A DNA stretch of 64,000 nucleotides from Takakia lepidozioides. Taxonomy: Eukaryota; Plantae; Bryophyta. Shown one piece after another: positions 1 to 64,000 of this stretch. Below the pieces are notes generated by a model. It was given only the letters and a program-made list of their open reading frames with translations. It was not told the origin of the DNA and searched no databases. Position numbers and translations under genes: made by a program. The stretch covers positions 61,318,001 through 61,382,000 of the forward strand of contig CM060733.1 of assembly GCA_030704615.1 (NCBI GenBank). The letters run 5' to 3'. Each line of letters opens with the position of its first letter. Position 1 is the first letter of the stretch.

Positions 1-74
1 CCACACGAGCAACAAGAAAAAAATTTAACATCAATCGATTAATCGGATGTATACAAAGTACATCATGAGAATAT

Positions 75-1228
75 CTACAATGCCCCTCTACGCGATCCCT
101 GTCTCAAAGGAACCCTATTTCTATCATACACATCCCACTCACACTGTAATCGGAGGTCCCAATCATCCCGGGAGAACTCGTATGATGCAAATAGTTCGCT
201 GCCAGCCCTAATAGTCCTACTAGCACATGTCATCACAAACATGTGCATCCCCTCATAGTATACTGGCGTATGACCACAAAAGCTCTCATGCCCATCGCTT
301 CGCTCGTGCCATACTACATTGGTTCTCTTAGGATGACCAAAAGAACTATTGACCAGCCCAACAACATTACCGAAGATGTCGGGGTCACCATCACAAAATC
401 TGATCTCAATGGGAGACCACCCCCATCTACGTACATCCTGTCCGTTGACACACAAAATATAGGGTAGGATGTATGGGGCTTGGAGGCGTAATGTACAGAA
501 CTTCGCGGAGGTGTAGTATGGACCGTAGTAGGGAAACAAGTCCACCATGCTGTTTCTCCGAGGAGGAACCACAATATCATTGACCGTGAATAAACCCCAA
601 CCATAGCAGGGTCTGTAGCGGCTTTGTCAACATACCGTCTCCCCCAATACTCGAACTCCACATTTTCTCGGATGGGGGTGGGAGGGTCGAGATGATTCCC
701 CCAACAACGAGGCTGGATGGTCCTCAGTAACATACTCCTATACGCTTCCCATCGGGGGCGAGGATCCGGCTCAGGCCTCCCAAGCCGAAGGGGAGGAAAC
801 CTAGGGCGAAGCCGACCCCTTCTAGGGGTTCGGGGGGCACATGCACGTGGAGGTGGAGGTGGTACTGCTGGCGGAGGAGATGAAAGTGGAGGTGGTTGAG
901 GATGTAATGTCGGAGGTAATGTCGGGGGTACAACGTCCGGATCAGGTATTACCGGAGGTGGATCAGACAAAGAAACAGACGGGGGGGGGGAGGGGGGTGG
1001 GGGGTGGGTCCCTGCTCGTCGCCGGCCATAACGCCTACGACACCTACGATACCCCTCGACCCTACGCATCTCATCTACGTGCTGCTGGGGGAACCAACTA
1101 GCCACATCGGGCACATGCTCTTGCACAAATTCTGCAAGTAGATTGGCGCGAAATGCCTCATGTGCAATGTGATTGCGAGTTTGGGTATCAAGTCGTGGCT
1201 CCAATGTGCGTAGTGAACGACGCATCAA
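75..1228 (-). pseudogene. Proline-rich protein with C-terminal SET-like domain, one frameshift near 605
   Basis: The frame of ORF 75..572 extends upstream to YGWGLFTVNDI, then ...LFPYYG...GLVNSS...NV...ASRTIRAGSELFASY. This follows the SET motif order (GWGLFA..DI, Y.G, NHS, R.I..GEEL..Y). The Pro-rich N-terminal part lies in the frame of ORF 314..1228. Confidence 0.6.
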
Positions 1229-2097
1229 TACTTATGTCGTAATTTTGATTCATGTATGCTTACCAATCATACTATATTATTAGATAAACCTAAATGTACC
1301 TTAAATGAATGTTAATGAGAGGGGTGGGAAAAACACTCACCTTTGCCGCATCTGCAATCTTGTTATTCTTGTAATGTTTTCGACAACATGCGGTCACCGC
1401 CTCGGTGGTCTGGTGCTGCCTGGCGGTATCCGTTCCTAACACTTAGTGCACCAACACTCAATCCTGGGGGGGGGGGGGGTGGGTCAAAGATGGATGTGGT
1501 TGGACGGGGTGGCCCGCGAGGGGGCAACCCGCGGCGTGCCCGACTCGATCCCAGAGTGTCAACATCCTCCGCATCACCTGAAATTTGGCCCCGGTCCCTT
1601 CTACGATTGTGCCCGGTAGCCTGTATTGGATCAGGTGCAATGAGTGGCTCCTCGCCACGAAAAACGGTCGCTCTAGGGCCACAATCGATATGTGGTACTA
1701 CCTCCCCATCCTCGAGGGAGACGGGTCGATGTTTCCTCACCATCGCATCCTAATTAATACACCACCAACACTTTCATTTCTCAAAAACCGTTGGCAAAAA
1801 AACCCTATGCCTCAGCCTCGAGGCTTTCAAAATTGGTAATCAAAGGCGGAGCATCCCTATGGTGCTAGAGCCCAAGACAATAAATCCTTCATCTCGTTCT
1901 ATCTTCAGGATGCCCACACCATGGAAAAATTTTGTTGAGTCCCAGCGCCTTGCGACTATCAGATTGAACCACATTTTGGGTATGTGAATCCTAATTACAC
2001 CGTTTATCCTCTTAACCCCAAGACCCACAACCAAAACCGCCAATCCAAAACCCAGCACCATAAAGAAAAGCAAACACCCTAACCCAGTACCATATGG

Positions 2098-2140
<43 letters not shown>

Positions 2141-2854
2141 AAGAAACCCAAAAGGCCTTAACTAAACCCAGAAATGCTAGCCGTCGCCTCCTGCGACACC
2201 CTCGCGTCGCATTTGACGACGAGTTTTTTTCAATTTTTTACCTGGGGGTCGCATCCCGCGACGGCAAGCCGTCGCGGGGGACGATGTGTTTTTTTTTAAT
2301 TTATGGGGCCGGGGGTCGCAAGCAATGACGGCCGGCCGTCGCAAATATCATTTTTATATTTAAAAAAAAAGGCCGGGGCGCAGGCGTGCGAAGGCCAGGC
2401 GTCGCACGTAGGCGCCGCACCTTTTTTTCCCTAAGCGCTTGAAGCATCTCTTTCCCCTCCTGTTTTCGTTTGTTCTTTGGGAGAGAGGTAGCAGAGAGTG
2501 GGGTTTAGGGTGGAGGAGAAACGCACCTGCTGCTGAGCCCGAGGTGGTCGCAAGGCCCCAAAGAGTTTGCCCCAACGCCGCTCCAACGCCCAAGGTAAGC
2601 ACCGCCTCCTCTCTCACTTTCTCTCTTGCTTTCTTGCCCTAAGCACGGGCTGATGTCTCTCTCCCCTGTGTGGTAGGAACACCGCGTAGAGGCGCGACCT
2701 AAACGAGTTGAAGAGAAGAGAGCCGTGGTGAGCGGGGGAGAGATGCCCTGCAGCGGCGGGGACCCGCGCCATTGGCAGCCGCGACAGCACCGCAGCAGCT
2801 CGCCGCGCCAGCTCGCTTCAAGCATCAGCAGCAACAACAGAGGTACGTCAGGGA

Positions 2855-3015
2855 AATTGCACTCTCCATTTCTTCTCTGCTTCTGTTTACTGTTCAAAGG
2901 TAGTCTTCTTGCCTTGAGTTTAAACTTAGGTCTGGTGCCAAGAGTGGGATAGACCCTTGAGCGCACCCATGATGTCCTCCCCCATGTCACAGACTGGAAA
3001 CAGGTTCAAGGAGAA
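2855..3015 (-). mobile_element. LINE ORF2 3'-region fragment
   Basis: Translates to LGTRPKFKLKARRLPLNSKQKQR; diverged copy of 19000-19160. Confidence 0.55.
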
Positions 3016-3128
3016 GAGAGGGAGACAGAGGGAGTGAGAATGTGACATCAAGGGGCAACAAAGAACAGAAAAGAAGGTGGGGGGGGGGGGGGAGTGACTG
3101 AACAGCTGCTGCTGCTCAGTCACTCCCC

Positions 3129-3866
3129 TGTCGTGCGCATACATATCGCTACACAACTACATCGTTGTCCAAAACCACACAACATATGTGCACACCAAAC
3201 ACTAGTCTATCACTAGTCCACCACTAATGCACCACTAGGCTGCCACTAGACAACCACTAGTCACCACTAGTGCAGCCACTAGTCCACCACTAGCTGCCAC
3301 TAGCCCATCACAATGATGAGGAAAGGAATGATACAAGCATACCATCTCTCTCAAACTCACACACTTGCACATGAAAACATCATTCATATATTAAGTCGAG
3401 CCAAGTGCATCCCACGCCATGGGGAATCCACACTACGGCGCCATAGCTAGACGCGGTGAGGCTCAACTCGATAAAGATGAGCCCACCGCGATCTGCCGTG
3501 AAGATAACAACGTCAGGTGCCCAAACATGTATTGGTCCCTGGATTGACACTTGGGTCAATCCCAAATGTCAATATATAAAAGCTAGCTATTTCCTAGCTA
3601 ACTTCCCACCAGTGGTAAAATAACTTGACAGCTGTCGTGCGCATACATATGGCTTTCAACAACTACATCGCTGTCCAAAACCACACAACATATGTGCACA
3701 CCAAACACTAGTCTATCACTAGTCCACCACTAGTGCACCACTAGGCTGCCACTAGACAACCACTAGTCACCACTAGTGCAGCCACTAGTCCAACCACTAG
3801 GCTGCCACTAGCCACCACTAGTGCAGCCACTAGTCCACCACTAGGCTGCCACTAGCCCATCATAAT
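3129..3866 (-). repeat. 3' split-repeat block B1-GC-A2-B2 of copy 1
   Basis: tgtcgtgcgcatacatat... occurs at 3129 and 3633; junction gacagctgtc at 3627-3636; both B copies are built of CACTAG-rich units. Confidence 0.92.
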
Positions 3867-4124
3867 CGCCCCCCTAGCTGGTGCTTAGGTCCCTCTAAGT
3901 CCAGGTAGCCACAAGATGTGATAGTGGCCATAGCCTCACTAGGTCCTCCACCATTGTCCCTATTACACTCAAACTCAATAGATCAAGAGGCCGAGTACAA
4001 GAGTTGCCCTATCGTTAGTCGCCGTCTTGCAACCTGTGAACTTGAGCATGAGATCTTGGGTATTGACTCATATGAGCTTGGCCTCCCATGTCTTGTGAGC
4101 TGCCACTAGTCATATCCACTGCCA

Positions 4125-5846
4125 CTATCCCAAGCAGTGTGGACATAACCAATCTCCATCAGGAACCCTCTCAAGAGGTGGTGTCAAGGATCCCATATGC
4201 CAACCTCTTGAGCATCGATCACACACCAACATAGTGGCGGCACCACGAGCATGCCCACATAGCATGCAACGCAATCCTGCAATTACCACTACGAGGTTGG
4301 GATCTATCCTCCCATCCACATGTGGAAGGTGACATGGCGCACAATTACGCACATGGTCCTTCCATACCATGCCATCTCAACCCTCCAGAATCAACACTCC
4401 TGAAGGCAACACCTCCCTGACCCTTAGAATCACACGTTTTGCTGTGACATCCAACGTCATAGGCGCTGTCTGCTACAGATACACATAGTCCTCAAGGTGG
4501 AAACGTTGAACACCTGGCCGATATCCCCCTCCACGTATAGTGACATACCTCAATGTGTCTCGGTGTTGGGCAATAGCAAGATTTTCAAAAGCCATAGACA
4601 TGACTCTCTTGAACAACTCTGTCCGCTGGGCACATGTTTGTGTCCACACATCCGGATCATCAAGGTTGAGGACTACTGCAACCTCCCTACAAATAGACGG
4701 AGGCAAATCTGGCTCTCGGCCAAAGAGAAGGAAATATGGTGAGAAGGAGGCAAGTGATGCTTGCTTGCTAAACCTGTAGCCCATGGCTAACCAAGGTACC
4801 TGAAGATCCCAATCTCCTAGGTGTCCCTTTTGCAAGCCATACTTGTGCAAACCCCTCTTCACCGTCTGCACCACTCTCTCTGCCAAGCCATCAGCCTCAG
4901 GATGATCCCGAGAAGTGGTATGGTGGTCTATCAAGGCTTTATCACACAAAGCCTTAAACTCCCCCAAGAACTCTCTCCCTTGGTCCGTGAGTACCTCAGC
5001 TGGAGCACCGAATCGGCTAAGCACACGATCCAGGAATGCATATGCAGCCCCCTCACTAGCCTTGTCAAGCAATGGAACCAACTCAATCCACTTGGAGAAG
5101 TGCTCCACCATCACCAACACATATCTGTGGTGGCGCATCATCAATGGCAACGGCCTTGCGAAGTCAAGACTCCACCTATAGCCCAATCCCATGATGGATA
5201 ATGGATGCAACTGTGGTGTAGGGGCGTTGAATGAAGCACGCACCCTGTCACATACCATGCACCTAGCCACGAACTGTTGTACCTCTGTGTGCATACCACG
5301 CCACCAATACTGCCCCTGTAGTAACCTATGAGTGCGTCGCACTCCAAAATGCCCCAACTCCTCATGGGCATGCCGCACTAACCGTGCACGCTGTGTTGGG
5401 TGAGGCATGATCCTCACCAGACCATCCTCCCATACTCAAAGCAGGTGTATCCCCTCCCACTTGAACCTCTTGGCTCGTTGTAGGATCCCATCCCTCTCTT
5501 TGGCAGTCACACTAGCTGCCGTGTCTCCAGTGCGGAGGTAGTCTAACACAACCGAATCCTCGTGTATATCTCTGGCACCACCTGACTCATCACTAGCCTC
5601 AGGGTCCTCAGACACTCCTTCTACAGTCATCCGTGTTGTAGGTTCAACCTGACCTCTCGATGCCAAGATACACAAAAATGCAGATGCATGCCATCCCGGC
5701 ACCATCTCCTCGTCCGTCTCACCATGCCACCGAGCTCCAGTGTCATCCTGCTGGCTCGTGCATGGATTGCGACTCAATCCATCCGCATCTCTATTGATCA
5801 AACTCGGTCGATGCACAACCTGAACATGTCTCTCATGCTCCTCCAC
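4125..5846 (-). pseudogene. Integrase (HHCC, DDE core) with C-terminal PHD finger, copy 1
   Basis: HEELGHFG...CMVC, WSLDF, VLTDQGREF, GLAERVVQ; CMLCGH...LVCDRCSRGWH...WLCPHC. Broken by stops. Confidence 0.92.
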
Positions 5847-6010
5847 CGTAGCACGAGAGGCAAAGCAATTCCTATAAGCCTCAAGAACCGCCGTATACGT
5901 CGTCTCTCTCCTCTAGTCACAACAGGTCCAATGTCAGGCTCCCAATTGCCCTTCGTAACTGCAACCTTAAGTCCAGCAGACTTAGAGATAGAGGACGCAT
6001 CCCGTGGTTG

Positions 6011-7270
6011 CTATGCCGCAACCTCTTGAGCAGTACTCCCTGCCTGCTCAGTCAATGACAAGGCCTCATCCTGCCCCATCATCTCATCCTTGAGGACCTC
6101 CTCAACCCGAGAAGAATCCCCAACCTCATCCATCACAGCCGCCTTGGCTGCCAACTCCCTCTGAACCTCGAGCACCTCCCACGTGTCCCATGGATGTCTA
6201 CACCCCGTGGTCCTCACCGGCTCGCCCCCACTCACTGCCTGTACCGTCTCGGTAGGCAGAGAGATCGTCAAGGGAAGTGCACTCCGCACTCTACGTTGCT
6301 CAGCCATAGCCAAGCTGATAATCCAGGTCAAGCAATTTAGATCCATCGCTTGCCCCAACACCTGACGACGTGATGCCTTAGAAAGAGAAGACACCGCCGT
6401 GGTCCCAGTGGAAAAACCCATAGCCCGCTCTCGCTCGTCGGCATTAGGCTCCACTAACTGCTGCAACTGAGCATCACACAGGAGGCCAGGTCCGCTATCC
6501 CGGAAAGCATGCGATCCTGGGAAGCTGAGCAGTGTAGGTAGTGCTGCTCGTGGTCGACCCACCTTATTGACCACTGCCAAAGGCGAACGGTCATCGTGTC
6601 TCACACACTGAGACTGCCTCCCTGTGTCCAAAATGCTATCCACTGTGAGGTGTGCTGGCCGCTGCACCCCATCAAATGCACGCTTGAGCAGTGCGGGTGG
6701 CATCAAGTTAGTCCACCATAACCATGGACGATGAGCCCGTGACCCCACTGCAGCTGCATCCAGCAACACTGCTGACCAAAGCCACGACCGGACTTGATGC
6801 ACACTGGCCATCACCCTGGCCCGAGAATCGCTCATCAGTGGCACATTCTCCAAGATGTATGCTGGAGATACAGCCTGCTGAAGCTGTAAGTGGCGCAAAA
6901 CCCGCACCATCTCCCAAAACAGACCCGACCTCGAGTCTCACAATCCATTGCCATGCCTGGCTGATGAATGTCCTTGGCAGGGCCAACCTGCCACTACCAA
7001 ATCAATGGAGCCAACCCGCTCCAAATCCTGCGCCCCCAGCAACAAAATGTCTGCTGGCAAGGCCTGCTGATATCCACGAACTGCAGACACCAGCAACAAC
7101 TCAGGGTACTGCTGCACCAACTGAGCAACATGGCGTAGGGAGATGCGTCATGTAGTCTCATCCCTCTCTTCATACAAGTATCGCCATACTCGTACACCTG
7201 CCTGTAGAACAACAGCCAACCCAGTGCTGATCCCGCCAAACAAGTCCAGAAGGCAAATGCCTTCATCCGG
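6011..7270 (-). pseudogene. DNMT3-like C5 cytosine methyltransferase domain, copy 1
   Basis: LLDLFGGISTG, DLVVAGWPCQ, YILENV, SRAHRPWLWWTNL, ERERAMGF, RRQVLGQAM across ORFs 7148..8482, 6938..7120 and 6011..6910. Confidence 0.92.
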
Positions 7271-10200
7271 ACACTGCCACACAATCGGTGTGGTGTCCAA
7301 TGGTGACAACTGAGGTGGTCTTGGTGCAATACCCGCACTCTTCTCCTCTCCTAACGGTGCAAAAGCTTCTACCCAGGCTTGTTGCACACGACAATCTGCA
7401 ACCCGCTGCAAATCCTTGCTCGAACCCCACAATGGAGAGTGAGCAACCATGGCAGGCAACTCCGCCATACCATACATGTCATCCTGCTCTCCCGGAGGTG
7501 ACACATCCTCTGAATGAGTGTTGTCATCCATCAACTCTCCAGGCCAAGTCACCGCAGTTGTGAATGCTGCCAGTGTTGGCATCTTGCCTCGCTGGGCAAC
7601 CGCAACTTCTCCTATGAACGTCACAAGGAGCTGCACACGCCGGCCCTCCCCTGATTGCCATCTAGGCCTATAGGAACCTGACTCTTCCCAAAAATCCAGG
7701 GTGAAGCCCATGGGGTACAACACTACCCCACCAACAAAGACATCGTATGAGACCGCGTCTGTCACAATGGCCTTGGCTCTCATCATTGAGCCATCTGTAG
7801 GATGATCCGGCTGTAGTCTAATAGCCAACTCACGCCGTGTCATGCCCCGAACCTGCTTTGATCCTCCCAGAGATGTCTGTATCTGGAAAGGGCATGGCTC
7901 CATATCCGCCTCTGTGAGGCCCAAGCCTGCAATGGCAGCTCTGCCCAGCATCAATGGCTGAGCTCCCGAGTCCAATAAGACTCGCAGTGGCCGGTACCTC
8001 TTGCCTGTCGGTTCACTCGAATAGAAAATGTCATCCTGGTTGTCTAACATGACAACTCCAGGTGTCACCATGGCGCGCTCAATGGCTGGCCTAGCTGGCA
8101 GCTCCATCAACCTGACAGCTACAGCTTGCCATGGCGCCGCCGTGGCAGTCTTGACCCTCACATCAGAGGATCCCTCCGGCACTACACCTCCCACTATCTC
8201 CGCAGAAGATGAAGTAACCTCCCCACTCTCACAGAGTGTAGCTGCCAGCCTGAACACCTCAGCTGGTCTTACCCCCGGCGTCGCAATCATGGTAGCCGAA
8301 AACAATGGAGCCTGGCTCACAGCTGTGGCCGCCCCCAGCAGCACACTAGCTGCCGTAGCCTTGGCAACACTAGGTAGTGGTGCTGCCCGTGTAGCTCTCC
8401 CCAATGGCATAGTAACCTCCGCCTCGGTAACAGTCGGGCGAGAACTAGGTGCCATGGACGGCGTCGACACTGTCTCCGCCAATGTGAATGACTAAGGAAG
8501 CCTGGCCTGACGGCTTGCCTCCCCACGCTGTGGATCCAACTCCACCTCCGCACCCCGTGGCTCAGGAACTCGTGCTGCTCCTCGAGTCACTGCCGCAGCC
8601 GACTCCACTTGCACTAGTGGTAGTCCTGCCCCGCACACAATGGTAGTGATAGTGCTGCCCGGCACTAGTGGTAGTGGTGCCCCACCCACAGTGGTAGTAG
8701 TAGTGGCACCCCTCACTAGTGGTAGTGGTGCCCCACCCAAGTGGTAGTGGTGCCCCACCCAAGTGGTAGTGGTAGTGGCACCCCTCACTAGTGGTAGTGC
8801 TGCCCCGCACATGAATCCCATGCCTCATATGTATCCTCCCTCAGGAGCAAGAGGTGGACCATCCGGCCTTGGAGCCGGTACCACCTGAGCTGTGGCCATG
8901 GCAGCGAACCTCTGCTCTAGTTGCTGAAGCCGGTTGGCCATGCCTTGGTCACCACCCTGACCTCCGCGTCCTTGGCCATGTTGAGCCAGCACCTCGTGCT
9001 TGGCCACCTCGTTCTCTCTGGGCTGCTCCACCTCGCCCCCGGCCACCATTGTTCCCTTGGAACTGGCCTGGGCGCAACTCAGGGTGCAAACCATAACACT
9101 AGGCCTCTCCATGCCCGTACCTGCCACAATGCCCACACTGCACCTATGCACACTGTGCCGGTGCCAAACCATTGCCTCCCTCTGGGCAATCCTTCTTGAC
9201 ATGGGGTCCTCCACATGTCCAGCACACCACATGCACCCGTTGTTGGCCAGCAAATGAAAGGAGAGACCCCTGCACTTGAGGTCCTCTCTGCCCTTCCCTG
9301 GGCTTCACCTGAGCCCCCTTGCTGCCTTGAGCACGTTGAGGTAGTGGCTGGCTAGGAGCACCACTACCCCGTGGTGCCTCTTTAGCAAATCCCACCATGA
9401 CCACTCGTTCCTCCACCATGTTGAGCTCTATCTACTCTGCCAGCAAAAACACATTTGCTAAGGTGGGTTGGGCCGCTTGTAGGAGAGTTGCATCCCGCAC
9501 CCTTCTCCTCAACTCCTTGTCCAATATCCCGTACCAGAACTGGACTACCTGAGCCTCCGTAACCCCTTGGGTTACATTAATCAAGCGCCTCATGCAAGTG
9601 AAAGCCTCCCTCAAGCTCTCAGTAGGCTTCCGTTGGAACTCTTGCAAGCTCCTCAACTTCTCTGTCCTCACCCCTTGGTAGTTCCTTCTCAACTCTTCGA
9701 AGAACTCCACAACAGGGTTGAAGGCAGGCACCGCCACAGGTGCTGGTGCAGCAGTAGCTTGGGTGGCCATCGTAGTTGCTGTACCACTAGTCCCACTACT
9801 GCTCGTGGAAGCTGCTGTTGTAGCTGCTGCTGCTGGTGCAGCTGCCGGTGTGGCTGTTGCCCTTGTGCCTCTAGTGCCTCTAGTGATGGAGACATAGTCG
9901 GGTGACCAGTACATCCTCCACTCCTCGATCTCAACATCGTGCCCCCGCCTAAACTTATGGTAATCGTCCATGGGCGGCCCCTCAAGGTACTGAAACAGCC
10001 CCTTCCATGCCATGAAAGGCGTAAACAGTTGTGGATTGCGCATTTGTTGCAAGTCACACCAACTATCAAACTCTTGGATAAAATCATCCAACTCAATGGT
10101 GCCTACCGCCCCAGAGTACCTTCGTGGCCTCTTGGTGGCTCCATACATCTCCTCCATCGTGTCCCACAACAATGGCAAGGAAACAACTTGCACCGCCGGT

Positions 10201-10346
10201 GTGAGTCTTCCTGATTCACAATTCGAATCAGAACCTTCCGTAGAAGACACAGGAGGTGAAGGTGGCCTAAACCGCACACCTCGTCTTGTATACCCGCTAG
10301 TATCGCTAGTGCTCGTACCGGCACTTTCCCCAGCAACTAGTGGCAC
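7271..10346 (-). pseudogene. Gag (capsid-like, zinc knuckles) and aspartic protease, copy 1
   Basis: QRKPTESLREAFT, CWTCGGPHVKKDC knuckle, protease VLLDSGA; local tandem expansion of a GAALPLV-coding unit at about 8610-8810. Confidence 0.85.
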
Positions 10347-12728
10347 CTCCGTGTTGACAAACTGACACTCAACCGGTCATGAACATGTCTCTAACCCCCT
10401 CTCCACAAAGTAACCGGGTAGAGAACCTGATGCGGCTTATGGTTTGGAATACTAGGTTCCTAACATAGCCTGCACCTGCACTTGCATCCACCGCAGGCAC
10501 TCCTATGGTTGGCTGGTCATCACCTCCAACCTCACCACATGAGAAACAAAGATGGTCTGACTGGTCATCAACCCAGCCTCACCATCGACAACATGCTCTA
10601 GGGTGAGATCGGCGATAAAGCCCGAGTCCACCACCTATAAAATCAAGCGCCCACACAAAACTAGCATGGCGCACAAACAAGCATGCAGGTGTGGAGGGGA
10701 TCCAAACACAAGAATGAAAACAACAACTCCCCCACACCAAAAATCTCTCCACAGTGTCGCTCCTGCAACCCAGCCCAAACCTGGACTGACTCTTGCCTCC
10801 ACCTACGGAAAGGTCTCGGCCTACAGAGAAGGTGGAAAGCTACGAGGAAGGGAAACTAGAGCAATGCCTATCCCAAGCACGCTCTCATCCCAACACCCTT
10901 TTTTTTCCTCTCTTCTCTCACTTGCATGACCATGAGAGCATCCTGTAGACACTCCTCAAACCGCCCTCCACGAGCTCATGAAAACTTGGCCTCCAAGGCC
11001 CCATGCAAAGCCTCCACAGGGTCCGCCAGTGCCTCCTTACGTCCACCAGCCATTCCTCCGAATGGAACCACCTCAGGAAACCACACCATTCGCTGAAGGT
11101 TAAAAAATGGAGCAAATAGAGGTACATATAGGCCCCCAACAACATTCTGTCCAAAGGAATTACCTGCAGGCTGGTCTTCCCCATAGTTAAGAATTGGGCT
11201 GAAAACCCGAAAAGATTACCTGCAGGGAAGTAATCCCCTTTGTTAAAACGCAACAGGGAGGCAATTCCGACTTTTCTGCCGGATCAGCTAGCTCAAAACC
11301 GTTGTTCTTCAGAGCCCAGCCTCCCCATCAAGGTCCCACGAAACGAGTGAAAAAAGATTTTTTTTTTAATTTTTTAATTTTTAATTTTCACTCTAACTGT
11401 TCGCGGCCTTCCGTGGCTCCAACCGCCACGACTCCTCACGGCCTGCCCTAGGCACTCGTTGGCCACGGGCTGCCCAATGATACCCCGTGGTACCACTCCC
11501 ACGAGCCTTCACGGCCCGCCATCCCCACGATTTGGTCACCGTGCCCACTCGTTGTATCCGCACCACGACTTCCAATGGTCACGGTCAACCATCACAACCT
11601 AGGCTCGTGGTATCTCGTGATACCGTCCCAACGGCCCATCACGACCACTATTCCCTACGATCCCTGGAACTCCCAACGAGTTCCCATGCGTTCCCGAGGC
11701 GTTCCCGGCATTCCCACGCGTTCCTGAGCTGGGGTTTGCTCCTGCACCTGCTGCCGACGAGCTATGGCTTCTGCGGAGCCATCAACCCCGTCGCCCTGCA
11801 CTCTTGAGCTCTCACGGCCCACTAGAAGTGCCTCCAACTCAACAAGCAAGCTATATGCTACTCAACAAGCTCCCTTTTCTTCATGAAGCTCACAAAAACA
11901 AATCTGAAAATACACACCTTTACAAACTTGGTGCACCTGCACTTCTCATGCATCTCCCTTGGCTCTAGGGCACCTCGTTGCTGCCCTTCCAGCCCCGCTC
12001 TTGCCACTCCAAGAGCCCTTACACTGCTGAGTTACAGATTGAAACTCCAACTCAGCACATGTTTCACAAGTGCACTGATTTGCACACAAGAGGGACCAGC
12101 CCCCTCTCTTCACTCATACCTCTTCATGAGCTTGGAGCTGAAGCTCCCAATGGGCTGCGATGCATCTCCTCGCAGCTCCACCATTCGGCTGCTCCTCATC
12201 TACCTGCAACAACTGATTTTGGGCAGAAATACTTGGAGCTGATCATGTCATCTCCAACCTACAACATGTTAGCTTCCATGCGCAGCCCACATTTCTTCAG
12301 CTCCTTAACTCGGCCTGCAGCTGAAAAAGTCGACCACCAGTTCGCCCACTTGTGGCCAACATCTCCTCCGCTTCACACTAGAAGCCCAAACTTGGTTGCC
12401 ATAGCGTTGAGCTATGTAACGCCGCTCTTCAACATAGGCTACTCGCCTCTCTATCCATTGCAAACTTGCAACCTAATTGCCTTTGCACTCTATCCACTTT
12501 GGATAGGCTCATGCACGGATCCCTGCACTCTAGGCTGAACCGCTTTTCATGATCTGAAAAAACAAGTGCTACACAACTAACTCGAACCTGGCACTCACAG
12601 ACTCGAGCTGATCTTTCTCGAGTGATAAGGAAAGGAATGATACAAGCATACAAGCTCTCTCAAACTTGCACATGAAAACATCACTCATATATTAAGTCGA
12701 GCCAAATGCACCCCACGCCATGGGGAAT

Positions 12729-15700
12729 CCCCTGGGGGGTGCACTCCAGCCAGTATGTACCAGCCACGTGCGTGCACAGGAGGGGGTATTTTAAGCCCCC
12801 CCATGTACAACATTATACATACATAAGGGGGTTTAAAACACGTTAAATATAATATTACAGGAGGGGATTGCTAAGTTTTAAAGAGTAGTCTAGTGATAAG
12901 GACGTAATTTGGGTCGTGATACACCGCGGGATCAAATCAGGGGATCGTTCTTTTTGTTTGTTTTTTTCTTTTTCTTTCTCCCCGCGATCTTTCTCCCTTT
13001 CCCCCCCGCGGGCTCTCTTCTTCCTCCCTCCTCTCCTCGCCTCTCCTCTCCCTCCTCTCCCGCGTTCTTGGGAGAGTCAGCTTGGTCTTAGCAGGTCGTT
13101 TCAATCTTTGCCTGCTCAGTTGCACCGTGGTGGTTCTCAAAGACCAATCCGACATTACTTGACTACAGACACCAGCAGCACACAGAAGAGAGGTCCTTTT
13201 GGGTTGATGGGAGGTCAAATCCTCCATGGGTCATGACACAATGTCAATGACAACGTGGTGAAGGAACCTTCTTCTTTGACCTATTTCAGCCTGTTTTTCC
13301 CTCTCATCAGACTCGGCCCTGAATTTGTAGCACGGAGCAGATCCTTCACGATTGTGGGACAACTGCAATCGCAAAGTGTGGCGTTTTCTTAAGGTACGAT
13401 GTGAAGAAGTTTGTCCATCCTGCAAATGCGGGCTCTTGCCTCCTGTTAGTACCCTGATTTGGTATTCTTCTTAATGTTTACAAGGTTCTTGGGAAAGTCA
13501 GCTTGGTCTTAGCAGGCCGTGTTTCAATCTCTGCCTGCTCAGCTGCACCGTGGTGGTTCTCACAGACCAATCCGACTTGCAATCGTCTGTCTAGAATTGC
13601 AGACCTATGTACAGGAGCAGGACACTGGATCAATATGTGTGGTCACATCCAAGTTATGAGTCTTTGAGGTATAGAATTCAGACTAAGAATCTGATTTCCT
13701 TGCTTTCTGATCTGTGTCTCTGTGTTCTTGAACATGCTCAACTTGCCAGCTCGCCAAACCATTAGCACAAATGCCAAGCCTCCATTTCCAGCCTTGCTTC
13801 AGACGCCGACCACAGTCAAGAGCGAAGGAGCAACTTCCCAGCCACTGGCAAGCACCCCCCAGGTATCTGACGGCATTACATGGAACCCCAATAGCAGCAC
13901 CATGTTCAAAGCTGCTCTTCAACATGTGCTCTCTCCTTCTCCGATAAACACCAAAGAATGGATTCCTCTTAGTTAAACACCCGACCTTTTCTTCCATGTG
14001 CTTTTCAATTTGCAGGTAAACAAGAAAGCTGGAAGACCTCCAGAATCGCGCGCCATTGGTGATTGGCTGGCTGTAAGTCTAACTTCATGAATTTCTTGTT
14101 ATTCTCACATTCATGACCTGTACATATACCTAGAATAAGCATCTTGACGCCTAAGCAATCTATTATTCACCGTTAACTCTTCATAAACTTTTTTTCTACA
14201 TAAATGCTTGTTCACATGACTTCTACAAGCAGGCTCTCTAGGATTTGACAATGTTGCATGTGGTCACACTCGCCAGAAAACAGGCTTTGAATGAGGGAGG
14301 TTTGCCATCAGGTTGGGCTTGGTATTTTGGTCATTGTCATAGCCTGGGTTGGATTGTTTAGGGGAAGTATGACTACAAGACACAAGCAGCACACACAAGA
14401 GGTCCTTTTGGGTTGATGGTCGGTCAAATCCTCCATGGGTCATGACACAAGGTCAAGGACAAGCTCCAGATTTCAAGCTCCAGATTACCTATGATTCCCT
14501 GTGGAAGGATAGATACAAGAAACCTGCATGGGTAGATAATCAACTTGAAGCCGTAGCAGCAGTAGTACAATTGATAAAATCAGGCACTGCTGATGAAGGC
14601 ACCTTCTTCAACACATTTCACCCTGTTTTCTCCTCATATCATAATCGGCCCTAAATTTTCATGTTGAATTCTACAAGTTAGTTGGTTGAGTGATACTAGG
14701 ATAGTTTGGAATGACTTTGACATGATACTGCCAATGTGACAACAGGAAAGTATCCAGAAACAGGTAACAGAGACAAGGAGAAGCTGTGGAATGAATATTT
14801 TTCTGACCCCAGACAATGGTGGGACAACCGAGGCAAAAAGGTGAATGCCTATCAAATTACCAGATGTCATTCTGAACACTGCCCCTACCCTGGTGGACAT
14901 GTATGCCAAATGTGGGTGCATCGAGGATGCCAAGGGATCAGTGTTCAACTCTATGGCTGAACGAGATGTGGTGTTGTGGAGTGCGATGCTTGCAGGGTAT
15001 GCACAACAGGGGTGCGGGATGGAGGCTCCAACTTTGAGCAAATGATGGGGGAAGGGGTGAAGGCCGCCGACATAACGTTTGTGTGCGTTTGCAGTGCGTA
15101 TGGCAGCCCTGGAAAAGGGCAAAGAGATCCCTGGTGACATCATCAAATCTGCAATTGTACCAGATGTCATCCTGAACATTGCTCTCGTGGCCATGTATGC
15201 CAAGTGTGGGAGCATTGAGGATGCCAAGGGAGTTTTCAACTCTATGGCTGAATGAGATGTGGTGTTGTGGAACGCGATGCTTGCAGGGTGTGCAGAGCAG
15301 GAGCGCGAGATGGGGCTTTGGAGACCTGAAAGCAGATGATGGGGGAAGGGGTGAAGCCCGACCACATCATGTTTGTGTGCGTTTGCAGTGCGTGTGTAAG
15401 CCTGCAGCCCTGGAAAAGGGCAAAGAGGTACAAAAGCTGGAATTGTACCGGATGTGATTATGAACAATACCCTTGTGGACATGTATGCCATTGTGGGAGC
15501 ATTGAGGATGCGGAGGGAGTATTCAACACTATGGCTGAACGAGGTGGTGTCGTGGAACACGATTCATCCAAGAGGTCGATTTTAAACACAAGATTACTTC
15601 TGATTCCTTGCGAATCAATAGCTACAAGAAAGTTGCATGGGTAGATGGTCAACTAGAATCAGCAGCGGCAACAGTGCATTTGATAGAACAAGGCGCTGCT

Positions 15701-18419
15701 AATGAAGGTACCTTCTTCAACACATTTCAGCTTGTTTTTCCCTGTTATCAGAGTTTTTCCCTGTTTTTTCCTGAATGAGCATGGATAGAGTGTGGGTCCA
15801 GATTCATCCAAGAGGGCTGGACTTCAAGCTCCAGATTACCTTGATTCCATGTGGGGGTCAGTAGCTACAAGAAACCTGCATGGCTAGATGGTCAACTAAA
15901 GGCAACAGCTGCAGCGGCACAGTTGATAAAATCAGGAACCTCAACCATGACCGTAGCTTCTAAAAGAGAATCAAGAGAGGGAGTCCACAATGCCTCTTCT
16001 GGCACTTCTGGGCATGTGAAGATACTTTGTGCGACAGCCTGACAGAGGCTCTACAAACTCTAAACCAAGGAGGCAGTTCAGCAGATTCAGATATGTATGC
16101 CTGTCTCTTGCTTAAGTGCATCAAGATGGAAGGTCTCGAAGCTGGCAAGCAGGTGCACACTCACATTATCCAAAGTGGATTCACGCCAAATGTTTTTCTA
16201 CTCAACACCCTTGTCAACCTGTATGTTAAGTGCCGGAACATCAGGGATGCTCACCAAGTGTTCAACAAAATGCCTCAATGATCTTTGATCACGTGGAATA
16301 TTATGTTGAAAGGATTTACCAAGCATAGGTGTGGTAGGAATGTTTTGGAGACATATGAGCAAATGATGTGCGAAGCGGTGAAGCACAACCACATCACATT
16401 TGTTTGTGTTTGCAATGCGTGTGAAAGCCTGGGAGCAAGCTGGAATTGTACCAGATGTCATCTTCAACACTACCCTTGTGGACATGTTTGCCAAATGTGG
16501 GTGCGTTAAGGATGTGAGGGGAGTTTTCAACACTCTGGCTGAACGAGATGTGGTGTCGTGGAACGTGATGCTTGCAGGGTATGCACAACAGGGGCACGGG
16601 ATGGAGGCTTTGGAGACCTATGAGCAAATGATGGGGGACGGGGTGAAGCCTAACCACATCACAAGGCATTTCACCAGATTCAGATATGTATGTCTATCTC
16701 TTGCTTAAGTGCATCAAGATGGAAGGTCTGGAAGCTGGAAAATAGGTGCATACTCACATCATCCAAAGTGGATTCACGTCAAATGTTTTTCTACTCAACA
16801 CCTTTATCAACATGTATGTTATGTGTGGGAGCATCATTGATGCTCACCAAGTGTTCAACAGAATGCCTTAACGATCTTTGATCACGTGGAATATAATGTT
16901 GGCAGGATGCAATGCGTGTGCAAGCCTGGGAGCTCTGGAAAAGGGGAAAGAGGTCCATGGTGACATTGTCAAAGTTGGAATTGTACCAGATGTCATTCTG
17001 AACACTCCCCTGGTGGACATGTATGCCAAATGTGGGTGCATTAAGGATGCAAAGGGAGTTTCCATGGCTGAACGAGATGTGGTGTCGTGGAGTGCGATGC
17101 TTGCAGGGTATGCACAGCAGGGACGTGATATGGAGGCTTTGGAGACCTATGATCAAATGATGGGGGAAGGGGTGAAGCCCGACCACATCACGTTTGTGTA
17201 CATTTGCAATGCCTGTGCAAGCTTGTCAGCTCTGGAAAAGGGCAAAGAGGTCCATGGCGACATTGTTAGATCTGCAATTGTATCAAATGTGATTCTGAAC
17301 AATACCCTCGTGGACATGTATGAAGGGAGTGTTCGACGGTATGGCTGAACGAGATGTGTTGTCGTGGAGTGCGATGATTGTAGGATATGCACAGCAAGGG
17401 CGCTGGATGGAGGCTTTGGAGACCTATGAGCAAATGATGTGCGAAGGGGTGAAGCCCGCGCTTTGCATTGCATGATGTTGAGGAAGAGCTTAAAGAATCG
17501 TCTCTTTGCCACCACAATGAGAAGCTGGCCATTGTTTTTGGGCTTATCAACACACCCTCTGGGATGTCTTTGGGGATCATCAAGAATCTTTGGATGTGTG
17601 GTGATTGCCACACAGCCACCAAATTCATCTCAAAGATAGCTAAGCAAGAGATTGTGGTACGGGATGCAAACCGCTTTCACCACTTCCAAAATGGTGTTTG
17701 TTCTTGTGGGGAGTATTGGTGAAATGAAATGCTTGTCACCTAATTGAATGTATTGAACTCTGTCAGCTGCGAGTCAGGTTGGACTCCAACAGTGGCAGCA
17801 AAGGCGCACGAAATCTCTTTTTGGAGAGGAATTCTCAACAGTAGGTTTTGAACATAATTGGACCTTGCAAAGGTTGAAACTGTAGAACAAGTTCAGAAAC
17901 TGTCCTAGTTGATGAACAGAGGTGCAGTGACTAGGTCTTGATGGTCTTCAAGAGGGTCACTCTCTGATGAAAAAAACCCAGGACTGTATATCAGAAAATG
18001 GAAACTTTCTTCAGGCCTCTTGCACACCGGGCATTGACAATGTCATTTTCCTCTCTGCATCTGATTATTGTTCAAAGTGAGATTCCACAGCAAGTTTTAT
18101 CGAGGGCAAACAATTGTTTTAATTAATTAATTAGATTTTATTCTATTTTTAAATAAATAAACTTGATATAATATAAAAACATACATATACATATTTGAGG
18201 GTATTTTTTAATTATTGAAAAGGGAAATATACATACAGAAGGGGGTACTTTTTAAAAATTACAAATTTCTATATATTTACAGGAGGGGGTTTTATAATCT
18301 TCAAAATGTATGTACAGAGGGGGTATAAATGATCCAAGGACCCGTATACAGGGGGGTTTTTTATTAGGCGGCGAACGCACGTGATACGGACATTTTATAA
18401 AGAGTGCACCCCCAAGGGG
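12729..18419. mobile_element. Non-autonomous TIR DNA transposon carrying host gene fragments (Pack-type, CACTA-like)
   Basis: TIRs CCCCTGGGGGGTGCACTC / GAGTGCACCCCCAAGGGG (1 mismatch). It splits repeat A1 at tggggaatccacact with a duplication of AAT (readable as 3, 5 or 7 bp depending on the TIR boundary). ACAG(G)AGGGGGT-type subterminal repeats occur at both ends. Confidence 0.82.
14442..17722 (+). pseudogene. Fragmented PLS-class PPR gene with PDF/WWDNR motifs and partial DYW deaminase domain
   Basis: Repeated LVDMYAKCG..DA..VF..MAERDVVSW..ML.GYAQQG motifs; HNEKLAI...CGDCH...[15 protein letters not shown] at 17468-17722; many stops and frameshifts; internal duplication 16080-16300 vs 16675-16900. 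Confidence 0.9.
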
Positions 18420-18639
18420 AATCCACACTACGGCGCCATAGCTAGACGCGGTGAGGCTCAACTCGAGAAAGATGAGCCCAACGCGATCTGCCGTGAAGAT
18501 AACAACGTCAGGTGCCCAAACATGTATTGACCCCTGGATTGACACTTGGGTCAATCCCAAATGTCAATATATAAAAGCTAGCTATTTCCTAGCTAACTTC
18601 ACACCAGTGGTAAAATAACTTGACACCCCCCCCCCCCAA

Positions 18640-19208
18640 CATTTTTTTTTTGCCTTTGTTACCCCCTCTATTGGGGAAACAAAAGGGACAGATCCTACCT
18701 CTGTCAGGGGCTCACGTTGGTAGTAAGACTTACCTTCACATATAGAATTAATCCGGGTTTTCCAGATATCCTCTACAAATCCCTTCACACAAGCATCAAT
18801 CTGCTGTGTGCGATATGCCCAAAAACTAGGCCTCAGAAGGGGCTGGGCTTTTGGCTCAGCCTCGATTTTTTCAAAGTTAGTAAACAGAGGTACATGCATA
18901 ATTCCCTTGATAGATTTGAAGAGAGCGTCTCTTTGGTGAGAGAACCCCAGACAGTGTATCAGAAAATGAGTACTGTCTTCAAATTGCCCACACAATGGGC
19001 GATTGCACTCTCCCTTTCATCTCTGCTTCTGTTTGCTGTTCAAAGGTAGGCTTCCTGCCCTGAGTTTAAATTTCAGTCTAGTGCCGAGAGTGGGTAGACC
19101 CTTGAGGTCATCCAAGATGTCCTCCCCCATGTCACTAACTGGAAACAAGTTCAGGGAAGTTTTTTGCCTAACTTCATTTTCATCAGACAATCTCATGGCA
19201 ACAGACAT
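18640..19208 (-). mobile_element. 5'-truncated LINE (ORF2 C-terminus with Cys/His motif, A-tail)
   Basis: FKLRAGSLPLN...LCGQFEDSTHFLIHC...IWKTR; T-run at 18642-18651 corresponds to an A-tail on the minus strand. Confidence 0.7.
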
Positions 19209-19916
19209 GGTTGGACACTACAGCCTCTAAGTCACAAAAAGCGACGCCAGAGCATTGCGAAAATCCACGCCCGGGCGTGGCGGAGCCCGACTCCTACTGT
19301 TTTTTTTGCCACGTCCAATAATCGCTTACAGCGATGCACTGATGTCGCTTGGCGTACCACCCGGCTTACGCCACGTGTTTTTGGGTTTTACGATGGGACT
19401 CCCGGGCAGGTTAGAAAAAAAAGGGGATGCGACGCCACGCCGGCGCCGCCACCAACGCCGTCGGCTGGAGGGCCGCGACGGTGAGACGTCGCTCGAAGGA
19501 GGCCCCTGCCATCAGCGCGGACGGCGAGACGTCGCTCGAAGGAGGCCCTTGCCATCAGCGCGGACGGCCCGAAAATCCGGCAGTCGTGGGAGTTGGGGCG
19601 GGGGCTCGCGACCCCCATACATCGGATTTTTGCGACGTCATTTTGGCGACGCCCATGCGACTGCCGGGCGTCGCAAATTCTACGCGTGCCCCCTGCCCGA
19701 AATCGGCGTTTTCCCGACGCTGCTGCGTGGCTCGGGCGTCGCAAAGGCCCCTCTTTTCCTGTAGTGCATATGGTAGACCATAGGGCAGATTGAGATGTGG
19801 CATACCGGATTCAGCACTGCCACAAGCGTAAGGCAGACAGGGCAGACCAAATAGGGTAGACCATATAGCAGACCGTGGAGCGGACCGTAGGGGCAGACCA
19901 TAGGGCAGATTGAGAT

Positions 19917-21729
19917 GTGGCATACCGGATTGCATTGATTTTTGCTTCAGCGTCGTCGACAATGAAGACATTTGGTCGCCAGGTGGGGTTTTCCTTAAGG
20001 AGGGCATCACGCAATGCTAACATCCACGGGATAAGGTCTGATGTTCGATTGCGTGCTGACAATATGTATGCAACCGGAATTCCGTTCAACCATTGGTCGA
20101 ACACCATCAATGTGTACAAGGGAAACTGCATGAAATGAAATTCGTAATTAGCAGGCCAGTGTCACAATTAGCAGACCAGTGTCGTACCGACATGCCCTAT
20201 TTTAATAGGGTATACTGGCACAGGGTCTATTGCAACAGGGTGAAAATGCATAGGGTGTACTGCAACTGGGTGAACACCCACAGGGTCTACTGTAACAGGG
20301 TGAACACGCAAAAGGGTCTGCCCTAAAACAGAGTGCAGTGGAAGGTCTGCTGGAACAGGGTGTACTGGGACAGGGTCTACGACAGTTAGGTCTATTGGGA
20401 TTGAGGACGAAAAAGCAATGCACCACAGGAGTGGGAGACCATTGTAGTATGCTATCATGCTAGCAGAAGCCCGTGGAGAGGGTCCACGGCAGACCTTGTG
20501 ATGGTTAGTTCCAAATGTAGCATCGTAAGCTATGATGCGCGCATGGCCCAAGTCCAACATCTTCTGCCGTTGCCAAGGAGTCTGAATCCCAATGGTGAAG
20601 GTCAAATCTCCATCAAAATGTTGAAATGTGGGTGCCAATGATTCCTCCTGGTAGAAGAAGACCGAGTCCGGGTTTTGATCTTTCCACATACAGACGGATT
20701 GTGCGTCATCAACGTGTTTTTTGAAGGTCTGCTAGGCTCGTTTTTCAGTGAGATGTCGGACATCTTGCTCGAGGAGAAAGTCGTCGCGTGTCCATGCGTC
20801 TCCCAAGCCACAGTTCTGCATGACGTGCTCCTTGTGTTCAATCATGACTTGCGCGACACTCAAGCCTCGAGACAAGCATTCCATGATCCATTTTTTCAGC
20901 TCCTCGCTAATACGTGGAGCATAAGCATATAGGCTGAACTGGAACTCAGCATATCCGTCATGAGAGGGTTTTCCGGACACATCCAGGTGTTGCATGTTGT
21001 TATAATATGTGATGACCCGAATGTCTGGAGCAAGATAACATTGCGAGACTTTGAAACAATAGAGACACCCACGCTTGTAAGACTCGCCGTATTGGCTTTT
21101 CTTTCGTCTTGGACCTTTGTGAGGATTACTGCTTCCAGCCCCGACGTCCGGACCTCCTCGCTTGACTTTAGGATCTGTGACAGTCAAATTGTTGGTGCAC
21201 TTGTCATCTGGACCATAGCAACACTGATACCTGGACAGGGTCGTATTGGAGTATGTCATTGACACCCATGGAGTTCTGTAAGCATGTAAGACAGCCTAAA
21301 CCCTATCTACATATGATGCATGTACATGTCCGGCAAGCACAAGCACAAGAACAAAGAGGCAGTGCGGGAATATGGTGCAGACATGACAGAGGTTAGATAT
21401 GTGTTAGCTCTTGGAGCTCTTCGCGGTCCGGGCTTCGCGTTAACATGCACATTTATGTAAAATTGGGTGGAATAACCGTCTCTACTCTCCTCTCCAAGTA
21501 CAAAGTCAGACACTCTCTCCCAGGGAATACAGGCCGTGCGGATCTGCACTTGAGAGCCCATGTATCCAGAGCGATTCTCGTTCTTCCAGTAAAGGTCTTT
21601 GCAGGAAAATGGCCTATCATTTGGTGTTTGAAGACATTGTCGCAGTGGACGTATAAGAAAGCTTTCTGGTTGGGCATCGACGGCCGCTGCCATATACACT
21701 GTAGTACCCCTTCGCGCACTCGAAATCAC
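19917..21729 (-). pseudogene. Mutator (MULE)-type transposase, intron-containing, 3'-truncated
   Basis: YDATFGTNHHK / FPLYTLMVFDQWLNGIPVAY / WRPNVFIVDDAEAKINAIR in ORFs 20168..20689 and 19811..20131; upstream KRGCLYCF...H..H motif; GC-rich flanks at 19230-19750 and 21850-22170. No TIR pair found. Confidence 0.8.
20205..20385. repeat. About 30-bp minisatellite in the presumed MULE intron
   Basis: cagggtctactgcaacagggtgaacaccca-like units in tandem. Confidence 0.7.
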
Positions 21730-22353
21730 CTACAATACAACTTGCAAAAATGGAAGCAAAGGACGACAAAATGCACGTTCTTGGCAGGAGGAAAGCGCGT
21801 TGGCAGGAATAGACCAGAGGGAGGAAAAGATCGATGAAACAGTCTTCGCCCACGATTGGCGGCCGCTGCCATGTCTTAAATCCGGGCGTCTACGATAGCA
21901 GCGCGGCATCACGGTGAGATGGGCGCCACGTCATCTGGGGTGCGTTTGGGTCTGCCGGATCGGGTTGCTTGGCGGTAGACCCAGCAGCGGGCAGACCCCA
22001 GCCCGGGCAGACCCGATGGGGGGCGGACCCAACGGCGACCGCGGGTGGGCTGGGTGGCTGCGGGGCTGCCGACCGAGTTGCGCGGCTGGCAGGTGGGGGT
22101 GGGCGGGGTAGGAGGGGGGGAGGGCGACCCTGCGACCGTGCGCGCCCTGTCCCACACGCGCGACATAAATTCCCAATTATTCAAAAATGAGAGGCCATTT
22201 ACCTGGGTGGACTTTATTTGGGAATATTAGTGAAATTGTATTGATTAAACTAGAATATTGGAACTTAAAAGATACAATAGAAAATGGTTACCAAATTATA
22301 CTCAATACGTTGGTTCTTTTGACAGTCTAGATTTTCCAATTTCCACCAATAGT

Positions 22354-22590
22354 TGGTAGCTCAGTAGGATAGTGCACTCAGTGCCACCCAGATGATTTTG
22401 GGGTCAAATCCTACTTACCTTGATGGCTACGGTATGTTCTTCTCCCCCCCTTGGGCGGTGTCCCATGTTGAAAGCCTTCACGGCGAGGTTACTCTGAAAG
22501 AGGTTATTTTTTCCTCTCCTTATAATGAAGGGGCCTGATTTGTGAGCTGTCGCTCCCATGTGTTTCCCTTTACCAAAAAAAAAAACAAAA
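22354..22590 (+). mobile_element. tRNA-derived SINE
   Basis: A box TAGCTCAGTAGG (22357), B-box-like GGGTCAAATCC (22401), A-tail at about 22575-22590; related copy at 32866-33110. Confidence 0.7.
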
Positions 22591-25522
22591 GAAAGAAAGA
22601 TTTGTGCATGTAATAAGAACACTTTTGGATATATATATTTTAAAAAAACCAATGCAAGTGTCTTTTTCCTCCAAATGCTGGAGGTCTGTTGGTTCTGTAA
22701 TATGTGAATCCATACCTTAAGGTTGGCGCTGCCCTTCTCACCCTCCGATTTCACAGCGGCCCTCTGTTGTGGGGGGCTCAGCGACCAATAACCCCTTTGA
22801 ACGAAGGGTGGCCCCGCTTCCATCCCCCTTTGGATGCGTTGCAGGATCCCTCGTGCTAGGCCGGATAACCCGCACATTTGGGCAGCACAGGATCTCTGCA
22901 TATATTCTGATGCCATTTGATGCTTTCTGGCCTTCGGGCAGCCTATAACTTTCTCCGATTTTGGGCAATGAATCTCGGGCAGGTTGGTTTGGAAAGCCTT
23001 CCAAATCTGGGTTTCCTACAGTTTTCCTATTTGCAGCTCTTCAAGAAAGTTATGGCAGGTAAAAGAAATGAGTATTGACCCGCCCCAGATGGGTTTGCTT
23101 GTTACATTATGGTGTGGGCAATCAAATACTTCAAGCTAAATAAATCAAAACAAATAATATGATAGTAGGGACAACTTTATATCATTGGAGCTCTTAAGAA
23201 ATTCTACAGCCAAGATTGGAATGCTCTTCTACTTAGAAAATATCTCATCCCTGATCCTTCAATGTGTGAAGTGTGACTTGGAAGTGCGTGAATGAATGAA
23301 TGAATGGATGAGTCTCCAAAGCGACACGCAACAAACTCCATGCATTCGGCCAGCCGGTCAAGAATGCTGCATGAGTAATAACTAGTAACTAATAGCAAGA
23401 TCTGAGGCAGTGTGAGCATCAACCACGTTGGCGATCCACCATACCCTATCACAAGTACACATAATGTAAACACACATTCATTGCACACATAATTTTGTTG
23501 AAATGCTCATAATGTCTCATTAATGTACATGTATATGTATGTATGTTTGCCTTGTTCCGACATTTATAGTAATTCATGGTACCTACAAAGCCTACGGCAG
23601 TATGGTATCACTCATGAGTAAATAATAAGCAATCATTTATGGTTTCAAGATTGCCTCCTGGGCAATAACATCACCAAGACAAGCAAAAGTGCAAGACAGA
23701 GGCTGTCACGCCGCTCTCTCTCATACACATTACTCCCCCACTGCTCTCGCTCTGCAGAGTATTGTAGCAGGTGGCCAACCATTTGTTTGCAACATCTTGC
23801 CCACCACATAGATTTTTTCGATTAATTTCTAGATAAAAGGAGGGAAAAGCCCAAAAATATTTTCTAAATATTAAAGGGGAAGAAGGCCTCTATAAATTTT
23901 ATTTGAGCAAGGAAGTCAAAAAAAAGAAAAGAAACAAGTAGCCGCAAGGCGAAGTGGCTCTTAGTTACGCCGGCTTTGGCCGGAGTCTTCTTCTTTTTGA
24001 ACAAGGAACCCTAGGTTCATTTTTATGAGCTCCTCATTTTGCTTCTTTAGCATTCTCCTCTAGGTGGACAGGGTCTGGGTGCTACCCATCTTTTTTGTGA
24101 TGTAACGCCTCCAAGGCCTCCCATCATGGTCATTTGTTCCATGATTTTTAACATGGTCTCGAGGGCTTGTTCCCCCCTTTAGATAAAAATGATAATAGTA
24201 AGCTGTGTAACGTAAGGTATATATGTAGAGAGAAGATGACGAAAAGATAGGAGTGTGGTCTCCAGCAAAACAAATGTAGAACCCAAAAGGTGGCGTTTAT
24301 ATAGAAGGGGTGTTTGAATAGTATTTTTGACAGCACTGACGACGAGTCACAATAAGTGCACGCGTCCCAGTTGCAGTGGAGTTGGTGCTGCTCGAGGATC
24401 GCTGGCTCCTTCTTCTCCCTAGACCTCTCTCTCGCCGCGCGCCTCGGGTGCTCTGCAGCTTCTCTCTCCCCGAGACCACCTCCATTCTTAGGGAAACCTC
24501 TACTACATATTCCGTCCCATCACCTCCTCTGCTGTGCTTCTTTCCCTTTTCCATCCTGTTATAGCACTCCCAGCTTGTTCAAACTGCTTACAAATGTCTA
24601 CTGTCCAGTCTGCCAGGAGTGCGCTAGTGCAGAGCTCTCTCATTAGCTACTGCCTGTTCTAGTTCGGGTTTACTTTGCCTTGGATTCTTTTGGTTCGCGT
24701 TGTTAGTGTCTTCAAAGGCCGCCATCAGACCGTCTGGAGGGGAAGGGTTTGGGGTTAGGGAGGGAAAGGGAAGGGTCTATACTTCTGACAGCAGTGAACA
24801 CAAACCTGGTGATGGTGCTGTGACGTGAGAAGTTCGGTGTGGTTGGAAATACTTTTCTTGGAGTGTATGTAGCTAGGAATGTTGCATTGTTGAGGACGTA
24901 ACTCTGTCTTTGAGAGGGAGAGAAGGAGAGAGATAGGAGTTTCAGCGCCAAAGGTGCTGCTTCTCTCTCCCTCCTTTTCTCTGGACGGGTGGAGAGAAGT
25001 CGGGAGGCAAAGTTCAATAGTGCCTTGCGCTTTGCATTGCCTCCCTCTTCTCTCTAGTCCCTTGCTCTCATATTTTTTGTCCTTAATCCATATTCTCCCT
25101 CTCCTCTCTGTCCGGGTCTGGCACTCCGTTGCTTTTGGTTTGATCCATCTTTTACAGGATACAGGTCTTTGCAGACCTGAAGTGTAACCTTCGCTGTTCT
25201 TTCTGTTCCCCCATCTTGTGGGGTGGTGTCGAGTGTAGGCCAGGTCTTAAACTATAGATGCGGGAGCAACTGTTGAGATTAAAGTATCTTGTGGAAGCTG
25301 CGGAAGCCTGCTTCGAACGCACCAACTCGGTTAAGTCCTCCAGTGGCGGCAAGTACTGCATGTAGCTACGGCAGCTCGGGTCCAGGAGATTCCCTAATCC
25401 TTTCTCTGGTGGAATAGAGCTTATACTCTCTGGGTTTAGCAAGACAGAAATGTAGGTAGGCTCTCTGTGCTGCTGACTAGCTTGGTAAGGCTTGTGATCA
25501 AATCTGCGATAGCTGCGGACGA

Positions 25523-27910
25523 ATGAGGCTGGGGGGTGTAACCGTCTCTGCAACTCCTAACGGTACGCTAGGGAGGGGCTTTGCTGACTTTGGGGGTATG
25601 CCAGCTGGGTTGATGGCCCCTCCGCGACCGGTGCCACCGTTGGCAATGTCCCGCCCACCTCCGAAGAATGTGTATGGGTCTTCCCCGGGCCTCTCACTTG
25701 CCCCTCCCAGTGGGCTTGAGGGACAGCGCGAAATGAGCCAAACGGCTGAGAGTGAGCAACTACAGAAAAACAAAGAGGAGGAGTATGAAAGCAGGTCAGG
25801 AAGTGACAACATGGAGGGAGCATCTGGTGATGATCAGGATCCTGATCACCCTGCACCTCGCAAGAAGAGGTATCACAGGCACACGCCGCGCCAGATACAA
25901 GAGATGGAAATGGTGTTCAAAGAGTGCCCCCACCCTGATGACAAACAGCGACAGCAGCTGAGTAAGGAGCTGGGCCTAGAACCCCGCCAGGTCAAGTTTT
26001 GGTTTCAAAACCGGAGAACCCAGATGAAGGCTCATCAAGAGCGAGCTGAGAATTCAATCCTCCGAGCTGACAATGATAAACTGCGATCAGAAAATATTAC
26101 AATGCGTGAGGCAATCAAGAATGCATCTTGTCCCCACTGCGGGGGTCCTGCGACCATGGGTGAGATGTCATTCGACGAGCAGCAACTGCGGATTGAAAAT
26201 GTGCGTTTGAAGGAGGAGCTGGATCGCGTTTCTGCTTTGGCCGCAAAGTATCTCGGTAGACCTATCGCGCCAATGGTACCTCTTACTGTTCCAAGCTCTT
26301 CTCTGGATTTGCAAGTGGGAGGGGGCAGCTTTGGCATGCATGCAGCACCTGCTGGGATGGACATTGTGCAGGGCCCGTCGGTTGCTGATGTAGCGACTCG
26401 GCCAGGTGGGCTCACGGATGCGGAGAAGCCAATGGTTGTGGAGCTGGCTGTCACAGCTATGGAAGAGTTGGTGCGCATGGCTCAAGCTGAAGATCCTCTG
26501 TGGATAGTCAGCCCTGACGCTCCCAAAGAACAGCTGAACTATGATGAGTACTTGCGCCAGTTTCCACGAGGGATTGGTAGCCGACCTCACGGGCTGAAGA
26601 CGGAGGCCACGCGGGAGACGGGGTTGGTGATGATGAATGGAGTGAATTTGGTGGAGACACTAATGGACGCCGGGCGCTGGATGGAAATGTTTCCTTGCAT
26701 CGTATCTCGAGCTCTGACTGTTGATGTCCTCTCCCCGGGAGTGACTGGGAATCGCAACGGTGCTTTGCAGCTTATGTATGCAGAGCTCCAGGTGTTGTCT
26801 CCGTTGGTACCCACGCGCGAGATTTACTTCCTTCGCTACTGCAAGCAGCATGCCGAGGGCGTGTGGGCTGTGGTCGATGTGTCTGTGGATAGCCTCCGAG
26901 ACAATCCTCCACCATCTTTGATGCGCTGCAGAAGGCGTCCTTCAGGCATGCTGATCCAGGAGACCCCAAACGGATACTCTAAAATAACAGAAGTGGAACA
27001 CATGGAGTATGATGATCGCGCTGTCCACGGCATGTATCGAGCTCTGGTCAACACAGGCATGGCATTTGGTGCGCAACGGTGGGTGGCTACTCTTCAGCGC
27101 CAGTGTGAGCGCCTGGCCAGTTTCAGTACTACCACTAGAGATCTGGGTGGGGTGCCAAGTGCCAATGGGCGGCGCAGCATGCTGAAACTGGCTCAGCGCA
27201 TGACTAATAATTTCTGTGCGGGTGTGAGCGCTTCGACTGTCCATACCTGGACAACGCTCTCTGGAAGTGGTGAAGATGACGTGCGTGTGATGACTCGCAA
27301 GAGTGTGGACAACCCGGGTGAGCCTCATGGCATCGTTCTGAGTGCTGCCACCTCTATGTGGCTCCCAGTACCTCCTCAACGTGTTTTTGAGTTTCTGAGG
27401 GACGAGCGATTGCGGAGTGAGTGGGACATCCTGTCGAATGGAGGGCTAGTGGCTGAAATGGCACACATTGCCAAAGGACAAGATCATGGGAACAGTGTAT
27501 CACTTTTGCGGGTGAATGCTATGAACGCAAGCCAGAGCAACATGCTCATTCTTCAAGAAAGCTGCACCGATGTGGCTGGTTCACTGGTTATCTATGCGCC
27601 TGTTGACATTCCAGCCATGAACCTTGTGTTGCAGGGCAGTGATCCTGACTATGTAGCTCTCCTACCCTCAGGGTTCGCAATCCTTCCAGATGGTCCAGAG
27701 AACCGAAGGTCCATGGGTGTTCAACATGAGAGTGGACAATTTGGAGATAGCCCGCACAGAGGTGGATCTCTGCTGACAGTAGCTTTTCAGATACTGGTGA
27801 GCAGTATACCATCAGCCAGGCTTTCTCTCGAGTCTGTGGCAACTGTGAACAATCTCATATCCTGCACGGTACAGCGCATCAAGTCTGCTCTACAGTGCGA
27901 GAGCGCCTAA
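25523..27910 (+). CDS. Class IV HD-ZIP transcription factor (homeodomain, zipper-loop-zipper, START, SAD; ATML1/PDF2/HDG family)
   Basis: Uninterrupted 795-aa ORF: RKKRYHRHT...[21 protein letters not shown] zipper loop, START ([16 protein letters not shown]), C-terminal [12 protein letters not shown] and [12 protein letters not shown]. Confidence 0.97.
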
Positions 27911-28196
27911 GAGGAGTGCGGTGGTGTGGCCTTTTCTTTTGCTGGTTAGGAATGGCAGTTCTTTCTCAGCCACAACCTCTAGGAAGAGCGAAGAGAGGTA
28001 TAGTGAGGACTAGTGCTGCTGAGAGAGTTGAGGAGCTTTCAAGATTGTCTGACAGCTCATATTGAGCATGATCTTGAGTGTTCCTCAAAAGGGTTAAGGA
28101 GGGTCAACATTATGCCAATAATTGCCCAATACAGCTACGCCCAGGCCATTTAGCTTTGGCCTCCTGACAAACAAGACAATGTAGGGGGTAGGAGTT

Positions 28197-28373
28197 AGTC
28201 AAGAGCGAACCACCATCGATGGCCCTTGCTGCGTGGTAGAGTGGAATATCCACGACTGTGTGGATGAGTGCACTCTGGTGTGCGGGTCTTCAGGTGTGAT
28301 TCCTGGTCACTCACACACCAGAATCGTGCATGTGCTTCACCACTCGGCAAGGGTAGTGGTTCGGGTATTGACT
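28197..28373 (+). promoter_or_regulatory. Conserved HD-ZIP IV 3'UTR paired motifs
   Basis: AGTCAAGAGCGAACCACC (28197-28214) can pair with GTGGTTCGGGTATTGACT (28356-28373), the motif known from HD-ZIP IV 3'UTRs. Confidence 0.85.
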
Positions 28374-30707
28374 CTACTTCTCACCCTTCTTTCTCATTCA
28401 TAAACTGTCTCAAAAGGTTCTTCACTTCTTGAAGGATCACTTTGTAAAATTTTGGTATCCAAATGGGCGTTTTTAAGGAATGTACAAGACTGCTATGCGG
28501 CTGTTTTCTATGATGTTCACTTTCAAGTTAGGCTGCTGCATCTTGTGGGAATGCAGGCTACATCTAGATTCTGAGGCAGCGGTCGTCTGTATGGCAGATG
28601 ACTTGAGAATCTCTGTTTGCAAGTGGCTAGCTCATGTTTCAATTCTCAACCTGTTGTTTTTGCAATGCTGTGAGACAAGAAGGAATCTGCGGGTATTGGA
28701 AATGTCTAAGGCCCAAGCACCAGATCAACCTTCTTACCCTGATCCAAATAAGTGGAGATAAAGACTTGGGATCATCATCGATCCACTCATCTATGTGGAT
28801 CGCTCCTAGGTCTTGTTTTCTAAATATGTTAATTATTGTTATTATTATCATTTTCTTTAGTTTAAAACAGGATGAAGGCCCTGGAAAGTCTTGGTCTTGG
28901 GGACGGAGGCCCTTTTAATCAATTGAGCTTGGTTGAGAATGTGACTTTCTTTTTTCTTACTTTTTCTTTTGTAAGAGAAGAGGGGACGGTGGCCCTCAAA
29001 ACTTTATTGAATGGAGATTGTATGAAAAACAGATAATAGCAAGGAAAATAATAACCTTGCAGGGAGCCATGCAGACCAACAATGGGACACTGCAACGTAA
29101 CCAGGAGTTCAGGGCTAGAGTATTAGAAGCTACCAGGCTTCCTTTTAGATTGATCAAAAGAGAGATGAACCTTAGATCTGCTTTTCCTAAGACTGCGTAT
29201 GTGACGCCAATTGACTTGGGGCTCTTCACCTTCAGCTGGAGAGACTCTAACGCTAGGGGAGCTCCCAGCCGTTGTTCCATGTAACCCGAAGTTTAGAGGT
29301 TATGGTAAACCACCTTTACCCAGGATCCCGAAAGCAACTAGTAGTTGTTGTGTCCTTCTTTCTGAACTTCTATGAAAAGCTGCAACCAAAACCCACCAGG
29401 CTTTCCGAGTGAGCTCTGTGGAGAATAGTTCTAACACAAGGAGATGAACCGTCAAAATATAGGGAACATCTAGCTTTCCAAATATTTCTAGTGACTACTG
29501 AAGGTTGGAGACTAGTTTTAGTGTGGAGCAGAAATAGGGTGTCTTAGTGGGCCACATCATTATTGCCACGTCATCAGCCACATCATTGCTTGAATCTGCC
29601 CGGACTGCCCAAATGTTTTAATATTTTTTTAAAAAAAAAACGTCATCTCTGCCAGGTCATCGTCGCCATGTTTGGGAGGCCACATGATCAATGTACATTC
29701 TTAAAGCTGCCCGAATTGCCCGAAAAAAAACTAAATTATGAAAATCCTTTTTGTCAAATCTGTTCAAATATTTCTTTCTTTTTTCTTTCCTTCTTTCTTT
29801 CTTTTGTTTGTTCACATGATATTCGTTGTAAATGAAATTGCACTTCCAAATATTTTGATTTCGCAGTAAGAACATTTCAATTTACTAATATTTTATGATA
29901 GTACATGTAAATATAAAGGTAATAGCTAATGAAATGTCAAAACTCTTAATGTGGAACTTTTTTCTCTTGTCTATATTTTGGATAGTTAAAAATGTACATC
30001 CATTAATATATTATAATTGTGACATTAGTAAAATCAAACAAATTCATATTGACAAATAAAATGAAAATCAACATCATTAATACATCCAGAAATAATTTTA
30101 CTGCAAAAGACAAAACAATGCATAACATGGAAAACCCCAGGATTAATGTACAATCTCTGATAAGAGGGTAAGTTGGTCTCCAACATACTGAATCTTCCCC
30201 ACTATCTCTTGAGAATAACATGGAACTAAATGGAGTATAACTTCCGAACTGGTGACAGTGGTAGATCAATGTAAACTCCGGTCGGGATTACACTATGGAG
30301 AGTGTAATCCCACTTGGGATTTGACAACAGGAGGGTGTAACTCCACTATAGGGATAACACAAACCATAGAAGCAAGGATGACATTACCACCCATGAAGAA
30401 TCAACCATTCCACTTATCAAACCTTCCACCTCATCGCCTCCATTACCATCACCTTACCAATAGGCTACTCATCACTATCTAACAATCTCTCGCATTCTAA
30501 GGTATTTAATAGAGAATCTGCGGTAAGACAAGGTGGGGAAGGGGGTTGGTATCATGTGAGCACAACGTGAGCATGTTCACGTGAGCACAACCCATGGTCA
30601 CGGGGGTTGTATGTTTTTAAACCGCGGTCATAGGAGTTACATGTTTTGAGGCACGGTGCATTTATAGGGTGCAGTTGCACCAAAACGATAAACTATTTGA
30701 TCTATCT

Positions 30708-31035
30708 TTCAATTTCACATTGAGAAATTAATTAAGTGGTAGTTTCGGGAGTGAGAGTTTCAATTTCGCATTGAGAAATTAAAATTAAGTGATAGTTTCG
30801 GGGGTGAGAGTTTTAATTTCGCATTGAGATATTAACATTAAGTGGTAGTTTCGGTGGTGAGAGTTTTATTTTCGCATTGAGAAATTAACATTAAGTGATA
30901 GTTTCGGGGTTGCATTGAGAAATTAATTCAATTTTTTTAAAATAAAATAAAATAAAGTGGTAGTTTCGGGAGTGAGAGTTTTAATTTTGCGTTGAGAAAT
31001 TAAAATTATGTGGTAGTTTTGGAAGTGAGAGTTTC
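30708..31035. repeat. About 54-bp AT-rich tandem repeat (about 6 units)
   Basis: aatttcgcattgagaaattaaaattaagtggtagtttcgggagtgagagtt repeated; flanked by inverted gagcatg(t/c)tcacgtgagcacaa at about 30570 and 31350, so possibly inside a MITE. Confidence 0.8.
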
Positions 31036-31410
31036 GTCTCGATAAATTATCCATGGGATATGACAATCTTTAAGGTCTCTTAGAGTCTCAGCACCCTTTT
31101 CTCAAGTCTATCATGGAAAGGGCCTAGTATCAGGTGAGCATAGCGTGAGGAAATCTCACGCCTATAGGGGTAACATGTTTATCATGTATAGGGGTTACTT
31201 GTTTTTTTTTGCTTTTGTCCTTAAGTGTTGCTGTGAGGGCCTATGTGAGCATTAAAAATAGTTTTGCAAATTTTTTGGTTTCTCAATTTTCGTTTTGCTG
31301 AAGAATATTCAGAAGGCATCTTAGGAATATGCGGTATATCCCTGCTTGTGCTCACGTGAGCATGCTCCCTCGCTACCCAACTTAGGTGGGGAAGACCTGA
31401 CATGCACCTG

Positions 31411-32702
31411 TAGGGAATTCCAAAAAGGCCTTGATGTGAAATGCATCGCAATTCGCTGGATCACCCCCTAAAAGTGCGCAATTCAATTGAACTAAGCCTA
31501 ATTTGCAATTCAATTGAATTGTCGGCACACGATTCAATTGAATTGTGAATTGGCAATTCAATTGAATTGCTGACTACAATTCAATTGAATTGTAATCTAT
31601 AATTTTTAACTTATTTCTGTATATAATATATAATATATATGTACATATATATATATTCAAATTATATTTATACACATATAAGAGTAATTGAATCGCTAGT
31701 TGGCAATTCAATTGAATTGTAATCTATAATTTTTAACTTATTTTTGTATATAATATATAATATATATGTACATGTATATATTCAAATTATATTTATACAC
31801 ATATAAGAGTATAAGCTAAAAATACATGTTGCCCGTCTAGTCTTGCTGGCCCTCTTTCTTGTGCCTTGAGGAAATTGTGGAGTTGTGAAACCACCCTCAG
31901 CCTCAGCGAGAAAGGGAGAGCCAGAGACGGAGGCAGATCAGCAGCTTCCTGTGATTCATTGGCAAAAGAAACATGGCTGGCTCCGGAAAAAACAGACAAA
32001 ATCAAACCTGACAATTGATGAAAGGCTTCCCCTGCATCACCATGTAGTCCCCTAACACTAGTATCTGGCCCAGGACAAAGAAAACAAAAAATATGTTCAT
32101 CTTGAGAATTATCAAAAAATTTGATACCCTTACAAAGGTATCATGTTGAAGTTGGGATGTGTGTTTTATATAAGTTTAATATATCAAACTCTTACACATT
32201 GATACTCTTACATTGGTATCATGTTTGGTATATGTACATAGCCATATATTGGCACCAACATCCACAAAGAGAGACAATCCCGCTTTTACAAGCGCTTCGT
32301 GACTTCCCCTCTCTCTCTCTCCCTCTCTCGCTCTCCCTTAGGCTTATCTTGGGCTCAAACCTTACCACGGGCAAAGGATTGACAGACGGACAGCAGGTCA
32401 ACATGTATTTTTAGCTTATACCTGTGTATGTATATATGTATAATTTATATATATATATTATATATTATATACAGAAATAAGTTAAAAAATATAGATTACA
32501 ATTCAATTGAATTGTAGTCAGCAATTCAATTGAATTGCCAATTCGCAATTCAATTGAATCGTGTGCCGACAATTCAATTGAATTGCAAATTAGGGTTAGT
32601 TCAATTGAATTGCCCTTGCAATTGAATTGAATTGCGCACTTTTAGGGGGTGATCAAGTGAATTGCGATGCATTTCACATCAAGGCCTTTTTGGAATTCCC
32701 GA
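31411..32702. mobile_element. Foldback/MITE-like element with long terminal inverted repeats
   Basis: gggaattccaaaaaggccttgatgtgaaatgcatcgcaattc at 31413 is inverted at 32700; arms extend 300-400 bp with many caattcaattgaattg palindromes; CACCTG on both sides (31405-31410, 32703-32708). Confidence 0.88.
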
Positions 32703-32865
32703 CACCTGCCATAGAGGAGCCCACGCCGCCTACATCCAACACTACCTCATATGCCTTCGATTTTTACATTGTTCCTAATGTGTTTTTGCATAAAATATAT
32801 TTCTAATCAAAAGGAACATTTCTCTCATAAGTCGATATGAGGAGTGCGGAGCAACGTGTAGCCCT

Positions 32866-33110
32866 AGTAATCCTCCAGTAGGTAGTGTACTGAGTGCTAC
32901 CCAGGTGATTCTGGGTTCAAATCCTGCTACCTTGTCTAGTGTGGTATTATCTACTCCTCCTTCCCTTGGATGGTGTCCCAAAGGCCTTATGCCGGCGCCT
33001 GGTGGGAAGGTTGTTGTGAAAGAGGTTATTTTCTCCTCTCAGTGTGATCACCTAAAGTCCTGATTTGATCTCGCTCTCAGGTCAGTGTTTCCTTTAGAAA
33101 ACAAATATAA
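32866..33110 (+). mobile_element. tRNA-derived SINE, diverged second copy
   Basis: B box GGTTCAAATCC at 32914-32924; body colinear with 22354-22590 (aagaggttatttt.tcctctc, cctgatttg, gtgtttcc.ttt). Confidence 0.65.
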
Positions 33111-35938
33111 AGTGCACCTTTTGCACCTCCCGCCGCCTTAACCTAATTAGATAACTAGTTTTAAAGCTAGGGACATGGGGTCGTATTATAGCTGCCACCC
33201 AACGTTTCACAGGGTTTGGCCCTTCACTTGTCAAGAGAGTTTTGCCATATGTCACCACGTGGCAAGTCTTTTTTGGCTATGGTAGCTCTGATAGCGACAT
33301 CTGGGGCTACAAAACCCGAGGAATACTCCCCCATCCGATTACGTTACCTAATGGACCCTGCCCGCGGCCCCGCGCTCGCCGGGTCCACCCGGTGGCCGTT
33401 ATCTGCTATATAGTTAACAGGAATATAACACCTCCACACCCAACGCTGTGGAATTGGGTGACCCACTAAAATCGGGCAGCTGTGGGCCCGCTTTCCACCA
33501 CCACCTCTTTCCTTACTTTTTGTTGCGCTGGAACGTGGTGCCGCTCTTGCGCTTGAATAGAATAGTGCGGCAATTGCCCCGCCAGGGAAGAGGGCTCTCG
33601 GGTAAAACGAACATTGTGCTCCAGGGCACGAGATGGAGTGTTTTGCACGAGAACGGTCCATTTCAACCATTTTCGAGAATGTCCAGCTTCCCTCCAATCG
33701 GCAGATCCCCCTTTATAACACCTGCGGGAGATCTCGTTATGCCTCGCCCCAAAGGCCGCGGCTAGTCCTTGACGTCCATTGGCTGACAGTGACAAACTAG
33801 GAACACAAGAAGAATCGTGACTTTAAAATTTAAAGCTCAATTAAGTTTCCAGCAGCTTTGCGGGAAGGATTGAGACTTGCTAGATATCGGAAATCTGGCT
33901 AGGTGTGTGGTCCTTAGTTCGCACAATGGTACAATGTCAGACATATTTCCCTTTGTCTGTAGCTGCTATTACATCTGGCTCTCGCTTCTGTTTTTCTCTT
34001 TTCTCTGTGGGCTCTAATAAGACGAGAGCCTCTTGCGGCTGTTCACTCAGTTTTTGAAGTTCCTCGATAACCCTCTCTCCCCAGGGTTTGGGTCCTTAGC
34101 AATGGACGTTCAGCCTCTGATCTCTGGATTGCTCTCAGTTTTATCTTTTCTTAGGACTGGTTGTTGTTCAACCTTTTCGTAGCTTATGCATCTCATTTGT
34201 CTCTGCTCCCCACTCTCTCTTAGCTAGTTTGATTCATAGCTCGTGGTTTACCTCACTAGTGGATCGAGTAGAGCTGTCCACAAGGGCCTACCAGGGTAAT
34301 ACCCAGTGCTCTATCTCATGGATTCCTAACATGGTTCTTTTTCCCATCGATTCCTTTGGCTTCTTTCTCTCTTTTCTTTTGATTTTCTTAAAACATATGT
34401 TAATCAAACGCAAGATTTCCATTATTATTTTTAATCAAGTTAATCTCTATCAAGATATATTTCTAAGGAAGATAATAGGAATAATGTAAGAACTCAAGTG
34501 CAGATGGTGTTTCCGGCATGTCAAACCTTCCCCACCCTCTCTTGAGAGCTGAAGGAGTCTCCAATCGGGGTTGCACTGGGTTACACGGCGAGGTGTGTAA
34601 CTCCACATGGGGTTACATTGGGTTACACGACGAGGTGTGTAACTCCACTCGGGGTTACACAGAATGGAGCGTAACTCCACTCGGTGTAACTCACACTTGG
34701 TCTTGAAATTTGACTAAGTATAAAATGGACCTACCAGGGTTACATGAAAGACCGGTGTTACACTACAAGAGCCTCCCATGAAGACTCCAACCCAGAACCT
34801 CGCCACCTGCAAAGCTATTACCTTACCATCACGCTACCCACCACAACATGGAACCCACTTGGATTCTTAAGTATTTAGTAGTGAAACCGAGGTAACAAGG
34901 GGTGGGGAGGATTTGATAGGGGCCCCAGCGGGAGGAGCCCAGGCTGCCGGGATCCTGCGAAAGTACCATCAGATTGCATGCATCCATTCAGTTCTTACAT
35001 TATTCCTATTGTCTTCCTATTTCTAATCGCAAATCATATATCCAAGAAAACATCCAATAGATGGACCAATGGTGAGGGCACAAGGCCGCTTGTGAGTTCA
35101 ATATAATATAGATGTATGTTAGATGTCATCCATTATGGCCACTCCACCTATTAAAAAAAATGTCATTTGGATTGGGGTTGGGTACATGCTCATATGAGTG
35201 GAAAAAGATATTCCATGTATTCTAGAAATATCCATAAAATATGTTCTAACGAAAGGAAAGGATGCTCACAATTGAAAATATAAAGGGGAGGGATGTGAGG
35301 TTGGAGGCTCCGCGTTGTGCGGTGAGTGGAGAAAGGACTTAGCCGCTGGCAAGTCATCTCCCGTTGCTGAACGGATGCTTTCCGGCTTTCCCCCTTCCTA
35401 TCTGTTCCTGAATCTAGCTCGGTTGAGCTCGACGGATTTCGTTCGCTAGTATCTGATACTCTCAGGAGCTGAAATCTCCATAGACGAAAGTCCTTCTCAT
35501 CGCTTTCTGCTTCTCCCTACCCCCGGATGTGTTCATCCTTCTCTCTCTCCGACTTTTGTGTTTGGACTCTACGTAAGGAGCACTCGAAGGTTGAAGTCCC
35601 TTGTCCCTTCCTCTTCAAGAACTGCAACTCCTTGGTGTGCAGTCAGGAAAAGAGACGCTCTCCTCACTGTCCACTGCCAAGTCTTCAAGCTTACGCGGTG
35701 CGGCCAGCTGCATGCGTGTTGGCATTATCGCCCTTGGGAGTGGTTTTCAAATCCAGGGTATGGCTGTTTGGCGCGTGCTAACTTCTTCTTCCACCAGATA
35801 GGCTGCTCTGCGTCTTTCTTTCTACTTCTCCTCTCACCCCGCCCCTCTCATTTCCCTTCTTTCCCCCCTAGTTTGGTGCGTCTAACAGTCTGGTTCTCTC
35901 TTTTGTCCTAGTTTCTTAGTCCTGTCTAGCTTGTCTCT

Positions 35939-37182
35939 ATGGCTCCAAATGCGAGCGCTTCTTTTGGGGGCCCGCCCAAATCTTATGCATTCAGATCCAA
36001 TAGACAGCAGCGTGAGAGGCGTAGAAGCGGAGGGTTCTATAGACAAAATGGTATGGGTCTTCTTGGAGCAGCCCCGCCTTCTCCTCCAAGCAAGCAGGTG
36101 GAACTGTGGAGTGAGGAAGCACCTGTCATGAGAGAAGACCAGCCTGTTTTAGCTCTGAACATGGAGGTCATAAAAAGCTACTCACTGCTGTTGGCTGATA
36201 GAGGAATCTTACTGCACTTCCCAGGTCGGGTTCGTGACCGGCATTGGGCTCGAACGTGGAGCCAGGAGCATTTGGGCCCTGATGGTGACCTCACCAAGCA
36301 TTTTTGTCACCCCGTGGGAAGTGGATTCTTCTCTATCCTCTTTAGCTCTGCAGAGCTCACTGAAAAGGCGCTGAGGTTCAACATCCGGAAATCTCGCTAC
36401 AGAGTCCATATATTCCCCTGGTCTTCCGATTGGGGTCATAAAATGGGGGTGACTTGTAAACCTAGGGTGCTTGCTCTGCCATTTCTCCCGGCCATTTACC
36501 TCAGATCACTTCCAGAAATTGGTGCCCACTTTGGTGCATTTATAGGATCTATGAATGTGGATGATTTGGGTGAAGTGGACCTCCTCAGCATTGATTCAGT
36601 GGCTAACATGGAGCACACATGGGATTCGGGAGTCCCAAAGATTGTGGTTTGGATGCCCGAGAATGCCACTATAGAGGCCTTTCTTAAACTGCCAACTTTG
36701 GATAATTGTTTATCACTGTAGTAGTGTTGGAAGAGTCCCTCAAAGTCCTTTGTCACCAATGTCATAAGAAATGACACTTTAAAGTAGATTGCCCACAACT
36801 TAAGAAGGCAAAGAATTCTAACGAAGTGTCCCCGTCTGTGGTAGCAGTGCAGGCTGCAATGAATCAGTTCGAGCACAAGGGTACTGGTTCATTCAAAGGA
36901 GGGAATGATAGGGGAAAAGATGGCAGTGGTGTTCAAGATGAGGCCTCTCCGTCTGAGAGACACCAGGCCAAAAGACCCAGAATACTCTCCACCCCATTGT
37001 CTGCTACGCAGTTTAATCCGAAGGATTCTTGCTCTCTCCGGTGCCATTGATCGAGCGATCCAGAGCGGAAGCAGTTATTTATAAAGTGGGGCAGGGTGAA
37101 GAGGATAATATGGGAGCCTTCTGCTGTTGCCTCAGATCTTTTCATAGGCTGCTTCTCCCGAACAACCCTTCCCCTTCGGATG
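35939..37182 (+). pseudogene. LINE (L1-like) ORF1 remnant
   Basis: DUF4283-like GSGFFSILF...IFPWS...LP..IG..FG, then a degenerate knuckle CHQCHKK*HFKVDC at about 36750; cut by copy 2 at 37183. Confidence 0.6.
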
Positions 37183-38148
37183 TGTCGTGCGTATACATAT
37201 CGCTACACAACTACATCGTTGTCCAAAACCACACAACACATGTGCACGCCATACACTAGTATACCACTAGTCCACCACTAGTCCAGCCACTAGTCCAACC
37301 ACTAGGCTACAACTAGTCAGTCACTAGGCTGCCACTATGCTGCCCATTATGGCAGTCACTAGTCCACACAATGATAAAGAAGAAGAATACAATCACAAGC
37401 TCATGCGAGCTCACAAAGCTGAAGCATAAACTCATGCATATATAAACTCATCACTCAAATATAAGTCAAGCCAAGTGCACCCCATGCCATGGGGAATCCA
37501 CACTACGGCGCCATAGCTAGGCGCGGTGAGGCTCAACTCGAGAAAGATGAGCCTCCCCCGTTTGCCGTGAAGATAACCATTCCAGGGCCTAAATCTGCCT
37601 TGACCCCTGGATTGATACTTGGGCCAATCCCAAATGTCAATATGGAAAAGCTAGCTATTTCCTAGCTAGTTTCACACTAGTGGTAAAATAACTTGACAGC
37701 TGTCGTGCGCATACATATCACTACACAACTACATCGCTGTCCAAAACCACACAACACATGTGCATGCCACACACTAGTATACCACTAGTCCACCACTAGT
37801 CCAGCCACTAGTCCAACCACTAGGCTACAACTAGTCAGTCACTAGGCTGCCACTATGCTGCCCACTATGGCAGTCACTAGTCCACACAATCGCCCCCCTA
37901 GCTGGTGCTTAGGTCCCTCTAAGTCCTGGTAGCCACAAGATGTGATAGTGACCATAGCCTCACTATGTCCTCCACCACTGTCTCTACTAAACTCAAACTC
38001 GATAGATCAAGAGGTCGGGTGCAAGAGTTGCCCCATCGTTAGTCGCCGTCTTGCAAACTGTGAACTTGAGCCTATGATCTCGTATATTGACTCCTATGAG
38101 CTTGGCCTCCCATGTCTTGTTAGCTGCCTCTAGTCATGTCCATTGCCA

Positions 38149-41100
38149 CTATCCCAAGCAGTGTGGACATAACCAATCTCCATCAGGAACCTTTTCAAGA
38201 GGTGGTGTCAAGCATCCCATGTGCCAACCTCTTGAGCATCGATCACACACCAGCATGGTGGCTGCCCCTTTGGCAGACTCACAGAGCATGCACCTCAAAC
38301 CTGCAAATACCACTGCCAAGTTTGGGTCAACTCTGCCATCGACATTGTGAAGGTGACATGGCGCACAATTACGCACATGGTCTTTCCAAGTCATGCCATC
38401 CCAACCCTCCAAGATCAGGACTCCTGAGGGCAACACCTCTCGAACCCTCAGAATAACACGCCCTACAGTGACATCCAGGGTCGTAGGAGCAGTCTGCTGC
38501 AAATAAACATAGTCACCCGAGCTAAACCGCCGAACCCCAGGATGATATCCTCCACCACGTATAGTGGCATGTCTCAATGTATCACGATGTTGTGCAATGG
38601 CAAGGTTCTCAAAAGCCATGGGCATGACTTTCTTGAACAACTTTGCACGCTGATCACATGCACGTACCCACACGTCCGGATCGTCAAGGTTAAGGACTTG
38701 AGGAGTGTCCCTACGAATGGCTGCAGGCAAATCCGGCTCTCGGCCAAAGAGAAGGAAATATGGTGAGAAGGAGACAAGTGATGCTTGTTTGCTGAACCTG
38801 TAGCCCATGGCTAACCAAGGCACCTGAAGATCCCAATCTCCTAGGTGTCCTTTCTGCAAGCCATACTTGCGCAAACCCCTCTTCACCGTCTGAACAACTC
38901 TATCTGCCAAGCCATCGGCCTCAAGATGATCCCGAGAAGTGGTGCGGTGGTCTATCAAGGCTTTATCACACAAAGCCTGAAACTCCCCCAAGAACTCTCT
39001 CCCTTGGTCTGTGAGTACCTCAGCTGGAGCACCGAATGAGCTAAGCACATGATCCAAAAATGCATACGAGAAGTGCTCCACCATCACCAACACATATCTG
39101 TGGTGGCGCATAGTCAGTGGCAACGGTCCTACGAAGTCAAGACTCCACCTGTAGCCCAATCCCATGATTGGTAAATGATGCAACTGTGGTGTAGGGGCGT
39201 TGAATGAAGCACGCACCCTGTCACACACCATGCACCTAGCCACAAACTGTTGCACCTCTGTGTGCATACCACGCCACCAATACTGTCTCTGCAGTAAACT
39301 GTGAGTGCGTCGCACTCCAAAATGCCCCAACTCCTCATGGGCATGCCGCACTAACCGTGCAAGCTGTGTGGGGTGAGGCACAATCCTCACCCGACCATCC
39401 TCTAATACTCGGAGCAGGTGTATCCCCTCCCATTTGAACCTCTTGGCTCGTTGCAGGATCCGATCCCTCTTCTTGGCAGTCACAGTGGCTGCCGTGTCTC
39501 CAGTACGGAGGTAGTCCAACACAGCCGAATCCTCATGTATATCTCGAGTACCACCTAGCTCATCACTAGCCTCAGGGTCCTCAGACACTCCGTCTACAGT
39601 CATCCCTGTTGTAGGTCCAACCTGACCTCCCGATGCCAAGATACACAAAAAGACAGATGCATGCCATCCCGACACCATCTCCTCGTCCGTTTCACCATGC
39701 CACCGAGCTCCAGTGTCATCCTGCTGGCTCGTGCATGGATTGTGACTCAAACCATCCGCATCCTGATTGACCAAACCCGGTCGATGCACAACTTGAAAGT
39801 CATACTCATGGAGTATGAGTGCCCACCGTGCAAGCTTCCCCTTAAGCGTGTCTGACTCCACCAACCACTTGAGTGGTTGGTGATCCGTGACAAGGGTGAA
39901 GAGATTGCCGTATAGATAGCACCTGAAGTGTGCCACATCCCACACTGCAGCTAAACACTCTCCCTCATATGAGCTATACTTAGCCTCTGCAGCGTTGTTC
40001 GAGCGGCTAGCATAAGCCACTAAAAACTCTCTTCCCTCATCATCCACCTACGTGAGCACCGCTCCAAGCCCGAGCATGCTCCAATCCGGATGCAGCTGAA
40101 AGGGACGCCCCCTGATAGGCCGTCTCAGGATAGGCGCCGAAGTCAACCTCGTCTTGAGCTCTTGAAAAACTCGTTCCTACTCATCTTCCCACTGCCACTG
40201 CTGGTCCACCTTGGTCAGCTTGGTTAGAGCCTTTGCAATGGCACTAAATCCCTTGACAAACCGTCTATAATAGTTTGCCAACCCCATGAAAGCTCGAACT
40301 CGGCTCACATCCGTGGGGCGTGGAATCTGTGCAATGGCCTCTACCTTAGTCTGTTGTACCCCCAATCCTCCAGGATATGTCATGTGATCCAGATACTCAA
40401 TCTAGTTGTGGAAAAACTTGCACTTGCAACTTCAATCCGTGCGCTCTCAAGCGCTCCAATACCACCTGAAGGTGTCTCTCATGCTCCTCCACCGTAGCAC
40501 TAAAGATGATGATGTCATCTATGTAGCACCGAGTAAAGTCCACCCCTGCTAGAATCCTATCCATGACTCTCTGAAACTCTGCAGGAGCGTTCTTAAGCCC
40601 AAATGGCCACTGATATAGGCAATCCTTGCCGTGCTCATTGATCCCCCAGAATGTCGTCTTCTGCTTGTCCGCCTCCTTGATCGGCAACTGGTGATATCCG
40701 GATCGTAAATCCAAAGTGCTAAAGACCTTAACATGCCCGATGGCATCAAAGATCTTCTCTGGTGTTGGCATGGCATACTTATCGGACTTGGTCTGACGAT
40801 TTACAGGCCGGTAATTACCGCACATACATCTCTCCGTCCAATTGCCATAGACATCCTTCTTGGCTGGCATCACTGTGGCTGAAGCATACTCTCCACCAGA
40901 GAGCTCCACCAAACCAGCCTCCCAAAGATCTTGAGTCCTCATCTGAATCAAAGACCTCTCCATGTCACTGTATCTATAGGGTCTCCGAAAGATTGGCGTG
41001 TCAGTGGCCAACTCAATACGAATCTCTTGACCCTTCAGTGCTCCCAAGTCCTTCAAACTGAAGGCAAAGCAATTCATGTAAGCCCTCAGGAACCGCCGTA

Positions 41101-41215
41101 TGCGTCGTCTTTCTCCTCTGGTGACAATGGGTCCAATGTCAGGCTCCCAATTGTCCTCCGTAACTGCAACCTTAAGTCCAGTGGGCTTAGAAGTAGAGGA
41201 CGAGTCCAATGGTTG
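38149..41215 (-). pseudogene. RT-RNaseH-integrase-PHD, copy 2
   Basis: [30 protein letters not shown]...YEGECLA, TDHQPL, DDE core, CMLCES...CDRC...H.GC...CPHC; several stops and small deletions. Confidence 0.95.
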
Positions 41216-41257
41216 TTATGTTGCAACCTCTTGAGCAGTACTCCCTACCTGCTCAGT

Positions 41258-42880
41258 CTAACTGCTGCAACTGAGCATCCCACAGGAGGCCAGGTCCACT
41301 ATCCCGGAAAGCGTGCGATCATGGGAAGCTGAGTAGTGTAGATAATGCTGCTCGTGGTTGACCACCGCCAAAGGCGAACGGTCATCGTGTCTCATACGCT
41401 GAGACTGCCTCCCTGTGTCCAAAATGCTATCCACTGTGAGGTGTGCTGGCCGCTGCATCCCATCAAATGCACGCTTGAGCAGTGCGGGTGGTATTAAGTT
41501 AGTCCACCATAGCCGTGGACGATGAGCCCGTGACCCCACTGCAGTTACATCTAGCAACACTGCTGACCCAAGCCACGACCGGACTTGATGCACACTAGCC
41601 ATCATCCTGGCCCGAGAATCGCCCATCTGTGGCACATTCTCCAAGATGTATGCTGGAGATACAACTTGATGAAGTTGCAAGTGGCGCAAAACCCGCACCA
41701 TCTCCCAAAATAGACCCGACCTCGAGTCTCGCAATCCATGGCCATGCCCGGCTGATGAATGCCCTTGGCAGGGCCAACCTACCACTACCAGATCAATGGA
41801 GCCAACCCGCTCCAAATCCTGCGCCCCCAGCAACGAAATGTCTGTTGGCAAGGCCTGCTAATATCCACGAACTGCAAACACCGACAACAACTCAGGGTAC
41901 TGCTGCACCAACTGAGCAACATGACGAAGTGAAACGTGTCGTGCAGTCTCATCCCTCTCCACATACAGGTAACGCCAAACTTGCACACGTGTCTGTGACA
42001 CAACAGCCAATCCGGTGCTGATCCCGCCAAACGAGTCCAGAAGACAAACGCCTTCATCCGGATACTGCCACATAATAGGTGTGGTGTCCAATGGAGACAA
42101 CTGAGGTGGTCCTGGTGCAATCCTCGCACTCTCCTCCTCTCCCGATGGTACAAAAGCCTCTATCCAGGCTTGTTGCACCCGTCGATCAGCAACCTGCTGC
42201 AAATCCTTGATCGTGCCCCACAATGGAGTCTGAGCAATCATGGCAGACAACTCCGCCATACCATGCATGTCATCCTGCTCTCCTGGAGGTGACACATCCT
42301 CTGAATGAGCGTTGCCCTCAAGCAACTCTCCAGGCCAACTCACTGCAGCTGTGAATGTTGTTAGTATCGTCATCTTGCCTTGCTGGGCAACCGCAACTCC
42401 TCCTATGAATGTCATAGGGAGCTGCACATGCCGACCCTCCCCTGACTGCCAGCCAGGCCTATAGGAAGTTGACTTCTCCTAAAAATCTAAGGTGAAGCCC
42501 ATGGGGTACAACACTGCCCCACCAACCAGAACATCGTACGAGACCGCGTCTGTCACAATGGCCTTGGCTCGCATCACTGAGCCATTTGTAGGGTGATCCG
42601 GCCGTAGTCTGATAGCCAACTCACGTCGTGTCATGCCCCGAGCCTGCTCTGATGCTCCCAAAGACGTCTGTATCTGGAAAGGACAAGGCTCCATATCCGC
42701 CTCCGTGAGGCCCAAGCCTGCAATAGCAGCTCTGCCTAACATCAATGGCTGAGCCTCCGAGTCCAACAAGACCCGCAGCGGCCGGTACCTCTTGCCTGCC
42801 GGTCCACTCAAACAGAAAATGCCATCCTGGTTGTCTAACATGACAACTCCAAGTGTCACCATGGCGCGTTCAATGGCTGG
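41258..42880 (-). pseudogene. Protease and C5 methyltransferase, copy 2 (C-terminal deletions)
   Basis: VLLDSEA; LLDSFGGISTG, VGWPCQ, YILENV, RAHRPRLWWTNL. Confidence 0.9.
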
Positions 42881-42887
42881 CCTAGCT

Positions 42888-43622
42888 TGTCGCGGCCCTT
42901 TGCCTTGAGGGAAGGGGTCTCGGGACACACGAGGGGCTGCCCCTGTGGTGGGGGCAGCGGCAGCGATAGGTACGGGGGGGGGGGGGGGGCTGAAGCACCC
43001 TTGATTGCCCAAGGCACTCAGGGAAGCGGAGGCGCTCACTAGGTGGAGCCCCGCACACCGGGTTGCGGTGGGGGTGGCTCCACAAGGGGTGGGGGTAGCT
43101 TAGCGGGATTTAGTGGGGGTGGCATAGGACTCACCATGGGGGCGGAGACCTCGTGGTGGGAGTCGTGGGGAGTCTTGGGACTCATCACGGTCCATAGGGG
43201 CCGTGGTGAGTGGGCCAAGACTCACCGCGACTCATCACCGGGAGTCGAGGGCGTTCATGGTGGTTCGCCATAAAATGGCATGGCTGGTTGTGAAACCCCC
43301 GCAGACAGCTACAGAAGTATATATAAGGGGAGTAGTGACCCCGAGAATGGTGCAAGCCCGTTGGTGACCAAAACTAGTGAGTAAGCGAGCGAGCCGGAAA
43401 GCGACCAAAGAGTGGGAGCTGTTCCGGACTGCCATCTACCAAAGGGAATTCTCCTAGTCCCAAATAGGTGGAGGGTTTAGAGGGAAGCGAAGGGGACCGT
43501 TATGTCCCGGTGAGCAGCCGAAGCTCCAAGTTGGCCCGGCGGCCAGGTTGGGAGTCAGGCGCGCGCATCAAAGCGAGTAACTATGACTTGAAGGGGAGCT
43601 TACCGAAGTGAGGTGCGCGACA
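42888..43622 (+). repeat. Chromovirus 5' LTR
   Basis: tgtcgcggccc...gtgcgcgaca; near-identical to 49267-50003. Confidence 0.95.
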
Positions 43623-45986
43623 CTTGGTATCAGAGCTTAGAGTTCAGTACGCGATCGTCCTTAGGATTGGCCTCATCATGGGGTCAGGCAAGCCAAAGCG
43701 AAAGCGGAACGGCCCAAAAGATGATGATCCTGGTGAGCCCGATGGGGCGAAGTGTCACCGAAGCGGCCGTTTGAGGACGCGACGCAGGTTTCTGAAAGCG
43801 AGGCCGCTCAAAAGCGGGAGGAATCCGAGGAGTCGGAGCCCGAGGAATCCGTGAGAGCTTCGACCGACCAACAGATGCCTCCCATGCCGGCAGCCTTTTG
43901 GGAAGGGTTGTTGGCGCAATTTGGCGGGACGTTGAAGACGTGTTGAAGGCGGCTAATGCCACTTCCACTAAGGCAAAGTTTAAGGTGAAGCCTAAGGAAC
44001 CCGGCACCTTTGAGGGCGTCCAAAATCGGAAGGCACTCAACACCTAGCTCCTGGAGCTAGAGCAGTACTTCTCCGGGCGGCCAAGTTGAGTGACGAGGAT
44101 CGGTGGAAGTGGCTCCCACCTATTTGAGGGCTATGCTCAACAATGGTGGCAGAAATGCCTTCACGACCGAGGTCCAAGCCCGGAAACCTTGAACTGGAGT
44201 GGGTTCAAGGAATTGATGAAGAGACAGTTTGTGCCCCTCAACGCGTCCTGGCTTGCCCGGGACAAGATGAGGAATTTGAAGCAAACAGATGACATTCGGA
44301 TGTATGTCCAGGCTTTCAATGTGCTGTTGCTCGAAGTCGCGGACATGGCAGAACCAGAAATGGTCTTCAACTTTGTGGCGGGACTGGCCCCATGGGCCAG
44401 GCGGAAGTTGGAGGAGAAGCCACCCAAGACTTTGAACGAGGCAATTGAGAGGGCTGAATGTTTCTCGGATGTCCCTAGGGGTGAGAGACAAGGCCGTACG
44501 GAGCTGAACCACAAGAAGACCCGGCGGGAAGGTGACTCCTCCCGACCGGAAAAGAAGTGGGATAGGCCACGCGGCGACAATGGCACGTGGAAATCGAAGG
44601 GAGGGCCTTCACCCGTCAAGGCGGCACCCGGTCTTTGAAAGGAAAAGCGGGTGGAGCGGCTTATGGCGGACAGAAGGTGACCTTTGATGGAGTGTGTTTC
44701 AATTGGTGGGAGCCCGGGCACATGGCAAGAAGTGCACAAAACCTCGACAATTGAACATGACTCGGGCAACCACGGAGCTGTCGGAAGATACCATCAGTCG
44801 CTTGGTGGAAGCGGTGGTCGCCAGGACTTGCAAGGTAGGCAACTATTCTTGTGAGTTGTATCAGGAAACTGGCGCCCTGCGTAAAGGGAGTCAGTTATTG
44901 TTCGTGGATGGGATAATATCCGGAACTAACGTGTCGTTGTTGGTGGACATAGGAGCGTCGCACTCCTTCATGACGCCGGCGGCGGCGCGAAAGTTGGGAC
45001 TCTACTCCCGACAAGTGACGTGGGGGCCTCTATTGAGGTGCGTTCTGCCAAGGAGAACCACAGTTTGCAACAAGGTTGGCGTTTGATGTCCCTCTTCAAC
45101 TGGGGAGTTGGGAGGGACGTGAGAACTTCACCATCTGCGAGATCGATGGAGAGGGCGAATAAACCTTCTGTCAGCAAAGGAGTGGGCCGTGGAGGAGGCA
45201 CACGAGCCCCAATTTTTGCTTTACATTAGAGAAGTAAAAGGAGAAGGCGATGGGGAGCCGAGCCCAGATTGGATCAAGGGGATTTTGGAGAAATACCAGG
45301 ATGTGATGTCGGAGGATTTACCAAGCGGCTTGCCACCGCGAAGAGGAGTTGACCACAAGATTGAGGTGATACCGGGATCGAAACCGCCTGCCAAGGCGCC
45401 CTACCGGTTTGAGCCACAGAGAGTTGGTCGAGCTGAAGACTCAGCTCAAGGATCTAATGTCAAAGGGGTACATCAGGCCGAGTAAGTCACCTTACGGAGC
45501 CCCGGTGCTATTTGCAGACAAGAAGGATGGGACGCTGCGGATGTGTGTTGATTACAAGGCTCTGAATAAGGTGACTATAAAAAACCGGTACCCTTTGCCA
45601 AGGATCGACGACCTCTTCGATCAGTTGGCAGGAGCGAAGTATTTCAGCCGGATCGACTTGCGCTCCGGCTATCACCAAATTCGGGTGGCGGAAGGAGATG
45701 AGGAGAAGACCGCGTGCAGGACAAGGTATGGTTCATATGAGTTCTTGGTGATGCCTTTTGGGCTCACCAATGCACCAGCGACATTTAGCACGCTGATGAA
45801 CAACCTTTTCCAGGAGTGGTTGGATGACTTGTGATCGTGTACATCGATGACATCTTGGTGTACTTGAAAACAAAGGAGGAGCACCTGGAGCACCTGAAAA
45901 GGGTGTTCCAAAAATTGCGAGAAGGGAAGCTGTATGCCAAAGCTTCAAAGTGCGAATTTGGGGTCACAAAAGTGGAGTTCCTGGGG

Positions 45987-46382
45987 GGAGAGAGGGAGAG
46001 AGTGGGAGAGATGAGGGAAGAAAAATAAAAAAGAAGGTTGGGGGGGGGGAGTGACTCAGCAGCTGCTGCTGCTCAGTCACTTCCCCCCCTCCACCTTTTC
46101 GTTTTTTGTTTGTGGAATGGTGGGGGGTGCTGAAAGCAGCTTGCTGCTGCTGGTCTTAGCCCCCCCCCCCCCCCCCGACCTTCATTTTTTGGTTTTGGCA
46201 ATGGTGGGGGCCACTGAGAGGGTGCCTGCTGCTACTCTCAGTCCCCCATTTTTATTTTTTTATTTTTTTTGAATGGTGGGGGGCTGACAACAGCAACAAG
46301 TGCTGGTGCTCTCATCACCCCCCCCCCCCCCCCCCCCCCTCTTTTCATTTTTTTGCTATCAGCAGAGAGAGAAAGGGGGAGA
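45987..46382. repeat. Array of G-run/C-run hairpin units inside the chromovirus pol gene
   Basis: Four degenerate units such as gggagtgactcagcagctgctgctgctcagtcacttccc; same motif at 3010-3128. Confidence 0.7.
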
Positions 46383-49266
46383 CCTCCTATTACCGGAAGT
46401 ATGTGAGAAATTTCGCCAAGATTGCGGGGCCGCTGTCAGACCTTCTGGTAAATCAAGCTGGGCATGGAACACCTTTTGGGCCAAGCTTTTGCTGAATTGA
46501 AGGCAGCGGATGACGGAAGCTCCAGTCTTGAAAATCCGGAGTTCGATCGTCCGTTCGAGATTCATACAGATGCGTCGTACTTCGCGATTGGGGGTGTACT
46601 GATGCAAGATGGGACGTCCAGTGGCTTACGAAAGTAAGAAATTGAATGAAGTGGAGCGACGGTGGCCGACGCACGAGAGAGATGAAGGCGGTGGTGCATT
46701 GTCTTGAGCTTTGGCGCCACTATGTTGGTTCCAACCCAGTGAAGGTGTTCACGGACAATGCCACGGTGAAGTATTTTGCCACGCAGACCAAGTTGTCCCC
46801 AAAACAACTTAGGTGGCAAGATACTTTGGCGGTGTTTGACGTGGATATCCAGTACAAACCAGGACGAGACAACGTGGTGGCCGATGCTTTATAGAAACAA
46901 CGGCTCTTGTTGGTGTACAAGGGCGAGACGGCGCTCCAAGGAAGATCCGGAAGGCTTGCCGGAAGGATGAACTGGCAAAGTCCCGCGATCAGGACTTGAG
47001 GATGGGGGGTAAATCGCAATTCCACTTGCAAAATGACTGCTCCGTATAAGCAAAAACGTCTCTATGTGCCGAAGGGAGGGATCAGAGATAGCCTCTTGAA
47101 AGAATGCCATGATAGCCCGCTTGCGGGCCACGGCGGAGCCAAGCGCACTGCGTCACTCTTGAAGAAAGAGTATTTCTGGCCCAAACTGAGGGAGGAGGCC
47201 GAGGAGTAATGTCAAGACAGCACCACAATGCCAACAAAACCGAGCGAGTACAAAAGCAAGCGGGTCTGTTACAACCCTTGCCCTTCCAGAGGGGACTTGA
47301 GAAAGCGTCTCGATGGATTTCATGACTGCTATGCCGCTGTCAAAAGGATTCGATGCAATCATGGTGGTGGTGGATAGGTTCAGTAAAATGCGCCATTTCA
47401 TCCCCACCAAGGAGACGGCAACGGCGCAGGAGACAGGGCGACTTTACTTCACCACCCCCGTCTTAAAACATCATGGAGTCCCGAAGGATATTGTCTTGGA
47501 CCGCGATCCAAAGTTTACGAGTAAATTTTGGGGGCACTTTGGAAGAAGATGGGGACGAGCTGAAGATGAGCCCGCCTCCGACTACCCCCGATTGGCCAAA
47601 CAGAAAGGGTGAATTCCGTAGTGAAGCAGATCTTGCGAATTACGTGTCGGCAGACCAAACAGACTGGTGGAACACTTAGACGCGGCAGAGTTCTGTTATA
47701 ATAACACAGAACACTCCGCAAACGGAGTTTCCCCTTTCGTATTGGTCTATGGAAAAGCACCTCTGGTGCCGACAAGTTGGGCCGCCCAGGACGTTGAGGA
47801 ACCGGCAGTAGCGGGGTAACTGGAAGAACGCGAGCGTTTGTTGAAGCTCGCAAGTACAATATTGCCAAAGCTAGGAAACGGTATGAAAGGCAGGCGAATC
47901 AGAAGCGGAGGGAAGTGAAGTTTTGGGCAGGCACAGAGTCTGGTTGAACATCAAGAATTTTCCGACTACCTCCGGAAGTGAGTCCGAATTCGTACCTCCG
48001 TATGCGGGACCCTTTCGCATTCGGAAGGTTATGAATGAGGATGTGTATGAATGGAGCTGCCGGCAAACAGCAAGGTGCACCCAGTATTCCATGTCTCCCT
48101 TTTGAAGCCTTACTTCAAAGATGAAGCGCGTCCGAATCGGCATCAAGTGTGCGTCCGCCACCTATGCTGTTGGATCATGAAAATGAACCTGAGTACGAGG
48201 TGGAGGCAATACTTAAGTCGAGAGAGGTTCAGGAACCGGAAAAACGGAGTATCTCGTCAAATGGAAGGGTTATCATCATGTGGAGGCATCTTGGGTGCGT
48301 GCCTCAGAATGGGAAACGCATCAGGCGGTTGCAGCTTTCGAAGGCGACCTCAAAAGCGGAAGAAGCGTTGATGGGGACATCACCTTGGAGCGTGGGGGAG
48401 GAAATGCATGCTTAGCCCGGCTTAGCTAGCTTAGGAATCCGATTACAAAACTTGTATTGTACAAAAATTTGTTATAAAGGAAATGGGTTCCAATGTTGTG
48501 CGTCCTATTTTGTTTGGAATGGTGATGCATGATATGGTTGGCTAGTGTGTAGAATGCATGCTATCTTAAAAGTGGGAGAGGTAAATTGGGTTAATCATGT
48601 GTTTGCGTAGTGCCGAAATCGGGTGACCCCCATCCAAGGGGCAAGGAAACTTGCGACTTCTTGGGAGTTCACGTGCTAGTGCGCACCTGGCGCGTGCGCG
48701 TACTATAACTGCGCTACCGAGGGGGTTGCCTTGTAGTGCAGGCTAACGCGGAAGCTACGTGCTTCCGTTCACATACTATAATCGTGTAGCCTCGGGACGA
48801 AGTCGTAGTGCGGCTTCGGCGTGTTCCCGTACCTCAGGCCAGCATTCCAAGGCGGACCCAATTGTGTGATTGGGCGCACGGTTGGTTCAAGGTTATCTTC
48901 CTAGTCAAGAGGGTTCCAGGGAACCCTTGCTCAAGGTGATGCCAAAGCGGCATCATGAGCGATCGCAAGCAATGTTGTTGCAGTAAGGCGATTCGATCCT
49001 CGGGGAGGATCGTTCCTTGGCCTTGAAGTAGGCCAAGAAGAGTGCACTGGGAGGAGCTGGAGAGGCTCCACCCTTGGCCGGGACTTGGAGGAAGTCGGCC
49101 GAACTAGCTAGTGGAGAGTAGAGTCAAGTGTGGGGTTTGGTTCTTTGCCATGGGACGCCATGGTACGGAAACAAACTCCTTGATGTGGGACGCCACAACT
49201 TGATGTTCGTTTCTACAAAATGGACAAGTCGATGAGGACATCGACTCCCTGTTGGTAGGGGTGGTG

Positions 49267-50003
49267 TGTCGCGGCCCTTTGCCTTGAGGGCAGGGGGGTC
49301 AGGACACACGAGGGGCTGCCCCTGTGGTGGGGGCAGCGGCAGCAATATGTATGGGGGGGGGGGGGGGGGCTGAAGCACCCTTGAGTGCCCAAGCACTCAG
49401 GGAAGCGGAGGCGCTCACTAGGTGGAGCCCCGCACACCGGGTTGCGGTGGGGGTGGCTCCACAAGGGGTGGGGGTAGCTTAGCGGGATTTAGTGGGGGTG
49501 GCATAGGACTCACCATGGGGGCGGAGACCTCGTGTGGGAGTCGTGGGAGTCTTGGGACTCATCACGGTCCATAGGGGCCGTGGTGAGTGGGCCAAGACTC
49601 ACCGCGACTCATCACCGGGAGTCGAGGGTGTTCGTGGTGGTTCGCCATAAAATGGCATGGCTGGTTGTGAAACCCCCGCGGACAGCTACAGAAGTATATA
49701 TAAGGGGAGTAGTGACCCCGAGAACGGTGCAAGCCCGTTGGTGATCAAAAACTAGTGAGTAAGCGAGCGAGCCAGAAAGCGACCAAAGAGTGGGGAGCTG
49801 TTCCGGACTGCCATCTACCAAAGGGAATTCTCCTAGTCCCAAATAGGTGGAGGGTTTAGAGGGAGGCGAAGGGGGACCATTATGTCCCGGTGAGCAGCCG
49901 AAGCTCCAAGTTGGCCCGGGCGGCCAGGTTGGGAGTCAGGCGCGCGCATCAACGCGAGTAACTATGACTTGAAGGGGAGCTTACCGAAGTGAGGTGCGCG
50001 ACA
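49267..50003 (+). repeat. Chromovirus 3' LTR
   Basis: Direct repeat of 42888-43622, followed by TSD TAGCT. Confidence 0.95.
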
Positions 50004-50099
50004 TAGCTGGCAGCTCCATCAACCTGGTAGCTGTAGCTTGTCATGGTGCCACCGTGGCAGTCTTGACCATCAAATCTTACGATCCCTCCGGCACTACAC

Positions 50100-50425
50100 T
50101 GTCAAGTTATTTTACCACTAGTGTGAAACTAGCTAGGAAATAGCTAGCTTTTACATATTGACATTTGGGATTGGCCCAAGTGTCAATCCAGGGGTCAAGG
50201 CAGATTTAGGCCCTGGAGTGGTTATCTTCACGGCAAGCGCGGGAGGCTCATCTTTCTCGAGTTGAGCCTCACCGCGCCTAGCTATGGCGCCGTAGTGTGG
50301 ATTCCCCATGGCGTGGGGTGCACTTGGCTTGACTTGTATTTGAGTGATGAGGTTATATATGCATGAGTTTATGCTTCAGCTTTGTGAGCTCGCATGAGCT
50401 TGTGCTTGTATTCTTCTTCTTTATC
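50100..50425 (+). repeat. Repeat A1 of copy 3
   Basis: Matches 60349-60671 apart from 2 substitutions and 3 one-base homopolymer indels (by eye). Confidence 0.95.
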
Positions 50426-50442
50426 ACTCGAGAAAGATGAGC
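50426..50442 (+). promoter_or_regulatory. Putative self-priming primer-binding site
   Basis: ACTCGAGAAAGATGAGC is the exact reverse complement of 50246-50262 inside A; there is no TGG-type tRNA PBS here. Confidence 0.7.
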
Positions 50443-51949
50443 TCGTATCTATGAGTGCTAGATACGAGTTAGTTGTAGCACTTGTGGTTTTTGCTTGAGA
50501 ATGAGAGAAACCAAGTTGTTATGCAAGGAGCACCGTGGAGCTCTTGGTTGTTAGAAGCGGAGGCGATGTGGGTTACGAGGTGGTAAACCTTGGCATTCGA
50601 TCTTCAGCTTCAGAGATGAAAGCACCATACTGTAGGTAATTCCAGAGCACCTTGATGGTTTCAGATTGTGTACATGCATGAGCAAGCACGATTGGGAAGA
50701 GGACCAGTCAAGAGCAGGTTATATGTGGCTTTGGTGGCAAAGCTGAGAACTGGACTTGGGAATGCGAGCTGTCATTTGTGAAGGATTGCAAGACCAAGCG
50801 AAAGGGCTGATTTGGCTTGGGGCAAATCAGTGCACTTTGTGGAGTATGGTGAGATTGGGTTTCAATCTCGAGCTTCAGCATTGAGAGGGCTCTTGTCATG
50901 GCGAGAGCAGGGCTGGAACAGGAGCTAAGAGGTGCGGCAAGGCCATGGAATGTGCACCTAGGGTTACAGAGCTTGGAAAGAGCTCTTGCACCACAAGAGA
51001 AGTGTCTTATGGCTGGAAATGTAAGCCTTAGGGTTTCAGGAGCTTGGCAAAGGCTATGGAGTGCTTAGTCTTGTCTTAGAGAGCATCAAGGAGCCAAGGA
51101 GCCAAGATAGGGGCTGATATCTCTTGTGTGAAGAGGTTGCATGTGTGGAGCATGTATTCAGCTCATTGAAGCTTCCATCTTCAAGCTTGGAGGGCAAGCA
51201 AGGAAGAGGGAAGGGCTGACTTCCCTTATGTGAGGGCAATGCATGTGTGGAGCATGCTATCAGCCTGGTGAAGGCTTGCACTTTCAGGTGTGGGAGTGCA
51301 AGAAAGGAAGGAAGGGGCTGTTTCCCCTGTAGGGCATGTGGAGCATGCTTTCAGCATGCTGAAGCTTGTATTTTCAGGTTTGTGGGTGCAAGAAATGAGC
51401 AAAGGAGCTGATTCTTTTATGGTGAGAGTGGGGCATGTGTGGAGCATGCCTTCAGCCCATTGAGGCTCTTGTTTTCAAGCTTTAGAGAGCTAGAACGGAA
51501 GGTCTAGGGCTGGTTTCCACTTGGAGTGAAAGAAAAAGCACTTGTAGGGCCTATGTGAGTTGGGGTTTCAACTTCAAGCTTGAAGGGAGCGCAACTCTTG
51601 AAGCAGCAGGTGTAGGGGGCTGGAAGAGGCTCTAAGACAGATGCTATGGCCAAGGAGAGTGCTTGAATGAGTGCTCACAAGGGCTGGGAACCAGCAGGGC
51701 TTGGTTTTTTGCCATTGAGTTTAGTGGCGTGTTTGGGTAGGCTAAGTGGAAAGAAGGCTTGGTTTGTGGCACCACCTCATGGCTTAGGGCTACTATGGTG
51801 GTGTGGGGAGCCGAAAGAGCAAGGATACCTTGCTGATTTCCTCACAGCCACCATAGCTCGGTGGAAAGAAGCCTAGAGTCCAAGAGACACAACCCTAGCT
51901 TGGCGTGGCTAAACCCCTTGGAGAAATGGCTAAACTGCCAGAGCGGCCA

Positions 51950-52335
51950 TGTGTGGGCTGTGTCAGGCTGTGGCGAGCTGTGACGGGCTGTGACGGGCTG
52001 TGGCAAGCTGTGACAAGGCTGTGATGGCTGTGACAAGGCTGTGCCATGTGCCCTGTGGGGCTGTGACGGGCTGTGCAGGCTTGTGACAGGCTGTGCCCAG
52101 TGGCCTTTTGGGGGCTGTGACGGGCTGTGCGTGGCTGTGACAGGCTGTGCCCTGAGGCCTGTGGGGCTGTGCGGGCTGTGACAAAGGCTGTGCCCTGGCC
52201 TTTGGTGGCGCTGTGACAGGCCGTGCCTGAGGCCTTTGAGGCTGTGACGAGCTGTGAGGGGCTGTGACAGGCTGTGCCCAGTGGCCTGTGGGACGTGACG
52301 GCTGTGCCAGTGAGCTTTGGTGGGCCTGTGCCTGG
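51950..52335. repeat. About 10-bp gctgtgacgg minisatellite in the 5' leader of copy 3
   Basis: Tandem ggctgtgac units; counterpart in copy 2 at about 63610-63757. Confidence 0.85.
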
Positions 52336-52691
52336 TCTGTGGTGGCCCGTGTTGACCTTGGAGGCCTGTGCTGACTCGTGGAGGCACTGGTGGACTAAGA
52401 CTTGGCATGTGGTCTGGAAGGCCAAATTTTGAAGCTCGTGGATGGCGGTTTGAGGAGTATCTTCAATGAATTCCATGGTCATGCAAATTCAAGGTGTAGG
52501 CTATGTTAGGAACTTAGTATTCCAAACCATAAGCCGCAACAGGTTCTCTACTACCCCTACCTTGTTACCTTGTGGAGAGGGGGTTAGGGACATGTTCATG
52601 ACCGGTTGAGTGTCAACACGGAGGTGCCACTAGTTGCTGGGGACAGTGCCGGTTCGAGCACTAGCGATACTAGTGGGTACACGAGACGGGT

Positions 52692-55300
52692 GTGCGGTTT
52701 AGGCCACCTTCACCTCCTGTGTCTTCCACGGAAGGTTCTGATTCGGATTGTGAATCAGGAGGGCTCATACCGGCGGTGCAAGTTTATTTCTTTGCCATTA
52801 TTGTGGGACACAACGGAGGAGATGTATGGAGCTACCAAGGGGCCACGAAGGTACTCTGGGCGGTGGGCACCATTGAGTTGGATGTTTTATCCAAGAGTTT
52901 GATAGTTGGTGTGATTTGCAGCAAATGCGCAATCCACAACTATTTACGCCGTTCATGGCATGGAAAGGGCTGTTTCAGCACCTTGAGGGCCGCCTATGGA
53001 TGATTACCATGAGATCAGCAGGCGGGGGCATGAGGTTGAGATCGAGGAGTGGAGGATGTACTGGTCACCCGACTATGTCTCCATCACTAGGGGCACTAGA
53101 GCCACGAGGGCAGTGGCTACACCTGCCGCTGCACCGGCAGCTTCAGCAAGCAGCAGTGGGACTGGTGGTACAGTAGCTACGACGTCCACCCAAGCCACTA
53201 CCGCACCAGCACTAGCACCCGTGCCTGCCTTCAACCCTGTTGTGGAGTTCTTCGAAGAGTTGAGAGGGAACTACCAAGGGGTGAGGACAGAGAAGTTGCG
53301 GAGCTTGCAAGAGTTCCAACGGAAGCCGACCGAGAGCTTGAGGGAGGCTTTCACTCGCATGAGGCGCTTGATAAATGTAACCCAAGGGGTTACGGAAGCT
53401 CAGGCAGTCCAATTCTGGTATGGGATATTGGACAAGGAGCTGAGGAGAAGGGTGCGGGATGCAACTCTCCTACAAGCGGCCCAACCCACCTTAGCAAATG
53501 TGTTTTTGCTGGCAGAGCGGATAGAGCTCAACATGGTGGAGGAACGAGTGGTCATGGTGGGATTTGCTAAGGAGACACCACGGGGTAGTGGTGCTCCTAG
53601 CCAACCACTACCTCAACGTGCTCAAGGCAACAAGGGGGCTCAGGTGAAGCTCAGGGAAGGGCAGAGAGGACCTCAGATGCAGGGGTCTCTCCCTTCATTT
53701 GCTGGCCAAACAACGGGCGGATGTGGTGTGCTGGACATGTGGAGGACCCCATGTCAAGAAGGATTGCCCAGAGGGAGGCAAAGGGCCGGCACATGCACAG
53801 CCTGCACAGTTGCAGTGTGGGCATTGTGGCAAGCACGGGCATGGAGAGGCCCAGTGTTATGGTTGCATCCTGAGTTGCGCCCAGGCCAGTTCCAAGGGAA
53901 CAATGGTGGCCGGGGCGAGGTGGAGCAGCCCAGAGAGGACGAGGTGGCCAGCCACGAGGTGCAGGCCAAGGGCAAGCTCAACGTGGCCAAGGACGCGGGT
54001 CAGGGTGTTGACCAAGGCATGGCCAACCGGCTCAGCAGCTAGAGCAGAGGCTCGCTGCCATGGCTACAGCTCAGGTGGTACCGGCTCTAAGGCCGGATGG
54101 TCCACCTCCTGCTCCTGAGGGAGGAGATATGGGAGGCATGGGATTCATGTGTGGAGCAGCACTACCACTAGTGCAGGTGGAGTCTGCTGCAGCCGTGACT
54201 CGAGGAGCAGCACGAGTTCCTGAGCCACGAGGTGCAGAGGTGGAGTTGGATCCACAGCGTGGGGAGGCAAGCCGTCAGGCTAGGCTTCCTCAGTCATTCA
54301 CATTGGCGGAGACAGTGTCGACGCCATCCATGGCACCTAGTTCTCGCCCGACTGTTACCGAGGCGGAGGTTACTATGCCATTGGGGAGAGCTACACGGGT
54401 AGCACCACTACCTAGTGTTGCCAAGGCTACGGCAGCTAGTGTGCTGCTAGGAGCGGCCACATCTGTGTGCCAGGCTCCATTGTTCTCGGCTACCATGATT
54501 GCGACGCCGGGGGTAAGACCAGCTGAGGTGTTCAGGCTGGCAGCTACACTCTGTGAGAGTGGGGAGGTTACTTCATCTTCTGCGGAGATAGTGGGAGGTG
54601 TAGTGCCGGAGGGATCCTCGGATTTGAGGGTCAAGACTGCCACGGCGGCGCCATGGCAAGCTGCAGCTGCCAGGTTGATGGAGCTGCCAGCTAGGCCAGC
54701 CATTGAGCGCGCCATGGTGACACCTGGAGTTGTCATGTTAGACAACCAGGATGGCATTTTCTGTTTGAGTGGACCGGCAGGCAAGAGGTACCGGCCCTGC
54801 GAGTCTTGTTGGACTCGGGAGCTCAGCCACTGATGCTGGGCAGAGCTGCTATTGCAGGCTTGGGCCTCACGGAGGCGGATATGGAGCCTTGTCCTTTCCA
54901 GATACAGACGTCTCTGGGAGGATCGGAGCAGGCTCGGGGCATGACACGGCATGAGTTGGCTATCAGACTACGGCCGGATCACCCTACAGATGGCTCAGTG
55001 ATGCGAGCCAAGGCCATTGTGACAGACGCAGTCTCATACGATGTCCTGGTTGGTGGGGCAGTGTTGTACCCCATGGGCTTCACCCTGGATTTTTGGGAGG
55101 AGTCAGCTTCCTATAGGCCTGCATGGCAGTCAGGGGAGGGCCGGCGTGTGCAGCTCCCTGTGACGTTCATAGGAGGAGTTGCGGTTGCCCAGCGAGGCAA
55201 GATGCCGACACTAGCAGCATTCACAGCGGCAGTGAGTTGGCCTAGAGAGTTGCTTGAGGGCAATGCTCATTCAGAGGATACCACCCTCCGGGAGAGCAGG
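52692..55300 (+). pseudogene. Gag and aspartic protease, copy 3 (frameshifted as given)
   Basis: QRKPTESLREAFTRM, CWTCGGPHVKKDC and CGHCGKHGHGEAQC knuckles, LDSGAQPLMLG, YDVLVGG. Confidence 0.88.
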
Positions 55301-55529
55301 ATGACATGTATGGTATGGCGGAGTTGCCTACCATGGTTGCTCAGACTCCATTGTGGGGCACGAGCAAGGATTTGCAGCGGGATGCTGATCGACGGGTGCA
55401 ACAAGCCTGGGTGGAGGCTTTTGTACCGTCAGGAGAGGAGGAGAGTGTGGGATTGCACCAGGACCACCTCAATTGTCTCCATTGGACACCACACCTATTG
55501 TGTGGCAGTATCCGGATGAAGGCATTTGT

Positions 55530-56773
55530 CTTCTGGACTTGTTTGGCGGGATCAGCACCGGATTGGCTGCTGTGTTACAGGCAGGTGTACGAGTTCGGCG
55601 TTACCTGTATGTGGAGAGGATGAGACTGCACGACGCGTTTCACTTCGCCATGTTGCTCAGTTGGTGCAGCGGTACCCTGAGTTGTTGTCGGTGTCTGCAA
55701 TTCGTGGATATCAGCAGGCCTTGCCAGCAGACATTTCGTTGCTGGGGGGGCAGGATTTGGAGCGGGTTGGCTCCATTGATCTGGTAGTGGCAGGTTGGCC
55801 CTGCCAAGGGCATTCATCAGCCGGGCATGGCAATGGATTGCGAGACTCGAGGTCGGGTCTGTTTTGGGAGATGGTGCGGGTTTTGCGCCACTTGCAGCTT
55901 CATCAAGCTGTATCTCCAGCATACATCTTGGAGAATGTGCCACTGATGGGCGATTCTCGGGCCAGGGTGATGGCCAGTGTGCATCAAGTCCGGTCGTGGC
56001 TTGGGTCAGCAGTGTTGCTAGATGCAGCTACAGTGGGGTCACGGGCTCATCGTCCACGGCTATGGTGGACTAACATGATGCCACCCGCACTGCTCAAGCG
56101 TGCATTTGATGGGGTGCAGCGGCCAGCACATCTCACAGTGGATAACATTCTGGACACAGGGAGGCAGTCTCAACGTGTGAGACACGATGACCGTTCGCCT
56201 TTGGCAGTGGTCAACAAGGTGGGTCAACCACGAGCAGCATTACCTACACTGCTCAGCTTCCCAGGATCGCATGCTTTCCGGGATAGTGGACCTGGCCTCC
56301 TGTGGGATGCTCAGTTGCAGCAGTTAGTGGAGCCTAATGCTGACGAGCGTGAGCGGGCAATGGGTTTTACCACTGGTACCACGGCGGTGTCGTCTCTTCT
56401 CTTCTGAGGCATCACGTCGTCAAGTGTTGGGGCAAGCAATGGATCTCAATTGCTTGACCTGGATTATCAGCTTGGCTCTGCTGAGCAACGCAGAGTGCGG
56501 AGTACACTTCCCTCAATGGTCTCTCTGCCTACCGAGACGGTACAGGCAGTGAGTGGGGGCGAGCATATGAGGACCACGGGGTGCATGCATCCATGGCACA
56601 CGTGGGAGGTGCTCGAGGTTCAGAGGGAGTTGGCAGCCAAGGCGGCTGTGATGGATGAGGTTGGGGATTCTTCTCGAGTTGAGGAGGTCCTCAAGGATGA
56701 GATGATGGGGCAGGATGAGGCCTTGTCATTGACTGAGCAGGTAGGGAGTACTGCTCAAGAGGTTGCAGCATAG
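55530..56773 (+). CDS. DNMT3-like C5 cytosine methyltransferase domain of the polyprotein, copy 3
   Basis: LLDLFGGISTG (55530), DLVVAGWPCQ (PCQ 55799), ENV (55931), LDAATVGSRAHRPRLWWTNM, ERERAMGF, RRQVLGQAM; one-base frameshifts near 55620 and 56400. Confidence 0.9.
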
Positions 56774-59700
56774 CAACCACGGGACGCGTCCTCTACCTCT
56801 AAGCCCACTGGACTTAAGGTTGTAGTTACGGAGGACAATTGGGAGCCTGACATTGGACCCATTGTCACCGGAGGAGAGAGAGACGTATACGGCGGTTCCT
56901 GAGGGCTTACAGGAATTGCTTTGCCTTCAGTTTGAAGGACTTGGGAGCACTGAAGGGTCAAGAGATCCGTATTGAGTTGGCCACTGACACGCCAATCTTT
57001 CGGAGACCCTATAGATACAGTGACATGGAGAGGTCTTTGATTCAGATGAGGACTCAAGATCTCTGGGAGGCAGGTTTGGTGGAGCTCTCTGGTGGAGAGT
57101 ATGCTTCAGCCACAGTGATGCCAGCCAAGAAGGATGTCTATGGCAATTGGACGGAGAGACGTATGTGCGGTGATTACCGGCCTGTAAATCGTCAGACCAA
57201 GTCCGATAAGTATGCCATGCCAACACCAGAGGAGATCTTTGATGCCATCGGGCATGCTAAGGCCTTTAGCACTTTGGATTTACGATCCGGATATCACCAG
57301 TTGCCAATCAAGGAGGCGGACAAGCAGAAGACGGCATTCTGGGGATCAATGAGCACGGCAAGGATTGCCTATATCAGTGGCGGTTCTTACCATTTGGGCT
57401 TAAGAATGCTCCTGCAGAGTTTCAGAGAGTCATGGATAGGATTCTAGCAGGGGTGGACTTTGCTCGGTGCTACATAGATGACATCATCATCTTTAGTGTT
57501 ACGATGGAGGAGCATGAGAGACACCTTCAGGTGGTATTGGAGCGCTTGAGAGCGCACGGATTGAAGTTGCATCCGGGGAAGTGCAAGTTTTTCCACAACC
57601 AGATTGAGTATCTGGGTCACATGATATATCCTGGAGGATTGGGGGTACAGCAGACTAAGGTAGAGGCCATTGCACAAATTCCACGCCCCACGGATGTGAG
57701 CCGAGTTCGAGCTTTCATGGGGTTGGCAAACTATTATAGACGGTTTGTCAAGGGATTTAGTACCATTGCAAAGGCTCTAACCAAGCTGACCAAGGTGGAC
57801 CAGGAGTGGCAGTGGGAAGATGAGCAGGAACGAGCTTTTCAAGAGCTCAAGGCGAGGTTGACCTCGGCGCCTATCTTGAGACGACCTATCAGGGGGCGTC
57901 CCTTTCAGCTGCATACGGATTGGAGCATGCTGGGGCTTGGAGCGGTGCTCACACAGGTGGATGATGAGGGAAGAGAGTTCGTAGTGGCTTACGCTAGCCG
58001 CTCGAACAACGCTGCAGAGGCTAAGTACAGCTCATATGAGGGAGAGTGCTTAGCTGCAGTGTGGGCCGTGGCACACTTCAGGTGCTATCTATACGGCAAT
58101 CTTTTCACCCTTGTCACGGATCACCAGCCACTCAAGTGGTTGATGGAGTCAGACAAGCTTACGGGGAAGCTTGCACGGTGGGCACTTATACTCCAGGAGT
58201 ATGACTTTCAGGTTGTGCATCGACCGGGTTTGGTCAATCGGGATGCGGATGGATTGAGTCGCAATCCATGCATGAGCCAGCAGGATGACACTGGAGCTCG
58301 GTGGCATGGTGAGACGGACGAGGAGATGGTGCCGGGATGGCACGCATCTGCATTTTTGTGTATCTTGGCATCGGGAGGTCAGATTGGACCTACAACAGGG
58401 ATGACTGTAGACGGAGTGTCTGAGGACCCTGAGGCTAGTGATGAGCTAGGTGGTGCCAGAGATACATGAGGATTCGGCTGTGTTGGACTACCTCCGCACG
58501 GGAGACACGGCAGCCATTGTGACTGCCAGGGAGAGGGATCGGATCCTGCAACGAGCCAAGAGGTTCAAGTGGGAGGGGATACACCTACTTCGAGTGTGGG
58601 AGGATGGTCGGGTGAGGATTGTGCCTCACCCCACACAGCGTGCACGGTTAGTGCGGCATGCCCATGAGGAGTTGGGGCATTTTGGAGTGCGACGCACTCA
58701 CAGTTTACTGCAGGGGCAGTATTGGTGGCGTGGTATGCATACAGAGGTGCAACAGTTTGTGGCTAGGTGCATGGTGTGTGACAGGGTGCGTGCTTCATTC
58801 AACGCCCTACACCACAGTTGCATCCTTTACCATCATGGGATTGGGCTACAGGTGGAGTCTTGACTTCGCAGGACCGTTGCCACTGACTATGCGCCACCAC
58901 AGATATGTGTTGGTGATGGTGGAGCACTTCTCCAAGTGGATTGAGTTGGTTCCATTGCCTGACAAGGCTAGTGAGGGGCTGCGTATGCATTCTTGGATCG
59001 TGTGCTTAGCCGATTTGGTGCTCCAGCTGAGGTACTCACGGACCAAGGAGAGAGTTCTTGGGGGAGTTTCAGGCTTTGTGTGATAAAGCCTTGATAGACC
59101 ACCGCACCACTTCTCGGGATCATCCTGAGGCCGATGGCTTAGCAGAGAGAGTTGTTCAGACGGTGAAGAGGGGTTTGCGCAAGTATGGCTTGCAGAAGGG
59201 ACACCTAGGAGATTGGGATCTTCAGGTTCCTTGGTTAGCCATGGGCTACAGGTTCAGCAAACAAGCATCACTTGCCTCCTTCTCACCATATTTCCTTCTC
59301 TTTGGCCGAGAGCCGGATTTGCCTGCAGCCATTCGTAGGGACACTGCTCAAGTCCTTAACCTTGACGATCCGGACGTGTGGGTACGTGCATGTGATCAGC
59401 GTGCAGAGTTGTTCAAGAAGTCATGCCCATGGCTTTTGAGAACCTTGCCATTGCACAGCACCGTGATACGTTGAGGTATGCCACTATACGTGGTGGAGGA
59501 TATCGTCCTGGGGTTCGGAGGTTTAGCCCTGGTGACTATGTTTATTTGCAGCAGACTGCTCCTACGACTCTGGATGTTACTGCAGGGCGTGTTATTCTGA
59601 GGGTTCGAGAGGTGTTGCCCTCAGGGGTCCTGATCTTAGAGGGTCGGGATGGCATGACTTGGAAGGACCATGTGCGTAATTGTGCGCCATGTCACCTTCC

Positions 59701-59898
59701 CAATGTCGATGGCAGAGTTGACCCAAACTTGGCAGTGGTACCTGCAGGTTTGAGGTGCATGCTCTGTGGGTCTGCCAAAGGGCAGCCACCATGCTGGTGT
59801 GTGATCGATGCTCAAGGGGTTGGCATATGGGATGCTTGACACCACCTCTTGAGAAGGTTCCTGACGGAGATTGGTTGTGTCCACACTGCTTGGGATAG
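56774..59898 (+). pseudogene. RT-RNaseH-integrase-PHD, copy 3 (frameshifted as given)
   Basis: [48 protein letters not shown] core, PHD 59756-59889, stop 59896-59898. Confidence 0.95.
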
Positions 59899-60156
59899 TG
59901 GCAGTGGACATGACTGGAGGCAGCTAACAAGACATGGGAGGCCAAGCTCATAGGAGTCAATACATGAGATCCCAAGCTCAAGTTCACAGGTTGCAAGACG
60001 GCGACTAACGATGGGGCAACTCTTGCACCCGGCCTCTTGATCTATCGAGTTTGAGTGTAGTAGGGATAGTGGTGGAGGACTTAGTGAGGCTATGGTCACT
60101 ATCACATCTTGTGGCTACCTGGACTTAGAGGGACCTAAGCACCAGCTAGGGGGGCG

Positions 60157-60861
60157 ATTGTGTGGACTAGTGACTGCCATAGTGGGCAGCGTAGTGGCAG
60201 CCTAGTGACTGACTAGTTGTAGCCTAGTGGTTGGACTAGTGGCTGGACTAGTGGTAGACTAGTGGTATACTAGTGTGTGGTGTGCACATGTGTTGTGTGG
60301 TTTTGGACAGCGATGTAGTTGTGTAGCGATATGTATGCGCACGACAGCTGTCAAGTTATTTTACCACTAGTGTGAAACTAGCTAGGAAATAGCTAGCTTT
60401 TACATATTGACATTTGGATTGGCCCAAGTGTCAATCCAGGGATCAAGGCAGATTTAGGCCCTGGAGTGGTTATCTTCACGGCAAGCGCGGGAGGCTCATC
60501 TTTCTCGAGTTGAGCCTCACCGCGCCTAGCTATGGCGCCGTAGTGTGGATTCCCATGGCGTGGGTGCACTTGGCTTGACTTGTATTTGAGTGATGAGGTT
60601 ATATATGCATGAGTTTATGCTTCAGCTTTGTGAGCTCGCATGAGCTCGTGCTTGTATTCTTCTTCTTTATCATTGTGTGGACTAGTGACTGCCATAGTGG
60701 GCAGCGTAGTGGCAGCCTAGTGACTGACTAGTTGTAGCCTAGTGGTTGGACTAATGGCTGGACTAGTGGTAGACTAGTGGTATACTAGTGTGTGGTGTGC
60801 ACATGTGTTGTGTGGTTTTGGACAGCGATGTAGTTGTGTAGCGATATGTATGCGCACGACA
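60157..60861 (+). repeat. 3' split-repeat block B1-GC-A2-B2 of copy 3
   Basis: B1 and B2 are 190 bp each with one substitution seen; junctions gaca-gc-tgtc (60343-60352) and tttatc|attgtg (60666-60677). Confidence 0.95.
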
Positions 60862-62830
60862 ACACCTCCCACTATCTCCGCAGAAGATGAAGTAACCTCC
60901 CCACTCTCACAGAGTGTAGCTGCGAGCCTGAACACCTCAGCTGGTCTTACCCCCGGTGTCACAATCATGGTAGCCATGAACAATCGAGCCTGGCACACAG
61001 ATGTGGCCGCTCCCAGCAGCACACTAGCTGCCGTAGCCTTGGTAACACTTGGTAGTGGTGCTGCCCGTGTAGCTCTCCCCAATGGCATAGTAACCTCCGC
61101 CTCGGTAACAGTCGGGCGAGAACTAGGTGCCATGGATGGAGTTGACTCTGTCTCCGCCAATGTGAATGACTGAGGAAGCCTAGCCTGACGGCTTGCCTCC
61201 CCACGCTGTGGATCCAACTCCACCTCTGCACCTCGTGGCTTAGGAACTCGTGCTGCTCCTCGAGTCACGGCTGCAGCAGACTCCACCTGCACTAGTGGTA
61301 GTGCTGCTCCCTCATGAATCCCATGCCTCCCATATCTCCTCCCTCAGGAGCATGAGGTGGACCATCCGGCCTTGGGACCGGTACCACCTGAGCTGTAGCC
61401 ATGGCAGCGAGCCTCTGCTCTAGCTGCTGAAGCCGGTTGGCCATGCCTTGGTCAATACCCTGACCTCCGCGTCCTTGACCATGTTGAGCTTGCCCTTGGC
61501 CTGCACCTTGTGCCTGGTCACCTTGTCCTCTCTGGGCTACTCCACCTCGCCTCTGGCCAGCATTGTTCCCTTGGAACTGGCCTGGGCGCAACTCAGGATG
61601 CAAACCATAACACTGGGCCTCTCCATGCCCGTGCTTGCTACAATGCCCATACTGCAACTATGCAGGCTGTGCATGTGCCGGCCCTTTGCCTCCCTCTGAG
61701 CAATCCTTCTTGACATGGGGTCCTCCACATGTCCAACACGCCACCTCCACCCGTTGTTGGCCTGCAAATGAAGGGAGAGACCCCTGCATCTGAGGTCGTC
61801 TCTGTCATTCCCTGAGCTTCACTTGAGCCCCCTTGTTGCCTTGAGCACGTTGAGGTAGTGGTTGGCTAGGAGCACCACTACCCCGTGGTGTCTCCTTAGC
61901 AAATCCCACCATGACCACTCGTTCTTCCACCATGTTGAGCTCTATCCGCTCTGCCAGCAAAAACACATTTGTTAAGGTGGGTTGGGCCGCTTGTAAGAGA
62001 GTTGCATTCCGCACCCTTCTCCTCAGCTCCTTGTCCAATATCCCATACCAGAATTGGACTGCCTGAGCCTCTGTAACCCCTTGGGTTACATTAATCAAGC
62101 GTCTCATGCGAGTGAAAGCCTCCCTCAAGCTCTCAGTAGGCTTCCGTTGGAACTCTTGCAAGCTTCGCAACTTCTCTGTCCTCACCCCTTGGTAGTTCTC
62201 TCTCAACTCTTCGAAGAACTCCACAACAGGGTTGAAGGCAGGCACGGGTACTGGTGCTGGTGCGGTAGTGGCTTGGGTGGACATCGTAGCTACGGTACCA
62301 CCAGTCCCACTAGTCCTACTGTTGCTTGCTGAAGCTGCCGGTGCAGCGGCAGATATAGCCACTGCCCTCGTGGCTCTAGTGCCCCTAGTGATGGAGACAT
62401 AGTCGGGTGACCAGTATATCCTCCACTCCTCGATCTCAACCTCATGCCCCCGCCTGAACTCATGGTAATCATCCATAGGCGGCCCCTCAAGGTGCTGAAA
62501 CAACCCCTTCCATGTCATGAAATGCGTAAATAGTTGTGGATTGCGCATTTGCTGCAAATCACACCAACATCAAACTCTTGGACAAAATCATCCATCTCGA
62601 TGGTGCCCACCGCCCCAGAGTACCTTTGTGGCCCCTTGGTAGCTCCATACATCTCCTCCATTGTGTCCCACAACAATGGCAAAGAAACAACTTGCACCGC
62701 CGGTGTGAGTCATCCTGATTCACAATCCGAATCAGAACCTTCCGTAGAAGACACAGGAGGTGAAGGTGGCCTAAACCGCACACCTCGTCTTGTGTACCCA
62801 CTAGTATCGCTAGTGCTTGAACCGGCACTA
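60862..62830 (-). pseudogene. Gag region of copy 2
   Basis: ORFs 61805..62557, 61292..61657 and 60774..61292 are colinear with gag of copies 1 and 3. Confidence 0.9.
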
Positions 62831-64000
62831 TGCCGAGTAACTAGTGGCACCTCCGTGTTGACAAACTGTCACTCAACCGGTCATGAATATGTCCCTAATC
62901 CCCTCTCCACAAGGTAACCGGGTAGAGAACCTGTTGCGGCTTATGGTTTGGAATACTAGGTTCCTAACATAGCCTACACCTACACCTGCATCCACCGCAA
63001 GCACTCCTATGGTTGGCTGGTCATCACCTCCAACCTCACCACAGGAGAAACAATGATGGCTTGACTGGTCATCACCCCAGCCTCACCATCGACAACATGC
63101 TCTAGGATTGGCCGGTGATCAAATCCGGACCAATCACCTATAAAAACAAGCGCCCACACAAAACTAACATGGCGCACAGTCAAGCATGCAGGTATGGAGG
63201 GGATCCAAACACAAGAAATCAGAACGACAACTCCCCCACACCAAAAACAACTCCACGGTGTTGCTCCTGCAATGATACCCCAGCCCAAACCCGAACTGAC
63301 TCTTGCCTCCACCTACGGAAAGGTCTTGGCCTAATGAGAGGGTGGAAAACTACAAGGAAGAGAAGCTAAAGCAATGCCTAACCCAACATGTCCTCATCCC
63401 AACACTCTTCATCTCCTCTCTTCCCTCACTTGCATGACCATGTGAATATCATGAAGATACTCCTCAAACCGCCCTCCACGAGCTTCAAAATTTGGCCTTC
63501 AAGACCACATGCCAGTCCTTAGGCAGTCCACCGGTGCCTCCACGAGTCAGCACAGGTCGTCCACAGGTCAACACGGGCCACCACAGATCAGCACAGGCCC
63601 ACACAGATCACTGGTCACAGCCGTCACAACCCCACACAGGCCACAGCCCGTCACAGCCCGTCACAGCCCCACAGGCCACAGGGCACATCCTGTCACAACC
63701 CCTCACAGCCCATCACAACCCGTCACAGCCCCACAGGCCACATGGCACAGCCTGTCATATAGACGACGACGATCTTTACCTCCCACCACAAAAGGGAGCA
63801 GTACAGGAAGGGTCTGGGGATTCAGCCGACTCCATGTCGGAGGACGCAGATGCAGGCACAGTGGCGCACGCAGGGAAAAAACGTGGTAGAGGCACACCGT
63901 CTCCATCTATGAGTGCATTTTATGGGCATATTTATAGTCTCTCACCACTTATTTCGAAGGTGAGCACAACCTCATGAGTGCCGAATAGTATCATGCGGAC

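Follow-up and report, generated by a model that had tools for sequence, protein, structure and literature searches.

A Ty3/gypsy element with split repeats, present in three copies in the 64-kb stretch of bryophyte DNA analyzed here (i.e., the window), very probably primes reverse transcription from its own RNA, without a tRNA. Self-priming had been proposed in an initial annotation of the window together with a test, covariation across families, and that test supported it; the primer binding site (PBS) changes together with its target from family to family. Somewhat less firmly, we favor a fuller reading of the sequence patterns, in which this split-repeat element with a PHD-bearing integrase both self-primes and integrates by cutting end-joined cDNA at a palindrome located at the B|A junction of its repeats. 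The element represents a little-described split-repeat Ty3 lineage in which the integration site has likely moved inside the repeat unit.

Structure of the element and its copies

Copy 3 (50100-60861, plus strand), which is inserted inside copy 2, has the layout A1-PBS...PPT-B1-GC-A2-B2, where PPT is the polypurine tract. Repeat A1 (50100-50425) starts with TG at the left end, and contigs diverge before 50100. It contains a predicted hairpin (50237-50277) around the candidate self-primer sequence (50246-50262; 13-nt core, 50250-50262), for which an RNA start near A50250 and a cut after T50262 are proposed. A long U5-like stem (50342-50429) adjoins the PBS (50426-50442), which has no TGG and is complementary to 50246-50262. 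On the right, the PPT (60148-60156; a G run before B in relatives) lies immediately 5' of repeat B1 (60157-60346), which ends with CA and is identical to B2 at 189 of 190 positions. The palindrome GACAGCTGTC (60343-60352, unstranded) spans the B1|A2 junction and is the likely integrase site. Repeat A2 (60349-60671) carries a second hairpin and primer copy (60494-60510) and matches A1 at 321 of 323 aligned positions, with 3 gaps. Repeat B2 (60672-60861) forms the right end, and contigs diverge after its terminal CA.

The coding region of copy 3 (all on the plus strand) is frameshifted throughout. Zinc-knuckle-like and DSGA motifs were recognized by eye in gag-like and protease-like frames (52987-55516); a Pfam search of these frames returned no match, and an intact relative (P0007) encodes an aspartyl protease at the corresponding place. 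Within pol lies a Dnmt3-like cytosine methyltransferase domain (55389-56404; PF00145, E value of 2.9e-13), which matched Klebsormidium protein P0052 at 45% over 233 amino acids and whose best solved-structure matches were DNMT3A. Domain searches further identified reverse transcriptase and RNase H (56851-58466), followed by a DDE integrase (H2C2 and rve) and then a PHD finger (58450-59900; the corresponding frame of copy 2 gave a PHD E value of 4.1e-10). Named relatives among the best 120 long proteins came from Tetrabaena, Pleodorina, Monoraphidium, Chlamydomonas eustigma, and Klebsormidium. Many PHD-integrase relatives among these 120 proteins lack the methyltransferase domain, which is thus patchy within the clade. 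Two degenerate tandem-repeat arrays lie between the PBS and gag (51100-52490).

Copy 1 (3129-18625, minus strand) belongs to a diverged subfamily with the same layout; its A1 is split by an insertion, its PBS lies at 12607-12623, and it is flanked on both sides by GGGG, the left one being a G run. Copy 2 (37183-64000, minus strand) has its B-A-B end at 37183-37890 and its 5' end beyond the window; two insertions, an ordinary gypsy element and copy 3, break it up. A1 and A2, as well as B1 and B2, are near-identical within each copy and have subfamily changes in common. Repeat B consists mostly of ACTAGT-type tandem units (60157-60346 and 3129-3866); in copy 1, B1 and B2 have unequal numbers of these units. 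The insertion in A1 of copy 1 (12731-18402) has short inverted ends (GGGGGTGCACTC), an approximately 9-bp duplication, and PPR-like gene fragments (14469-17459), and resembles a gene-carrying Mutator-type element. The ordinary gypsy element nested in copy 2 (42888-50003) has two 736-bp LTRs, a 5-bp duplication (TAGCT), and a tRNA-Met-type PBS. The window also contains an HD-ZIP IV gene (25481-27910) in a single unbroken frame of 809 codons, with identities of 84, 83, and 81% to Physcomitrium, Ceratodon, and Marchantia, respectively, which places the DNA in a bryophyte, likely a moss.

The order protease-reverse transcriptase-RNase H-integrase, the TG...CA ends, a target duplication of the 4- to 6-bp class, and the PPT are all those of Ty3/gypsy elements. 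Equal LTRs at both ends were not found; the left end has A only and the right end has B-A-B. An ordinary LTR element, with A as the LTR and B2 as flanking DNA, was ruled out because the CA of B forms the end of all three copies and of 41 contigs. A B-A LTR with a truncated left end was ruled out because target duplications flank the start of A.

Complementarity between the PBS and repeat A

The 17 nt that follow A1 (50426-50442) are, as originally noted, the exact reverse complement of 50246-50262 (GCTCATCTTTCTCGAGT). This is the longest perfect inverted repeat in 50100-50700; none of 200 dinucleotide shuffles reached 17 nt, and the maximum was 12 nt. The hairpin at 50237-50277 was likewise present with the arms and the 12-nt loop (50251-50262) attributed to it; the folding program closed part of this loop with 3 extra pairs, and the 17-mer covers 5 nt of the stem plus the loop. 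For copy 1, it had been claimed that 13 nt covering the loop are kept and that the extension has changed. The 13 nt (12611-12623) are indeed kept, but the change in the extension amounts to one substitution, and 16 of the 17 positions still match. The same substitution (50439 G>C) occurred in 40 contigs of run X3 and in one contig of organism C, with no compensating change in the target among those shown. The conserved core is therefore the 13 nt at 50250-50262. The contigs were only aligned to the window, and summed depths were not treated as copy numbers. Run X8 gave no aligning contigs. In run X3, a joint leading from 50520 back to 50232, just 5' of the hairpin, had a depth of 565, several-fold above that of single joints.

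The absence of a TGG-type PBS after A1 was also borne out, and the ordinary gypsy element of the same window has TGGTATCAGAGC at 43625-43636. A tRNA gene search of the window found none, an Rfam search of 49900-51200 gave no meaningful match (one chance match, E value of 0.49), and a search of viral contigs found nothing.

Covariation of the primer and PBS across families

A scan of metagenome contigs yielded 460 loci encoding a relative, of which 80 were kept. Six of them, L011 (family S), L023, L034, L037, L047, and L058, had integrase regions 70, 66, 51, 50, 45, and 44% identical to that of the window, respectively. Each has a distinct sequence after repeat A, 12 to 19 nt of which are complementary to a sequence 159 to 364 nt upstream; in the five more distant loci (all but L011), the end of A was inferred from the match itself. 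Ten segments were shuffle-tested and seven were counted. The observed match length was reached in 0 of 200 shuffles in six families (window included) and in 1 of 200 in L058. In all seven counted primers, the last base is a T that faces the initial A of the PBS. A 12-nt match in L066 that passed the shuffles was excluded from the count, as it lacks the starting A. No cis match above the shuffles was detected in L049 or in L042's own A; family T, to which L042 belongs, matches across copies, with the PBS in L042 and the target in L055 and L071. With a distinct PBS in each family, each matched in cis, self-priming is well supported.

The contigs of the five distant loci have PPT-B-A-PBS in a row, which may reflect assembly collapse. 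Two altered A1 repeats were also observed. In L042 (1975-2262), the center of the A1 hairpin reads as inverted and the match to its own PBS is lost. In L002 (1766-2074), A1 lacks the whole hairpin and primer sequence (about 30 bases) and A2 retains the hairpin.

Integration ends and the A2|B2 junction

The sequence ACAC lies on both sides of copy 3 (50096-50099 and 60862-60865) and occurs once in two homologous empty-site stretches, which proves a 4-bp target site duplication around TG 50100 and CA 60861. Duplications of 4 bp were found in copy 3, L002, L011, L062, L026, and L028, and L002, L011, and L062 also have the full layout. Additionally, 41 contigs of run X3 leave the element after the CA of B into unrelated flanks (agreement of 0.36). 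The element ends thus correspond to the CA and TG of the palindrome GACAGCTGTC, whose central GC is missing from both, as would be expected from staggered cutting that leaves 2-base overhangs. The palindrome at the B|A junction is conserved to green-algal relatives. Allowing up to 2 substitutions, the motif occurred within 2.5 kb 3' of the integrase in 23 of 59 loci (those with at least 400 bases downstream, not all independent), compared with 2 of 68 coding stretches. Of the 36 loci without it, many stop at the half site, and L047 has a compensatory variant, GGCAGCTGCC. The integrase half site includes a CG.

The A2|B2 junction is the joint of the PBS-defined end and the PPT-defined end. In L042 and L037, repeat A lacks a terminal CA, so the end set by priming differs from the one used by the integrase. 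The sequences thus suggest that integration ends differ from reverse-transcription ends, which is the larger result and was absent from the initial annotation. A cDNA end at C50425, predicted originally from a primer ending at T50262, fits the A2|B2 junction with modest support. Within the window its position is ambiguous by one base because the first bases of the PBS (A50426) and of B (A60157) are the same. The support comes from three irregular junctions in relatives (L002/L003, L008, and L070/L072), at which the A after repeat A is missing. The A2|B2 junctions were precise in 3 of 3 cases in the window and in 8 of 10 in family S. The other two in family S had extra bases and PPT remnants and, like L070/L072, lack the A after repeat A; in L002/L003 there is a 19-base insertion with a PPT remnant.

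Insertion forms and a proposed cycle

Among 21 distinct 3' ends of family S, 8 were B-A-B, 10 were B followed by flank, and 3 were rearranged. Three of the B-only copies had a visible 5' end and are of the form A...B, with perfect 4-bp duplications in L026 and L028 and 3 of 4 matching bases in L005. The mirror product, A-B-A...B, was found at none of 6 intact family S 5' ends and at neither of 2 in the window.

From the complementarity, covariation, layout, ends, duplication, and palindrome described above, we infer a cycle of five steps. First, the RNA would start inside A1 near A50250, and, in the manner of Tf1, its first 13 or so bases would anneal to the PBS, with a cut after U50262. Second, minus-strand synthesis would begin opposite C50425 and plus-strand synthesis after the PPT; the resulting linear cDNA, B-A-PBS...PPT-B-A, would carry no integrase site at its ends. 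Third, the two cDNA ends would be joined, so that the A|B junction is made anew in each cycle. Fourth, both strands of CA^GC.TG would be cut by the integrase, which would leave the usual 2-base overhangs and insert the product with a 4-bp duplication; a cut at the site nearest the joint (i.e., the left palindrome) would give A...B-A-B, and a one-repeat circle would give A...B. Fifth, the intact hairpin of A2 would hide its primer sequence.

A two-repeat circle has two palindromes, so the absence of the mirror product counts against the cycle, and the rule of cutting nearest the joint is an assumption. The missing mirror form indicates that the cut is not random, and because A is the longer repeat in the families measured, the left palindrome is the nearer one. 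The A...B copies could also stem from recombination between B1 and B2. The A2|B2 junctions are more often precise than loose end joining suggests (3 of 3 in the window, 8 of 10 in family S), which counts against the cycle. This precision also argues for the main rival to the circle route, in which the element self-primes but no ligated circle forms. Reverse transcriptase at the end of A2 would jump to the other cDNA end via a single shared A and copy B, and the integrase would cut the left palindrome only. That 11 of 13 junctions are precise, that the PBS and B both start with A in the window and in family S, and that the mirror product is absent are all as expected from such a jump. We nevertheless consider it unlikely, since the 19-base insertion of L002/L003 and the lack of an A after repeat A in L008 and L070/L072 fit end joining, and since the A...B copies would still need a circle or recombination.

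Which RNA segment primes

We return to the circle route and its primer. The initial annotation had the primer displayed as a hairpin loop. This was unsupported, as the target lies mostly in a stem arm in L011, L023, L034, and L047, and a conserved loop display was rejected because the primer has no fixed structural position across families. In folding of the window sequence, the mean primer-PBS pairing fell from 0.66 to 0.02 as upstream sequence was added; the intact hairpin thus blocks pairing. Such masking was predicted in three of the seven families (the window, L023, and L034) and was absent in L011, L037, and L047, and L058 does not fold into the primer-PBS duplex (0.01 to 0.06). In the folding models, then, the hairpin likely masks the A2 primer copy in the RNA. 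In uncut RNA, the U5-like stem, through its GAGT, is predicted to compete with and displace the last 4 primer bases (terminal pair probability of 0.0), compared with a terminal primer-PBS pair probability of 0.61 to 0.67 in cut RNA.

The primer is probably the 5' end of the RNA, as in Tf1-type elements, which is likelier than a loop primer. A TATA-like box lies 26 to 31 nt before the match in family S (L011/L008), L023, and L047, and none was found at this place in the window, L034, L037, or L058. Three rearranged family S copies break at positions 169 (L057), 177 (L063), and 180 (L031) of the 338 positions of A, where the primer spans 169 to 180; L057 also breaks at positions 109 and 252. In L031, PPT-B-A2 and a primer copy are followed by inverted A to its first base, ending with CA, and A2 is altered just past position 180. 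Each of these breakpoints comes from a single copy, and hairpin DNA is fragile; the breakpoints are thus supporting rather than decisive, and this fragility may offer another reading of their clustering.

Alternatively, the genomic RNA might supply the primer from its 3' end, which would be cut within the loop of A2 and fold back to pair with the PBS. L031, in which the whole 5' half of A is reverse-copied after A2 as if a long primer had stayed attached, would suit this arrangement, as would the window hairpin, which puts the primer 3' end at the loop edge. It is nonetheless quite improbable; the structural context of the primer end varies among families, the TATA spacing indicates a start at the primer, and L031 is also explained by fold-back of a short primer copy. 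The repeated A positions 169 to 252 of L057, which suggest RNA beyond position 180, were also counted against it.

That the pairing serves only a structural or regulatory role, with a host tRNA fragment or small RNA as the primer, is very hard to sustain. Seven unrelated PBSs would require seven host primers, and each PBS is matched in cis to its first base. Chlamydomonas Gypsy-7a and Gypsy-8a do appear, by eye, to pair the split layout with a TGG-type PBS; self-priming is then not required for this layout, which is the wider of the two.

Comparison with known systems

Tyrosine recombinases and a lack of target duplications characterize Ngaro, PAT, and TOC1 elements, in which the internal B|A junction is the circle junction. 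Their A-coding-B-A-B layout, also that of SymbioDIRS-Dnmt3 (PMC5890265), is the layout found here, whereas the present element has a DDE integrase, a 4-bp duplication, a PBS, and a PPT. A cycle of this type with a tyrosine recombinase in cis or trans is scarcely credible, since no recombinase match was found in the 46 window frames (≥90 amino acids) scanned and since the TG/CA ends, central GC loss, and 4-bp duplications are DDE signatures.

Klebsormidium P0052, a putative counterpart of KnitGypsy-Dnmt3 of Klebsormidium nitens, has identities to the window element of 45% (methyltransferase) and 52% (integrase region). In an unrooted tree, built without Tf1, sushi, or Tcn1 references, P0052/P0112 were not sister to the family of the window, and P0082 grouped with L047. 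KnitGypsy-Dnmt3 is described in a figure legend as having DIRS-like repeats with gypsy domains (de Mendoza 2018, PMC5890265), and both its Dnmt3-like domain in a gypsy pol and its DIRS-like layout were found here. It differs in coming from an alga rather than a bryophyte, and the accessible parts of PMC5890265 give no priming site, target duplication, palindrome, or mechanism for it.

Self-priming is known in Tf1/sushi elements and has been predicted for plant Tcn1 and TAR (PMC6317226), and the 5' end of the RNA serves as the primer in Tf1-type elements (bioRxiv 2022.12.06.519325, PMC4600332). As in these elements, the PBS here complements an upstream repeat, there is no tRNA site, and a stem adjoins the PBS (PMC6317226, bioRxiv 2022.12.06.519325, PMC4600332). 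Of the three duplexes of the Tf1 pretzel, the stem 5' of the PBS is present, and the third duplex, judged by eye, has at most 5 pairs. The Tf1/sushi-Tcn1 elements have a chromodomain where this one has a PHD finger, and here, unlike there, the repeats are split and the integration ends appear to differ from the primed ends.

Further counterparts in layout, Gypsy-14a, Gypsy-7a, and Gypsy-8a/b_cRei, are in the Chlamydomonas repeat library of PMC9940879. Gypsy-14a_cRei starts at the TG of A and ends PPT-B-gc-A...B (PMC9940879). Gypsy-7a_cRei, with 86 new insertions in laboratory Chlamydomonas and a left LTR that lacks its last 8 bp, is treated in PMC9940879 as an LTR element with an odd end. Read by eye, the library entry before the 7b LTR, likely the 7a internal sequence, ends with the PPT, an 8-bp B, and gc; these same 8 bp also form the end of the 7a LTR. 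The palindrome occurs in at least 11 places of the library, most of them 45 to 65 nt from a G run (PMC9940879). Gypsy-7a and Gypsy-8a differ from the window element in their TGG-type PBS and 8-bp B, as read by eye (PMC9940879).

An integrase cutting an internal palindrome also has a retroviral parallel, as HIV integrase cleaves the palindromic junction of 2-LTR circles in vitro (PMC1905944). In the retroviral case, this is a side reaction where the two cDNA ends meet, whereas here the palindrome is separate, inherited, and apparently the only integration site.

The repeat layout was therefore already known (KnitGypsy-Dnmt3 and the Chlamydomonas library, including the active Gypsy-7a), and the mechanism was not found in print. 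The literature searched, with subscription papers, Repbase reports, and one thesis outside reach, contained no description of the internal integration site or the cycle, and the available part of a 2026 preprint on adenine methyltransferases had nothing on the priming site or cycle.

Significance

The results extend self-priming to a PHD-bearing lineage. We lean slightly toward a broader view, in which a green-lineage clade from Chlamydomonas to mosses has its integrase site moved from the cDNA ends to an internal CA-GC-TG palindrome, circles would be the obligate substrate, the DIRS/Ngaro layout would have been reached convergently with a DDE enzyme, and most families would self-prime. The layout defeats LTR finders that require two equal LTRs, so structure-based surveys such as REXdb, which was built with LTR-FINDER, may lack an abundant class of non-seed plant elements. 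Gypsy-7a_cRei, a putative relative, appears to have the same junction and is active in laboratory Chlamydomonas, which makes the cycle directly testable. Circles are dead ends for retroviruses and other LTR elements, and retrovirologists have long asked whether they are genuine precursors for a DDE integrase. If the proposed cycle is true, this clade would be a natural case of a DDE integrase with circle precursors.

Follow-up and report, generated by a model that had tools for sequence, protein, structure and literature searches.

A DNMT3-like methyltransferase domain ahead of an in-frame stop in a Ty3/Gypsy element of the moss Takakia lepidozioides

Element copies, termini and insertion in the Takakia window

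The window analyzed here, a 64,000-nt stretch of the Takakia lepidozioides genome, harbors three copies of one Ty3/Gypsy element, and six-frame translation recovers the motifs of a DNA methyltransferase (DNMT) three times. The element encodes Gag, protease and DNMT, then an in-frame stop, followed by reverse transcriptase (RT), RNase H, integrase and a PHD finger. Copy 3 (50100-60861, + strand) is inserted into copy 2 and features TG...CA ends and the layout A1-internal-B1-A2-B2, in which A and B are repeats. Its Gag region (52987-54150, +), frameshifted here, carries a zinc knuckle at 53816 and matches PF03732 below the curated cut-off (E 0.0027). An aspartic protease (54780-55140, +) is recognized by its motif, LLDSGA at 54809; PF13650 and PF13975 match the protease weakly in an uninterrupted relative, locus L018. 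The DNMT3-like C5 cytosine methyltransferase domain (55512-56495, +) has motifs I-X in canonical order and three frameshifts as assembled, and ORF1 ends at an in-frame TAG followed by CAACCA (56771-56779, +), a candidate readthrough signal. Downstream lie RT and RNase H (56851-58300, +; PF00078, PF17917, PF17919) and a DDE integrase with Pfam matches to H2C2 and rve (58630-59890, +). The integrase C-terminus is a PHD finger, located at 59740-59890 (+) and, in copy 2, at 38152-38310 (-), where it was scored (E 4.1e-10); chromoviruses carry a chromodomain at that place.

The other two copies are on the minus strand. Copy 1 (3129-18625) belongs to another subfamily, is flanked by the target duplication GGGG and has most of its RT deleted; its repeat A1 is interrupted at 12731-18402 by another element, which has short inverted ends and contains tandem repeats. 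Its protease and DNMT (DNMT at 7270-6290) share one frame, which closes at the stop at 6013-6011. Copy 2 comprises a 3' part at 37183-42887 and a 5' part at 63757-60862 plus 50099-50004, with a truncated DNMT (42061-41258) and a TAA stop at 41218-41216. An unrelated Gypsy element with ordinary 740-bp LTRs (42888-50003; LTRs 96.6% alike) is also inserted in copy 2, about 100 bp from the copy 3 insertion. Elsewhere, the window contains an intronless HD-ZIP class IV gene (25481-27910, +) in one uninterrupted 809-codon frame, and an AT-rich cluster of short inverted and palindromic repeats (31409-32704). The HD-ZIP protein shares 84% identity with its match in Physcomitrium, 83% in Ceratodon and 81% in Marchantia; among the listed matches named as flowering plants, identity is 60-66%, apart from one partial fused model at 53%. 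These values by themselves point to a bryophyte host, most likely a moss.

The element is assigned to Ty3/Gypsy by its Gag-protease-RT-RNase H-integrase order, DDE integrase, TG...CA ends, short target duplication, primer-binding site and polypurine tract. No tyrosine recombinase family, the mark of DIRS, PAT and Ngaro elements, occurs among the Pfam matches; rve and H2C2 are present instead. Two complete identical terminal LTRs are absent from its ends, which read A...B-A-B. Copy 3 is flanked by a 4-bp target-site duplication, ACAC (50096-50099, repeated at 60862-60865), and copies 1 and 3 show the unoccupied site in their homologous stretch. Duplications of the same length are GGGG in copy 1 and AAGG in L015 (1678-10805), a locus with the same A...B-A-B layout as copy 3. 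Repeat A1 (50100-50426, +) is the same as A2 (60349-60672), and B1 (60159-60346, +) is the same as B2 (60673-60861). The two A repeats differ by 2 substitutions in 324 aligned bases and the two B repeats by 1 in 188; because its own repeats have so few substitutions between them (3 in 512), copy 3 is young.

The primer-binding site lies directly after A1 (50427-50442, +) and lacks a tRNA-type TGG start. Its exact 16-nt complement, a candidate self-primer, lies in A at the RNA 5' end (50246-50261, +). This pair covaries, with a different 16-nt pair in L015 and a third in L018, which indicates putative self-priming of the Tf1 type. Primer-binding sites complementary to a 5' repeat stretch are described for Tf1/sushi-group Tj1 and plant Tcn1, and Tj1 also has an in-frame stop before Pol (PMC4600332, PMC6317226). 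Unlike the Takakia element, however, those elements have ordinary LTRs and a stop after Gag rather than after Gag-protease-DNMT, and Tcn1 bears a chromodomain rather than a PHD finger (PMC4600332, PMC6317226). In the available text of a plant survey of Tf1/sushi-group elements, searches for "methyltransferase" and for "PHD" give zero matches.

The polypurine tract (60148-60157, +), conserved in L015, L013, L004 and L009, lies directly before B1. Standard LTR reverse transcription from such a primer-binding site and polypurine tract would yield linear BA-internal-BA DNA. At the B1/A2 junction (60343-60352) is the palindrome GACA-GC-TGTC, in which the tail of the element meets its head across 2 extra bases; it occurs in all three window copies and in L015 and L021, and L018 has it with one base changed. 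If the ends of BA-internal-BA DNA were joined and the B|A palindrome then cut with a 2-base stagger, the product would be exactly A-internal-B-A-B; the layout therefore suggests insertion by the DDE integrase from a two-LTR circle that is opened within the repeat. At two further loci (L013:6945-7057 and L009:11624-11737), a B repeat has no A after it; these may be one-LTR-circle insertions or truncations.

The methyltransferase domain, its relatives and its selection

In copy 3 (+), the motifs are LDLFGGISTG at 55533, GWPCQ at 55793, ENV at 55931, AHRPRLWW at 56045, ERAMGF at 56351 and LGQA at 56427. The initial annotation had located them correctly, had noted that the protease ORF of copy 1 runs into motif I (one ORF, 7148-8491, holds both) and had described the motif order as canonical. 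The order is borne out, but the copies carry lesions. Copy 3 is spread over several frames, with motif I, motifs IV-IX and motif X split by frameshifts near 55618 and 56398 and a further one near 56480. In copy 1 a single frame runs from the protease through the end of ORF1, interrupted by nonsense codons at 7150 and 6940, and motif VIII reads AHRPWLWW, losing the second Arg. In copy 2, for which the initial annotation had noted motifs up to AHRPRLWW, motifs IX-X are gone by a deletion near 41258, motif I reads LDSFGG, and stops fall at 42481 and 41860. No window copy encodes an intact enzyme as assembled.

The breaks in copy 3 may be read errors. This copy has 18 single-base losses relative to its sister copies, its own A repeats differ by more gaps than substitutions (3 versus 2), and contigs of a second sample show the longer form of the copy 3 gap sites. 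Against read error, short exact pieces with the shorter form occur in runs X1 and X2, none of them bridging by a 31-letter rule.

The PF00145 search proposed with the initial annotation returns E 2.9e-13 for the copy 3 ORF at 55520-56404 (50.4 bits, cut-off 22) and E 7.8e-13 for the copy 2 ORF, and the likeness to DNMT3 claimed there is borne out in several ways. With a single sequence, DNMT3A, DNMT3B and DNMT3C rank first in a search of solved structures. A family profile of 21 sequences scores DNMT3A at 86.5 bits, an unnamed "DNA methyltransferase" entry at 51.3, DRM2 at 38.9, M.HhaI at 37.5 and DNMT2 at 28. The domain of L001 (3255-4250), about 70% identical to that of the window and unbroken in this stretch, has a predicted fold with pLDDT 93.7, and all Foldseek rows listed for this model are DNMT3 (DNMT3A/B/C), the best being 6f57_D (E 1e-19, TM 0.72/0.83). 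Among 76 homologues, the catalytic Cys is conserved in 70 of 73 aligned sequences, the Glu of ENV in 71 of 71 and the Arg residues of motif VIII in 66 and 67 of 70. By sequence and model, the domain is classified as DNMT3-like, with unrearranged motif order, and DNMT3 is nearer to it than are DRM, DNMT2 and the bacterial enzymes. An unrearranged DNMT3-type catalytic domain is likewise found in host plant DNMT3 (PpDNMT3a/b; PMC6453930); these are host genes with a C-terminal DUF3444, whereas the element domain lies inside a Gag-protease polyprotein. DUF3444 has no Pfam match in the window ORFs, L018, L001 or the Marchantia protein P0004. A bacterial contaminant is rejected as the source of the domain, and a domesticated host gene as its identity.

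Relatives occur in bryophytes and algae. A homology search with 7998 candidates scored gives 76 matches, including 17 from Marchantia polymorpha, two each from Calypogeia fissa, Sphagnum and Closterium, and one each from Chromochloris (by model id) and Monoraphidium. No sequence named for a vascular plant is found among these 76 or among 70 profile-search matches, and none named for Klebsormidium was returned by the homology searches. Two homology searches with DNMT queries gave no host DNMT3 sequence, and none is recognizable in the profile search. A metagenome scan adds 48 loci, 32 of which are of this element. The position of the domain is variable: across 218 proteins, DNMT follows RNase H or precedes integrase in 121, follows protease or precedes RT in 62, and is unassigned in 35. 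Most of the 62 (45) end just past DNMT. A fused DNMT-RT ORF is present in Closterium and in more distant relatives such as P0232 and P0404.

A DNMT tree of 76 rows draws on 41 proteins with DNMT before RT, 24 of the 136 with DNMT after RNase H, copy 1 of the window (its stops written as X), four loci and seven outgroups; as the outgroups are bacterial-type and two other long-branch sequences, the tree cannot place the capture. Together with sequences from Marchantia, Calypogeia and the Sphagnum-like group, the window copy makes up a clade of 10 (SH-aLRT 100). This clade is nested in a clade of 27 (95), nearly all of whose proteins end after DNMT. The after-RNase-H group, including named chlorophytes, is a separate clade (95), and an RT tree returns the same groups. 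In this large sister clade (P0049, P0067, P0377, P0410 and more than 100 others), a related DNMT sits between RNase H and integrase; at least once, then, the domain moved within the polyprotein. Two of the loci used as outgroups (L041:8180-9300 and L045:9700-10700) have long ORFs with a divergent DNMT3-like domain and then an RNase H-like tail, and are possibly DIRS-type.

A dN/dS comparison across copies, also proposed with the initial annotation, finds no neutral decay of the domain across the family. Between copies 1 and 3, 320 DNMT codons show 32.5 synonymous and 23.5 nonsynonymous differences (dN/dS 0.23; binomial p about 9e-7, from a separate count); the ratios of neighboring regions are 0.22 for the protease, 0.37 for the linker and 0.50 for the tail. 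Among L018, L019 and L021, DNMT gives 0.10-0.12 and RT 0.03-0.05. Between families, synonymous sites are saturated and about 20% of nonsynonymous sites differ. These low ratios between lineages, and saturation set against modest nonsynonymous change, argue for purifying selection on the domain while the element replicated. A captured host gene fragment, carried along as a passenger without function, would fit the broken state of all three window copies and the dN/dS of 0.85 between copies 2 and 3, which are of one subfamily (p 0.44). The latter value and the 0.30-0.73 of pairs inside a Sphagnum-like family are the decay expected after insertion, while the ratios of 0.10-0.23 between lineages, and the persistence of the domain in algae, liverworts and mosses despite saturation at synonymous sites, contradict a passenger; we consider it extremely improbable and reject it.

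A Gypsy-borne Dnmt3 has been described in an alga, and the initial annotation was right to name charophytes and dinoflagellates as precedent (PMC5890265). KnitGypsy-Dnmt3 of Klebsormidium nitens is reported to hold Dnmt3 in a Pol ORF with RT and RNase H, with Ka/Ks below 0.2 and DIRS-like repeats (PMC5890265). The Takakia element resembles it in its Gypsy domains, its intronless and unrearranged Dnmt3-like domain, purifying selection and A1...B A2 B repeats, but differs in that DNMT ends ORF1 before an in-frame stop and in that the host is a land plant. Retroelements with their own DNA methyltransferase also include SymbioDIRS-Dnmt3 and SymbioLINE-Dnmt (PMC5890265), EpiLTRs and DAM-LTRs (bioRxiv 10.64898/2026.05.21.726589). 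Those are described with tyrosine-recombinase or LINE backbones or with pol-terminal DNMT4-related domains, whereas the moss element has a DDE integrase and 4-bp duplications. For land-plant descriptions of a DNMT-bearing Gypsy element, a literature search with most subscription papers outside its scope yields the 2018 alga paper and later mentions. Later papers say "streptophyte" and name no land plants in their available text, and the figures or supplements of two may include them (PMC12344493, bioRxiv 2026.05.21.726589, PMC11244446); the available parts of two Marchantia methylation preprints and one moss DNMT3 paper make no mention of such an element. What appears to be new, then, is the land-plant range, an ORF1-encoded DNMT followed by a probable readthrough stop, putative self-priming and a possible circle route.

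The in-frame stop between methyltransferase and reverse transcriptase

The initial annotation placed DNMT between protease and RT, which is its location, and left unmentioned the conserved in-frame stop that separates it from RT. This stop lies about 95 codons past DNMT in the window (56771-56773 in copy 3, 6011-6013 in copy 1, 41216-41218 in copy 2) and is followed by CAACCA. All three window copies and all 26 junction-spanning loci (29 of 29 in total) have an in-frame TAG or TAA followed by CAR-YY, a count that leaves out L008, L009, L011, L023, L030 and L031, where the junction is not spanned, and 16 unrelated loci. The stop is TAG in 21 junctions and TAA in 8; the next six bases are CAACCA in 4, CAGTTA in 2, CAATCA in 2 and CAACCC in 21. 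As the 21 CAACCC junctions are near-copies from one Sphagnum-like family, the independent sequence groups number four, with DNMTs about 50-70% identical. Full CARYYA is present in 8 of the 29 junctions (3 of the 4 groups, the window included). As background, CARYY follows 6 of 1345 TAA/TAG triplets on the + strand of the window.

CAR YYA after UAG is the readthrough consensus of TMV, for which the short product is reported to be about tenfold more abundant (PMC2754532), and in the self-priming Tj1 the gag/pol stop is required for transposition (PMC4600332). Based on these sequence features, the conserved stop resembles a TMV-type readthrough context and is likely leaky. The uninterrupted locus L018 illustrates the arrangement, with 1369 codons (protease, DNMT), TAG CAG TTA and 1047 codons (RT, RNase H, integrase, PHD finger); the first Met of its second frame is codon 117. 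In the CAACCC family, an ATG lies two codons past the stop, and re-initiation instead of readthrough is a live possibility there. A comparison of three sequences, without a shuffle control, gave no obvious shared RNA fold downstream of the stop, and the literature search found no paper joining readthrough, CARYYA and a retrotransposon. Because DNMT ends ORF1 before the stop, it would be made at the level of Gag, in excess over RT and integrase.

Possible roles of an element-borne methyltransferase

We propose, with confidence that we put at about even, that DNMT is packaged at capsid-level copy number by means of the leaky stop and methylates new cDNA before integration; readthrough, packaging, release, self-priming and circle integration are steps that we infer. 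ORF1 would supply Gag, protease and DNMT, and RT-RNase H-integrase-PHD would be made by occasional readthrough of UAG-CAR-YY. DNMT would be packed with Gag, be freed by the protease and methylate the cDNA or circle prior to integration. The purpose may be that long-lived extrachromosomal DNA arrives methylated and so resembles host DNA. That DNMT ends ORF1, ahead of a stop that is probably read through, favors methylation of packaged cDNA over marking of the insertion site. Also in favor, isolated SymbioDIRS-Dnmt3 domains produced de novo CG methylation in yeast (PMC5890265). Against this proposal stand the yeast assay of the Klebsormidium Gypsy domain, without methylation but called inconclusive by its authors, and the different plans of other relatives, in which DNMT is fused to RT or follows RNase H; a Gag-level amount is thus not required everywhere.

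Alternatively, the enzyme could travel with the integration complex and methylate the insertion and its flanks after nuclear entry, with the PHD finger picking the chromatin. In that case, the PHD finger would stand in for the ADD domain found in animal DNMT3. The integrase does end in a PHD finger, whose best solved-structure matches include the fingers of CHD4, PHF12, KMT2C/D, KDM5A/B and PHF21A; several of these read unmodified H3K4. The nesting of copy 3 in copy 2 would also fit, but a single nested insertion is no test of targeting, and in this group DNMT ends ORF1 and is tied to integrase only in a rare readthrough product. We regard such marking of the insertion site as unlikely.

The same ORF1 position, with the large amounts that it implies, would also suit abundant free Gag-protease-DNMT, or released DNMT, acting in trans on genomic copies or on the host, either as a self-limiting brake or as an influence on the methylome. 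The family is very abundant, with about 85,000 contig pieces per run holding window DNA, a depth rather than a copy number, and the 2018 paper of de Mendoza et al. brings up a slowing-down role (PMC5890265). A brake in trans, however, is hard to maintain by selection on an individual element, and the Klebsormidium methylome is described as ordinary and plant-like (PMC5890265); action in trans seems still less likely to us. The domain may also be kept for a noncatalytic job, such as DNA binding or a decoy for host silencing factors, or for RNA modification. The negative yeast assay of the Klebsormidium domain would fit, and RNA methylation has been suggested for LINE-borne DNMTs (PMC5890265). 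With the catalytic Cys, Glu and both Arg residues almost invariant, and DNMT2 at a far lower profile score than DNMT3A, we find a noncatalytic or RNA-directed role very doubtful.

Observed/expected CpG is 0.52 in the element, 0.78 in the unrelated Gypsy element nearby and 0.62 in the host gene, and C-to-T/G-to-A rates between copies 2 and 3 are 0.105 at CG, 0.096 at CHG and 0.045 at CHH. Both patterns fit host methylation of inserted copies and are uninformative on the element's own enzyme; present data do not separate methylation before integration from later methylation by the host. We offer the fuller scheme only tentatively: a self-primed element packs DNMT3 at capsid stoichiometry and methylates its two-LTR circle, and the integrase opens the palindrome, such that copies land methylated and may add to de novo methylation of the host.

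Why a transposon would carry a transposon-silencing enzyme has been a question since 2018, and the sole Gypsy case comes from an alga, with a domain that failed in yeast. Marchantia polymorpha, a genetic model for which methylation mutants exist, has relatives with the full motif set among its annotated hypothetical proteins, which brings the question within reach of tests in a land plant. Because it implies an enzyme made like a capsid protein, the conserved stop directs attention to the particle and the cDNA, and the family offers a case of a DDE integrase apparently inserting from a circle. DNMT domains of the element can also inflate DNMT counts in bryophyte annotations. Finally, if the fuller scheme is true, the element's enzyme could add to de novo methylation by the host in mosses and liverworts with many copies.
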